From the UHGV virus genome UHGV-0338605: DNA of 29,450 bases. One strand, 5' to 3'. The notes beneath the pieces were generated by a model. It was not told the DNA's origin and did no database searches. It saw only the letters and a program-made list of their open reading frames with translations. The DNA is from a virus. This document shows positions 1 to 29,450 of the stretch, piece after piece. The position numbers and the translations under genes are program-made. How positions within the stretch are numbered: position 1 is the stretch's first letter; every line of letters starts with the position of its first letter.

Positions 1-145
1 AGTTTGACAGGAAAGGTGACTGGCGAATGAAATGGGCGACTTACATCCCGGGGCATCCTGACGCTAATGATGGGTGGGTAATACCTGGTGCGTCGTGGAT
101 ACCATCACACTGGATGCCGCTACCAGAACCGCCGCAGGAGGCAAA

Positions 146-406
146 ATGATGGATGTAAAAGAGAAGGTTTTGCAGGTGATACGTTCCCGTGCGGCCCTGC
201 AAGAGAAAGCTCTCGGCGGGGAATATCCATTCACGATAGCAACCTGGAATCTGCGGTTGGCAATGGAGAAGGAATTTCCTGATGAAGAATGGCGCTCGGC
301 AGATTTGCGCAAAATTCTTATGGAGCTGGCTAAAGACGGAACAGTATCTAAAGATACCCATGCCAGCCGGATTGGTCAGGCGGTATGGAGACTGGAGGTG
401 AGGTAA
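146..406 (+). CDS. hypothetical small phage protein (about 86 aa)
   Basis: AGGAGG at 136-141 precedes ATG 146/149; stop TAA overlaps the next start (TAATG 404-408); no family recognised. Confidence 0.5.
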   Translation: MMDVKEKVLQVIRSRAALQEKALGGEYPFTIATWNLRLAMEKEFPDEEWRSADLRKILMELAKDGTVSKDTHASRIGQAVWRLEVR

Positions 407-744
407 TGGCTAAATCCGCAGCAGAACGCAAAGCCGCGCAGCGGGCCCGCCAGGCTGAATCTGGTAACCGCAAGCTTGAATTGCAACTCGATGAGCAGGA
501 GCATGAGATGCTGGCGCGGAACTGCGCCGCCCGGCGCCCTGGTCGTGCGCCGTATGAGATGAGCGAGTACATCGCGTTGCTTATCCGCCAGGATGATGCG
601 CGAGTTCGTGGCCGTATCAAGTCAATCAGCACCAACCGCTGCGGCAAGTGCGGCGATGCGTTGCCGGTTAAGTCGTGTCCGTGCGATGGTGATTCGGCAT
701 GTTGGGTGACGCGTGGCTGGCATGAGACTAAATTATCAGTGTGA
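406..744 (+). CDS. putative ribbon-helix-helix (Arc/MetJ/CopG-like) DNA-binding protein with Cys-rich C-terminus (112 aa)
   Basis: GGAGGTGAGG before ATG 406. N-terminal RKLELQLDEQEHEMLARN...YEMSEYIALLIRQ fits a strand-helix-helix pattern; C-terminal CGKCG...CPCDGDSAC cysteine cluster. Stop TGA lies inside the palindrome at 741-752. Confidence 0.5.
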   Translation: MAKSAAERKAAQRARQAESGNRKLELQLDEQEHEMLARNCAARRPGRAPYEMSEYIALLIRQDDARVRGRIKSISTNRCGKCGDALPVKSCPCDGDSACWVTRGWHETKLSV

Positions 745-752
745 CATGTCAC
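741..752. repeat. 12-bp perfect palindrome GTGACATGTCAC, copy 1
   Basis: Read directly; identical 12-mer recurs at 2983-2994. Confidence 0.8.
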
Positions 753-811
753 GATATCGACAATAAATTGCAATGGCCGCCGACTATGGCGGCTTTGTTT
801 TGCGTGTTACT

Positions 812-828
812 ATTACCAAAATGGTAAT
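812..828. promoter_or_regulatory. 17-bp palindrome ATTACC-AAAAT-GGTAAT, candidate operator, copy 1 of 6
   Basis: Read directly; 20 bp upstream of the terminase small subunit ATG at 848. Confidence 0.6.
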
Positions 829-847
829 TATTACTTTGGTGGTAACA

Positions 848-1477
848 ATGCCCGCAGAACCTAAAGCACCAAAACGCAAATCAACGCAGTATAAGCCACT
901 GACAGCGATGCAGGAGGCTTACGCGCAGGAATACACCAAATGCCCTGAGAATCAGACTCAGGCAGCGATTAACGCAGGATTCTCACCTAATACGGCAGCG
1001 GTAAAAGCCAGCGTCATGATGCGTGATGAGCGTATCCAGAAACGGATCGCCGAACTGATGGAAGAGCGCAACAAGCGTCTGCGTGTCAGTGCTGATTACG
1101 TGCTGCTCCGCCTGGTGGAAATCGACCAGATGGATGTGCTGGACATCCTGAATGAAGATGGCTCAATGAAGCCGATCAGCAGCTGGCCAAAGGTATGGCG
1201 TACTTCTCTCAGTGCTCTTGATATTGCAACGATAAAAACCACGCAGGCATCACTGCAAAAAGATAATGGTGAAGCGGATCTGTCAGTTGAGGATGTAGAG
1301 CATATTCTCAAAAAAATAAAATGGCCGGACAAGGTGAAGAACCTTGAGCTTATCGGTAAGCACGTCGACGTCAATGCGTTCAAAGAGCGCCTGGAGGTTT
1401 CCGGTACCGTCACGATTGCCGACCGCATGGCGAAGGCCCGTCGTCGCGTGAAAGAACAGGCTGGTGGTGAAGAATGA
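848..1477 (+). CDS. terminase small subunit
   Basis: ATG 848 chosen within ORF 773-1477. Sits immediately upstream of, and overlaps by 4 bp, the large terminase gene; size and basic N-terminus fit small-terminase proteins. Confidence 0.75.
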   Translation: MPAEPKAPKRKSTQYKPLTAMQEAYAQEYTKCPENQTQAAINAGFSPNTAAVKASVMMRDERIQKRIAELMEERNKRLRVSADYVLLRLVEIDQMDVLDILNEDGSMKPISSWPKVWRTSLSALDIATIKTTQASLQKDNGEADLSVEDVEHILKKIKWPDKVKNLELIGKHVDVNAFKERLEVSGTVTIADRMAKARRRVKEQAGGEE

Positions 1478-2955
1478 CAGCTGCAGCCATGTCGCCGGAA
1501 GATCAGCTCGTCGAGGATATCGCATCGTTCACGTATGACCCGCTGGGCTATTCGCTGTATGCGTTTCCGTGGGGCGAAGAGGGAACAGAGCTGGCGCATG
1601 CCACCGGTCCGCGAAAATGGCAGGCTGATGCATTCCGCGAGATACGGGATCACCTTCAGAATCCTGCTACCCGTCACCAGCCACTGATGCTGGCCCGCGC
1701 ATCCGGTCACGGTATCGGAAAATCCGCTTTCATTTCGATGCTGATCAACTGGGGCATGTCCACCTGCGAGGACTGCAAGGTGGTGGTGACCGCCAACACA
1801 GACAACCAGCTGCGCACCAAAACATGGCCTGAAATCATCAAATGGTCGAACCTGGCTATCACGAAAGAATGGTTCACCTGCACCGCCACGGCGATGTACA
1901 GCAACGATCCCGGTCACGACAAACGCTGGCGCGCTGACGCAATCCCATGGTCTGAGCACAACACAGAGGCGTTCGCCGGTCTGCACAACGAGCGTAAGCG
2001 CATCATCGTCGTATTCGACGAGGCGTCCAACATCGCCGATCTGGTGTGGGAGGTGGCCGAGGGTGCGCTGACGGACGAAGACACCGAAATCATCTGGGTG
2101 GCGTTCGGTAACCCGACGCGTAACACCGGGCGTTTCCGTGAATGCTTCCGAAAATACAAACACCGCTGGAAGTGCGCGCAGATAGACAGCCGTACTGTCG
2201 AAGGAACAAACAAGCAGCAGTTGCAGAAATGGGTGGACGACTACGGCGAGGATAGCGACTTTGTGAAGGTCCGTGTGCGCGGGATCTTCCCTGATGCGTC
2301 TGAAAACCAGTTTATTCCATCCGGCCTGACGCAACCAGCTGTTGGCAGGGTTATCACTCCGGCACAGGTCCAGCACGCTGCTGTAGTTCTTGGCGTCGAC
2401 CCGTCTCACCAGGGTAAAGACCCCGCAGTTATCTACCTGAGGCAGGGGCTGCACTGCAAAAAACTCGGGGAGTGGCAGCGTACCACTGACGATGTGCTGT
2501 TTGCGAAAGTGATCGCCGACTTTGAGGATCAGTACCAGGCTGATGCTGTGTTTATCGATTACGGCTATGGCACAGGTCTTAAATCTGTTGGCGATAACTG
2601 GGGGCGTAACTGGACGCTGATAATGTTCGGCAGCGGTACGGCAGATCCTGAAATGGGCAATAAGCGCGGCGAGATGTACAAATCAGCCCGTGATGCGCTG
2701 AAGCTTGGTGCGCAACTTGATAGCCAGGATTTAGCCGACGAGCTGAGCGCTCCTGAATACAAGGTCAGGCTCAAGGACAGCCGGAAGATTTTGCAGGACA
2801 AGGAAGAGGTGAAAGAATTGCTTGGCCGGTCACCTAACAACGCCGACGCCTATGTGCTGACTTATGCTGCTCCGGTTACTAAAAAACAGTTCAATTATGG
2901 GCAGCAGCAAAGCCAGCAGGGTAAGGCTCTCACAGAGTACGATCCCTATGCATGA
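1474..2955 (+). CDS. terminase large subunit
   Basis: 493-aa ORF with a Walker-A-like ASGHGIGKS and an acidic VVFDEASNI motif followed by a nuclease-like C-terminal half; ATG overlaps the upstream stop (ATGA). Confidence 0.9.
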   Translation: MTAAAMSPEDQLVEDIASFTYDPLGYSLYAFPWGEEGTELAHATGPRKWQADAFREIRDHLQNPATRHQPLMLARASGHGIGKSAFISMLINWGMSTCEDCKVVVTANTDNQLRTKTWPEIIKWSNLAITKEWFTCTATAMYSNDPGHDKRWRADAIPWSEHNTEAFAGLHNERKRIIVVFDEASNIADLVWEVAEGALTDEDTEIIWVAFGNPTRNTGRFRECFRKYKHRWKCAQIDSRTVEGTNKQQLQKWVDDYGEDSDFVKVRVRGIFPDASENQFIPSGLTQPAVGRVITPAQVQHAAVVLGVDPSHQGKDPAVIYLRQGLHCKKLGEWQRTTDDVLFAKVIADFEDQYQADAVFIDYGYGTGLKSVGDNWGRNWTLIMFGSGTADPEMGNKRGEMYKSARDALKLGAQLDSQDLADELSAPEYKVRLKDSRKILQDKEEVKELLGRSPNNADAYVLTYAAPVTKKQFNYGQQQSQQGKALTEYDPYA

Positions 2956-2978
2956 AAAAGCCCGCGCATCGGCGGGCT
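2955..2978 (-). terminator. rho-independent terminator for the minus-strand tRNA/Gp49 unit
   Basis: Stem GCCCGC(2960-2965)/GCGGGC(2972-2977) with a 6-nt loop; on the minus strand it is followed by TTTTT (plus AAAAA 2955-2959). Lies just 3' of the minus-strand CDS ending at 2999. Confidence 0.6.
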
Positions 2979-2982
2979 GATT

Positions 2983-2994
2983 GTGACATGTCAC
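2983..2994. repeat. 12-bp perfect palindrome GTGACATGTCAC, copy 2 (14-bp TGTGACATGTCACA at 2982-2995)
   Basis: Read directly, between the converging 3' ends of the terminase large gene and the minus-strand gene. Confidence 0.8.
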
Positions 2995-2998
2995 ATCA

Positions 2999-3406
2999 TT
3001 ATTTTTCGCTCATTATCTGCTTCAGAAGATAACCTTCCAGCATCCAGATTTTATTTACCGCATTTTCGCGGGAAATCTTTCGCCCGATCTCTGGGTCGAA
3101 GTTCTCAGGGCTGGCGCATGCACTCTCGCCGGTGACAGTGAATCCATTTCGCAGCACTAGAACGCAAAACGTAAGTACTGCAGCCTGCTCAGGAATGTTC
3201 AACTCCTCAACCTTTTCATCATCTGACTTTGTATCAGTCAAATATTGATGGCGACCTGCTATACCATCAGCAGCCGTGAAGTAATGCTCACTTACTATAA
3301 CGTCGGCAATCCGTTGTGGCGTAATGCGCGGCGCGTTTAAGCCTTTAGCCTGAATTTCCTGCTCGATTGCCATGCAGGATGGTGCTGGAGATGCGGTTGA
3401 TACCAT
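2999..3406 (-). CDS. small phage protein, possibly Gp49/Gp66-like family (about 135 aa)
   Basis: ORF on the minus strand; ATG at 3406 preceded by AGGTGA (the track's GTG at 3415 is less likely). The C-terminal ASPENFDPEIGRKISRENAVNKIW resembles, from memory, Phage_gp49_66-type proteins; unverified. Confidence 0.55.
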   Translation of the reverse strand: MVSTASPAPSCMAIEQEIQAKGLNAPRITPQRIADVIVSEHYFTAADGIAGRHQYLTDTKSDDEKVEELNIPEQAAVLTFCVLVLRNGFTVTGESACASPENFDPEIGRKISRENAVNKIWMLEGYLLKQIMSEK

Positions 3407-3613
3407 GATTTTCACCTTAAAAAAATGCCCACCGAAGTGGGAGAACTGGAAGCAAGGGTGCCTTCCATGGCTTTACGGGTTTACAGCGCAACGTCATCGC
3501 AATGGCGTTCTGCTGTAAAAGTGACGGTGGTCAGCATCAAGGGAAACTGCCACCGCCAATAGCTACACAGCATCGTTCTTATGGGCGCTTCATCACGGTC
3601 CTAAGGCGTGATC

Positions 3614-3690
3614 TGGTGCGGCATGCAGGATTCGAACCTGCGACCAACCGCTTAGAAGGCGGTTGCTCTATCCAACTGAGCTAATGCCAC
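3614..3690 (-). tRNA. tRNA-Arg (anticodon UCU), argU-like
   Basis: Minus-strand 77-nt sequence GTGGCATTAGCTCAGTTGGATAGAGCAACCGCCTTCTAAGCGGTTGGTCGCAGGTTCGAATCCTGCATGCCGCACCA folds as a cloverleaf: 7-bp acceptor stem with one G-U pair, GTTCGAATC T-loop, anticodon loop CTTCTAA, encoded CCA. Confidence 0.88.
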
Positions 3691-4143
3691 AACGCTGAGA
3701 GCACTCCCATCTTTGCTAATGGGCTTCAAGAGCGGCAGGCCTACCACTTGGAATGCTCTCATCGTTGCATCCTCGTCTCTTCCGAGGTGTCACACCGTAT
3801 CGCCACGATGGTGAGTCGTCATGTCCGTGCTTACCTGACACTGGCTTGCACATTCCGGCTACCCGGTTGGGGAAGTAGCATCAAGGGAACCCATCCGGAC
3901 CGCTGCGGCACATGTGCCATATGCCGTACTGCTACACATCTGAAAGCGCACTCCACCGTTTGGATTTAACGACCAGGCTCAAAGGTCATTCACTGAAGCG
4001 CGCTTTTAGTTGTGTGCGGAGATGATGCTCCGCTTATCCACCGCCTTTACTTTTAAGCCCAATTTATTGCTGCGGTACTCCGGGCTACTGCACAAGCGGT
4101 TACATAACCACCTCCGCAATTCGTCAATTCAACACGCGAACTA

Positions 4144-4160
4144 ATTACCTAAAAGGTAAT
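4144..4160. promoter_or_regulatory. 17-bp palindrome ATTACC-TAAAA-GGTAAT, candidate operator, copy 2 of 6
   Basis: Read directly; about 90 bp upstream of the ATG at 4250 in an AT-rich promoter-like stretch. Confidence 0.6.
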
Positions 4161-4249
4161 ATCTGATGTTATAAGTGTCAATAGCCTACGCTAAATAAAT
4201 CATATGTGGTTAAATTGGTAATAATTTAATTGCGTACGGAGCTATTGCT

Positions 4250-4456
4250 ATGTGTATCGGCAGCAAGCCATCAGTGCCAGCAGCACCAGAAGTACAGGCC
4301 GCGCCACAGGAGCAGGATGCAGCAGTTGTCAGTTCTCGTGACGATGAAGAGCGCCGCCGCCGTGCAGCTGCTGGTCGCAGTTCTACTCTGCTGACTGGTG
4401 CGCAGGGCGACACCTCAACCGCAAACACCAGCGGTAAAACGCTGCTCGGTCAGTAA
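4250..4456 (+). CDS. small virion-associated protein candidate (68 aa), possibly T7 gp6.7-like
   Basis: GGAG before ATG 4250; starts MC..., Ala/Pro/charged rich; lies directly upstream of the portal gene. The gp6.7 resemblance is positional and by N-terminal pattern only. Confidence 0.4.
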   Translation: MCIGSKPSVPAAPEVQAAPQEQDAAVVSSRDDEERRRRAAAGRSSTLLTGAQGDTSTANTSGKTLLGQ

Positions 4457-4470
4457 CGGAGTAGGCAGAG

Positions 4471-6141
4471 ATGGCGGAAACCGAAAAAGAGCGTCTGCTG
4501 AAGCAGCTCGCACAGCTGAAGAATGAGCGCACATCGTTCGAGTCGCACTGGCGTGACCTGAGCGACTTCATCAATCCGCGCGGCTCTCGCTTTCTGACGT
4601 CTGATGTAAACCGTGATGATCGTCGAAACACCAAGATTGTTGATCCTACTGGCTCAATGGCTCAGCGCATTTTGTCCAGCGGCATGATGTCAGGCATCAC
4701 CAGCCCGGCACGTCCATGGTTCAAACTGGCAACGCCAGACCCTGACATGATGGATTATGGTCCGGTTAAAGTCTGGCTGGAAGTCGTGCAGCGCCGCATG
4801 AACGAAGTGTTCAACAAGTCAAACCTGTATCAGTCATTGCCTGTCATGTACGCCAGCCTTGGCACTTTCGGCACCGCCGCAATGGCTGTGCTCGAAGATG
4901 ACCAGGACGTGATCCGCACAATGCCTTTCCCGATTGGCAGCTACTACCTGGCTAACAGCCCGCGCGGCAGCGTCGACACATCCTTCCGCCAGTTCTCCAT
5001 GACTGTTCGTCAGCTTGTGCAGGAATTCGGTCTGGATAACGTCAGCTCATCGGTGCAGGGGATGTGGCAAAACGGCACGTATGAAACGTGGATCGAGGTT
5101 AACCACTGCATTACTCCAAACGTTAACCGTGATACCGGGAAGATGGACAGCAAGAACAAGCCGTTCCGCTCTGTGTACTTCGAGAGTGGCGGCGATTCCG
5201 ACAAGCTGCTGCGTGAGTCCGGCTTCGATGAATTCCCGATCCTGGCGCCGCGCTGGGAAGTTAACGGCGAAGACGTTTACGCATCTTCCTGCCCTGGCAT
5301 GCTGGCACTCGGTCAGGTGAAAGCCCTTCAGGTTGAGCAGAAGCGTAAAGCTCAGCTGATCGATAAGGCTACTAACCCGCCGATGGTCGCACCTACCTCG
5401 CTAAAAACACAGCGTGTTTCCCTGCTGCCTGGTGATGTGACGTACCTCGACGTGTTGAACGGTCAGGACGGTTTCAAACCTGCATACCTGGTAAACCCGA
5501 ATACTGCAGATCTGCTGGCTGATATTCAGGATACCCGCCAGACCATCAACAGCGCCTACTTCGTCGACCTCTTCATGATGCTGCAAAACATCAACACCCG
5601 CTCTATGCCGGTGGAAGCAGTGATCGAGATGAAGGAAGAGAAACTTCTGATGCTTGGCCCGGTGCTGGAGCGCCTGAACGACGAAGCACTTAATCCGCTT
5701 ATTGACCGCGTTTTCTCCATCATGGCGCGCAAGAACATGCTTCCTCCACCGCCGGACGTTATGCAGGGTATGCCGCTGCGTATCGAATACATCTCCGTTA
5801 TGGCGCAGGCTCAGAAATCTATCGGACTCACCAGCCTTTCGCAGACCGTTGGCTTCATTGGCCAACTCGCACAGCTCAAACCTGAAGCGCTCGACAAGCT
5901 CGACGTTGATCAGGCTATCGACGCGTTCTCCGAAATGTCCGGCGTATCGCCAACCGTCATCATTCCGCAGGAGCAGGTTCAGGGCATTCGTGAAGAGCGC
6001 GCCAAACAGGCACAAGCCGCACAGGCAATGGCAATGGGGCAGGCCGTAGCGCAGGGAGCCAAGACTCTCAGCGAGACGCAAACCACTGACCCGAGCGCAT
6101 TAACCGCTATCGCTAATGCAGCAGGAGCACCGCAGCAATGA
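4471..6141 (+). CDS. portal (head-to-tail connector) protein
   Basis: 556-aa ORF with RBS, first large gene of the head module after terminase; size and position typical of podovirus portals; Ala/Gln-rich C-terminal tail. Confidence 0.75.
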   Translation: MAETEKERLLKQLAQLKNERTSFESHWRDLSDFINPRGSRFLTSDVNRDDRRNTKIVDPTGSMAQRILSSGMMSGITSPARPWFKLATPDPDMMDYGPVKVWLEVVQRRMNEVFNKSNLYQSLPVMYASLGTFGTAAMAVLEDDQDVIRTMPFPIGSYYLANSPRGSVDTSFRQFSMTVRQLVQEFGLDNVSSSVQGMWQNGTYETWIEVNHCITPNVNRDTGKMDSKNKPFRSVYFESGGDSDKLLRESGFDEFPILAPRWEVNGEDVYASSCPGMLALGQVKALQVEQKRKAQLIDKATNPPMVAPTSLKTQRVSLLPGDVTYLDVLNGQDGFKPAYLVNPNTADLLADIQDTRQTINSAYFVDLFMMLQNINTRSMPVEAVIEMKEEKLLMLGPVLERLNDEALNPLIDRVFSIMARKNMLPPPPDVMQGMPLRIEYISVMAQAQKSIGLTSLSQTVGFIGQLAQLKPEALDKLDVDQAIDAFSEMSGVSPTVIIPQEQVQGIREERAKQAQAAQAMAMGQAVAQGAKTLSETQTTDPSALTAIANAAGAPQQ

Positions 6142-6437
6142 CGGATATCGATGACGAAGCCCGCAAAGCAGAGCTTGACGCTAAACAGCAACTTCTGGCG
6201 CAGCGCGACATTGACGACATTCAGTTTGTCATGGGTAGCGAGCAGGGCCGCCGCGTGATCTGGTCACTGCTTGAGAAAGGTCAGGTGTTCGGTGCTTGCT
6301 TCAACGTAGATCCACACATCACAGCATTCAACGAAGGGCAGCGCAACCTGGCTCTGGTTCTTTTTCAGCGCGTCATGGCGCACTGCCCCGATCAGTATCT
6401 GAAGATGGCCGCAGAGGCCGGAGAGGACAATTTATGA
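6138..6437 (+). CDS. hypothetical head-module protein (99 aa)
   Basis: ATG overlaps the portal stop (ATGA at 6138-6141), suggesting translational coupling; no family recognised. Confidence 0.5.
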   Translation: MTDIDDEARKAELDAKQQLLAQRDIDDIQFVMGSEQGRRVIWSLLEKGQVFGACFNVDPHITAFNEGQRNLALVLFQRVMAHCPDQYLKMAAEAGEDNL

Positions 6438-6757
6438 CACAGGTACAAACGCAGCGCGTCGTGCGCCTCGATGGTTCCAGCCAGGTAGTTGAGGTTCCGG
6501 ATCCTGCTCCGGCAGTAATTGGCGCTCCAACCGCGACTGATTACGGTGGCGTAAAACTGGGCGCGACAATCGCGGCCCCGGCTGCAATGACGGCCACCAA
6601 GGATACAGCCTCATCGGCATCAGATGTTGCTGGTCTGCTCACCGACCATAACGACCTGGTTACGAAATATAACGCACTGCTGGATGACACCACAGCAGTG
6701 CGCACCACGCTGGCATCAGTTCTGGCGCAACTGAAAGCCAAAACGATCCCGGTTTAA
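6434..6757 (+). CDS. hypothetical head-module protein (107 aa)
   Basis: Internal ATG at 6434 of ORF 6296-6757, preceded by GGAGAGG and overlapping the upstream stop; Ala/Thr-rich. Confidence 0.5.
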   Translation: MTQVQTQRVVRLDGSSQVVEVPDPAPAVIGAPTATDYGGVKLGATIAAPAAMTATKDTASSASDVAGLLTDHNDLVTKYNALLDDTTAVRTTLASVLAQLKAKTIPV

Positions 6758-6768
6758 GGAGATAACCA

Positions 6769-7476
6769 ATGAATTTGTTTGAACGTCTTCTGCATCGTCG
6801 CCTTTGCAACGAACAACCTGCTGATGGTGGCGCAGCTCCTGCTGCATCTGAACCTGCTGCATCAACTGGGGATAATCCGGCACCAGCTGGCGATCCGGCT
6901 AAATCGGAAGGCGATAAGTCACAGCCAGGCGCTGAAGGTGACAAACCTCAGGAAGAAAAACCTGCTGATGGTGATAAGCCAGAAGAGAAAAAGCCTGGCG
7001 AAGAAAAAGAGCAGAAGCAGGAAGGCGCGCCGGAGAAATATGAGTTCAAACCAGCCGAAGGACAGGAGCTTGATGCTGCTGCTCTTGAGCAGTTCGAGCC
7101 TATCGCCCGTGAACTGAACCTGACCAATGATCAGGCGCAGAAGATGGTCGACCTGTACGGCACCAAGATCATGCCAATGGTCCAGCAGCAGCAGGCAGAA
7201 GCCTGGCAGAAGACCACCGAGCAGTGGGCTGCTGACGTGAAGGCAGACAAAGAGATCGGCGGCGACAAGCTCACCGGTAACCTGAGCGCTGCACAGCGTG
7301 CTCTTGCTCAGTTCGGTACGCCTGAACTGAAAGAATATCTGGAAGGCACTGGCCTGGGTAATCACCCTGAACTGGTCAAGGCGTTCGTGAAAATCGGTAA
7401 AGCCATGTCGGAAGACGGCATGGTCGATGGCAGTAATCAAGGCCAGCGTAGTGCGGCCGAAGTGCTTTATGGCTAA
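6769..7476 (+). CDS. scaffolding protein
   Basis: AAGGAG RBS; highly acidic low-complexity N-terminal half (GDKPQEEKPADGDKPEEKKPGEEKEQK) followed by a helical region; located between portal and capsid genes. Confidence 0.7.
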   Translation: MNLFERLLHRRLCNEQPADGGAAPAASEPAASTGDNPAPAGDPAKSEGDKSQPGAEGDKPQEEKPADGDKPEEKKPGEEKEQKQEGAPEKYEFKPAEGQELDAAALEQFEPIARELNLTNDQAQKMVDLYGTKIMPMVQQQQAEAWQKTTEQWAADVKADKEIGGDKLTGNLSAAQRALAQFGTPELKEYLEGTGLGNHPELVKAFVKIGKAMSEDGMVDGSNQGQRSAAEVLYG

Positions 7477-7493
7477 TAAGAGAGGATATAACC

Positions 7494-8480
7494 ATGGCTG
7501 TTAAAGGCGTAAATGCGCTGACGCTGGCTGACTGGGCTAAGCGTACTGATCCAAACGGGAAGGTCGATAAGATCGTCGAACTCCTTTCCCAGACCAACGA
7601 AATCCTGACGGACATGATGTTCGTTGAGGGTAACCTGCCAACCGGCCACCGTACTACCGTGCGCTCTGGTTTGCCATCTGCTACCTGGCGTTTGCTTAAC
7701 TACGGCGTGCAGCCAAGCAAATCAACTACAGTACAGGTAACCGACACCTGCGGGATGCTGGAAACTTATGCCGAAGTTGACAAGTCACTGGCAGATCTGA
7801 ACGGCAACACCGCTGAATTCCGTCTGTCTGAAGACCGTGCGTTCATCGAAGGCATGAACCAGCAGATGGCTCAGACTCTGTTCTATGGCGATACAAGTGT
7901 TAACCCTCAGCAGTTCATGGGGCTTGCTTCTCGTTATTCCAGCAAATCTGCCGGTAATGGGCAGAACATTATTGATGCTGGCGGTACCGGTACCGACAAC
8001 ACTTCTATCTGGCTGGTTGTGTGGGGAGAAAACACGGTTCACGGTATTTTCCCGAAAGGTCAGAAAGCAGGATTACAGACTCAGAATCTGGGCGAACAGA
8101 CGCTTATCGATGCTGCTGGTGGTAAATACCAGGGATACCGTACCCACTACAAGTGGGATAACGGACTGGCCCTGCGTGACTGGCGCTACGTTGTTCGCAT
8201 CGCCAACATCGATGTGAGCGATCTGTCTGTTCCAGCTTCTGCTGCAAACATCGTCACGATGATGGTTAAAGCGCTGCACCGCGTTCCTAACCTGAAGATG
8301 GGTCGCGCGGCTTTCTACATGAACCGCACTGTTGCCCAGGCACTCGACCTGCAATCTCTGGATAAAGCTTCTCTGGCTCTGTCCGTCAAAGAGACTGAGG
8401 GCGAATGGTGGACCACTTTCCGTGGCATCCCAATCCGTGAAACTGACGCAATTCTGGAAACAGAAGCGCGCGTTGTTTAA
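7494..8480 (+). CDS. major capsid protein
   Basis: 328-aa ORF with RBS AGAGGA, directly after the scaffold gene; size and position fit a major capsid protein. No strongly competing ORF on either strand. Confidence 0.75.
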   Translation: MAVKGVNALTLADWAKRTDPNGKVDKIVELLSQTNEILTDMMFVEGNLPTGHRTTVRSGLPSATWRLLNYGVQPSKSTTVQVTDTCGMLETYAEVDKSLADLNGNTAEFRLSEDRAFIEGMNQQMAQTLFYGDTSVNPQQFMGLASRYSSKSAGNGQNIIDAGGTGTDNTSIWLVVWGENTVHGIFPKGQKAGLQTQNLGEQTLIDAAGGKYQGYRTHYKWDNGLALRDWRYVVRIANIDVSDLSVPASAANIVTMMVKALHRVPNLKMGRAAFYMNRTVAQALDLQSLDKASLALSVKETEGEWWTTFRGIPIRETDAILETEARVV

Positions 8481-8531
8481 CGCCTGTCATTAACTAATGG
8501 GCCTTAACCGGCCCATGAATGGAGAAAGAAA

Positions 8532-8972
8532 ATGATCCTCGACAAACTGTTGATGTTCTCCGAGAAGCAGGCGGTTACAGCTTCTGCTGCTTCTACGGAT
8601 GTGATTGACCTTGGACCTATCGACGGCACCCGCCGCGATATCGGTGTGGGTTATCCGCTGGAGTTCTGGGCAACCGTTGACACCACTGCGACCGCTGCCG
8701 GTGCTGCGACTCTTAACGTTCAACTACAGACCAGCCAGGACAACTCCACCTGGACCACTATCTACGATAGCGGTGCTTTGGCACTTGCTGCGTTGACTGC
8801 TGGCAAGCGCCTGTTCTCTGCGAAGGTTCCTGCTGGTGTTCAGCGTTATCTGCGCGTGAACTACACGGTAGGTACTGGCCCACTGACGGCTGGCGCGTTC
8901 ACCTCGGGAATTAACCTGGATGTTGATAACAACAGCCCGTACTACCCGATTCGTTCAAAAGTGACTGGCTAA
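8532..8972 (+). CDS. putative capsid-associated (decoration/cement-type) protein (146 aa)
   Basis: GGAGAAAG RBS; Ala/Thr/Gly-rich beta-type composition; position immediately after the capsid gene. Function is inferred from position only. Confidence 0.45.
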   Translation: MILDKLLMFSEKQAVTASAASTDVIDLGPIDGTRRDIGVGYPLEFWATVDTTATAAGAATLNVQLQTSQDNSTWTTIYDSGALALAALTAGKRLFSAKVPAGVQRYLRVNYTVGTGPLTAGAFTSGINLDVDNNSPYYPIRSKVTG

Positions 8973-8982
8973 GGGGATATCG

Positions 8983-9327
8983 ATGTCAGGTGAAAAAGCA
9001 AGATACCGAGTCCTGCGTTTATCACACATTCATAACAACCTATGGCCTGAAGGCTCTGAAGTTGAGTATGACGGTGAGCCGGGCACGGCGCTGGAGCCGC
9101 TGAACGATGCTGCACGTGCAGCAAAGGCTAAAGCAAAGCACAAAGGCGAACCAACGGTTGTCGTTGCTGAGCATGAGCCGCTGAACGATGCGGATAGCGC
9201 TGATGATGGTCTGGATAAACTCCGCGAAGAGTATGAGTTCCTCTTCAACGAGAAACCGCATCACAACGCCAAAGCCGAAACGCTCCGCGAGAAGATCGCA
9301 GATAAGCGTAAAGAACTGGGCGTCTAA
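8983..9327 (+). CDS. hypothetical structural-module protein (114 aa)
   Basis: AAGGGG RBS before ATG 8983; charged, Lys/Ala-rich; no family recognised. Confidence 0.45.
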   Translation: MSGEKARYRVLRLSHIHNNLWPEGSEVEYDGEPGTALEPLNDAARAAKAKAKHKGEPTVVVAEHEPLNDADSADDGLDKLREEYEFLFNEKPHHNAKAETLREKIADKRKELGV

Positions 9328-9378
9328 GCCTCGCTAATCAAACAGGGGGCTTCGGCCCCCTTCTTGCAGGAGTCCGTT

Positions 9379-9702
9379 ATGGATCTGGTAAACCTCAAAA
9401 CCGGCACCGACACATATCAGGATGAGGATGGTAAAACCCAGACTCGTGATGATTATCCGTGGGGCCTTTGCATTGAGTTGAACAACGAGACGCTCGCCAA
9501 GCTCAAGGCAACGCCTCAATCCGCTGGCACTGAAGTAATGATCACCGCAAAGGCAACTATTCGCTCAACGTCTACCCGCGAAACGGAAGATGGAATGCAG
9601 CATAACGCCAGTCTGCAGATCACTGATATGGCACTCAGCCCCGTATCCGGGGAGCAACCGAAGACAGCAGCGCAAACTCTTTACGGTGGGGAGGATGATT
9701 AA
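9379..9702 (+). CDS. hypothetical structural-module protein (107 aa)
   Basis: ATG 9379 preceded by AGGAG (the track ORF begins at a TTG at 9364); the stop overlaps the next gene's start. Confidence 0.45.
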   Translation: MDLVNLKTGTDTYQDEDGKTQTRDDYPWGLCIELNNETLAKLKATPQSAGTEVMITAKATIRSTSTRETEDGMQHNASLQITDMALSPVSGEQPKTAAQTLYGGEDD

Positions 9703-10307
9703 TGGCCTCCGTTATCGAGATCTGCAACCGCGCGCTGAGCAATATCGGCAACAGCCGCAGCATAAACAGTCTGAATGAAGCCAGTAAAGAGGCCGGACAG
9801 TGCTCCCTGCATTATGATGCTTGCCGCGATGCTGCTCTGGCTGATTTCGACTGGAACTTTGCTACCAAGCGCGTTGCGCTAGCTGATACCAATAATCCAC
9901 CTCCTGACTGGCAATACGCCTACCAGTACCCATCTGATTGTGTTCGCATAACCGAGATCATGCCGACAGGCATACGCAATCCTACTGCTGAGCAGCGCAT
10001 TGAGTATGTTGTCGGTTCCAATGAGGACCTGACAGGTAAGCTCATTTACACCGATCAGCCGAAAGCGTGGTTGAAGTACGTGGCGCGGGTTACTGACGTC
10101 AATATGTATGACGCCATTTTTATGGAGGCGCTTTCCTGGCGTCTGGCTGCTGCTATCAATATGGCGCTGACCGGTAGCGCAGATCTCGGTAACAACGCAC
10201 TGACGATGTACAACCGCGTGATCCTGAGTGCTGGCTCACATAGCCAGAACGAATCACAGGAGCCACAACCACCGGTAGATGAGTTCACAGCAGCGAGGTT
10301 GTCATAA
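9702..10307 (+). CDS. head-tail adaptor / tail tubular protein A-like (201 aa)
   Basis: GGGGAGG RBS; size and position match the gene between capsid and the large tail tubular gene in T7-type order. Positional inference. Confidence 0.45.
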   Translation: MASVIEICNRALSNIGNSRSINSLNEASKEAGQCSLHYDACRDAALADFDWNFATKRVALADTNNPPPDWQYAYQYPSDCVRITEIMPTGIRNPTAEQRIEYVVGSNEDLTGKLIYTDQPKAWLKYVARVTDVNMYDAIFMEALSWRLAAAINMALTGSADLGNNALTMYNRVILSAGSHSQNESQEPQPPVDEFTAARLS

Positions 10308-12778
10308 TGGCTTTTAGCTGGATTCAACCGAGCTTTGCCGGTGGTGAAATTGGTCCGTCACTGTATGGCCGCATTGATATGTCAAAGTATCAGGTGGCGC
10401 TTCGCAAGTGCGATAACTTCATTGTTCGTCAGTATGGCGGTGTCGAGAACAGACCAGGTACGCGCTTTGTTGGCCCAGCTAAATATCCTGATCGCAAGTG
10501 CCGGTTAATCCCGTTTCAGTTCTCGACCGTCCAGACCTACGCGCTTGAGTTCGGTCATAACTATATGCGCGTCATTAAAGACGGAGCTTATGTTCTGACG
10601 ACCAGTAATGTGATTTATGAGCTGGCGATGCCGTATGCTGATACCGACCTTTTCCGCATTAAATTCACGCAGAGCGCCGACGTTCTGACGCTGGTTCATC
10701 CGGCATACCCGCCGAAAGAGTTGCGCCGCTATGCGCATGACAACTGGCAACTGGTTGATGTGGTAACGAAGAACGGGCCATTTGAAGATATCAATATTGA
10801 CGAGTCAGTGACGGTTTATGCCAGCGCCAGCACCGGGACAATTACGCTAACGGCAAGCGCCTCTATTTTTGGCGCGGAGCAGGTAGGCAAATTGTTCTAT
10901 CTGGAACAGCCTGCAGTGGATTCTGTGCCGGTATGGGAAACCAGTAAGAGTACGTCGATTGGCGATATTCGCCGTGCAGACAGTAACTACTATCGCGCCG
11001 TTACAGCAGGCAAAACAGGTACTTTGCGCCCTTCGCATACAGAAGGCACATCATGGGATGGCTGGGGCGGATCCGGTGATGATGATACTGGCATTGAGTG
11101 GGAATATCTGCACAGTGGTTTTGGCATTGCCCGTATCACTGCTGCAAATGGAACTACTGCAACTGCCGAGGTGATTTCCTATATCCCTTCGCAGGTCGTG
11201 GGCGAGGATAATGCCAGCTATAAATGGGCTAAATATGCCTGGAACAGTGTTAATGGTTATCCTGGCACTGTTGTTTATTATCAACAACGTCTTTACTTCG
11301 CCGCATCGACTGCGTTTCCTCAGACTATCTGGGCCAGCCGTACCGGGGATTATAAGGATTTTGGCAAAAGCAATCCTACGCAGGATGACGACAGAATTAT
11401 CTACACCTATGCCGGACGTCAGGTTAATGAGATCCGCCACCTGATTGATGTTGGTTCTCTGGTGGCGCTGACTTCCGGAGGTGAGTACGTCATCACCGGC
11501 GACCAGAACAAAGTGTTAACCCCATCATCATTTGCATTCAGCTCTCAGGGATCAAATGGCTCAAGCAACGTCCCGCCAATTGCCGTGGCGAATATTGCTC
11601 TGTTCGTCCAGGAGAAAGGCAGCGTTGTCCGTGATCTGGCCTACTCATTCGATGTTGACGGCTATCAGGGGAACGACCTGACCATCCTTGCCAATCATCT
11701 TTTTCAGAAGCACAGCATTGTTGACTGGTGCTTCTCGATTGTCCCTTACTCCAGTGCCTTCTGCATTCGTGATGACGGTAAATTACTGGTGATGACCTAT
11801 TTGCGTGATCAGCAGGTTTTTGCATGGGCACCACAATCCAGTACCGGAAAATATGAAAGCACATGCAGTATCAGCGAAGGCAATGAAGATGCGGTGTATT
11901 TCGTCGTTAACCGAACCGTTAACGGGCAAACAGTGAGATACATCGAGCGACTGTCCAGCCGTTTATTTACCAGCGATGAAGATGCTTTCTTTGTTGATTC
12001 TGGCCTTAGCTATGATGGAAGAAATACGTCTGACAGAACGATGACCATCACTGGTGGTTCTGGCGAATGGGATTACCGCGCGGAATATACAATCAGTATT
12101 TCTGGCGGTGCGTACTTCACCAGTAGTGATGTCGGTGCGCAACTACAGTTCCCTTATACCGGAACTGATCCTGATACTGGCGATGAAGTGTCAAAAGAAT
12201 TACGTTGCGACATTATTTCTGTAACCAGCAACACCGCTGTAGTGGTTCGTGCTAACAGGAACGTCCCGCCATCCCTCAGGAATGTGGCCACCACGAACTG
12301 GCAGATGGCGCGCCGGACATTTGGAGGCCTGTCTCATCTTGAAGGCCAGACCGTAAACATTCTCTCTGATGCGAACGTGGAACCACAGAAAGTGGTTTCC
12401 GGAGGTGCCGTCACGCTGGAATCTCCGGGGGCTGTAGTGCACATCGGCCTGCCAATAACTGCTGAATTCGAAACACTGGATATCAACATTAACGGACAGG
12501 AAACGCTGCTGGACAAAAAACAGGTGATCCCCTCCGTTACTCTGGTTGTGAATGCCAGTCGCGGCATCTGGGCGACTACGCCCGGCGGTAAATGGTACGA
12601 ATATCCACAGCGTGAATTCGAGTTCTACGATGATCCTGTTGATGATGCTACCGGAAAAGTAGAAGTGAAACTGGACAGTAACTGGGGCAAAAACGGACGT
12701 GTAAAAATCCGTCAGCTTGATCCGTTGCCGCTGTCTGTTCTTGCCGTTATTCCTCGCCTTACTGTTGGGGGATTCTGA
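10307..12778 (+). CDS. tail tubular protein B / nozzle-like (823 aa)
   Basis: Large ORF, start overlaps the upstream stop (ATAATGG); size and position match T7 gp12-type proteins. Positional inference. Confidence 0.5.
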   Translation: MAFSWIQPSFAGGEIGPSLYGRIDMSKYQVALRKCDNFIVRQYGGVENRPGTRFVGPAKYPDRKCRLIPFQFSTVQTYALEFGHNYMRVIKDGAYVLTTSNVIYELAMPYADTDLFRIKFTQSADVLTLVHPAYPPKELRRYAHDNWQLVDVVTKNGPFEDINIDESVTVYASASTGTITLTASASIFGAEQVGKLFYLEQPAVDSVPVWETSKSTSIGDIRRADSNYYRAVTAGKTGTLRPSHTEGTSWDGWGGSGDDDTGIEWEYLHSGFGIARITAANGTTATAEVISYIPSQVVGEDNASYKWAKYAWNSVNGYPGTVVYYQQRLYFAASTAFPQTIWASRTGDYKDFGKSNPTQDDDRIIYTYAGRQVNEIRHLIDVGSLVALTSGGEYVITGDQNKVLTPSSFAFSSQGSNGSSNVPPIAVANIALFVQEKGSVVRDLAYSFDVDGYQGNDLTILANHLFQKHSIVDWCFSIVPYSSAFCIRDDGKLLVMTYLRDQQVFAWAPQSSTGKYESTCSISEGNEDAVYFVVNRTVNGQTVRYIERLSSRLFTSDEDAFFVDSGLSYDGRNTSDRTMTITGGSGEWDYRAEYTISISGGAYFTSSDVGAQLQFPYTGTDPDTGDEVSKELRCDIISVTSNTAVVVRANRNVPPSLRNVATTNWQMARRTFGGLSHLEGQTVNILSDANVEPQKVVSGGAVTLESPGAVVHIGLPITAEFETLDININGQETLLDKKQVIPSVTLVVNASRGIWATTPGGKWYEYPQREFEFYDDPVDDATGKVEVKLDSNWGKNGRVKIRQLDPLPLSVLAVIPRLTVGGF

Positions 12779-13242
12779 TGATCGATGTTCAAATTATTCC
12801 CGCAACCGAAGAGCATCTTCAGATGATTTTGCCGGATGTTCGTCAGGCTGATATTGACGAACTGTATGCGGTATCACTGATGACTACCGAAGATGCGCTG
12901 CGTGTTGGTCTGCGTACTGCGACTATGGCCTGGTCAGGATTTGCGAACGGAGAACTGGTAACCATGTTTGGCGTATCTCCGGCGTCAATGATCGGTGGCA
13001 ATGGTACGCCCTGGCTGGTCGGAACCAGCCGTATCGAAAAATATCAGAAGACATTTCTTCGCCACTGCCGCCCTGTATTGCAGCAGATGCTGGCAGTTTA
13101 TCCGCGCCTGGAAAACTATGTCGACGAGCGAAACCATGTTGCCAAAGCATGGCTGCACTGGCTTGGATTCAGGCTTGAAGAAGCCGCGCCTTATGGTGCT
13201 CTTGGTCTTAATTTCCACAGATTTCACATGGAGAGAAAATAA
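12778..13242 (+). CDS. hypothetical virion/assembly protein (154 aa)
   Basis: ATG overlaps the upstream stop (TGATG); lies between the tail tubular and internal virion genes. Confidence 0.45.
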   Translation: MIDVQIIPATEEHLQMILPDVRQADIDELYAVSLMTTEDALRVGLRTATMAWSGFANGELVTMFGVSPASMIGGNGTPWLVGTSRIEKYQKTFLRHCRPVLQQMLAVYPRLENYVDERNHVAKAWLHWLGFRLEEAAPYGALGLNFHRFHMERK

Positions 13243-13817
13243 TGTGCGATCCGGTTATTGCTGGTGGCGCAATGCTCGCCATGAGTGGCATTCAGGCATA
13301 CACCCAGTACCAACAGGGAAAGTATGCCTCGAAGGTTGCAGAAGCGAACGCAGATATAGCCACAGCTCAGGCAAATGATGCAATAAACAGAGGTAACGCT
13401 GAAGCTGAGCAACGGCGCAGAGAGACCCGACAGCGGCTTGGTACACAGGCGGCGACAATGGGGGCTACCGGCGCTGATTTATCTACAGGTAACGCGCTGG
13501 ATATATTTGGCGACACTGCCCAGTTTGGCGCTCTTGATTCTCTGACGACGGTGAATAACGCGCAACGCGAGGCTTACGGTTATCAGGTTCAGGCTGCCAA
13601 CTATAAAGCAGAAGCCAGTTCAGCCCGTAAACAGGGGAATGTGGGAGCAGCAACAACATTGCTCACTGCGCCTCTGAAGGCATACGGTGCGTACCAGATG
13701 TTTGGTGGGACGTGGAGTCCGTTCTCTAAAGGAAGTACATCTAGTGGTGGGACGCCAATGTTATCTAACTCAGGTTTTATGAATTCTGACTCCCGATTCA
13801 AAATAGGAGGTTACTGA
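13242..13817 (+). CDS. internal virion protein, gp14-like by position (191 aa)
   Basis: GGAGAGAAAA RBS; hydrophobic N-terminus then Ala/Gln-rich helical region; first of three consecutive genes of increasing size, as in T7 gp14-16. Confidence 0.45.
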   Translation: MCDPVIAGGAMLAMSGIQAYTQYQQGKYASKVAEANADIATAQANDAINRGNAEAEQRRRETRQRLGTQAATMGATGADLSTGNALDIFGDTAQFGALDSLTTVNNAQREAYGYQVQAANYKAEASSARKQGNVGAATTLLTAPLKAYGAYQMFGGTWSPFSKGSTSSGGTPMLSNSGFMNSDSRFKIGGY

Positions 13818-16564
13818 TGCCTGTTGTTCCTACTACATCCGGACGCCAGGTGCAAAGTCGTGGTGTGCAAACCGGTGGTTTTCAGACCTTCGATGTTCCT
13901 CAAGCAGGTCAGGTGCTGGCGAATGTCGCAGATCAGTATGCGGTGGCATATGGTGAAGCCAGGCAGAAAGCGAATGTTGCTATGGCCCAGGAGGCGTTAC
14001 TGCAATTTAACCAATTTGCAGATGACCAGATTAACAACCCTGAAAATGGGCTGATTTCTAAACAGGGTAAAAACGCTCTTGGTCAGAGTGACGCTGTTAT
14101 GAAAAATATGCAGGAAAGGGCTCAGGCATTATTAGGCTCAATTCCTGAAAGTGAGGAAAGGAATAAATTATCCTTTCAACTCCAGCAGTCTATGCAGTCT
14201 TATTACAATCAGGCACGTCGATATGAAGTTGGGCAGTTTCAGCAATTCCAAGATCAAACGTATTTGTCAGGAAATGCATTGGCTGTCACTCAGTCTGCGG
14301 GGCTATATAGCGATAACCAAGCATTTGTCGATTTAGCCAAGCAGCGATTTGAATCTATTGATCAATACGCTGATGCGCATGGGCTTCCTGATGAGTGGCG
14401 TGTTCAGCAGAAAACTCAGCTCAAGGAACAAATGGGGCAGCAAGCATGGATAGGAAATATCGCTCAAAAATACAACGAGTTTCTTCAGGTTAATGGAGAG
14501 CCAGGGGATCTTGACGGTGTGAGTCGTGCAATGTCACATGGTAATTCATTGGATGCTCGTGGGTTACGTAATAATAACCCTGGTAATATTGAAGCGAGCA
14601 AATCTAACCCGTGGGAAGGTCAGATCGGTAGCGATGGACGTTTTGCAACGTTTGCTACCCCTGAGCATGGAATCCGCGCGTTGGGTAAAAATATGTTGTC
14701 TTACCAGCGTCAAGGCTATGACACCGTTAGCGAGATTGTTAATCGCTATGCTCCGGCTAGTGATGGTAATAATACTGATGCTTATATTAGGGCATTGTGT
14801 GGTGAGCTTGGTGTTGGGGAGAATGATCAGCTTGATATCTCTAACCCAAAGACACTAGCTGCTTTATGTGCTGGGATTATTAAACACGAAAATGGCAGTA
14901 TGCCTTATAGCACCGAACAGCTTGAAACTGGTATCTCGGCAGCCCTTGGTCTAACTAACCTTGATTCACCTAAGCGTTATACGGGCAATGCGGCATTTGA
15001 TGCTATGAGCCCTCAAATGCAAATACAGGCATTGAGGCAGGCTAATGAGCTGAGAAATCAGTACCGCCAGCAGTATGCGGACCAGCTTAGCACCGTAGTT
15101 AAAGATGCATATTCAGCCCTTGATGAAGGATTGAAACCTGAGCAGTTACCTTCTGAGGACGATTTTATCCGGGCCAATGGTCCGCGCATTGGCGCTATGA
15201 AGTGGAAGGATATGCAGGCGCAGATACAATATGGAGGTGTCATTGGTGCCGCTAAAGACCTCACTCCAGAAGGACGACAAGACATTCTTGAACGTTTACG
15301 TCCACAGGATCCAAACGCTCCTGGATTTGCAGCTAACCAGCAACGCTGGGAGAAAATGCAGGCCAAATTTAAAGAGATGGATAGGGAGTGGGAGATTCAG
15401 CAGGGAAGAAACAGGTTCGTGTCTTCAATGCAAAATAACTTCCCGCTGGACCCGAACGACAAAAACAATCAGGCAGCGGTAGACCGTTATTTCGCGCAGG
15501 ATATCGCGCCTTCGTTTTCCATATCTGATCCGCAGAGCATCAATACACTGGTCACCGTCACAACTAAAAGCGGCATGATACCAACTCAGGTTAAAACAAT
15601 GCTTAACAGTGGAGCAACATCAAGAGATCCTGCGCTGGTTGTCCCGATGGCAAAATTCTACGGTCAGTTATTCGATAATAATCCGGCGGCAGCGGCAACA
15701 CTTGATAAAAGTACGATGGCATTTTACGGCAAGGTTTACGATTATTCCCGCGCTGGCGTGCCGGAGGATAAGGCTGTTGATATGGCTTACAGCCAGGTGT
15801 TCCAACAGGATGACCGAATGAAACAGATGCTTTCCACTGCCATGCGAGACAAAAAATATGTCGCGGCGAGGGCAACTGCTGCACAAAATAACGCCAGCAG
15901 TCTGACTTCCTTTGGTTCGTGGTCTCCGGATATTACCGATCCAGGAAAATCAAATGCGGCCTATCAGCGAGATTACCAGACAATTTACGATGCTAACTTT
16001 GTACAGACAGGTGGCGATGCAGAACAGGCTGAGAAAATGACCAATGCCATGATCAGAACCACTTGGGGAGTTTCTACGGTTAATGGCAAAGCAGAGGTTA
16101 TGAAGTATGCACCTGAGGCATTGTACGGAGTAAATAATGGTGCTGGTAACTGGATACAGGGGCAGTGGGAGCAGGAAAAACGCGAGCTTAAATCAAAATC
16201 CTTTGGCGGTCCTCGCAGTGATACGGACTTAATACTTGTTTCTGATGGCCTTACGGCAAGGGATAGGAGTTATGCTGTTATGGTTTTACAGCCTGACGCA
16301 AACGGAGCGATAGAACCGAGAAATTATATTGGAGAAAATGGTCTCCCTGTTCGTTTCAAGCCGGATCAGCTGACATCTCCAATGTACAGGCAAACCATTC
16401 AGTTCCAGCAACAGCGTGTTGATGAGGCTAGAGTGCGGAGAGAAGGCAATCCGCTGCCGCAGTTCAGCAATAAAGATGGATATACTCCTCCAGATCTGAC
16501 CAAACCATTCGGTTATGGTTCAGCCAATTACCTTCCGAGCAATATATACGCAGGGGGCAAATAA
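13817..16564 (+). CDS. internal virion / ejection protein, gp15-like by position (915 aa)
   Basis: TAGGAGG RBS, ATG overlaps the upstream stop; AT-rich central segment containing GLRNNNPGNIEASKSNPWEGQIGSDGRFATFATPEHGIRALGKNM, a motif I associate weakly with virion-borne cell-wall-interacting domains. Confidence 0.5.
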   Translation: MPVVPTTSGRQVQSRGVQTGGFQTFDVPQAGQVLANVADQYAVAYGEARQKANVAMAQEALLQFNQFADDQINNPENGLISKQGKNALGQSDAVMKNMQERAQALLGSIPESEERNKLSFQLQQSMQSYYNQARRYEVGQFQQFQDQTYLSGNALAVTQSAGLYSDNQAFVDLAKQRFESIDQYADAHGLPDEWRVQQKTQLKEQMGQQAWIGNIAQKYNEFLQVNGEPGDLDGVSRAMSHGNSLDARGLRNNNPGNIEASKSNPWEGQIGSDGRFATFATPEHGIRALGKNMLSYQRQGYDTVSEIVNRYAPASDGNNTDAYIRALCGELGVGENDQLDISNPKTLAALCAGIIKHENGSMPYSTEQLETGISAALGLTNLDSPKRYTGNAAFDAMSPQMQIQALRQANELRNQYRQQYADQLSTVVKDAYSALDEGLKPEQLPSEDDFIRANGPRIGAMKWKDMQAQIQYGGVIGAAKDLTPEGRQDILERLRPQDPNAPGFAANQQRWEKMQAKFKEMDREWEIQQGRNRFVSSMQNNFPLDPNDKNNQAAVDRYFAQDIAPSFSISDPQSINTLVTVTTKSGMIPTQVKTMLNSGATSRDPALVVPMAKFYGQLFDNNPAAAATLDKSTMAFYGKVYDYSRAGVPEDKAVDMAYSQVFQQDDRMKQMLSTAMRDKKYVAARATAAQNNASSLTSFGSWSPDITDPGKSNAAYQRDYQTIYDANFVQTGGDAEQAEKMTNAMIRTTWGVSTVNGKAEVMKYAPEALYGVNNGAGNWIQGQWEQEKRELKSKSFGGPRSDTDLILVSDGLTARDRSYAVMVLQPDANGAIEPRNYIGENGLPVRFKPDQLTSPMYRQTIQFQQQRVDEARVRREGNPLPQFSNKDGYTPPDLTKPFGYGSANYLPSNIYAGGK

Positions 16565-19500
16565 TGCCGATATATGAACAGGATCCTAAAAAGTTGCTTG
16601 GCGAGGATATTCAGCAAATAGCAGCACCTGATGACAGTAATTTCTATATGGAAACACCTTCTTTGCTTTCTGCTGTGAACCCATTTACCAGTGATCAACG
16701 CGTTCAAAGGTCTAGACAAGCAGCATTTCGTATAGATAACACGCTGGGTAGCTTTATTGCCAGTGCTCCTTTCAGTCAGTTTGACAGGGTTGAAGGATAT
16801 AACCCATTTGATAACGATGCAGCAGATATTAAAGGCTATGAAGATTTTGCAGATTCGTTTATCAACTCCGGTTCGCCTGAAGAAACAATGGCAATTAAAC
16901 ATCGAATCGATCAGCAGAGAGCTGACATGGAATACAATTCAGGCTTGGGATTTGCTGGTACAGTCTCTTCTGTAGCAATGAGATTAGCAGATCCATTCAA
17001 TGCGATTTCTATGTTTATTCCGTTCGGCGCTGTCGTTCGTGGCGGTCGTATTGCAGAAACAGCCGGGCGTTTTGCCCTGGCGAATGCTGCTGGCAGTGTT
17101 GCTTCAGAGGCCGCATTACAGGCCACTCAGGAAGCTCGCTCACCGATGGAGAGCGTATCGAACGTTGTTGTTGATGCTCTCGTTGGTGGGATCCTTGGTG
17201 CTGGTGCACAGCTACTTGCTGGACCTGGCGCGCGCGAGGCAGTGGTTAACTCAGTAGGTAATCATTTGCGAGGTATGGATTCTCCTCAAAGCATTGGTGC
17301 AGCTCAGGTTTTCAATACCACACTCGATCAGGAACAGCTCGCTGGACTTGGACTTGCTAACAAAACGTTGAGTGTCACTCCTGCTGGCCGCTTGGCGCAA
17401 TCACCATCTCTTGTCTCCCGTCAGATTAACCAGCAGCTTGCCGAAAATAACTATTTCTTCGCCAAAAATGATGAGGGGTTGGCTACGTTTACGGCAGTCG
17501 AGACTAAGATTAAGCAATACGACGCCATGCTTTATAAGCAGATGGAAGCCACTCGTGATGCTTACCAGCAGTACAGCAAATCTGTTAGCGCCCGCGGCGT
17601 GAAGAGGATGAACTTTATTGATTTCAATGAAGCTGTTGGCATGGCTATGCGCCGTGGTGATCAGAGTGATATTCCTGAGGTTTCACAAGCAGCCGCCAGA
17701 ATCCGCCCCATTTTCGAGACCACAAAAGCCCGTATGCAGGAACTGGGGATCCTTCCTAAGGATATCGATGTCGTGACGGCGAAAAGTTATCTTCCCCGCA
17801 TTTATAAGTTCGATAAGATACTTTCCGACCGCACTGAATTCAGAGGGCGAATTGCCAACTGGATACAAGGGATTAGTGCCAAAGGTGCTGACAAAGCAGG
17901 TCAGCGAATTGAAAGGATAAATTCATTGCTAAAAACTGCAGAGGAATCGGCACCGCGCGCTGATGCTCTCGCTAGTGAAATCGCTGAAGCGGAGAAATGG
18001 TCTGGTAAAAAAATTCTACTCATGGAAGAACTGGATAAACGAAATAAGCTTATATCTCAGGAGACTGACACACAGGCGCGTCTTACAAGAATAGAAAAAG
18101 AGTTGGCCGAGACTTCATCAGAAAAACTTCAGGCAAGAATGATGAAAGAAAGCTCTGACCTTAAAACACGCCTTGATGATATAGCGCAGGCAAAGAGTGA
18201 GCTTCCTGTCTATCAGCGCCATATGGAGTTGTTGGATAATCCACGGAAATATCGTTCTGAGCTTCGCCGACTGCAAAAACGGGCAAATTCAACCACAAGG
18301 CTGAATGCAAGCCGCGAACGAGCACTGAAGCAGATGGAGCCTCTATCCCGAGAGGAAGCAGAGGACGCTGCTGACGAGATCGTGAATAAAATAATAGGCG
18401 CACCTTCCGGGCTTGTACCAGCCGATATTATCCCAGAGAGACTCGTTGGTCGGGCTGGTTTCACTAAAAGCAGAACGCTGCTTATTCCTGATGAGCGTAT
18501 AGAAGATTTTCTTGAATCAGATGTTAACTACATCATGGAAAGTTATCTCCGGCAGGTGGCACCAGAAATTGAGCTGACTGCGCAGTTTGGCCGTAAAGAT
18601 ATGGGGGAGCAAATCCGTCAGGTTAGTGAGGAATATACCCGGCTAATAAAAGAGGCTAAAACACCTAAACGACGTGCAGTTCTTGAGAAGCAACGGGAGG
18701 CTGATATTAGGGATATTACGGCTATGCGTGATCGACTGCTTGGTACTTACGGTGCACCTCAAGATCCACGCAGTTTCTTTGTTCGTGCCGGGCGAGTTGC
18801 TAGGAATATTAACTTCCTCCGTTTGCTTGGTGGAATGACCGTCTCCGCTGCAACTGATCTGATGCGACCGATGATGCAGCATGGCCTGAGAAAATCTCTC
18901 GGACCAATGGTAAGCATGCTTAAAAATATGGACTCAGTGAAGATTGCAACCAGGGATTTGCGAGAAATGGCCGTTGGGCTTGATTATGTCCTGTCTACGC
19001 GTACAAAGGCTATAGCGGATCTTACTGACCCATATAGCCGGAGAAGCGCCGCTGAGCGAGGCCTGAACTGGATGACGCAGAAATTCGGTAACTGGACGCT
19101 GATGAATCAGTGGAACAGCGCACTTAAATCATGGTCTGGGATGATAGTGCAGTCGAGGATACTTGACGCGGCTCGCCAAGTTTCTGCTGGTGGCACGCTC
19201 TCCAAAAGTGAAATGCGGAAGATGGCACAGGTCGGCATCAATGAAGATGTTCTGCGCCGAATCGGGGAGCAATTCGGGAAGCACGGAGAGGATATGGACG
19301 GGCTGTTAACCGGGCATAGTCATCTGTGGGATGACCGTTTCGCTAGAGAGATTTTCCAGTCTGCAGTGCTGAAAGATGTAGACTCAGTGATTGTAACGCC
19401 TGGCGTAGGTGATACACCGCTGTTTTTTAGTAAAGAAGGCTGGAAGATGATCACGCAGTTCAAAACGTTTATCTTCGCACAGCATAACAGGGTGCTGGTA

Positions 19501-19953
19501 TCTGGTATCCAGCAGGGCGATGCTGCATTCTATCTTGGTGCGCTTGGCACGATTGCGCTTGGCTCAATGGTCTATATGATGAAACAGAAGTTAAGCGGTC
19601 GCGATATTGACTACAGCTGGAATAACCTTGTGAAAGAGGGGATCGACCGGGGCGGAATGCTTGGCTGGCTCTCTGAGCCGCTGAATACCGTTGAGAACAT
19701 AAGCGGTGGTAGGTTTGGTCTTGGCGCGATGTTTGGTGCGCCTCCGGTATCAAGGTTTCAGAGTCGTAATGCTATTGGTGCTTTACTTGGTCCTACCTTT
19801 GATCTTGGCGGTGATGCCGCGACGGTTGCGAATGGTGTACTTAACGGAGAATTTGACAGCCAGCAAACCCACGCGGTCCGTAAAATGCTACCTTTTCAGA
19901 ACCTGTGGGCGATATCACCATTACTAAATAAAGTTGAAGAGCAGATGAAATAG
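16564..19953 (+). CDS. internal core / ejection protein, gp16-like by position (1129 aa)
   Basis: Largest ORF of the module; start overlaps the upstream stop (ATAATG); long predicted coiled-coil-like central region; followed by TAG then the ATG of the next gene. Confidence 0.5.
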   Translation: MPIYEQDPKKLLGEDIQQIAAPDDSNFYMETPSLLSAVNPFTSDQRVQRSRQAAFRIDNTLGSFIASAPFSQFDRVEGYNPFDNDAADIKGYEDFADSFINSGSPEETMAIKHRIDQQRADMEYNSGLGFAGTVSSVAMRLADPFNAISMFIPFGAVVRGGRIAETAGRFALANAAGSVASEAALQATQEARSPMESVSNVVVDALVGGILGAGAQLLAGPGAREAVVNSVGNHLRGMDSPQSIGAAQVFNTTLDQEQLAGLGLANKTLSVTPAGRLAQSPSLVSRQINQQLAENNYFFAKNDEGLATFTAVETKIKQYDAMLYKQMEATRDAYQQYSKSVSARGVKRMNFIDFNEAVGMAMRRGDQSDIPEVSQAAARIRPIFETTKARMQELGILPKDIDVVTAKSYLPRIYKFDKILSDRTEFRGRIANWIQGISAKGADKAGQRIERINSLLKTAEESAPRADALASEIAEAEKWSGKKILLMEELDKRNKLISQETDTQARLTRIEKELAETSSEKLQARMMKESSDLKTRLDDIAQAKSELPVYQRHMELLDNPRKYRSELRRLQKRANSTTRLNASRERALKQMEPLSREEAEDAADEIVNKIIGAPSGLVPADIIPERLVGRAGFTKSRTLLIPDERIEDFLESDVNYIMESYLRQVAPEIELTAQFGRKDMGEQIRQVSEEYTRLIKEAKTPKRRAVLEKQREADIRDITAMRDRLLGTYGAPQDPRSFFVRAGRVARNINFLRLLGGMTVSAATDLMRPMMQHGLRKSLGPMVSMLKNMDSVKIATRDLREMAVGLDYVLSTRTKAIADLTDPYSRRSAAERGLNWMTQKFGNWTLMNQWNSALKSWSGMIVQSRILDAARQVSAGGTLSKSEMRKMAQVGINEDVLRRIGEQFGKHGEDMDGLLTGHSHLWDDRFAREIFQSAVLKDVDSVIVTPGVGDTPLFFSKEGWKMITQFKTFIFAQHNRVLVSGIQQGDAAFYLGALGTIALGSMVYMMKQKLSGRDIDYSWNNLVKEGIDRGGMLGWLSEPLNTVENISGGRFGLGAMFGAPPVSRFQSRNAIGALLGPTFDLGGDAATVANGVLNGEFDSQQTHAVRKMLPFQNLWAISPLLNKVEEQMK

Positions 19954-19954
19954 G

Positions 19955-20806
19955 ATGAAAAAAATAAATTTGTTTTTTGGCATAGTGCTTTCAATAGTCT
20001 CTGTAAATCCTACAGCTGCCAGTTCATTGCAATGCAATAAGGATAACTTTGATGCATGCAAAACGTGTGAACAATTATCAAAGGCTATCGACTTAAAAGA
20101 ACCTAATCGTGGCGATTACTATAGAGGGGCTTTATGGAATGGGCTTTACGCCTCTTATGTAATTAATTGCCCTGTGGTTGCTGAGAAGTTACTGAGCCAT
20201 GGTGCTATACCATCATATGGCGGATATATGGGGTCTATGGGGGCGGTTCTGACAGGAAAATGGCCTCATAACAATGAATCAATAAATCTTTCATGGGCAG
20301 ATTTGCTTATAAAACATGGATTTGATGTTAATAGGCATACGGGGAATTATAAATCAGCTACTGAAGTATGGGCTATAGATAAAAAACAGATTGAATATAA
20401 GTCAGTTTTTGACAAGTTAATTCAATCCAGCGAAGTAAAACCACTCGATCCTTCAAGAAATTTAGAATGGTGTGCGTCTGAAGGGTATCGCTCAGTTGTC
20501 GTTTATTCCCTTAACTCATGTATAGAAAATGCTATAAAACGTTTGGATGATGGTGTTTCTTCAGCGTCTGATATTTCATCAGCAGCCGTAAATTCCTGTA
20601 CTAGCGATGTAGAAAATTTCAATAAGCATTTGGCATGCAAAGCAGCTGTTAAAGAAAACTCTGATAAAGAGAGAAGCGACGTTTACCAGTTATTAACCAG
20701 TGATAGTCAAATGAATAAAAATGTTATTGATATGCTGAAGGAAAGAAATATTGAAACGGTTCTTGAATTTAGAGCTGAAAATCGATCAGCGAAAACTGCA
20801 CAGTGA
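19955..20806 (+). CDS. secreted or periplasmic protein of unknown function (283 aa), AT-rich accessory gene
   Basis: N-terminal signal peptide MKKINLFFGIVLSIVSVNPTAAS; strongly AT-rich compared with the flanking structural genes; ATG one nucleotide after the gp16-like stop; weak ankyrin-like LLxxGA/DVN patterns (LLSHGA, LLIKHGFDVN). Confidence 0.6.
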   Translation: MKKINLFFGIVLSIVSVNPTAASSLQCNKDNFDACKTCEQLSKAIDLKEPNRGDYYRGALWNGLYASYVINCPVVAEKLLSHGAIPSYGGYMGSMGAVLTGKWPHNNESINLSWADLLIKHGFDVNRHTGNYKSATEVWAIDKKQIEYKSVFDKLIQSSEVKPLDPSRNLEWCASEGYRSVVVYSLNSCIENAIKRLDDGVSSASDISSAAVNSCTSDVENFNKHLACKAAVKENSDKERSDVYQLLTSDSQMNKNVIDMLKERNIETVLEFRAENRSAKTAQ

Positions 20807-20812
20807 TCAAAC

Positions 20813-20837
20813 AGGCCGCTTTCGCGGCCTTGTTTTT
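20813..20837 (+). terminator. rho-independent terminator
   Basis: Stem AGGCCGC/GCGGCCT (20813-20830) with TTTC loop followed by TGTTTTT; ends the plus-strand late operon. Confidence 0.7.
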
Positions 20838-20997
20838 AACGAATGCCACCGCCGCCCGGGCGGGAATCCGCAGAACGCCCACCGCAGCGGGAGCCGTCAG
20901 CGGCAGTATCGCTGTCGTGCTGACAACGACCGGCAAAGGCCTGAGTTGAAGCTACCAGAGACAACAAAACGAACAGTGCAGCAAATGCTTTTTTCAT
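20836..20997 (-). CDS. small secreted peptide candidate (53 aa)
   Basis: Minus-strand ATG at 20997 gives MKKAFAALFVLLSLVASTQAFA followed by a short Cys-containing mature part. Coding status uncertain. Confidence 0.35.
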   Translation of the reverse strand: MKKAFAALFVLLSLVASTQAFAGRCQHDSDTAADGSRCGGRSADSRPGGGGIR

Positions 20998-21068
20998 TGT
21001 GACATTTCCATCTATAAGCCACCTCAATGTGGCGTCAATGAGTGTAGCACTGACTTTTGTTTCGTCCA

Positions 21069-21091
21069 CAAAAAAGCCCGCGCCGCGGGCT
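21069..21091 (-). terminator. rho-independent terminator for the 211-aa minus-strand gene
   Basis: Stem GCCCGC/GCGGGC (21076-21090); on the minus strand it is followed by TTTTTT (plus A6 at 21070-21075); sits just 3' of the CDS ending at 21099. Confidence 0.7.
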
Positions 21092-21098
21092 TAAAGAA

Positions 21099-21734
21099 CT
21101 ATTTTATTGGCAGCTTATGCTTTGAAATTATGGCCAATCTGTTTTGGAAGTTTTCCGCATCACCCCATAACCAGGTTTCACCTTTCTCAAGCTCTTCCTC
21201 GTTATTCATCTCTATCAGCTCGCATGTCATCATGTCGTAACCATAGAGGTGGAGGCCAAGTTCCAGTGCGTCATACATGCGAGCCTGCCAGAACGACATG
21301 CCTTCATGAGTCTGGTTGCGATCAGACACGATGATATCGTACCGTTCCAAGAGGTAGTTCATGAAGATGATGCCGGCGAAATCATGAAGCACAGCACGAT
21401 GCTTAGGCTTCTGGGTTCTCCATACCAATATCTGCGTGACAGGACGGCAGTTAAGATAGCTGTCAGGCTGGATAATGACACGATTGTAATACACTACCTC
21501 TTCGGTGAGGTCATTTATCAATGACAGTTCAAAGTGCGCCTGTGGAATCTCGCCTTTCTTACGATCGTCTACACGGACAACGCGGTATCCAGGAGCCAGA
21601 GAAACGCCTTTGACATCAGATGTGACATCGTTGCCGTTCACTAACTCTGAATACAGGGCGCGGTTGTCTGGAGTTTCGTTCAGATGAGCGAAAACCTCAG
21701 TTACCTTTGCTGGATTCAGCAGTTGTTGTGGCAT
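21099..21734 (-). CDS. hypothetical protein (211 aa), accessory gene of unknown function
   Basis: ATG at 21734 preceded by GAGGTG; own upstream palindrome site and downstream terminator; no family recognised. Confidence 0.65.
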   Translation of the reverse strand: MPQQLLNPAKVTEVFAHLNETPDNRALYSELVNGNDVTSDVKGVSLAPGYRVVRVDDRKKGEIPQAHFELSLINDLTEEVVYYNRVIIQPDSYLNCRPVTQILVWRTQKPKHRAVLHDFAGIIFMNYLLERYDIIVSDRNQTHEGMSFWQARMYDALELGLHLYGYDMMTCELIEMNNEEELEKGETWLWGDAENFQNRLAIISKHKLPIK

Positions 21735-21773
21735 ACATCACCTCATAATATATAGATGCTTCTTTAAGCGGGA

Positions 21774-21790
21774 TTTACCATTAGGGTAAA
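21774..21790. promoter_or_regulatory. 17-bp palindrome TTTACC-ATTAG-GGTAAA, candidate operator, copy 3 of 6
   Basis: Read directly; 40 bp upstream of the minus-strand ATG at 21734. Confidence 0.6.
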
Positions 21791-21927
21791 TGAACTATCC
21801 GAATGTTAAACGCCTTCGTACTCGTCAAATTTTCTCATGTGGGCTCCTCCTGTATCGGTGCCTAATCGCTATGGATCACCCGTAAGGTAATAGTACGCTA
21901 TTCACCCACAGTCTGCAATCTGTACAG

Positions 21928-21954
21928 AATTATTTAAAGGCACATCCCTGTGCC
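21928..21954 (-). terminator. possible terminator after the Bro-N gene
   Basis: Stem GGCACA/TGTGCC (21939-21954) with a 4-nt loop; on the minus strand it is followed by the T-rich TTTAAATAATTC; 9 bp 3' of the CDS ending at 21963. Confidence 0.4.
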
Positions 21955-21962
21955 GCCGCTAG

Positions 21963-22658
21963 TCAGAAGAATCCTGCTTTGTCGTTGATGTACTCCGCGT
22001 GAGTCTGGATATCACGCAGGCATTTGCTCACACCAACGATGTAGCAGAACATGGTGGTCAGTTCCGCCGCCGCGCCCGATACGTCATGCCCGTCTTCCTG
22101 TAACTGGTTCAGCAGATTCATCAGCAGTGAGTTCTCCGTCAGGCCGAGAACACCAGACGGCGAATGAATCAGGCTACGGTAGCCGGGCTTCAGTGGGGCG
22201 CTGTAGGTTTTGTTCTCTATCTTCATTGCCTGCATCACTGCTGATGCTGTGGCGTTTGCAACCTGGTCGGCAACCATCTTTATGCGTTCTTCCTGCGGGA
22301 GCGAGTTTTTAATGTAACTTCCGGTGCGGCGGATCTGAGGAAGAACCTCACCTGTAACCCATTTACGAAAGCGGTAGGGGATAGTGCCTGGTGTCACTGC
22401 GTCGCGGCAGCGGAGGATCAGTGTGTAGAGGCCTGACTCGGAGATGATGATCGATTCTTGCTCACCGCCAGGGGTGTCGGTTGAAGCGACGCCCTTCTCA
22501 TCATCATCAAGTTTTCGAACAGCATCTCGATGGTTTGCTATGCCTATAGCCCGACAAACATCTGAAGCGATAAACCATGGCTCACCATTAATGACGATTA
22601 CTCGTATATCGGCTTGGGATTCGAAAGAAAAAATGGACGTGCTTTTTGTAGCTGTCAT
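21963..22658 (-). CDS. Bro-N domain protein (antirepressor-like) with distinct C-terminal domain (231 aa)
   Basis: N-terminal FESQADIRVIVINGEPWFIASDVCRAIGIANHRDAVRKL matches the Bro-N/antirepressor N-terminal pattern; ATG at 22658 with AAGG upstream; C-terminal about 70 aa is paralogous to the small ORF at 23806-24066. Confidence 0.75.
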   Translation of the reverse strand: MTATKSTSIFSFESQADIRVIVINGEPWFIASDVCRAIGIANHRDAVRKLDDDEKGVASTDTPGGEQESIIISESGLYTLILRCRDAVTPGTIPYRFRKWVTGEVLPQIRRTGSYIKNSLPQEERIKMVADQVANATASAVMQAMKIENKTYSAPLKPGYRSLIHSPSGVLGLTENSLLMNLLNQLQEDGHDVSGAAAELTTMFCYIVGVSKCLRDIQTHAEYINDKAGFF

Positions 22659-22926
22659 AGTGGTTACCTTTTAGTCTGGTCAATCACCACTACCGACGCC
22701 AATCGGTTGGTGGTGAACTGTGCAGGGTTGGCGTAACCGGCTAAAAGGACCCGGCGCACCTTTCGGTGCCCCCACACAGCCCACCATAATACGAATGTGG
22801 CCGTGCTATACGCATAAAAAAACCGCTTGCGCGGTGAATGCGCCTTTTAGTAATCCGGGACGCCAATCCCGGCACTGGATTTTGCCAGTGCCCGATTACT
22901 ATGGCACAAGAGGAGTGCGATGTAAA

Positions 22927-22943
22927 TTTACCGAAAAGGTAAT
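22927..22943. promoter_or_regulatory. 17-bp palindrome TTTACC-GAAAA-GGTAAT, candidate operator, copy 4 of 6
   Basis: Read directly, in the divergent intergenic region 22659-23055. Confidence 0.6.
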
Positions 22944-23019
22944 GATAAACGCGGAGAAATATTAAAATCAACCGTATTTGGTTGATTGCGTTTAACGCTT
23001 GATCACCTGAAAGCAAGAT

Positions 23020-23036
23020 ATTACCTTTAAGGTAAT
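23020..23036. promoter_or_regulatory. 17-bp palindrome ATTACC-TTTAA-GGTAAT, candidate operator, copy 5 of 6
   Basis: Read directly; 20 bp upstream of the ATG at 23056. Confidence 0.6.
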
Positions 23037-23055
23037 GTTATTGTGAGGAAAAGCA

Positions 23056-23784
23056 ATGGAAGTTTTCTGGATAGTTGTTGGTGTTGTTACGGTGATTATT
23101 TACGTTATCAACCAGAACAGGACTAAGGTCTCTGATCGCACAGTCGTTAATCATCGCAAAACGATAAAGACCGAAGATGGAGAAATAACGATTAATCGTA
23201 CACAGGTGATAGACCACACCTCCACTCAGTTTCAAAAAACTGGAGGTAATGCGCCGGATATTTCAGTACATCCTGCTTATGATATATCGGTAATCCAGAC
23301 ATATTATAAACAACAGGAGTCAGCAAAAGAGAGGGCGCTGATTCAGCCAAAGCCATTTACAGCAGAGCTTCCACCTGGAGTGTCAACGCGTCCGGCATAT
23401 CATGACAGATTCCCAGGTGATGACATATCGTCTCAGTTACCTAAAAAAGCTCCTCAGGTAGTATCTGAGCCAGCAAGAATACCTTCTGTATCGCCATCAC
23501 AAGAAGAATCAGCTAACAGAGTTTCAAGTGGTAGTAAGCAGTGTTTGCGATGCAGAATAAACCTTCCATATGAAAAATTCAGGAAATCGTCAAAAAATCC
23601 AGATGGATTGACTAAGTGGTGTGCAAGGTGTCTCGATGGCCCAAAGAATACACGCCATATGAAGTGGTGCCCAATTTGTAATGTCCGCAGAAAACGCACC
23701 AGCTTTTACTCTAATAATCAAAATGCGGACGGCTTAATGGCATGGTGCAAAACGTGCTGGGACGAGCACAAAGCGAAACGATAG
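23056..23784 (+). CDS. membrane-anchored protein with tandem Cys4 zinc-ribbon-like repeats (242 aa)
   Basis: GAGGAA RBS; N-terminal hydrophobic helix FWIVVGVVTVIIYVI; C-terminus carries two repeats of C-x2-C-x(17-20)-DGL-x3-WC-x2-C; AT-rich; followed by a strong terminator. Confidence 0.65.
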   Translation: MEVFWIVVGVVTVIIYVINQNRTKVSDRTVVNHRKTIKTEDGEITINRTQVIDHTSTQFQKTGGNAPDISVHPAYDISVIQTYYKQQESAKERALIQPKPFTAELPPGVSTRPAYHDRFPGDDISSQLPKKAPQVVSEPARIPSVSPSQEESANRVSSGSKQCLRCRINLPYEKFRKSSKNPDGLTKWCARCLDGPKNTRHMKWCPICNVRRKRTSFYSNNQNADGLMAWCKTCWDEHKAKR

Positions 23785-23808
23785 GCCGCTCTTGCGGCCT
23801 TTTTTTTA
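23784..23808 (+). terminator. rho-independent terminator
   Basis: Stem GGCCGC/GCGGCC (23784-23799) with TCTT loop followed by T8 (23800-23807). Confidence 0.75.
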
Positions 23809-24066
23809 TGTGGTTTGTTTTCGTAATTGTTCGGCACAATAGTCGAGATGTGTTTGCAGATCCTTCATGGATAGCTGTGAGCTGGTGACATAGTTCACCA
23901 GTGCAGTAAGTTCGGCCAGCGGCCCGTCGACGTTGAACCCGTCTTTATCAAGTTCCCGCAATAAAGTCATAAGGTGCGAGTTCTCCACCAGGGATATAAC
24001 GCCTCCCGGCGTGTGTACTCTTTCATAAAATCCATCTTCCAGTGGGTGGTGATACCGCTGTTGCAT
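23806..24066 (-). CDS. small protein (86 aa) paralogous to the C-terminal domain of the Bro-N protein
   Basis: ATG at 24066 preceded by GGAG (the track ORF begins at a TTG at 24084). About 40-45% identity by eye to residues about 160-225 of the 231-aa Bro-N protein (shared ENS-LM-LL, DG-V-G, AELT, QTH-Y). Confidence 0.6.
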   Translation of the reverse strand: MQQRYHHPLEDGFYERVHTPGGVISLVENSHLMTLLRELDKDGFNVDGPLAELTALVNYVTSSQLSMKDLQTHLDYCAEQLRKQTT

Positions 24067-24141
24067 TAACCATTCTCCATACAAACACTGTATATATATA
24101 CATATATCAGATGAACCACTGTTTCACCAGTATGATTTTTA

Positions 24142-24158
24142 ATTACCTGTGAGGTAAT
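24142..24158. promoter_or_regulatory. 17-bp palindrome ATTACC-TGTGA-GGTAAT, candidate operator, copy 6 of 6
   Basis: Read directly; between the divergent starts of the 86-aa gene (24066, minus) and the tail spike gene (24262, plus). Confidence 0.6.
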
Positions 24159-24261
24159 AACTTTGTTGATTACATCTCGTGCGATTCATATATGGTTCGT
24201 TGGGTAATAGAATAACCAGTAGTGCGGTGCGCCGGGTGCTGCGACTTTCTGGAGTTTAAAC

Positions 24262-26973
24262 ATGACGGTCTCAACCGAAGTTGACCACAATGACTACACG
24301 GGTAACGGGGTCACGACATCATTCCCCTATACCTTCCGAATTTTTCATAAGTCTGATCTGGTGGTGCAGGTTGTTGACCTGAGCGAAAACATCACTGAAT
24401 TAACACTGGACACTGACTACACGGTGACAGGTGCTGGCGGATATACTGGCGGGAATGTTGTTTTATCGTCGCCTCTTGCCAATGGTTATCAGATTTCGAT
24501 ATCCAGAGAGTTACCGGTTACCCAGGAGACTGATCTCAGAAATCAGGGTAAGTTTTTCGCAGAAGTGCATGAGGATGCTTTTGATAAGTTGACCATGCTG
24601 ATACAGCAGGCAATTAGCTGGCTGCGCCTTTCTTTACGTAAGCCGTCTTTTATTGCAAATTATTATGATGCCCTGGGTAACTACATACGAAATCTTCGTG
24701 ACCCGTCACGACCACAGGATGCAGCTACAAAAAATTACGTTGACGGGGTTGCTGAAGGTAACATTTCTTATGCAGATTCTCTATTTAAAAGAACCTTAAG
24801 AGTTCCTGAGGATTATGTTGACCAGATACCATCAAATGCTGATAGATCAAATAAAATACTTGCTTTTGATTCTGGAGGTAAACCGATTGCTGTTTTACCT
24901 GAATCTGGTTCTGCTTCAGATGTTTTAATTGAGCTGGCAAATAACGGTGATAAAAAAATTGGTAGCTCATATGGTGGCACAGTTTATAGCGACTACCAAC
25001 AATCAATTTTTGTCAAAAAAGGAGATTTTTATTCCGGTTTAAGCATATCGGGAAAAGATGATGCCTACCTTTTTTCTGATGGGCTATGGTATGTATGGAC
25101 TGGCGCATTACCGCACACGATCTTGTCGGGTGAAACTCCTGATGTAGAAACAACTAAATGGGCTTGTGTAGGCCTGCTTAATGGGCATGAAATTTGTTCT
25201 GCTCTTAACTATAGCGATTCATGGGGCATCCATGATGATTCACCATTACTTCGCAAAGCCATCATTAGTTTAATAAGAACTGGATATGCAAGATTTTGCA
25301 TTAACGCTGGCGTTACTATTAACCTTTTTACTGATTGCGAAATTCCGTTCTATCTGGATGGGAGGGCTGTGTCTTTCCGTTTTCATGGAGAAACAGCAAT
25401 TGGTTCTTTAGGAAGAGTGTCAGAACTAGTAGTAGCTCTAGGTATTAGAGGTCTTGTATTCGAGGCTATTCAAGTAGAGATTGACCATTTCACTATGCGT
25501 CAGTGGGTTGGTAATGCTGGGCAGTCTATTGTCAGTTATACATCTGATACAGTTACGCTATCTTTTGACCCATGGCCTGACGGACGCACCCCAGTGATAT
25601 GGCCTTGGGGAACTACTGCTGGTGATGGCACTGTTTACACAAGCTTTTTAGAATTTACAACTGACAGTGGTGGTTATTACGCATCTGGCGTAACTCGCAA
25701 CTTAGATGGAACCGTAACACTAACCAATGTCCATCCTATTGGGCCAACTAATACAATCGCTTCCGCAACGATTGTTAACTTTTTCCAGAGTCATGCTAAT
25801 AACTATCCAGAAGGAAGTTTCGCAGATACGGCAGCAGTAATCACCCTGGGGGTATCAGAAAACCCATTTATTCATAACTTATGGGTGCTTGCTGTCTATC
25901 GAGGCTTTGCTCACGGTCTTGGCTCTGGAGCAGGTCCGGGAGTATTGATGGGAAATATCGGCGTATGGTCTGATATTGTCGTAGACAACGCTTTATACTT
26001 TATAGCTAATACTGATGTGAATCCATCATCTGGGCAAGGCATCAACAATGGGATGTTCAATAACATTCAGTTATCAAACGTCCGTCGTGGAATAAGAGCA
26101 CGTAGAGCCTACAATCTTGCATTCACAAACCTTCAGCATATTGCTAGCGGTAATGTTTCATTTGATGCTGTTACTATACTGGCAAATGAAATAGAAGGTG
26201 TTACTTTAAATGGATCTCAGTTTGGTTGGACATCTATCGACTGGGTTATAGATACATGGGTTCCTAAACTACTCAAGTGTACCCGATTACGTCGCTCCTC
26301 TATTACTGGATGCGTGTTCGGTCGACATGATGTAACCATCACAAGAGGTGCCGTAATTGACGTTAAGGACGGCACAATACTAGGTTTAACACTAACTGGT
26401 AATTCTATGGTTACAATCGACGAAAACTCAGATTCAAGTAACTATGGATGGATTGAGTGTAATGAGCTTAAATCATCAGTTATTTCTGATAACTCCCCTA
26501 GTTCAGGTAGTGAGCTTGGTGGAAGCATTAATCTCTCGCTGAGAACTGCTTCTAATGACTTAACAAAATTTGATAACACATATTTTGGTCAACCAGTCAG
26601 AACAAACGCAGAAGCTGGTGTGTTTGATAATGAACTAGCATCCGGTGGAAATGTTTTTGACAGCACAACTGAATACAGAGACGCAGGTAAAATTTTAATC
26701 TTTGTTGATGTAAACAATGCTGCTGTATGGCCTGATAATTCAAGGAATATCATACCATTCGGCGGAGGATTAACAGGAGGTAAAACACTTGGATTGCCTA
26801 CCCCAGCAGTACTCCTGTCATTGAAAAGAAGAAGTGTTCTGGTTGATTTGTCATCTGTGGTTTTTGGTAGCCAGACAATTGGAGTGTATAACGGGGCAAC
26901 TTTGGTATCAACAATATCAACTCCTGGTGTTTATGAGTTTCTCCTCGTAGGGGCAAAATACATAAAATTATAA
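24262..26973 (+). CDS. tail spike / tail fibre receptor-binding protein (903 aa)
   Basis: GGAG RBS; N-terminal MTVSTEVDHNDYTGNGVTTSFPYTFRIF...DLVV is the conserved virion-attachment type of N-terminus seen on many tail fibres and spikes; the remainder is AT-rich and Ser/Thr/Gly/Asn-rich. Confidence 0.75.
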   Translation: MTVSTEVDHNDYTGNGVTTSFPYTFRIFHKSDLVVQVVDLSENITELTLDTDYTVTGAGGYTGGNVVLSSPLANGYQISISRELPVTQETDLRNQGKFFAEVHEDAFDKLTMLIQQAISWLRLSLRKPSFIANYYDALGNYIRNLRDPSRPQDAATKNYVDGVAEGNISYADSLFKRTLRVPEDYVDQIPSNADRSNKILAFDSGGKPIAVLPESGSASDVLIELANNGDKKIGSSYGGTVYSDYQQSIFVKKGDFYSGLSISGKDDAYLFSDGLWYVWTGALPHTILSGETPDVETTKWACVGLLNGHEICSALNYSDSWGIHDDSPLLRKAIISLIRTGYARFCINAGVTINLFTDCEIPFYLDGRAVSFRFHGETAIGSLGRVSELVVALGIRGLVFEAIQVEIDHFTMRQWVGNAGQSIVSYTSDTVTLSFDPWPDGRTPVIWPWGTTAGDGTVYTSFLEFTTDSGGYYASGVTRNLDGTVTLTNVHPIGPTNTIASATIVNFFQSHANNYPEGSFADTAAVITLGVSENPFIHNLWVLAVYRGFAHGLGSGAGPGVLMGNIGVWSDIVVDNALYFIANTDVNPSSGQGINNGMFNNIQLSNVRRGIRARRAYNLAFTNLQHIASGNVSFDAVTILANEIEGVTLNGSQFGWTSIDWVIDTWVPKLLKCTRLRRSSITGCVFGRHDVTITRGAVIDVKDGTILGLTLTGNSMVTIDENSDSSNYGWIECNELKSSVISDNSPSSGSELGGSINLSLRTASNDLTKFDNTYFGQPVRTNAEAGVFDNELASGGNVFDSTTEYRDAGKILIFVDVNNAAVWPDNSRNIIPFGGGLTGGKTLGLPTPAVLLSLKRRSVLVDLSSVVFGSQTIGVYNGATLVSTISTPGVYEFLLVGAKYIKL

Positions 26974-26980
26974 GCTTAAC

Positions 26981-27006
26981 AGGCCGGGAAACCGGCCTAT
27001 TTTTTA
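26981..27006 (+). terminator. rho-independent terminator after the tail spike gene
   Basis: Stem AGGCCGG/CCGGCCT (26981-26998) with GAAA loop followed by ATTTTTT. Confidence 0.75.
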
Positions 27007-27049
27007 CTAATTATTTTTTGAAGTTACTAAATAGTCACAATGAAAATTT

Positions 27050-27065
27050 AAACCATATATGGTTT
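27050..27065. promoter_or_regulatory. 16-bp perfect palindrome AAACCATATATGGTTT upstream of the lysis cassette
   Basis: Read directly; about 60 bp upstream of the holin ATG at 27127. Confidence 0.5.
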
Positions 27066-27126
27066 ATTGTGTGTGATGTGATCACCAACTAATGGGGGTC
27101 TTTATGCACAGTAAACGGTGGTCACC

Positions 27127-27531
27127 ATGTCAGCCCAGCTAACCAGTGAGTCTTTAAATCAGTGGCTTAGTATGGGTTCTCTGGCTGCAGTGATCGCAGG
27201 AGTTCCACCAGAGGTGGCGCTTGGTGCTTTATCAGGTGCGGTAATATTTATTACCTCAGCCGTTGAGTATCCAATACGCCGTCGGGTTCTCCTGTCGATG
27301 CTCAGCTTCCTCTGCGGGCTTCTATTCTACAAACCAACTGCATCAATCCTTATCGGCGTAGCCAGCCTGATCCCAACTATCACGCAGGACTCTTTCGAGA
27401 AAGGGATCGTCTTCTCTGCTGGCGCGTTCGTGTCGGCAATCGTCGCAGTACGTATTGGTATCTGGCTCTATCACCGTTCCGACAATCCACGCGATTTAAT
27501 CCCGGGGAGAAAAGACGATGACAACTCATGA
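27127..27531 (+). CDS. putative holin (multi-pass membrane protein, 134 aa)
   Basis: ATG 27127 preceded by GGTGG (track begins at GTG 27118); several hydrophobic segments and a charged C-terminus; first gene of the lysis cassette. Confidence 0.6.
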   Translation: MSAQLTSESLNQWLSMGSLAAVIAGVPPEVALGALSGAVIFITSAVEYPIRRRVLLSMLSFLCGLLFYKPTASILIGVASLIPTITQDSFEKGIVFSAGAFVSAIVAVRIGIWLYHRSDNPRDLIPGRKDDDNS

Positions 27532-27823
27532 GCTGCTTTTACTGATTGCCAATGCGGTTATCTGTTCAGCTATAGCAATCCGCGTCGGTACATTCAGGCG
27601 TAATGGATCGCAACACCGCCGGTGGGGTGGGTGGATAGCCTACTTCCTTATCGTGGCATCAGCCAGCATCCCCGTCCGGGCTGCATATGCAATCTGGTAT
27701 CACACACCAATGTCCGCTGATTTATCAGAGGTCATCATCAATGCTGTCATGCTTGCCGCCGTTCTGAAGACGCGCGGTAACGTCGTGCAGATATTCAAAA
27801 TATCGAGGTCTCAACATGAGTGA
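27518..27823 (+). CDS. second holin-like / antiholin-like membrane protein (101 aa)
   Basis: GGGGAG RBS; overlaps the upstream gene's 3' end; three hydrophobic segments. Confidence 0.55.
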   Translation: MTTHELLLLIANAVICSAIAIRVGTFRRNGSQHRRWGGWIAYFLIVASASIPVRAAYAIWYHTPMSADLSEVIINAVMLAAVLKTRGNVVQIFKISRSQHE

Positions 27824-28295
27824 ACTTGCATGGATTTCTGAAGGAAGAAAATATATAGGGCAACTGGAAATCAAAGGCCCTCGTCATAATCCTCTAATTC
27901 TCCAGTTCTGGAAGGATATTAAACGAGGTGGTATCAAAGATGATGAAACGCCATGGTGTGCTGCATACGTCGGATCAATGCTCGAGCGTGTCGGAATCAA
28001 ATCAACCCGTTTCGAGTCTGCAAAATCTTACCTCAACTGGGGCGTCGAAATTAGCGAACCAGCTTATGGGTGTGTAGTGGTATTCAATCGTGACGGTGGC
28101 GGACATGTCGGGTTTGTTGTCGGACAGCAACAGAACGGTGACCTGATGGTGCTGGGCGGTAATCAGTCAGATGCCATCAATATTCGTGCATTTTCACGCT
28201 CCCGTGTCACCGGTTACCGCTGGCCTGTTAATGTTGCCAAGGACAACAGGAAGTTACCTTTAATGACCGGCTCATTATCGGTGAGTGAATCATGA
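27816..28295 (+). CDS. putative endolysin (Cys/His peptidase-type peptidoglycan hydrolase, 159 aa)
   Basis: ETPWCAAYVGSML and GGGHVGFVVG motifs suggest a Cys/His hydrolase of the type often found as endolysin beside holins (TIGR02594-like, from memory); overlaps the upstream stop. Confidence 0.6.
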   Translation: MSELAWISEGRKYIGQLEIKGPRHNPLILQFWKDIKRGGIKDDETPWCAAYVGSMLERVGIKSTRFESAKSYLNWGVEISEPAYGCVVVFNRDGGGHVGFVVGQQQNGDLMVLGGNQSDAINIRAFSRSRVTGYRWPVNVAKDNRKLPLMTGSLSVSES

Positions 28296-28774
28296 TCAGA
28301 GCATTCATGAAAGCGTACTGGAAACAGTTGCTTATCGTGGCGATGCTTGCTGCTCTGGTGATCGTCGGCGTTGTTGCCTGGAATGTTCATGGCAGCCGAC
28401 AGTATGACGCCGGGTATGCGCAGGCAAAGACAGACCGTAAAACCGAAGATGATAAAGCTCGTCAGCACGACGAACAGGAGAAAGCAATCAATGAACGTAA
28501 AGCGCAGCAGAGGATCGACCAGGCGCGCAATGATGCTCTTGATGCTGCCGCTCGCGCTGGCAGGTTGCAGCAACAGCTCGTTGCCATCCGTGAGCAGCTC
28601 AGGCAGTATAACGCCATTGTCGGCGCTGGGCCGTCAGCCGCAGACACCGGTGTTTTGCTTGCCGACTTGCTCAGCAAATCTCTCGAGCGAAACCGACAAC
28701 TGGCAGAGTACGCTGATCGGGCAGCCGAAGCAGGAAGAGTCTGTGAAAAGCAGTACGATTCGCTGACCAGGTGA
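28292..28774 (+). CDS. Rz-like i-spanin (160 aa)
   Basis: N-terminal transmembrane segment LLIVAMLAALVIVGVVAW followed by a charged coiled-coil-like region; ATG overlaps the endolysin stop (ATGA). Confidence 0.7.
   Translation: MIRAFMKAYWKQLLIVAMLAALVIVGVVAWNVHGSRQYDAGYAQAKTDRKTEDDKARQHDEQEKAINERKAQQRIDQARNDALDAAARAGRLQQQLVAIREQLRQYNAIVGAGPSAADTGVLLADLLSKSLERNRQLAEYADRAAEAGRVCEKQYDSLTR
28491..28766 (+). CDS. Rz1-like o-spanin lipoprotein embedded in Rz in the +1 frame (91 aa)
   Basis: AGGAG before ATG 28491; signal peptide with lipobox LALAGC; Pro/Ser-rich mature part; entirely within the Rz gene, as in lambda Rz/Rz1. Confidence 0.6.
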   Translation: MNVKRSRGSTRRAMMLLMLPLALAGCSNSSLPSVSSSGSITPLSALGRQPQTPVFCLPTCSANLSSETDNWQSTLIGQPKQEESVKSSTIR

Positions 28775-28941
28775 CATGGCATTTTTCATGGTACTGATTT
28801 CCGGCGACGGTATATAAAACGGTATTGGAAATTTTGTTTCTTTAAAAGTTGTTGTCAGTCAATTACTTATGTTGTCCGTAAATAATTGAGTGGGAATGAT
28901 TTGACCCTGCACTATGAATGAACAAAACCCTCTGTTACTAC

Positions 28942-29450
28942 CTGTCTCTTGATCAGATCTCCTGATCAAGAGACTTCATCACCAGGTAACCCTCAACCAT
29001 ATCCTGAAGTCTGAACCAGCCATCCCACATGACTACCCAACCGGGGCGACCGGTGCGTTTGCTGTCATGCCATCGCCCCAGTTTCGCCAGTTTCAGACAG
29101 GCCCATTTCAGTGTCGGCATCTGTGACGGAAGCGGTTTTCCTTCCAGCTTAACCCACAGCAGTTTCCACTCTGTCGGCGTCAGTATTTTCTCACAGCTGT
29201 CATTTTGTGTTTCTTCACTGATACCGCCCTGCCGCAGGCCCAGCACCCGCACCGCGATAAACGCCTTGATAACCACCATGCGCTCGAGGTTATCCCGGGT
29301 CTGCATTCGCAGCGATTCCACACATGTACCACCACTTTTCCACGCCTTGTGGTATTCCTCTATCAGCCAGCGTCGCTCGTAATGGCTGACGATACGTCGC
29401 GCATCGGCGGCACTCGCCACTTTTTCTGACGTCAGCAGATGCCAGCAGGC
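28942..29450. mobile_element. IS50-like (IS4 family) insertion sequence, one end only; runs off the window
   Basis: 28942-28960 CTGTCTCTTGATCAGATCT matches, from memory, the 19-bp inside end of IS50; the adjacent minus-strand ORF is a Tn5-transposase-like C-terminus. Confidence 0.75.
28953..29450 (-). CDS. IS4-family (Tn5/IS50-like) transposase, C-terminal part; 5' end beyond window
   Basis: Translation contains IEEYHKAWKSGG, DNLERMV, ILTPTEW, DSKRTG, W.GW, matching the conserved C-terminal blocks of Tn5 transposase as recalled; stop TGA lies inside the terminal repeat. Confidence 0.75.
   Translation of the reverse strand, partial: ACWHLLTSEKVASAADARRIVSHYERRWLIEEYHKAWKSGGTCVESLRMQTRDNLERMVVIKAFIAVRVLGLRQGGISEETQNDSCEKILTPTEWKLLWVKLEGKPLPSQMPTLKWACLKLAKLGRWHDSKRTGRPGWVVMWDGWFRLQDMVEGYLVMKSLDQEI

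Follow-up and report, generated by a model that had tools for sequence, protein, structure and literature searches.

A possible superinfection exclusion gene in an epsilon15/phiV10-like prophage encodes a predicted membrane-anchored protein with two tandem Cys4 zinc fingers

Introduction

What might a membrane-anchored zinc-finger protein do when its gene lies beside the antirepressor operon of a prophage? This question is raised by a gene in the UHGV virus genome UHGV-0338605, of which a stretch of 29,450 nucleotides (hereafter, the window) was analyzed. The host element is an epsilon15/phiV10-like (Uetakevirus) prophage. Genes adjoining cI or antirepressor genes have repeatedly turned out to be exclusion or defence genes (RexAB, SieA, sie2009). 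A first-pass annotation, made from the sequence of the window, had described a membrane-tethered protein with two Cys4 repeats and had suggested an exclusion or sensor role. Here, we describe the gene, its product, its control region and its family, and we tentatively propose that the protein acts in superinfection exclusion.

Results

The gene encodes a predicted bitopic membrane protein

The coordinates of all features are given in Table 1. The coding sequence (CDS) is a full-length match to PHROG 6762, a family of unknown function. A DNA match of 100% identity was found in E. coli JNE070796, in which the product (WP_080849514.1) is annotated as "hypothetical protein". ETEC H10407 is another lysogen (locus ETEC_RS30685). 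When the CDS was compared with 92%-identical variants, the dN/dS value was 0.27-0.33. The value was 0.4-0.5 in the linker and 0.04-0.06 in the zinc module, which indicates strong purifying selection on the latter. By these sequence comparisons, the CDS is a genuine gene under selection. The gene had been called AT-rich; this is correct but the bias is modest, because its GC content is 43.2% as compared with 49.4% for the window, at the 11th percentile of 729-bp windows.

Table 1. Positions in the window of the gene, its protein segments and the neighboring regulatory features
Feature	Position	Strand	Remarks
Bro-N domain antirepressor-like gene	21963..22658	-	PF02498, E 2e-21
C4 antisense RNA	22706-22791	-	Rfam 77.7 bits, above gathering threshold
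isrK-like sRNA	22816-22891	-	Rfam 77.9 bits, above gathering threshold
Second operator copy, TTTACCGAAAAGGTAAT	22927..22943	.	1 mismatch; promoter region of isrK-C4-ant operon
Accessory (moron-type) cassette, ~850 bp	22950..23805	+	promoter, gene and terminator
Predicted sigma-70 promoter	22999..23027	+	-35 TTGATC (22999-23004), 17-nt spacer, -10 TACCTT (23022-23027)
17-bp palindrome ATTACC-TTTAA-GGTAAT	23020..23036	.	perfect operator copy; overlaps predicted -10 and +1
Shine-Dalgarno GAGGA	23045..23049	+	6 nt ahead of ATG; sequence reading
CDS, 242 aa	23056..23784	+	ATG start; read from sequence
Transmembrane helix, residues 3-20	23062..23115	+	hydropathy and AlphaFold2 helix; predicted N-out/C-in
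Juxtamembrane segment, residues 24-58	23125..23229	+	predicted beta-hairpin; T39, G42, E43 conserved
Pro/Ser-rich variable linker, residues 59-158	23230..23529	+	largely disordered; one predicted helix at 77-94
Zinc finger 1, residues 161-194	23536..23637	+	C163, C166, C189, C192
Zinc finger 2, residues 203-236	23662..23763	+	C205, C208, C231, C234; fold as finger 1
Intrinsic terminator	23783..23808	+	7-bp stem (6 GC pairs), 4-nt loop, T8 run

The N-terminal transmembrane helix in the first-pass annotation is borne out by the Kyte-Doolittle hydropathy of residues 3-20 (2.7 over 17 residues) and by an AlphaFold2 helix in the same residues (pLDDT ~90). For 52 of the 53 family members, the 15 residues that follow the helix contain more Lys and Arg than the stretch ahead of it. 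Because of this charge distribution, an N-out/C-in topology with cytoplasmic fingers is predicted. The product is thus predicted to be a bitopic inner-membrane protein with an N-terminus of 1-2 residues outside the cytoplasm, one helix and the remainder in the cytoplasm. The same charge bias disfavors an N-in topology, in which the fingers would be a periplasmic zinc or disulfide domain. With no more than 1-2 residues predicted outside the cytoplasm, a role as a periplasmic sensor is also unlikely.

In the juxtamembrane segment, AlphaFold2 predicts strands at residues 26-39 and 42-55 with low to moderate confidence. The following linker (residues ~59-158) contains 13 Pro and 13 Ser and its pLDDT is mostly below 50; it varies in length and sequence among homologues, and is coiled-coil-like in some distant ones. 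The low-complexity linker in the first-pass annotation is therefore confirmed. In contrast to the linker, residues 160-242 have pLDDT values above 90. These residues contain the two repeats C163-x2-C166...W188-C189-x2-C192 and C205-x2-C208...W230-C231-x2-C234. The first CxxC of finger 1 is predicted to sit on the knuckle of a beta-hairpin, and a short helix begins at the second. When all six reading frames of the window were translated, C-x2-C-x(12-26)-C-x2-C matched these two repeats and nothing else. Each of the 53 homologues compared, even at 20-30% identity, has all eight Cys residues and W188. Recurrence of the repeat in homologues had been set as a test of the tandem Cys4 reading, and the repeat is present in every homologue. 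Thus, a membrane tether with two predicted Cys4 metal sites is supported. The net charge of the zinc module is +14, and the family mean is +13.9 (range +7 to +19).

The fingers resemble the Stc1 tandem zinc finger and modules of viral HNH/EndoVII proteins

The family had not been recognized in the first-pass annotation. Indeed, no curated family claims the protein, but its fingers are recognizable. When Pfam was scanned at E<=10, only Stc1 and Prok-RING_4 were matched and neither was significant. The Stc1 (PF12898) match was the only one close to significance; at 23.2 bits (E 1e-4), with residues 202-235 (finger 2) as the best stretch, it did not reach the gathering threshold of 24.8. At E<=0.01, Stc1 was matched by 20 of the 53 family members. 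Among ten other relatives scanned, five exceeded the gathering threshold, and these are mostly multi-repeat proteins; the scores of relatives in the HMM-defined superfamily were 33.9 (P0062), 39.2 (P0090), 34.3 (P0120), 30.2 (P0154) and 25.4 bits (P0108). The top Foldseek match in the PDB was 2LUY, the Stc1 tandem zinc finger (E 4.6e-3, probability 0.87), with low TM-score and high rmsd, since the query was the entire 242-residue model; no other match had a probability above 0.2. A sequence profile search of the PDB gave one spurious match, and NCBIfam gave no significant match.

The same fingers are found in phage nuclease families. BFVD gave 35 matches at E<=1e-3, mostly viral HNH, EndoVII and "Zn-finger" proteins, and PHROG profiles for endonuclease VII and HNH match the finger region. 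An exhaustive profile search at E<=1e-3 collected 1745 cluster representatives, of which many have 3-11 tandem copies and some are fused to HNH or SF1-helicase domains. The fold is shared with the zinc modules of HNH and endonuclease VII proteins (PHROG 1035, 2633 and 2255; the beta-beta-alpha-Me scaffolds of PacI and Hpy99I), and the common motif is K-x-C-x2-C-x(n)-F-x(n)-DG-x3-(W)C-x2-C. Compared with these proteins, the phage protein lacks the nuclease or helicase domain and the catalytic His/Asn, and has a membrane anchor instead. S. pombe Stc1 likewise has two consecutive C-x2-C...C-x2-C fingers that form one unit. However, Stc1 is a eukaryotic adaptor, soluble and located in the nucleus, whereas the phage protein has an N-terminal membrane anchor, is encoded in a bacterial prophage and has much more basic fingers (+14). 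From these comparisons, the fingers are recognizable as a probable Stc1-type tandem zinc finger, an accessory module of viral HNH/EndoVII nucleases, with the nuclease absent.

For lack of catalytic residues, an active HNH nuclease was rejected. Pfam HNH and Endonuclease_7 gave no match even at E<=10, and no His column is conserved at >=90% in the family alignment. A His between the two CxxC knuckles is present in only 33 of 106 repeats, and the residue after the second CxxC is Leu or Trp as opposed to the Asn of the CxxCN in EndoVII. Moreover, the HNH domain of P0108 (468-513) is separate from its repeats (6-237), and it is likewise separate in the other nuclease relatives scanned. Restriction alleviation of the Lar type was also considered because PHROG 5558, which carries this label, was matched (E 4e-9). 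This candidate was rejected: the match is confined to the fingers and Pfam Lar_restr_allev (PF14354) was not matched.

The gene is carried by an accessory cassette

The edges of the cassette are marked by an imperfect direct repeat of ~20 bp (AACCGTATTTGGTTGATT at ~22969-22986 and TTTTATGTGGTTTGTTTT at ~23800-23817). In phiV10 and ~12 other Uetakeviruses, only the flanks match and the cassette is absent; in the phiV10 alignment, the difference is a clean indel of ~850 bp. Phage ZX5 also lacks the gene. The GC content of the cassette is 42.6%, as compared with 49.4% for the window. With a predicted promoter and terminator of its own, presence or absence in collinear phages and atypical composition, the cassette has the sequence characteristics of a moron.

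The inferred promoter matches 8 of 12 consensus positions, which is below the threshold of 9/12 in the promoter scan. Of 11 orthologues, which come from several genera of Enterobacterales, 10 have a TTGAnn -35 element and a TAnnnT -10 element upstream, and the spacer is 17 nt in all five orthologue promoters that were read base by base. The strong terminator noted in the first-pass annotation is present: GGCCGC-TCTT-GCGGCC followed by T8 extends from the stop codon. A virion protein was rejected, because the ejection-protein genes on either side run in the opposite direction, the gene has a predicted promoter and a terminator to itself, and viable relatives do without it. Virion-protein homology, which had been named as the finding that would speak against the first interpretation, was not found.

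The predicted promoter overlaps a dispersed putative operator

As noted in the first-pass annotation, a palindrome ATTACC-N5-GGTAAT is present upstream of the gene, 19 nt before the ATG. It is, however, not private to the gene but a copy of a dispersed operator. In the window, 10 copies were found at <=2 mismatches against 0.82 expected, and none of 100 shuffles reached 10. Besides the two sites in Table 1, there is one at 24142-24158. The complete prophage L107 has 17 copies, including copies on both sides of the repressor gene. In phiV10, there are nine copies in 15 kb and the motif flanks the repressor gene there too. The L107 repressor is identical to phiV10 p40 at 194 of 194 residues. The equivalent of this repressor in ZX5 blocks the lytic cycle (PMC9782041).

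The gene was described as divergent from the Bro-N gene. This is correct, but isrK and C4 RNA genes, which had been overlooked, lie in between. These RNA genes are upstream of and co-oriented with the Bro-N gene, and together they resemble a P1-type immI operon that is divergent from the CDS. On the minus strand, promoter-like sites are found near the second operator copy (22971-22942 and 22926-22898). The Bro-N protein of the related phage ZX5 shows antirepressor behavior upon overexpression (PMC9782041). Because the operator covers the -10 element, the repressor most likely switches the gene together with the isrK-C4-ant operon. Judging from the placement of the operator, the gene is probably a member of the prophage repressor regulon.

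Two other explanations of the palindrome were considered. Autoregulation through a private palindrome is ruled out, because copies occur throughout the prophage and also in phiV10, which does not have the gene. The left arm of the palindrome coincides with the conserved -10 element, which makes an RNA hairpin in the 5' UTR unlikely. A core regulatory role of the gene is argued against, since phiV10 and ZX5 share the repressor and yet lack the gene. Taken together, we consider it very likely that the architecture of the protein and the genetics of the locus are as described.

The family is linked to immunity regions

The wider family comprises PHROG 6762 and distant relatives, and is found in temperate phages of Gammaproteobacteria. 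Homologues with the same layout of one transmembrane helix and two zinc fingers comprise 33 close and at least 48 distant representatives. Among 5426 complete E. coli genomes, 133 have the family, which also occurs in prophages of ten or more other genera; the plasmid collection gave no match. The family is undescribed and carries no annotation anywhere. No family of the defence HMMs in PADLOC-DB v2 matched the protein or four neighboring proteins at E<=0.1, and literature searches by accessions, by the PHROG id and by Stc1 plus prophage gave nothing useful. In the libraries and literature searched, there was no characterized counterpart that combines an anchor with nuclease-type fingers and lacks the nuclease.

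Judging from the neighboring genes, relatives in almost every lineage adjoin cI or antirepressor genes. For example, in Aeromonas phage phiARM81mr and at least eight other lineages, the homologue lies 15-54 bp downstream of cI on the same strand. The adjacent cI-type HTH+S24 repressors were verified with Pfam in L010, L012, L013, L014 and L017, and further cI-type repressors are adjacent in L092-99, L100, L101 and L102. Other immunity neighbors are Arc/Mnt-like plus KilA-N genes (L009), Bro-N/P22_AR_C (L016), Rha (L008) and, in Serratia, KilA-N/ANT. The position after cI is shared with lambda rexA-rexB, although there is no homology; in the window's phage, the gene adjoins the antirepressor operon and not cI. 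The lactococcal sie2009 type is another case of a gene co-transcribed with cI. A conserved partner gene was not found, because the other neighbors vary by lineage (hicAB, secreted proteins, small transmembrane proteins and, by eye, an SNase-like gene).

The off-state predicted for the present gene in a lysogen contrasts with the homologues co-transcribed with cI. Given this contrast, any function common to the family would have to be exerted both in the lysogen and soon after infection or induction.

Discussion

We propose that the zinc-finger module, tethered to the inner membrane on its cytoplasmic side, may bind nucleic acid, and that the protein may interfere with the entry or establishment of incoming phage DNA. 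Such superinfection exclusion would be functionally analogous to that by P22 SieA or T4 Imm, although the protein is differently built. We give this reading a probability of roughly 35-40%. Exclusion is plausible because homologues adjoin cI or antirepressor genes and because the locus mirrors the sieA locus of P22. The P22 gene order is 16-sieA-orf59a-mnt|arc-ant-9: like the present gene, sieA is an accessory gene between ejection-protein genes and the tailspike gene, adjoining ant (immI). [quoted passage not shown] The analogy is, however, one of genomic position only. BLASTP gave no alignment between the two proteins at E<=100, and neither homology to SieA types A-C, nor the FxRYPxEAxxFNK motif, nor a multi-pass topology was found. 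SieA has three predicted transmembrane segments and no zinc fingers, whereas the phage protein has a single helix. Furthermore, sieA is expressed in the prophage from its own promoter PsieA, whereas the promoter of the present gene carries a repressor-type operator. Because this operator lies over the -10 element, the gene is predicted to be off in a stable lysogen, a state unsuited to exclusion of the classical kind, which protects the lysogen. In addition, with 1-2 periplasmic residues the predicted protein could not act on the periplasmic ejection conduit, unlike several known Sie proteins. A more specific version of the proposal, in which the proteins constitute an unrecognized immunity-region family of Gammaproteobacteria whose tethered fingers would intercept DNA emerging from the conduit, is speculative and we regard it as doubtful.

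That the fingers may bind DNA is suggested by just two properties, their charge and the company of domains in which they occur. The ligand could instead be a protein, because the fingers of S. pombe Stc1 are protein-binding adaptors. An adaptor that, in the manner of Stc1, binds a host defence or regulatory factor or the phage's own repressor or antirepressor and sequesters it at the membrane might tune the lysis-lysogeny decision or neutralize a host defence (anti-defence). Stc1 is the closest solved fold, immunity genes are the neighbors in nearly all lineages, and expression alongside the ant operon in the early or induction phase is predicted, all of which are consistent with such an adaptor. 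However, the gene is dispensable in phiV10 and ZX5 with an identical repressor, and is therefore no core element of the circuit; no partner gene is conserved beside family members; and nucleic acid is a better fit to the high positive charge throughout the family and to the occurrence of the module alongside nucleases. We consider that the adaptor is a serious alternative but rather unlikely. A helper for the phage's own DNA, that is, a membrane anchor that organizes replication, genome establishment or packaging, is less likely. Its architecture would recall phi29 p16.7, which has an N-terminal transmembrane segment, a linker or coiled coil and a C-terminal DNA-binding domain. The helix, the linker (coiled-coil-like in some homologues) and the basic module of DNA-binding type agree with this idea, as does the operator over the -10 element, which predicts expression when repressor is lacking, namely in lytic development. 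Nevertheless, phiV10 and ZX5 are viable without the gene, the gene is not among replication genes, and co-transcription with cI in at least nine other lineages is unexpected for a replication role.

The rexAB-like position after cI in several phages also brings to mind an abortive-infection or toxic effector with the logic of RexAB in a single polypeptide: the fingers would sense phage nucleic acid or protein, and the transmembrane helices would oligomerize and depolarize the membrane. The single helix and the conserved juxtamembrane hairpin could allow oligomerization. However, derepression during the phage's own induction would be self-defeating, and no known Abi or defence protein was found to resemble the protein, so that this effector appears quite improbable. 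The endonuclease VII and HNH labels of the PHROG matches, together with the many HNH enzymes among the BFVD neighbors, could be read as signs of a cryptic membrane-bound nuclease in which each repeat is a zinc-stabilized beta-beta-alpha-metal (HNH-like) site that cuts incoming DNA. The missing Pfam matches, the poorly conserved His, the Leu or Trp in place of Asn and the separate HNH domains of nuclease relatives make this reading extremely unlikely.

The dispersed 17-bp operator provides a directly testable map of the repressor regulon in phiV10-like phages. If superinfection exclusion is the function of the protein, several consequences follow. Exclusion in epsilon15-like phages would be wired into the repressor regulon through the operator. 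The finding would have relevance to phage therapy against E. coli pathotypes that carry Uetakevirus prophages. An entry block imposed from the cytoplasm would be a mechanism new to phage-phage competition, in which a DNA-recognition module known from homing/HNH endonucleases would work without the nuclease. It would also be the first function for a very widespread viral Stc1-like zinc module.

Architecture and conservation of the TM-zinc protein

The TM-zinc ORF (242 aa, ATG start) lies where the first-pass annotation had placed it; as read from the sequence, GAGGA occupies the Shine-Dalgarno position at -11 to -7 before the ATG. The proposed N-terminal transmembrane (TM) helix corresponds to residues 3-20 (VFWIVVGVVTVIIYVINQ), a strongly hydrophobic stretch (Kyte-Doolittle 2.7 over a span of 17 residues) that is helical in the AlphaFold2 model (pLDDT ~90). 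In the same model, the juxtamembrane segment (residues 24-58) forms a beta-hairpin. The low-complexity linker was likewise recovered: residues ~59-158 are Pro/Ser-rich, are mostly modelled at pLDDT <50, and differ in length and sequence among homologues. The two reported repeats are C-x2-C...WC-x2-C units at residues 163-192 and 205-234, and six-frame translation of the window gave no other such pattern. The downstream terminator (7-bp stem, 6 GC pairs, T8) is also present and begins at the stop codon. The gene had been called AT-rich; its GC content is indeed below that of the window (43.2% vs 49.4%), but this difference is moderate rather than striking.

Among 53 family members, the flank before the helix has a median length of 1 residue and is almost never basic, and the 15 residues following the helix contain on average 3.5 K+R; this bias is obeyed by 52 members. 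From this charge bias, the positive-inside rule predicts an N-out/C-in orientation, which would place the Cys4 sites in the reducing cytoplasm. This predicted topology makes a periplasmic sensor domain unlikely.

Within Enterobacterales, a word-indexed search yielded 33 homologues, from the genera Escherichia, Superficieibacter, Enterobacter, Citrobacter, Salmonella, Serratia, Providencia, Pectobacterium and Buttiauxella; all of them share the helix, the juxtamembrane segment, a variable linker and both fingers. With an exhaustive profile search, the set grew to 1745 cluster representatives (E<=1e-3); 48 among the best 150 of these have the layout of an N-terminal TM helix plus two fingers in 150-250 aa. 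The repeat recurs in the homologues: in the 53-sequence alignment, the eight Cys and W188 are the only invariant residues, down to 20-30% identity. Against 92%-identical E. coli variants, dN/dS was 0.04-0.06 for the zinc module, 0.26-0.43 for the N-terminal part and 0.4-0.5 for the linker. The ORF is a genuine gene under selection, and its architecture is conserved. Of 5426 complete E. coli genomes, 133 carry it, always annotated as 'hypothetical protein'. The only carriers in 50,697 phage records are TL-2011b, Yersinia YeP4-6 and Aeromonas phiARM81mr, and none was found in the plasmid collection.

Identity of the finger module

In Pfam, the sole near-significant match was Stc1 (PF12898; 23.2 bits vs a threshold of 24.8). 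Stc1 was matched at E<=0.01 by 20 of the 53 family members, and multi-repeat relatives exceed the Pfam threshold. Foldseek gave one meaningful match in the PDB, the tandem zinc finger of S. pombe Stc1 (2LUY, probability 0.87), and 35 matches at E<=1e-3 among viral models, mostly named 'HNH endonuclease', 'endonuclease VII' or 'Zn-finger protein', with one 'Stc1 domain'. PHROG EndoVII and HNH profiles also match the finger region. In the AlphaFold2 model, a beta-hairpin knuckle bears the first CxxC of each repeat and a short helix has the second at its N-terminus, a geometry that we take to be treble-clef-like. Relatives contain 3-11 copies of the finger unit, in some cases fused to HNH or SF1-helicase domains or HEAT repeats. 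The zinc module has a net charge of +14 and a pI of 9.9 (family mean +13.9, range 7-19). Judging from this charge and the company that the domain keeps, the putative zinc module probably binds nucleic acid.

PHROG 6762 (unknown function) matches the protein end to end. Neither Pfam, NCBIfam, PADLOC and PHROGs nor our literature searches gave an annotation or a paper for the family, its membrane-anchored architecture or its linkage to immunity regions. The domain type is already known; the protein family, the membrane-anchored layout and the systematic immunity-region linkage are without annotation.

An accessory cassette in an epsilon15/phiV10-like prophage

The window corresponds to the late region of a prophage of the epsilon15/phiV10-like (Uetakevirus) type, and its features are listed in the table. 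The TM-zinc gene is divergent from a Bro-N gene, as had been noted, and the ~400-bp gap between them additionally contains isrK-like and C4 antisense RNA genes.

Features of the window: genes in order (apart from the tRNA-Arg and its neighbour), followed by repeats and palindrome copies
Feature	Position	Strand	Remark
Capsid, tail and ejection genes			First in gene order; include T7 gp14-family core protein
Hypothetical gene	about 2999-3415		Adjacent to tRNA-Arg
tRNA-Arg(TCT)	3614-3690	-	Between terminase and portal genes
283-aa gene		+	After ejection genes
211-aa gene		-	Between 283-aa gene and Bro-N
Bro-N gene	21963-22658	-	Between 211-aa gene and C4
C4, then isrK-like sRNA, in tandem	22706-22891	-	Both well above Rfam thresholds
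TM-zinc gene	23056-23784	+	After isrK
92-aa gp19-like gene	23806-24084	-	Between TM-zinc gene and tailspike
Tailspike gene		+	Followed by lysis genes, end of gene order
Direct repeat, left copy	22966-22987		Imperfect, ~20 bp
Direct repeat, right copy	about 23797-23820		
Putative operator palindrome, perfect	812-828, 4144-4160, 23020-23036, 24142-24158		
Putative operator palindrome, near-perfect	21875-21891, 22927-22943		Latter at isrK-C4-ant promoter
Putative operator palindrome, further copies	830-846, 21774-21790		

In phiV10 and about a dozen relatives, both flanks match and ~850 bp (22950-23805) are missing; at this site phiV10 has a terminator and a remnant annotated 'similar to SF0880'. 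The direct repeat that bounds the cassette is single-copy in phiV10, which suggests a mode of insertion. Upstream of orthologues in several genera of Enterobacterales, a -35 (TTGAnn) recurs together with a -10 (TACCTT and variants): both hexamers occur in 10 of 11 aligned regions, and the spacer is 17 nt in all five sequences read base by base. In several orthologues, the predicted promoter lies immediately 3' of the preceding gene's terminator. The TM-zinc cassette, with its predicted promoter, is a moron by the usual definition.

Several further features were observed. The isrK and C4 genes upstream of the Bro-N antirepressor gene form a P1 immI-like (c4-ant) module in a podovirus, and 22700-22885 is ~80% identical to many Stx-converting phages. 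The gp19-like protein is conserved beside the tailspike gene in epsilon15 and phiV10; over 77 residues it is 40% identical (E 6e-17) to the C-terminal portion of the Bro-N antirepressor, and therefore this C-terminal domain exists as a stand-alone gene too. The left direct-repeat copy doubles as an inverted repeat with an 8-bp stem, AATCAACC-N6-GGTTGATT. At the same position, just 5' of the -35 of the orthologue promoter, Citrobacter/Enterobacter-type prophages (L076-L081, about 4925-4940) have a perfect palindrome, TGTGACATGTCACA; these sites may be a second regulatory site. In L107, the complete prophage of E. coli JNE070796, operator-like palindromes flank the tRNA-Arg/hypothetical-gene insert, so this insert appears to be another accessory insertion.

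A putative dispersed operator and the prophage repressor

The palindrome ATTACC-N5-GGTAAT is present upstream of the TM-zinc gene as first described, but it is not confined to this gene and is found prophage-wide. At <=2 mismatches, the window has 10 copies vs 0.82 expected, and none of 100 shuffles reached 10. The palindrome is also present in L107 and L108. L107, which is 100% identical to the window over 23000-23830, has 17 copies, including sites in the divergent cro-like/repressor region (where two further degenerate copies were seen by eye), in the interval that separates the repressor gene from the early-left operon, and at other intergenic positions. Copies are mostly intergenic, and they include sites on both sides of the two-HTH repressor gene. 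The early region of phiV10 has 9 copies in 15 kb vs 0.48 expected. In the Serratia, Citrobacter/Enterobacter-like and Superficieibacter loci, each ~10 kb has 2-4 copies of the core TTACC-N5-GGTAA, which was not found in the cI-linked loci of other genera.

The repressor gene falls outside the window; in L107 (44409-44993) it encodes a 194-aa protein identical to phiV10 p40. The phiV10 annotation assigns it two HTH motifs, although Pfam is confident of a single one, at residues 106-147; a second match, YdaS-like and at 21-61, is weak. The same sequence is ORF21 of phage ZX5, overexpression of which abolished free phage and lowered lysis-gene transcription by ~99.97-99.99% (PMC9782041). This repressor type has no S24 peptidase domain, which fits antirepressor-driven induction rather than RecA-mediated cleavage.

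At the TM-zinc gene, the palindrome overlies the predicted -10 and +1; in the L083 orthologue, from a different phage background, the right half-site is lost. We infer that the palindrome is an operator at which the prophage repressor, Cro or both may act. The TM-zinc gene would then be silent in a stable lysogen, and infection or induction would turn it on along with ant. The set of sites looks like the P1-C1-style dispersed operators; we found no description of it in phiV10-type prophages.

Homologues lie at immunity loci

Homologue loci were taken from GTDB genomes and IMG/VR scans, and neighbours were assigned from Pfam matches and from phmmer searches with verified seeds. In Acinetobacter (L010), Marinobacterium (L014), Neptunomonas (L017), one IMG/VR lineage (L092-L099) and Aeromonas phage phiARM81mr, the homologue lies on the same strand directly 3' of a cI-type HTH+S24 repressor (gaps 15-54 bp); the annotated order in phiARM81mr is Cro, divergent from CI, then the gene. 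A small TM gene separates cI from the homologue in L101. Homologues are convergent with cI in Oceanobacter, Pseudoalteromonas and L100; they are divergent from a KilA-N antirepressor, behind an Arc/Mnt-like gene, in Acinetobacter L009, from a Bro-N/P22_AR_C antirepressor in Haemophilus L016, and from KilA-N/ANT in Serratia. The Edwardsiella copy follows a Rha gene near the integrase, and those of Superficieibacter and related prophages lie in accessory clusters after Bro-N; the Superficieibacter cluster has a pair resembling hicAB by eye. Thus, in almost all lineages the family is linked to immunity loci, and no partner gene is conserved across the loci compared.

Two Acinetobacter-type loci (L090, 5567-5878; L101, 4539-4847) have homologous ~102-aa multi-TM proteins (consensus MxxxxxxxWLNYxxxNIxG...) immediately beside the zinc-finger gene. 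The multi-TM gene is upstream in one locus and downstream in the other, so its product could be a lineage-specific partner.

The window order mirrors the P22 map (7-20-16, sieA, orf59a, mnt / arc, ant (with sar RNA), 9), with the TM-zinc gene in the place of mnt/sieA. The TM-zinc protein has no sequence similarity to P22 SieA.

Possible function

The TM-zinc gene is missing from phiV10 and ZX5, whose repressor is the same. Because the gene is accessory and immunity-linked and its fingers are predicted to be tethered at the cytoplasmic face, we favour superinfection exclusion, with a probability of roughly 35-40%. A basic, nuclease-type zinc-finger module would hang on a flexible tether from the cytoplasmic side of the inner membrane, while virtually none of the protein would reach into the periplasm, and would interfere with DNA arriving at this membrane or just inside it. 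Exclusion would serve lysogens where the homologue is co-transcribed with cI, and early infection or induction where, as in the window, the copy is operator-controlled. The imm and sp genes of T4 are early genes, a parallel for a role early after infection. The main weakness of the exclusion model is that the operator predicts silence in a stable lysogen of this phage group.

The same tether and fingers could instead form an adaptor that sequesters a protein, tuning immunity or countering a host defence, which we consider possible but rather unlikely. By analogy with phi29 p16.7, the protein might anchor the phage's own DNA to the membrane, a reading to which we give little weight, and we are still more doubtful of an abortive-infection effector. 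A cryptic nuclease is highly improbable, since the protein has no nuclease domain in Pfam and neither a conserved His nor a CxxCN motif in the family alignment and repeats. If the exclusion model is true, the TM-zinc protein would be a prophage accessory or exclusion-type membrane protein.

Follow-up and report, generated by a model that had tools for sequence, protein, structure and literature searches.

Tailspike bodies determine the O-antigen or capsule type to which a phage can adsorb, and one spike gene in a window of 29,450 nucleotides (the whole stretch of viral DNA analysed here) raises the question of whether its receptor-binding part was swapped in by recombination and whether an AT-rich composition marks the swapped piece. 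The original prediction held both, placing the boundary about 150 codons into the gene. Our analysis indicates that the spike is very probably a chain of exchangeable modules, carried by a temperate, epsilon15-like podovirus that has integrated in E. coli, and that its composition changes at a different place from its modules.

The open reading frame is genuine and encodes a tailspike, as had been proposed; the spike belongs to an epsilon15-like (Uetakevirus-type) prophage of E. coli (Table 1). Its 5' 549 nt match the tailspike genes of epsilon15 and VB_ST_E15 at 82-84% DNA identity (81.8% for epsilon15), and across epsilon15-type phages the 5' 347-549 nt align at 74-84%. Gene order also follows epsilon15, running from a small reverse ORF through the spike and its terminator to two holins, an endolysin and DUF2514; a rho-independent terminator is annotated in epsilon15 at the position equivalent to the hairpin found here. 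The holin protein encoded at 27118-27531 carries PF16931, and PF05449 is recorded for a 101-aa product in the corresponding slot of L003-L006, of which L006 has the same DNA as the window across 14262-28941 (100% identity).

Table 1. The spike gene, its segments and its surroundings, in window coordinates.
Feature	Coordinates	Strand	Remarks
Tailspike gene of epsilon15-like prophage	24262..26973	+	903 aa, ATG start; basis: ORF, epsilon15-type 5' DNA match, gene order
Segment A, aa 1-122, conserved virion-anchor core	24262..24627	+	GC3 0.525, backbone-like codon usage
Segment B, aa 123-235, distal anchor/neck	24628..24966	+	Protein conserved, GC3 0.195
Segment C, aa 236-307, small beta domain resembling Tail_spike_N (PF18668)	24967..25182	+	Travels with body
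Segment D, aa 308-829, predicted right-handed parallel beta-helix body, presumed glycan-binding/depolymerase	25183..26748	+	Model
Segment E, aa 830-903, C-terminal beta-sandwich, putative trimerisation/binding role	26749..26970	+	AF2 strands
Small reverse-strand ORF, phrog_450 match	23806..24084	-	Left border of block co-moving with spike
Terminator-like hairpin and T-run just 3' of stop codon	26981..27005	+	7-bp stem, 6 GC pairs, then ATTTTTTA
Two holin genes, co-moving with spike	27118..27823	+	Inside 4-kb shared block 23806-27818
Right-hand joint	27046..27050	n/a	Homology to prophages with other spike bodies restarts

The N-terminal part is as widely shared as had been expected: a protein search returned 2515 proteins with E<=1e-5, and the 5' part alone was matched in 487 of 5426 complete E. 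coli genomes. Among 120 listed matches, 95 share the N-terminus, aligning from residue 1 and mostly ending at aa 226-274, with a minority extending at lower identity to aa ~444. Mean protein identity to these 95 relatives is 0.91 over aa 1-122, 0.90 over aa 1-160 and 0.89 over aa 122-160, and 0.56 over aa 161-226. Residues 1-168 are homologous by sequence to the solved Klebsiella-phage spikes Dpo31/Dpo36 (28lx, 8ck1; E=1.7e-25), and the KN1 capsule depolymerase 9m4c aligns with residues 135-234 (E=5e-10). The domain limits that we give within aa 1-235 rest on conservation and on these matches to solved structures, because the AF2 model made for aa 1-320 from an alignment of 58 sequences was too poor to set them (pLDDT 53, pTM 0.28). 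A Pfam scan of the query spike found the P22 head-binding domain PF09008 absent. DNA homology to different relatives stops at gene nt 347, 410, 482 and 549, and the N-terminal ~230 aa are joined elsewhere to bodies annotated as PF13229, PF12708, PF09251, PF13088, PF13472 and PF27114.

Searches made separately with the C-terminal part gave the reciprocal picture, with the body joined to unrelated N-termini. Proteins with a P22 head-binding domain, a T7 tail-fibre N-terminus or one of at least six other N-termini share residues ~227-903 with the spike at 74-91% identity, and the relatives that have the body in common begin aligning at aa 226-249. Some carry an N-terminal PF09008 (P0010-14 and P0018; E=4e-67), P0009 and P0017 carry the T7 tail-fibre domain PF03906 (E=1.4e-15), and P0007, P0008, P0013, P0015, P0016 and P0019 provide six further N-termini, each with a different best tail PHROG. 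Genomic context confirms two of these assignments, in that a P22-like prophage carrying the body has genes for gp7, gp20, gp16 and SieA, and a T7-like phage carrying it has gp13-16 genes and an RNA polymerase. At the DNA level, the P22-like copy matches window 24958-26984 with 85.7% identity and the T7-like copy matches 25078-26965 with 88.9%; within this stretch, the 450 nt at gene nt 1351-1800 are 96-99% identical in both copies, and nt 1981-2070 are 69% identical. An anchor on many bodies, and the same body on at least eight other N-termini, strongly support the proposed swap by recombination.

The body itself is rare. It belongs to phrog_22294, annotated 'unknown function', and only 18 representative clusters among 1.84 billion match it. 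A megablast search of the 5426 complete E. coli genomes found no copy of it, and a tblastn search of 50,697 phage records yielded at best four Vibrio phages at 28.7% identity, along with short matches to Kuttervirus-like Salmonella phages; among these records, no isolated phage carries this body. Neither outcome named beforehand as refuting the swap was obtained: composition is uneven at synonymous sites, as described below, and most homologs are not collinear with the spike over its whole length. The few that are (95-98% identity, from Salmonella and Citrobacter) represent the same mosaic allele, which sits on a 4-kb block.

Base composition tells a different story from the modules. The gene has a GC content of 0.417 against 0.494 for the window, and a two-segment likelihood scan over all positions places a break at gene nt 367 (window 24629; GC 0.474 to 0.408), but this all-site step is not significant, since 90 of 300 codon shuffles matched its likelihood gain. 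At synonymous sites composition is clearly not uniform: GC3 is 0.525 up to codon 122 (window ~24628) and drops to 0.283 beyond it, with a log-likelihood gain of 13.35 against 2.44 +/- 1.23 in shuffles, matched by none of 2000. GC1 and GC2 do not fall (0.516/0.377 at aa 1-122 against 0.489/0.460 at aa 308-829), and the effect is therefore one of synonymous codon choice, not amino-acid content. The claim that the gene turns AT-rich from about 24700 stands in this synonymous sense only, and the predicted enrichment of the body in Ser, Thr, Asn and Gly was not borne out (46 of 150 residues before the proposed boundary and 260 of 753 after it; Fisher p=0.40). The N-terminal GC3 does have the predicted local character, lying within the range of the window's structural genes (0.42-0.66); the gene immediately upstream (23056-23784) is itself lower, at 0.383. 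Beyond the spike stop codon the AT-rich tract runs on for ~75 nt, to ~27050, and GC climbs from 0.37-0.39 to 0.51 across the right-hand joint. Selection on codons according to expression level was considered as a cause of the low GC3 and rejected, because the shift lies within a single gene.

The composition break at codon 122 precedes the module junction (aa ~226-241; window ~24937-24985) by ~100 codons, and a second junction lies at aa 308 (25184). The boundary originally placed near codon 150 is thus close to the composition break but is not a module junction, and because break and junction differ, composition alone cannot tell which part was swapped. The lowest GC3 of the gene lies in the neck, below that of the body (0.295). 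AT-richness does not delimit the swapped piece, because the AT-rich aa 123-240 are 97-100% DNA-identical to the spike of E. coli O127:H6 E2348/69 (WP_000218894.1), whose body is only 40% identical. Moreover, all 11 epsilon15-type spikes examined show the drop, with GC3 of 0.41-0.55 over aa 1-120 and 0.24-0.40 from aa 236 to the end; they carry nine distinct body types in all, and the drop is therefore a family-wide property, not the mark of one particular swap.

These observations lend weight to an alternative that accepts the mosaic but does not take composition as its trace: synonymous AT-richness would be a property maintained in bodies and necks, not the relic of a foreign donor, whether by selection (for instance slow translation aiding trimer folding, or H-NS silencing in the lysogen) or by a common mutational regime in the gene pool. 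The recurrence of the drop across nine body types favours it, as do the body GC3 of 0.2-0.44 retained inside P22-like and T7-like backbones of GC 0.49-0.51, the GC3 minimum in a protein-conserved part of the anchor module, and the identity of the low-GC3 neck to that of E2348/69, whose body differs. However, a low-GC gene pool with frequent transfer would give the same pattern, and an AT-rich accessory gene in the same prophage (19955-20806; GC3 0.282) would be in keeping with an overall AT bias of mobile cargo. On balance we consider maintained AT-richness unlikely as the better account. A related reading makes the body (aa ~236-903) a rare family of depolymerases, so far uncharacterised and specific for a new glycan, and has selection keep the uniformly low synonymous GC of spike necks and bodies in temperate and lytic backbones alike; this we regard as rather improbable.

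The analysis assigns the body to no enzymatic class. The query spike has zero Pfam families above threshold. The body models as a beta-helix, in line with the structure expected for it, and the central domain is predicted to have the pectin-lyase-type beta-helix fold. The AF2 body model is of a monomer, with low confidence at aa ~306-409; its structural matches share ~10% sequence identity with Foldseek TM-scores of only 0.13-0.26, and the top ones are mostly depolymerases, glycosidases or lyases. They include the Acinetobacter and Klebsiella depolymerase spikes APK09 gp48 (8oq0), AM24 (5w5p) and Kp32gp38 (9qrm), whose substrates and catalytic mechanisms are not transferable to the spike. When PDB sequences were searched with a profile built from the body alignment, no solved relative of the body emerged; the matches to P22/Sf6 head-binding domains came from the N-terminal overhang of aligned relatives, not from the body. 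Ahead of the helix, the small domain is flanked by the motifs GDKKIGSSYGG and WACVGLLNG and models with pLDDT 73-87 over aa 247-306. Its PF18668 match scores 20.5 bits at aa 249-294, below the cut-off of 25, while the homologous region of the P22-type relative P0010 scores 28.7 bits; matches of 88-98 bits in P0008, P0009, P0013 and P0019 fall mostly in their own upstream copies. Behind the helix, the strands of the C-terminal domain (model residues 604-676) have pLDDT 73-89. This domain is retained even in P0023 and P0026, whose body is 42-45% identical, and its DNA is 62-71% identical to the P22-like copy and 82-87% identical to the T7-like copy.

Could the body be a non-catalytic adhesin, a beta-helix that binds its receptor glycan without depolymerising it? 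That no catalytic family is recognised fits such a role, and PF12708 (Pect-lyase_RHGA_epim) has no match in the query at E<=1. Yet PF12708 is present in the distant sequence relatives P0121 and P0122 (30-31% identical, and its only bearers), our alignment of 26 sequences, reaching down to 30% identity, shows no change at the acidic residues D326, E533 and D575, and PMC5380687 lists epsilon15 gp20 as an endorhamnosidase. Together with the prevalence of depolymerases, glycosidases and lyases among the structural matches, this makes a purely adhesive role quite improbable, and we favour a body that probably also depolymerises its glycan, perhaps with serotype specificity.

The joints can be followed in other prophages. 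Homology to an O166:H15 prophage ends at 24671 and restarts at 27050. For the E2348/69 prophage it ends at 25184, after which the body DNA is unalignable, and restarts at 27046; the first 923 nt of its spike gene are 94.8% identical overall (97-100% at nt 1-720, 77-92% at nt 721-900) and the flanks are homologous. Larger blocks have also moved: 23806-28905 is 99.8% identical with E. coli JHQV01, and 23806-27818 is 96-97% identical with Citrobacter and Salmonella prophages. Blocks common to other backbones start at exactly 23806, and the backbones around them are otherwise 68-76% identical or unalignable. A history without module exchange, in which diversifying selection alone made the C-terminal part variable where it stands and composition followed amino-acid usage, is scarcely credible and already contradicted: although the few full-length homologs and the protein collinearity of the E2348/69 spike would suit it, the body DNA remains 86-89% identical (96-99% in the 450-nt core) behind unrelated P22-like and T7-like N-termini, homology breaks sharply and restarts at 27046-27050, GC3 falls with GC1 and GC2 flat, and Ser/Thr/Asn/Gly content does not differ significantly between the two sides.

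The architecture resembles that of known spikes. Epsilon15 gp20, like the spikes of TL-2011b and vB_EcoP_ZX5, joins an N-terminal anchor to a beta-helix body in a podovirus, and its gene is likewise preceded by a small reverse ORF and followed by the holins. It differs in length (1070 aa against 903 aa) and in body family, with no DNA match beyond gene nt 549 and protein alignments to 1070-aa gp20-like proteins stopping at aa 258; unlike the window, epsilon15 also has the conversion genes gp21/gp22 between spike and holins. The body of the E2348/69 spike is a distant member of the same family, with 39.8% identity over 608 aa, but an acyltransferase gene and one further gene lie between its spike and holins, and its endolysin is GH19 instead of CHAP. 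The spikes of P22, Sf6, HK620, CUS-3 and K1F combine a conserved N-terminal virion-binding domain with interchangeable beta-helix bodies, as here, and the same architecture and module exchange have been described for P22-like spikes (PMC2629481) and for CUS-3/K1F (PMC5380687), where one endosialidase body sits on P22-type and T7-type N-termini much as our body does. However, our spike has an epsilon15-type anchor in place of the P22 head-binding domain, and the body bears no sequence relation to those of P22, Sf6 and HK620 or to endosialidases.

We therefore return to the modular chain as the preferred explanation. Residues 1-~160 would anchor the spike to the tail of an epsilon15-type phage, with aa ~160-235 forming a looser neck, and the beta-helix from aa 308 to ~830 would bind, and probably cleave, a surface polysaccharide, presumably O-antigen or capsule. 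The small domain, the helix and the C-terminal domain behave jointly as one cassette, possibly in a trimer. Through recombination this cassette would have come to sit behind nine or more different virion-attachment N-termini, in temperate as well as lytic phages, and the epsilon15-type anchor in turn bears many different bodies. The joints cluster at the short conserved interdomain motifs and just past the gene's terminator, and exchange may have proceeded by recombination at those motifs; gene conversion also takes place inside the body. In the latest event of this lineage, a block of 4-5 kb comprising the small reverse ORF, the spike and the holins would have passed between divergent backbones of epsilon15-like type, spanning E. 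coli, Salmonella and Citrobacter. Low synonymous GC is a trait of the distal anchor and of bodies generally, persisting in every backbone examined.

The principle of module swapping is already well documented in P22, Sf6, HK620, CUS-3 and K1F, and the spike described here is a further, ordinary and well-delimited example, whose allele points to a rare uncharacterised beta-helix family. That the spike-plus-holin block has moved among prophages of E. coli, Salmonella and Citrobacter suggests that these hosts have a surface glycan in common. More generally, a cassette found behind nine anchors in temperate and lytic phages provides direct material for the prediction and engineering of host range.

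The tailspike gene sits among the late genes of an epsilon15-like prophage, which are arranged as in epsilon15: large internal-virion proteins, a Bro-N gene, a small reverse ORF, the spike, two holins, an endolysin, and DUF2514. Of 5426 complete E. coli genomes, 1535 contain prophages that match the stretch upstream of the spike (1-24259), and in 13 of these the match covers at least 80% of its length at ~90% identity. An identical spike protein (P0001) occurs on 35 E. coli contigs. Contig L006, one of the compared loci, shares window 14262-28941 at 100% identity and from there continues into yfgI/yfgH, indicating that the transposase fragment beyond 28941 belongs to an IS element located at the prophage's right end or beside it. 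A tRNA gene lies inside the early or packaging region.

Features of the spike region and other parts of the window
Feature	Position	Strand	Remarks
tRNA gene	3617-3690	-	Rfam RF00005, 71 bits
Second AT-rich gene, 283 aa	19955-20806	+	phrog_6118 (unknown function)
BRO-N/antirepressor-like gene	21963-22658	-
C4 antisense RNA	22706-22791	-	Rfam, 77.7 bits, gathering score reached
isrK	22816-22891	-	Rfam, 77.9 bits, gathering score reached
242-aa protein	23056-23784	+	phrog_6762 (unknown function)
Strong terminator-like hairpin	23783-23800		after gene 23056-23784
Small reverse ORF	23806-24084	-	phrog_450
Tailspike gene	24262-26973	+	903 aa
Terminator-like hairpin	26981-26998		after spike stop codon; right joint ~50 nt further
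CHAP-domain protein (PF05257), 159 aa	27816-28295	+	endolysin slot
Tn5/IS50-like transposase C-terminal fragment (PF02281, PF01609)	28953-29420	-	within 28942-29450

The original prediction held that the spike joins a widely shared N-terminal pattern to a body swapped in by recombination. The first part is borne out: 2515 proteins share the epsilon15-type N-terminus at E<=1e-5, and among the 5426 complete E. coli genomes the match is confined to the gene's 5' part in 487, and none contains all of it. Across 95 relatives that share this N-terminus, mean identity is 0.91 at aa 1-121, 0.89 at aa 122-160, 0.56 at aa 161-226, and 0.22 at aa 227-307, and alignments mostly end at aa 226-274. The bodies behind the shared anchor include, by Pfam, beta-helix (PF13229), PF12708, P22-type (PF09251), sialidase-like (PF13088), SGNH (PF13472), and PF27114 families. 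Solved Klebsiella-phage spikes match aa 1-168 and aa 135-234 by sequence.

The body, in turn, is shared by many anchors. Counterparts of residues ~227-903, at 74-91% protein identity, follow a P22 head-binding domain in some proteins and a T7 tail-fibre N-terminus in others, and they also follow no fewer than six further N-termini, each with a different best-matching tail PHROG. Genomic context confirmed the P22-like prophage (gp7, gp20, gp16, sieA, and gtr-like genes) and the T7-like contig (39.7 kb; gp13-16, terminase, and RNA polymerase genes). Body DNA is 85.7% identical to the P22-like copy (window 24958-26984) and 88.9% to the T7-like copy (25078-26965). This identity is patchy, reaching 96-99% in both copies at gene nt 1351-1800 and 69% at nt 1981-2070, and the two copies are unlike each other at the 3' end, so exchange takes place inside the body as well. 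With the anchor on different bodies and the body on different N-termini, the recombination interpretation is supported.

Comparison with two E. coli prophages located the joints. Homology to the O166:H15 prophage is lost at 24671 and regained at 27050, and that to the E2348/69 prophage is lost at 25184 and regained at 27046. Over gene nt 1-720 the E2348/69 spike DNA shows 97-100% identity, and over nt 721-900 it shows 77-92%; beyond that it is unalignable, yet its body protein remains 39.8% identical over 608 aa. This is a case of one allele replacing a divergent one within a single family. Two other related spikes (P0023 and P0026) fall from ~90% to ~40% identity at the WACVGLLNG motif, as at the E2348/69 joint. 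In ETEC H10407 (NC_017633.1 2844025-2851507), an IS66-family (ISCro1-like) insertion cuts an epsilon15-type spike gene short after ~228 codons, near the same boundary of neck and body. The most recent event probably moved more than the body alone: one E. coli contig matches window 23806-28905 at 99.8%, although its backbone upstream is only 68-76% identical or unalignable, and 23806-27818 is 96-97% identical to Citrobacter freundii and Salmonella prophages with yet another backbone and a different endolysin. Position 23806, a recurrent left border of blocks common to several backbones, is the stop-codon end of the small reverse ORF. This ORF has a weak match to an anti-repressor PHROG (phrog_1760, E=2.7e-7) and, judged by eye, looks like the C-terminal portion of the Bro-N protein.

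In the endolysin slot, a second cassette seems to have been replaced cleanly, with its edges at gene boundaries. A GH19 enzyme fills this slot in epsilon15 and in the relatives from E2348/69, O166:H15, Citrobacter, and Salmonella, whereas the window carries a CHAP protein; homology to the latter four is lost precisely at 27818 and returns at 28292. Between spike and holins (26974-27117) the window has no lysogenic-conversion genes; in epsilon15 this place is taken by an O-antigen polymerase and an inhibitor, and in E2348/69 and several further E. coli relatives by acyltransferase or GtrA/glycosyltransferase genes. Upstream, C4 and isrK directly precede the BRO-N/antirepressor-like gene, suggesting that this podovirus prophage has an immunity module of the P1/P7 C4-ant type. 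The 242-aa protein has a cysteine-rich C-terminus (aa 197-241) matching endonuclease VII, Lar-like, and Stc1 zinc-finger models.

The spike gene has a GC content of 0.417 against 0.494 for the window. A shift to AT-rich sequence had been predicted at about 24700; it holds at synonymous sites, with the boundary refined to codon 122 (~24628), where GC3 drops from 0.525 to 0.283 (0/2000 shuffles reach that split), but not over all positions, where the two-segment split (0.474 to 0.408 at 24629) was equalled by 90 of 300 codon shuffles and is not significant. GC1 and GC2 are flat or slightly up distally, so the shift reflects codon choice, not amino-acid content; the predicted Ser/Thr/Asn/Gly enrichment after the N-terminal part was not found (30.7% versus 34.5%, p=0.40). 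GC3 is lowest at aa 123-235 (0.195; body 0.295), and AT-richness runs ~75 nt beyond the stop codon, to ~27050. Eleven epsilon15-type spikes with nine distinct body types have GC3 of 0.41-0.55 at aa 1-120 and 0.24-0.40 from aa 236 to the end, with flat GC1 and GC2, and body GC3 stays at 0.2-0.44 in P22-like and T7-like backbones of GC 0.49-0.51; the pattern is thus common to the necks and bodies of spikes across the family, and is compatible with a shared, often-exchanged AT-rich gene pool, or with selection on neck and body sequences. It does not mark a single swap: the main module junction is ~100 codons further downstream than the break, and the AT-rich aa 123-240 are near-identical in the E2348/69 spike, whose body differs. 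A gene-level expression effect is ruled out, as the shift falls inside one gene. A second AT-rich gene (GC 0.369, GC3 0.282), without a Pfam family, ends the internal-virion-protein cluster and may be cargo or a moron.

The body family (phrog_22294, 'unknown function') is rare, with 24 proteins by word-indexed search and 18 representative clusters among 1.84 billion by full HMMER scan; the nearest match in a phage genome collection, in Vibrio phages, is only 28.7% identical. Sequence searches of solved structures found none related to the body, and no Pfam family reached threshold for the spike protein (PF18668, 20.5 bits; cut-off 25). An AF2 model of aa 227-903 (pLDDT 72.3, pTM 0.63) is confident in three parts, with aa 247-306 forming a small beta domain, aa ~416-786 a long beta-rich core, and aa 830-903 a C-terminal beta-sandwich, and is weak at aa ~306-409; Foldseek agreed in kind at low TM-scores. 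The model of aa 1-320 was too poor for use. D326, E533, and D575, invariant down to 30% identity, are candidate functional residues.

Tailspikes are known to combine a conserved N-terminus that binds the virion with a beta-helix body that can be exchanged: P22-like phages conserve aa 1-115 in front of unrelated bodies (PMC2629481), and in CUS-3 and K1F one catalytic domain is common to P22-type and T7-type N-termini (PMC5380687). To this known architecture, the present spike gene adds an epsilon15-type anchor joined to a rare, uncharacterised body family.

Follow-up and report, generated by a model that had tools for sequence, protein, structure and literature searches.

Transposition of Tn5 leaves a fixed 9-bp duplication of the target, and IS231A has GGG(N)5CCC as its target. 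For Tn5 itself, the passages on target choice in two papers give a weak A-GNTYWRANC-T consensus only (Goryshin et al. 1998, as cited in PMC2266710 and PMC1525189). The first of these papers puts the duplications of the IS4 family, in the passage concerned, at about one helical turn (PMC2266710), and in the corresponding text of the second, ISRm22 is the only member of the family named as palindrome-targeting, with insertions in REP elements (PMC1525189). The text of the IS4 family review, its figure apart, contains no target rule for the IS50 group. Likewise, we found no description of a palindrome or terminator target rule for this group in the searchable literature, a scope outside which ISfinder and subscription papers fall.

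The element described here belongs to the IS50 group and occupies the last 509 bp of a 29,450-nucleotide stretch of viral DNA (UHGV virus genome UHGV-0338605; hereafter the window), the rest of which is a prophage resembling phiV10, epsilon15, and TL-2011b. We compared the element, ISEc13, with IS50 and Tn5. The inside ends agree at 19/19 positions and the other ends at 17/19; both elements carry the stop codon and GATC sites within the end, and both encode a three-domain transposase with DDE and YREK motifs. They are similar in length (1534 bp for IS50 and 1550 bp for ISEc13). Unlike IS50, ISEc13 has a 13-bp hairpin, in which the end is repeated further in as an inverted copy, and its other end has an 11-bp hairpin. 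In contrast to the fixed 9 bp and the weak consensus of Tn5, insertions of the ISEc13 type have duplications of 8, 9, or 10 bp and a strong preference for CCC...GGG palindromes. In this respect, ISEc13 resembles ISRm22 and IS231A, which likewise insert at the dyad of GC-rich palindromes between convergent genes and produce variable duplications of about one helical turn; however, those elements belong to other subgroups of the IS4 family, and the polarity of the ISEc13 motif is CCC...GGG.

An ISEc13 copy at the end of the window

The features on which the analysis rests are given below in window coordinates.

28292-28774, plus strand: Rz-like spanin gene (DUF2514), the last gene of the lysis cassette, assigned from its open reading frame, the Pfam DUF2514 match, and the neighboring holin and CHAP endolysin genes.
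28885-28902, no strand: attR core ATTGAGTGGGAATGATTT, delimited by the limits of host and free-phage identity and by a four-way alignment.
28924-28941, no strand: left part of the guaA/yfgI terminator hairpin (AAAACCCTCTGT-TACT-AC, cut at this point by the insertion), recognized from the intact form in L009, E2348/69, and ET846.
28942-28960, plus strand: 19-bp terminal repeat, equal to the IS50 inside end, with its boundary set by alignment of copies that have unrelated flanks.
28942-29450, minus strand: ISEc13 (IS4 family, IS50 group), 509 bp of the inside-end side of a 1550-bp element that runs off the window, assigned from 100% identity to annotated copies.
28944-28974, no strand: perfect 13-bp inverted repeat GTCTCTTGATCAG / CTGATCAAGAGAC with a 5-nt spacer (arms 28944-28956 and 28962-28974).
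28953-29450, minus strand: 3′ part of the transposase gene, comprising the last 165 codons and the TGA stop (28953-28955), assigned from Pfam and alignment to the IS50 transposase.

Over its entire visible length the element is identical (509/509) to RefSeq copies annotated as 'IS4-like element ISEc13 family transposase' (WP_000244358.1), including those of E2348/69, B19374, and others. By the convention of ISfinder, elements with more than about 95% DNA identity are the same IS. Judged by its sequence, 28942-29450 is ISEc13, an element that is already known and catalogued and is common in E. coli. Of 5426 complete E. coli genomes, 2477 contain ISEc13-like DNA, at up to 32 places per genome, and in 1078 a place spans 80% or more of the 509 bases; E2348/69 has 30 chromosomal places and a further copy on plasmid pMAR2. 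A full copy (L001:2501-4050) measures 1550 bp, encodes a transposase of 457 aa, and ends on its other side in CTGTCTCTTATACACAAAT, which agrees with the IS50 outside end at 17 of 19 positions. No copy of CTGTCTCTTATACACAAAT was found anywhere in the window, in keeping with the statement in an initial annotation, made from the sequence alone, that the element runs off its end. All visible bases, the end sequence, and the transposase C-terminus are those of ISEc13, and only the insertion site is particular to the window.

The terminal repeat CTGTCTCTTGATCAGATCT (28942-28960, plus strand) has no other match in the window at three or fewer mismatches, and shuffled sequences give an expectation of zero. 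To locate genuine IS50 copies, plasmids were searched using the sequence of Tn5 transposase in the PDB alignment. The reference copy, on plasmid pMAK2 (L010), adjoins aph(3')-IIa and has the ends CTGACTCTTATACACAAGT (outside) and CTGTCTCTTGATCAGATCT (inside), and the window 19-mer matches the latter at 19/19. The TGA stop of the transposase lies on the minus strand within the 19-mer, in the same register as the IS50 stop (...ATC TGA TCA AGA GAC AG), and the frame is open from there up to the window end at 29450. Alignment of five copies with unrelated flanks places the IS boundary at exactly 28942. A boundary further to the left was rejected, as the extension of some matches by 14-17 bases reflects unrelated flanks that share the target motif. 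Between the end of the Rz-like gene at 28774 and the start of the element there are 167 bases. The initial annotation had taken the 19-mer to be the IS50 inside end and had noted the transposase stop inside it as in IS50, both of which the comparison with the Tn5 of pMAK2 bears out; its figure of 168 bp for the gap was off by no more than one base.

Over the 165 aa that the window encodes, identity to the IS50 transposase is 43%. The complete ISEc13 transposase is 39% identical to it and matches the crystal structures of Tn5 transposase (PDB 1MUH, 1MUS, 4DM0, and others) with an E value of 6e-84. In the full copy, Pfam detects PF14706 (Tnp_DNA_bind), PF01609 (DDE_Tnp_1), and, just below the cut-off, PF02281 (Dimer_Tnp_Tn5); in the window fragment it detects PF01609 and PF02281. 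The fragment includes the YREK motif, Y(2)R(3)E(6)K, with the catalytic glutamate (HYERRWLIEEYHKAWK, aligned to IYTHRWRIEEFHKAWK of IS50), and both aspartates, in LEDTTT and CDREADI, align in the full copy and lie off the window. Regulation of the IS50 type involves an inhibitor protein made from an internal start, together with Dam control of the inside end; Met56 of IS50 is aligned with a valine in ISEc13. With a whole-element DNA identity of about 53% to IS50, these values agree with the view, already taken in the initial annotation, that the transposase C-terminus is only similar to that of Tn5 and that the element is an IS50-group relative.

Two GATC (Dam) sites lie within the 19-mer (28951-28954 and 28956-28959), and a third lies next to it (28964-28967). 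These three sites, in or beside the end, suggest Dam control by analogy with the inside end of IS50. In the 13-bp inverted repeat, the terminal repeat recurs, inverted, a short way into the element. The inverted repeat codes for the C-terminus of the transposase, SLDQEI* (last six residues), and is positioned at the 3′ end of the transposase message; the minus-strand RNA of 28925-28990, which includes this hairpin, has a predicted folding energy of -24.4 kcal/mol (z -3.5). At the other (outside) end of ISEc13, a perfect hairpin with 11-bp arms overlaps the terminal repeat (L001:4010-4040). The terminal repeats are of the type expected for the IS50 group, about 19 bp long and starting 5'-CTG(T/A)CTCTT, and relatives as distant as about 40% protein identity have the same ends. 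The two ends of IS50-group elements remain asymmetric even at transposase identities as low as about 40-50%, the upstream end reading ...CTCTTATACAC and the stop-codon end ...CTCTTGATCA, and GATC is always present in the stop-codon end across the IS50-group loci. This pattern suggests that a Dam-sensitive inside end is an old, conserved feature.

Other readings of the element itself fare poorly. Were it IS50, either within Tn5 or solo, the identity of the 19-bp end and the equally placed stop codon would be accounted for, but the sequences part directly inside the 19-mer, neither the DNA (about 53%) nor the transposase (39% overall, 43% over the window fragment) approaches identity, and all 509 bases are instead 100% identical to ISEc13 copies; we reject IS50, the chance of which is negligible. 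It is also very unlikely that the element is a truncated remnant made up of a solo end and a partial transposase gene. Just 509 bp are visible, and partial matches are common, with some match in 2477 genomes and at least 80% of the 509 bases in only 1078 of them; yet what is visible agrees at every base with intact copies that have the complete 457-aa frame, the reading frame stays open right up to where the window ends, and a sister contig (L158) likewise breaks off about 100 bases inside the IS, as assemblies typically do at multi-copy repeats. Most likely, the window stops inside ISEc13 because a short-read assembly was broken by this multi-copy element.

The prophage end and the interrupted terminator

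In E. coli genomes that lack the prophage, identity to the window starts only at 28885, under the annotated 3′ end of guaA, and in free phage genomes (epsilon15, SPN1S, and phiV10) it extends only to about 28900-28902. From these two limits of identity it follows that the attR core, which holds the last four guaA codons and the stop (ATT GAG TGG GAA TGA, 28885-28899), is intact together with the right end of the prophage, and that the IS starts 39 bp further out, in host intergenic DNA. The equivalent part of epsilon15, between Rz and the integrase gene, is annotated as the Int/IHF-site region, and the last lysis gene is annotated as Rz-like in epsilon15 and phiV10 relatives. In related prophages of E2348/69 and ET846, the same lysis cassette is followed directly by the same terminator, yfgI, yfgH, and pdeF.

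The window endolysin (27816-28295) is of the CHAP/TIGR02594 type, and an endolysin of glycoside hydrolase family 19 is found at the equivalent position in the E2348/69 prophage and epsilon15; the difference looks like a cassette swap within a conserved holin-endolysin-Rz module. Just past its att core, epsilon15 has a terminator of its own, AACCCTCTGTTTTTACAGGGGGTTTT (L159:1849-1878), which is closely like the host guaA terminator.

The element interrupts an intrinsic terminator hairpin, a strong fold between the convergent genes guaA and yfgI. The hairpin is intact in L009, E2348/69, and ET846 (AAAACCCTCTGTTACTACAGAGGGTTTTTT; arms AAAACCCTCTGT-TACT-ACAGAGGGTTTTTT), where it has a predicted folding energy of -20.1 kcal/mol (z -6.0), compared with -0.8 kcal/mol for the stump left in the window. 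L009 (run SRR18173595) shares 6650 bp with the window, up to 28941, without a single difference, and then runs on into the intact hairpin. It represents an isogenic empty site, that is, the same prophage without the IS, a comparison proposed in the initial annotation. Two suggestions made there, namely that the IS had inserted into the prophage or that it marks a rearranged prophage edge, are not supported by the mapping, which rejects a position inside the prophage: the att analysis puts the element 39 bp beyond an intact core, and the otherwise identical L009 has an uninterrupted site.

We searched for both junctions of the insertion. Among 5426 complete E. coli genomes, none contained the left junction, the best query coverage being 70% and arising from the IS part alone, and the exact left junction had no match in contigs from one genome per species. 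Among viral contigs, it was found once, in the sister contig L158, which ends about 100 bases into the IS; the right junction, with a duplication of 6-12 bp allowed, had no match in the viral contigs. The IS junction of L158 is at the identical nucleotide, and an integrase/AlpA-like island flanked by the same att core lies between its prophage and the terminator. Either site-specific recombination took place at this core, at a distance of 39 bp from the IS, or two independent insertions struck the hairpin. The island (L158:11669-11819, L007:6484-12483), of about 18 kb as estimated from contig coordinates, carries integrase, AlpA-like, and AAA_25 genes in a tandem integration via the same core, GAGTGGGAATGATTT.

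Target preference of ISEc13 and its relatives

Relatives of the ISEc13 transposase were gathered from species-representative genomes, metagenomes, and viral contigs, and 27 unique complete insertions of ISEc13 and its relatives with a clean direct repeat were analyzed (the loci include L001, L004, and L018-L150). A perfect stem of at least 5 bp was centered within 1 bp of the duplication center in 23 of the 27, compared with 3.3% of random control positions (binomial P ~1e-30), and most insertions were centered exactly on the dyad. The duplications measured 8 bp (nine insertions), 9 bp (10), 10 bp (six), or 12 bp (two), lengths of about one helical turn, as given for the IS4 family (PMC2266710), and not a constant 9 bp. 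In 34 unique right flanks of ISEc13-type elements, G made up 74-79% at +11 to +13, counted from the IS end. Neither C nor T occurred at +11 or +12, and the left flanks mirrored this pattern. The resulting target consensus is roughly CCC(C/T)-[duplication]-(A/G)GGG. Many of the target sites look like intrinsic terminators, and one lies inside the eutA coding sequence. In L150, an ISEc13 copy with 100% identity occupies CCCCTGT-ATTA-ACAGGGG, a target almost the same as that of the window, and its duplication measures 8 bp. These counts rest on surviving insertions, to which selection against insertions in genes could contribute; the exact centering and the flank signature argue for a real target choice.

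Several complete copies elsewhere have no clean duplication (for example, pMAR2, L026, and L038). The flanks of L026 and L038 swap cleanly between the two copies, and the duplication-less copies are partly explained by recombination between copies. At the loci of some distant relatives (L044, L123, L133, and L116), the flanks are exact reverse complements of each other and not a direct duplication, for example CCCCCGGATCAAGTC on one side of the IS and GACTTGATCCGGGGG on the other.

We tentatively propose that ISEc13 and its IS50-group relatives may be palindrome-targeting elements, a generalization we consider possible but somewhat less than an even bet. A two-fold symmetric transposase complex would align on the CCC(C/T)...(A/G)GGG dyad, often in a terminator or REP-like sequence, and the stagger of the cut would vary between 8, 9, and 10 bp according to how the palindrome is spaced. 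If so, the guaA terminator would be a hotspot that can be predicted, and different strains may have received their insertions there independently.

A probable simple insertion and its predicted consequences

We favor, with a probability of roughly 0.92, the reading that a copy of ISEc13, a 1550-bp cut-and-paste DDE IS, has split the guaA/yfgI terminator of the host, at a distance of 39 bp from the attR core, itself intact, of a phiV10/epsilon15-like prophage at the guaA 3′ end. The transposase gene reads toward the prophage (minus strand). The element cuts the terminator hairpin at its loop and top, a site probably chosen through a preference for CCC(C/T)-[8-10 bp]-(A/G)GGG palindromes, which the terminator fits, and the nearness to the prophage would be incidental. 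By analogy with Tn5, the transposase would bind both 19-bp ends and form a synaptic dimer, excision would proceed via hairpin intermediates, and the element would be joined to a bent target at positions that are staggered; its activity would be damped where the GATC sites in the end are methylated by Dam.

On homology, the copy is expected to be complete and to be followed on the far side by an 8-bp (or 9-bp) duplication, GTTACTAC, and then by AGAGGGTTTTTT and yfgI. By symmetry, GTTACTAC would occupy 28934-28941 on the visible side. After 29450, the rest of the ~1550-bp element would end in ...GTGTATAAGAGACAG, and the right junction would read GAGACAG, GTTACTAC (or TGTTACTAC), and AGAGGGTTTTTTATC... 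on to yfgI. Written across the junction, ...GGATTTGTGTATAAGAGACAG would be followed by GTTACTACAGAGGGTTTTTTATC for an 8-bp duplication or by TGTTACTAC... for one of 9 bp. The far flank of a simple insertion would be (T)GTTACTACAGAGGGTTTTTT, followed by yfgI.

The alternative to a simple insertion is that the IS marks a rearranged edge of the chromosome or prophage, where recombination between copies, following an insertion or in place of a simple one, has deleted or inverted DNA so that the far side is not the yfgI half of the terminator. The substrate for such events is ample, given up to 32 ISEc13 places per strain; several full copies elsewhere do lack a clean duplication (pMAR2, and L026 and L038 with their swapped flanks), and the right-hand junction was not found in the collections searched. 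However, the left junction is exactly what a simple insertion at the hairpin center predicts and fits the target rule, and the prophage side is untouched to its last base, with 100% identity to L009 over 6650 bp and an intact attR core. We regard a rearrangement as unlikely, and even if it had occurred, it is the host DNA to the right that would be altered and not the prophage. For the simple insertion that we favor, excision of the prophage is predicted to be unaffected by the IS, because the insertion leaves the core intact and every arm site is on the phage side of it.

In itself, the observation is an ordinary one, a catalogued IS outside an intact prophage end, and the only potentially new point is the palindrome-centered, variable-stagger target preference of ISEc13 and its IS50-group relatives. 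For the prophage, the right end and the lysis cassette are intact, and the neighboring IS gives no reason to doubt excision; the ISEc13 copy also probably accounts for the contig ending where it does. For the host, the insertion interrupts no coding sequence and destroys the terminator hairpin shared by guaA and yfgI, with the consequence that transcription of yfgI may continue into the IS and that late phage transcription may enter the transposase gene in antisense. If the target rule holds, the ISEc13 transposase, a close structural relative of Tn5 transposase, would have strong selectivity for GC-rich palindromes and a variable stagger, which could inform target choice by Tn5-type transposases and help predict IS hotspots at terminators.
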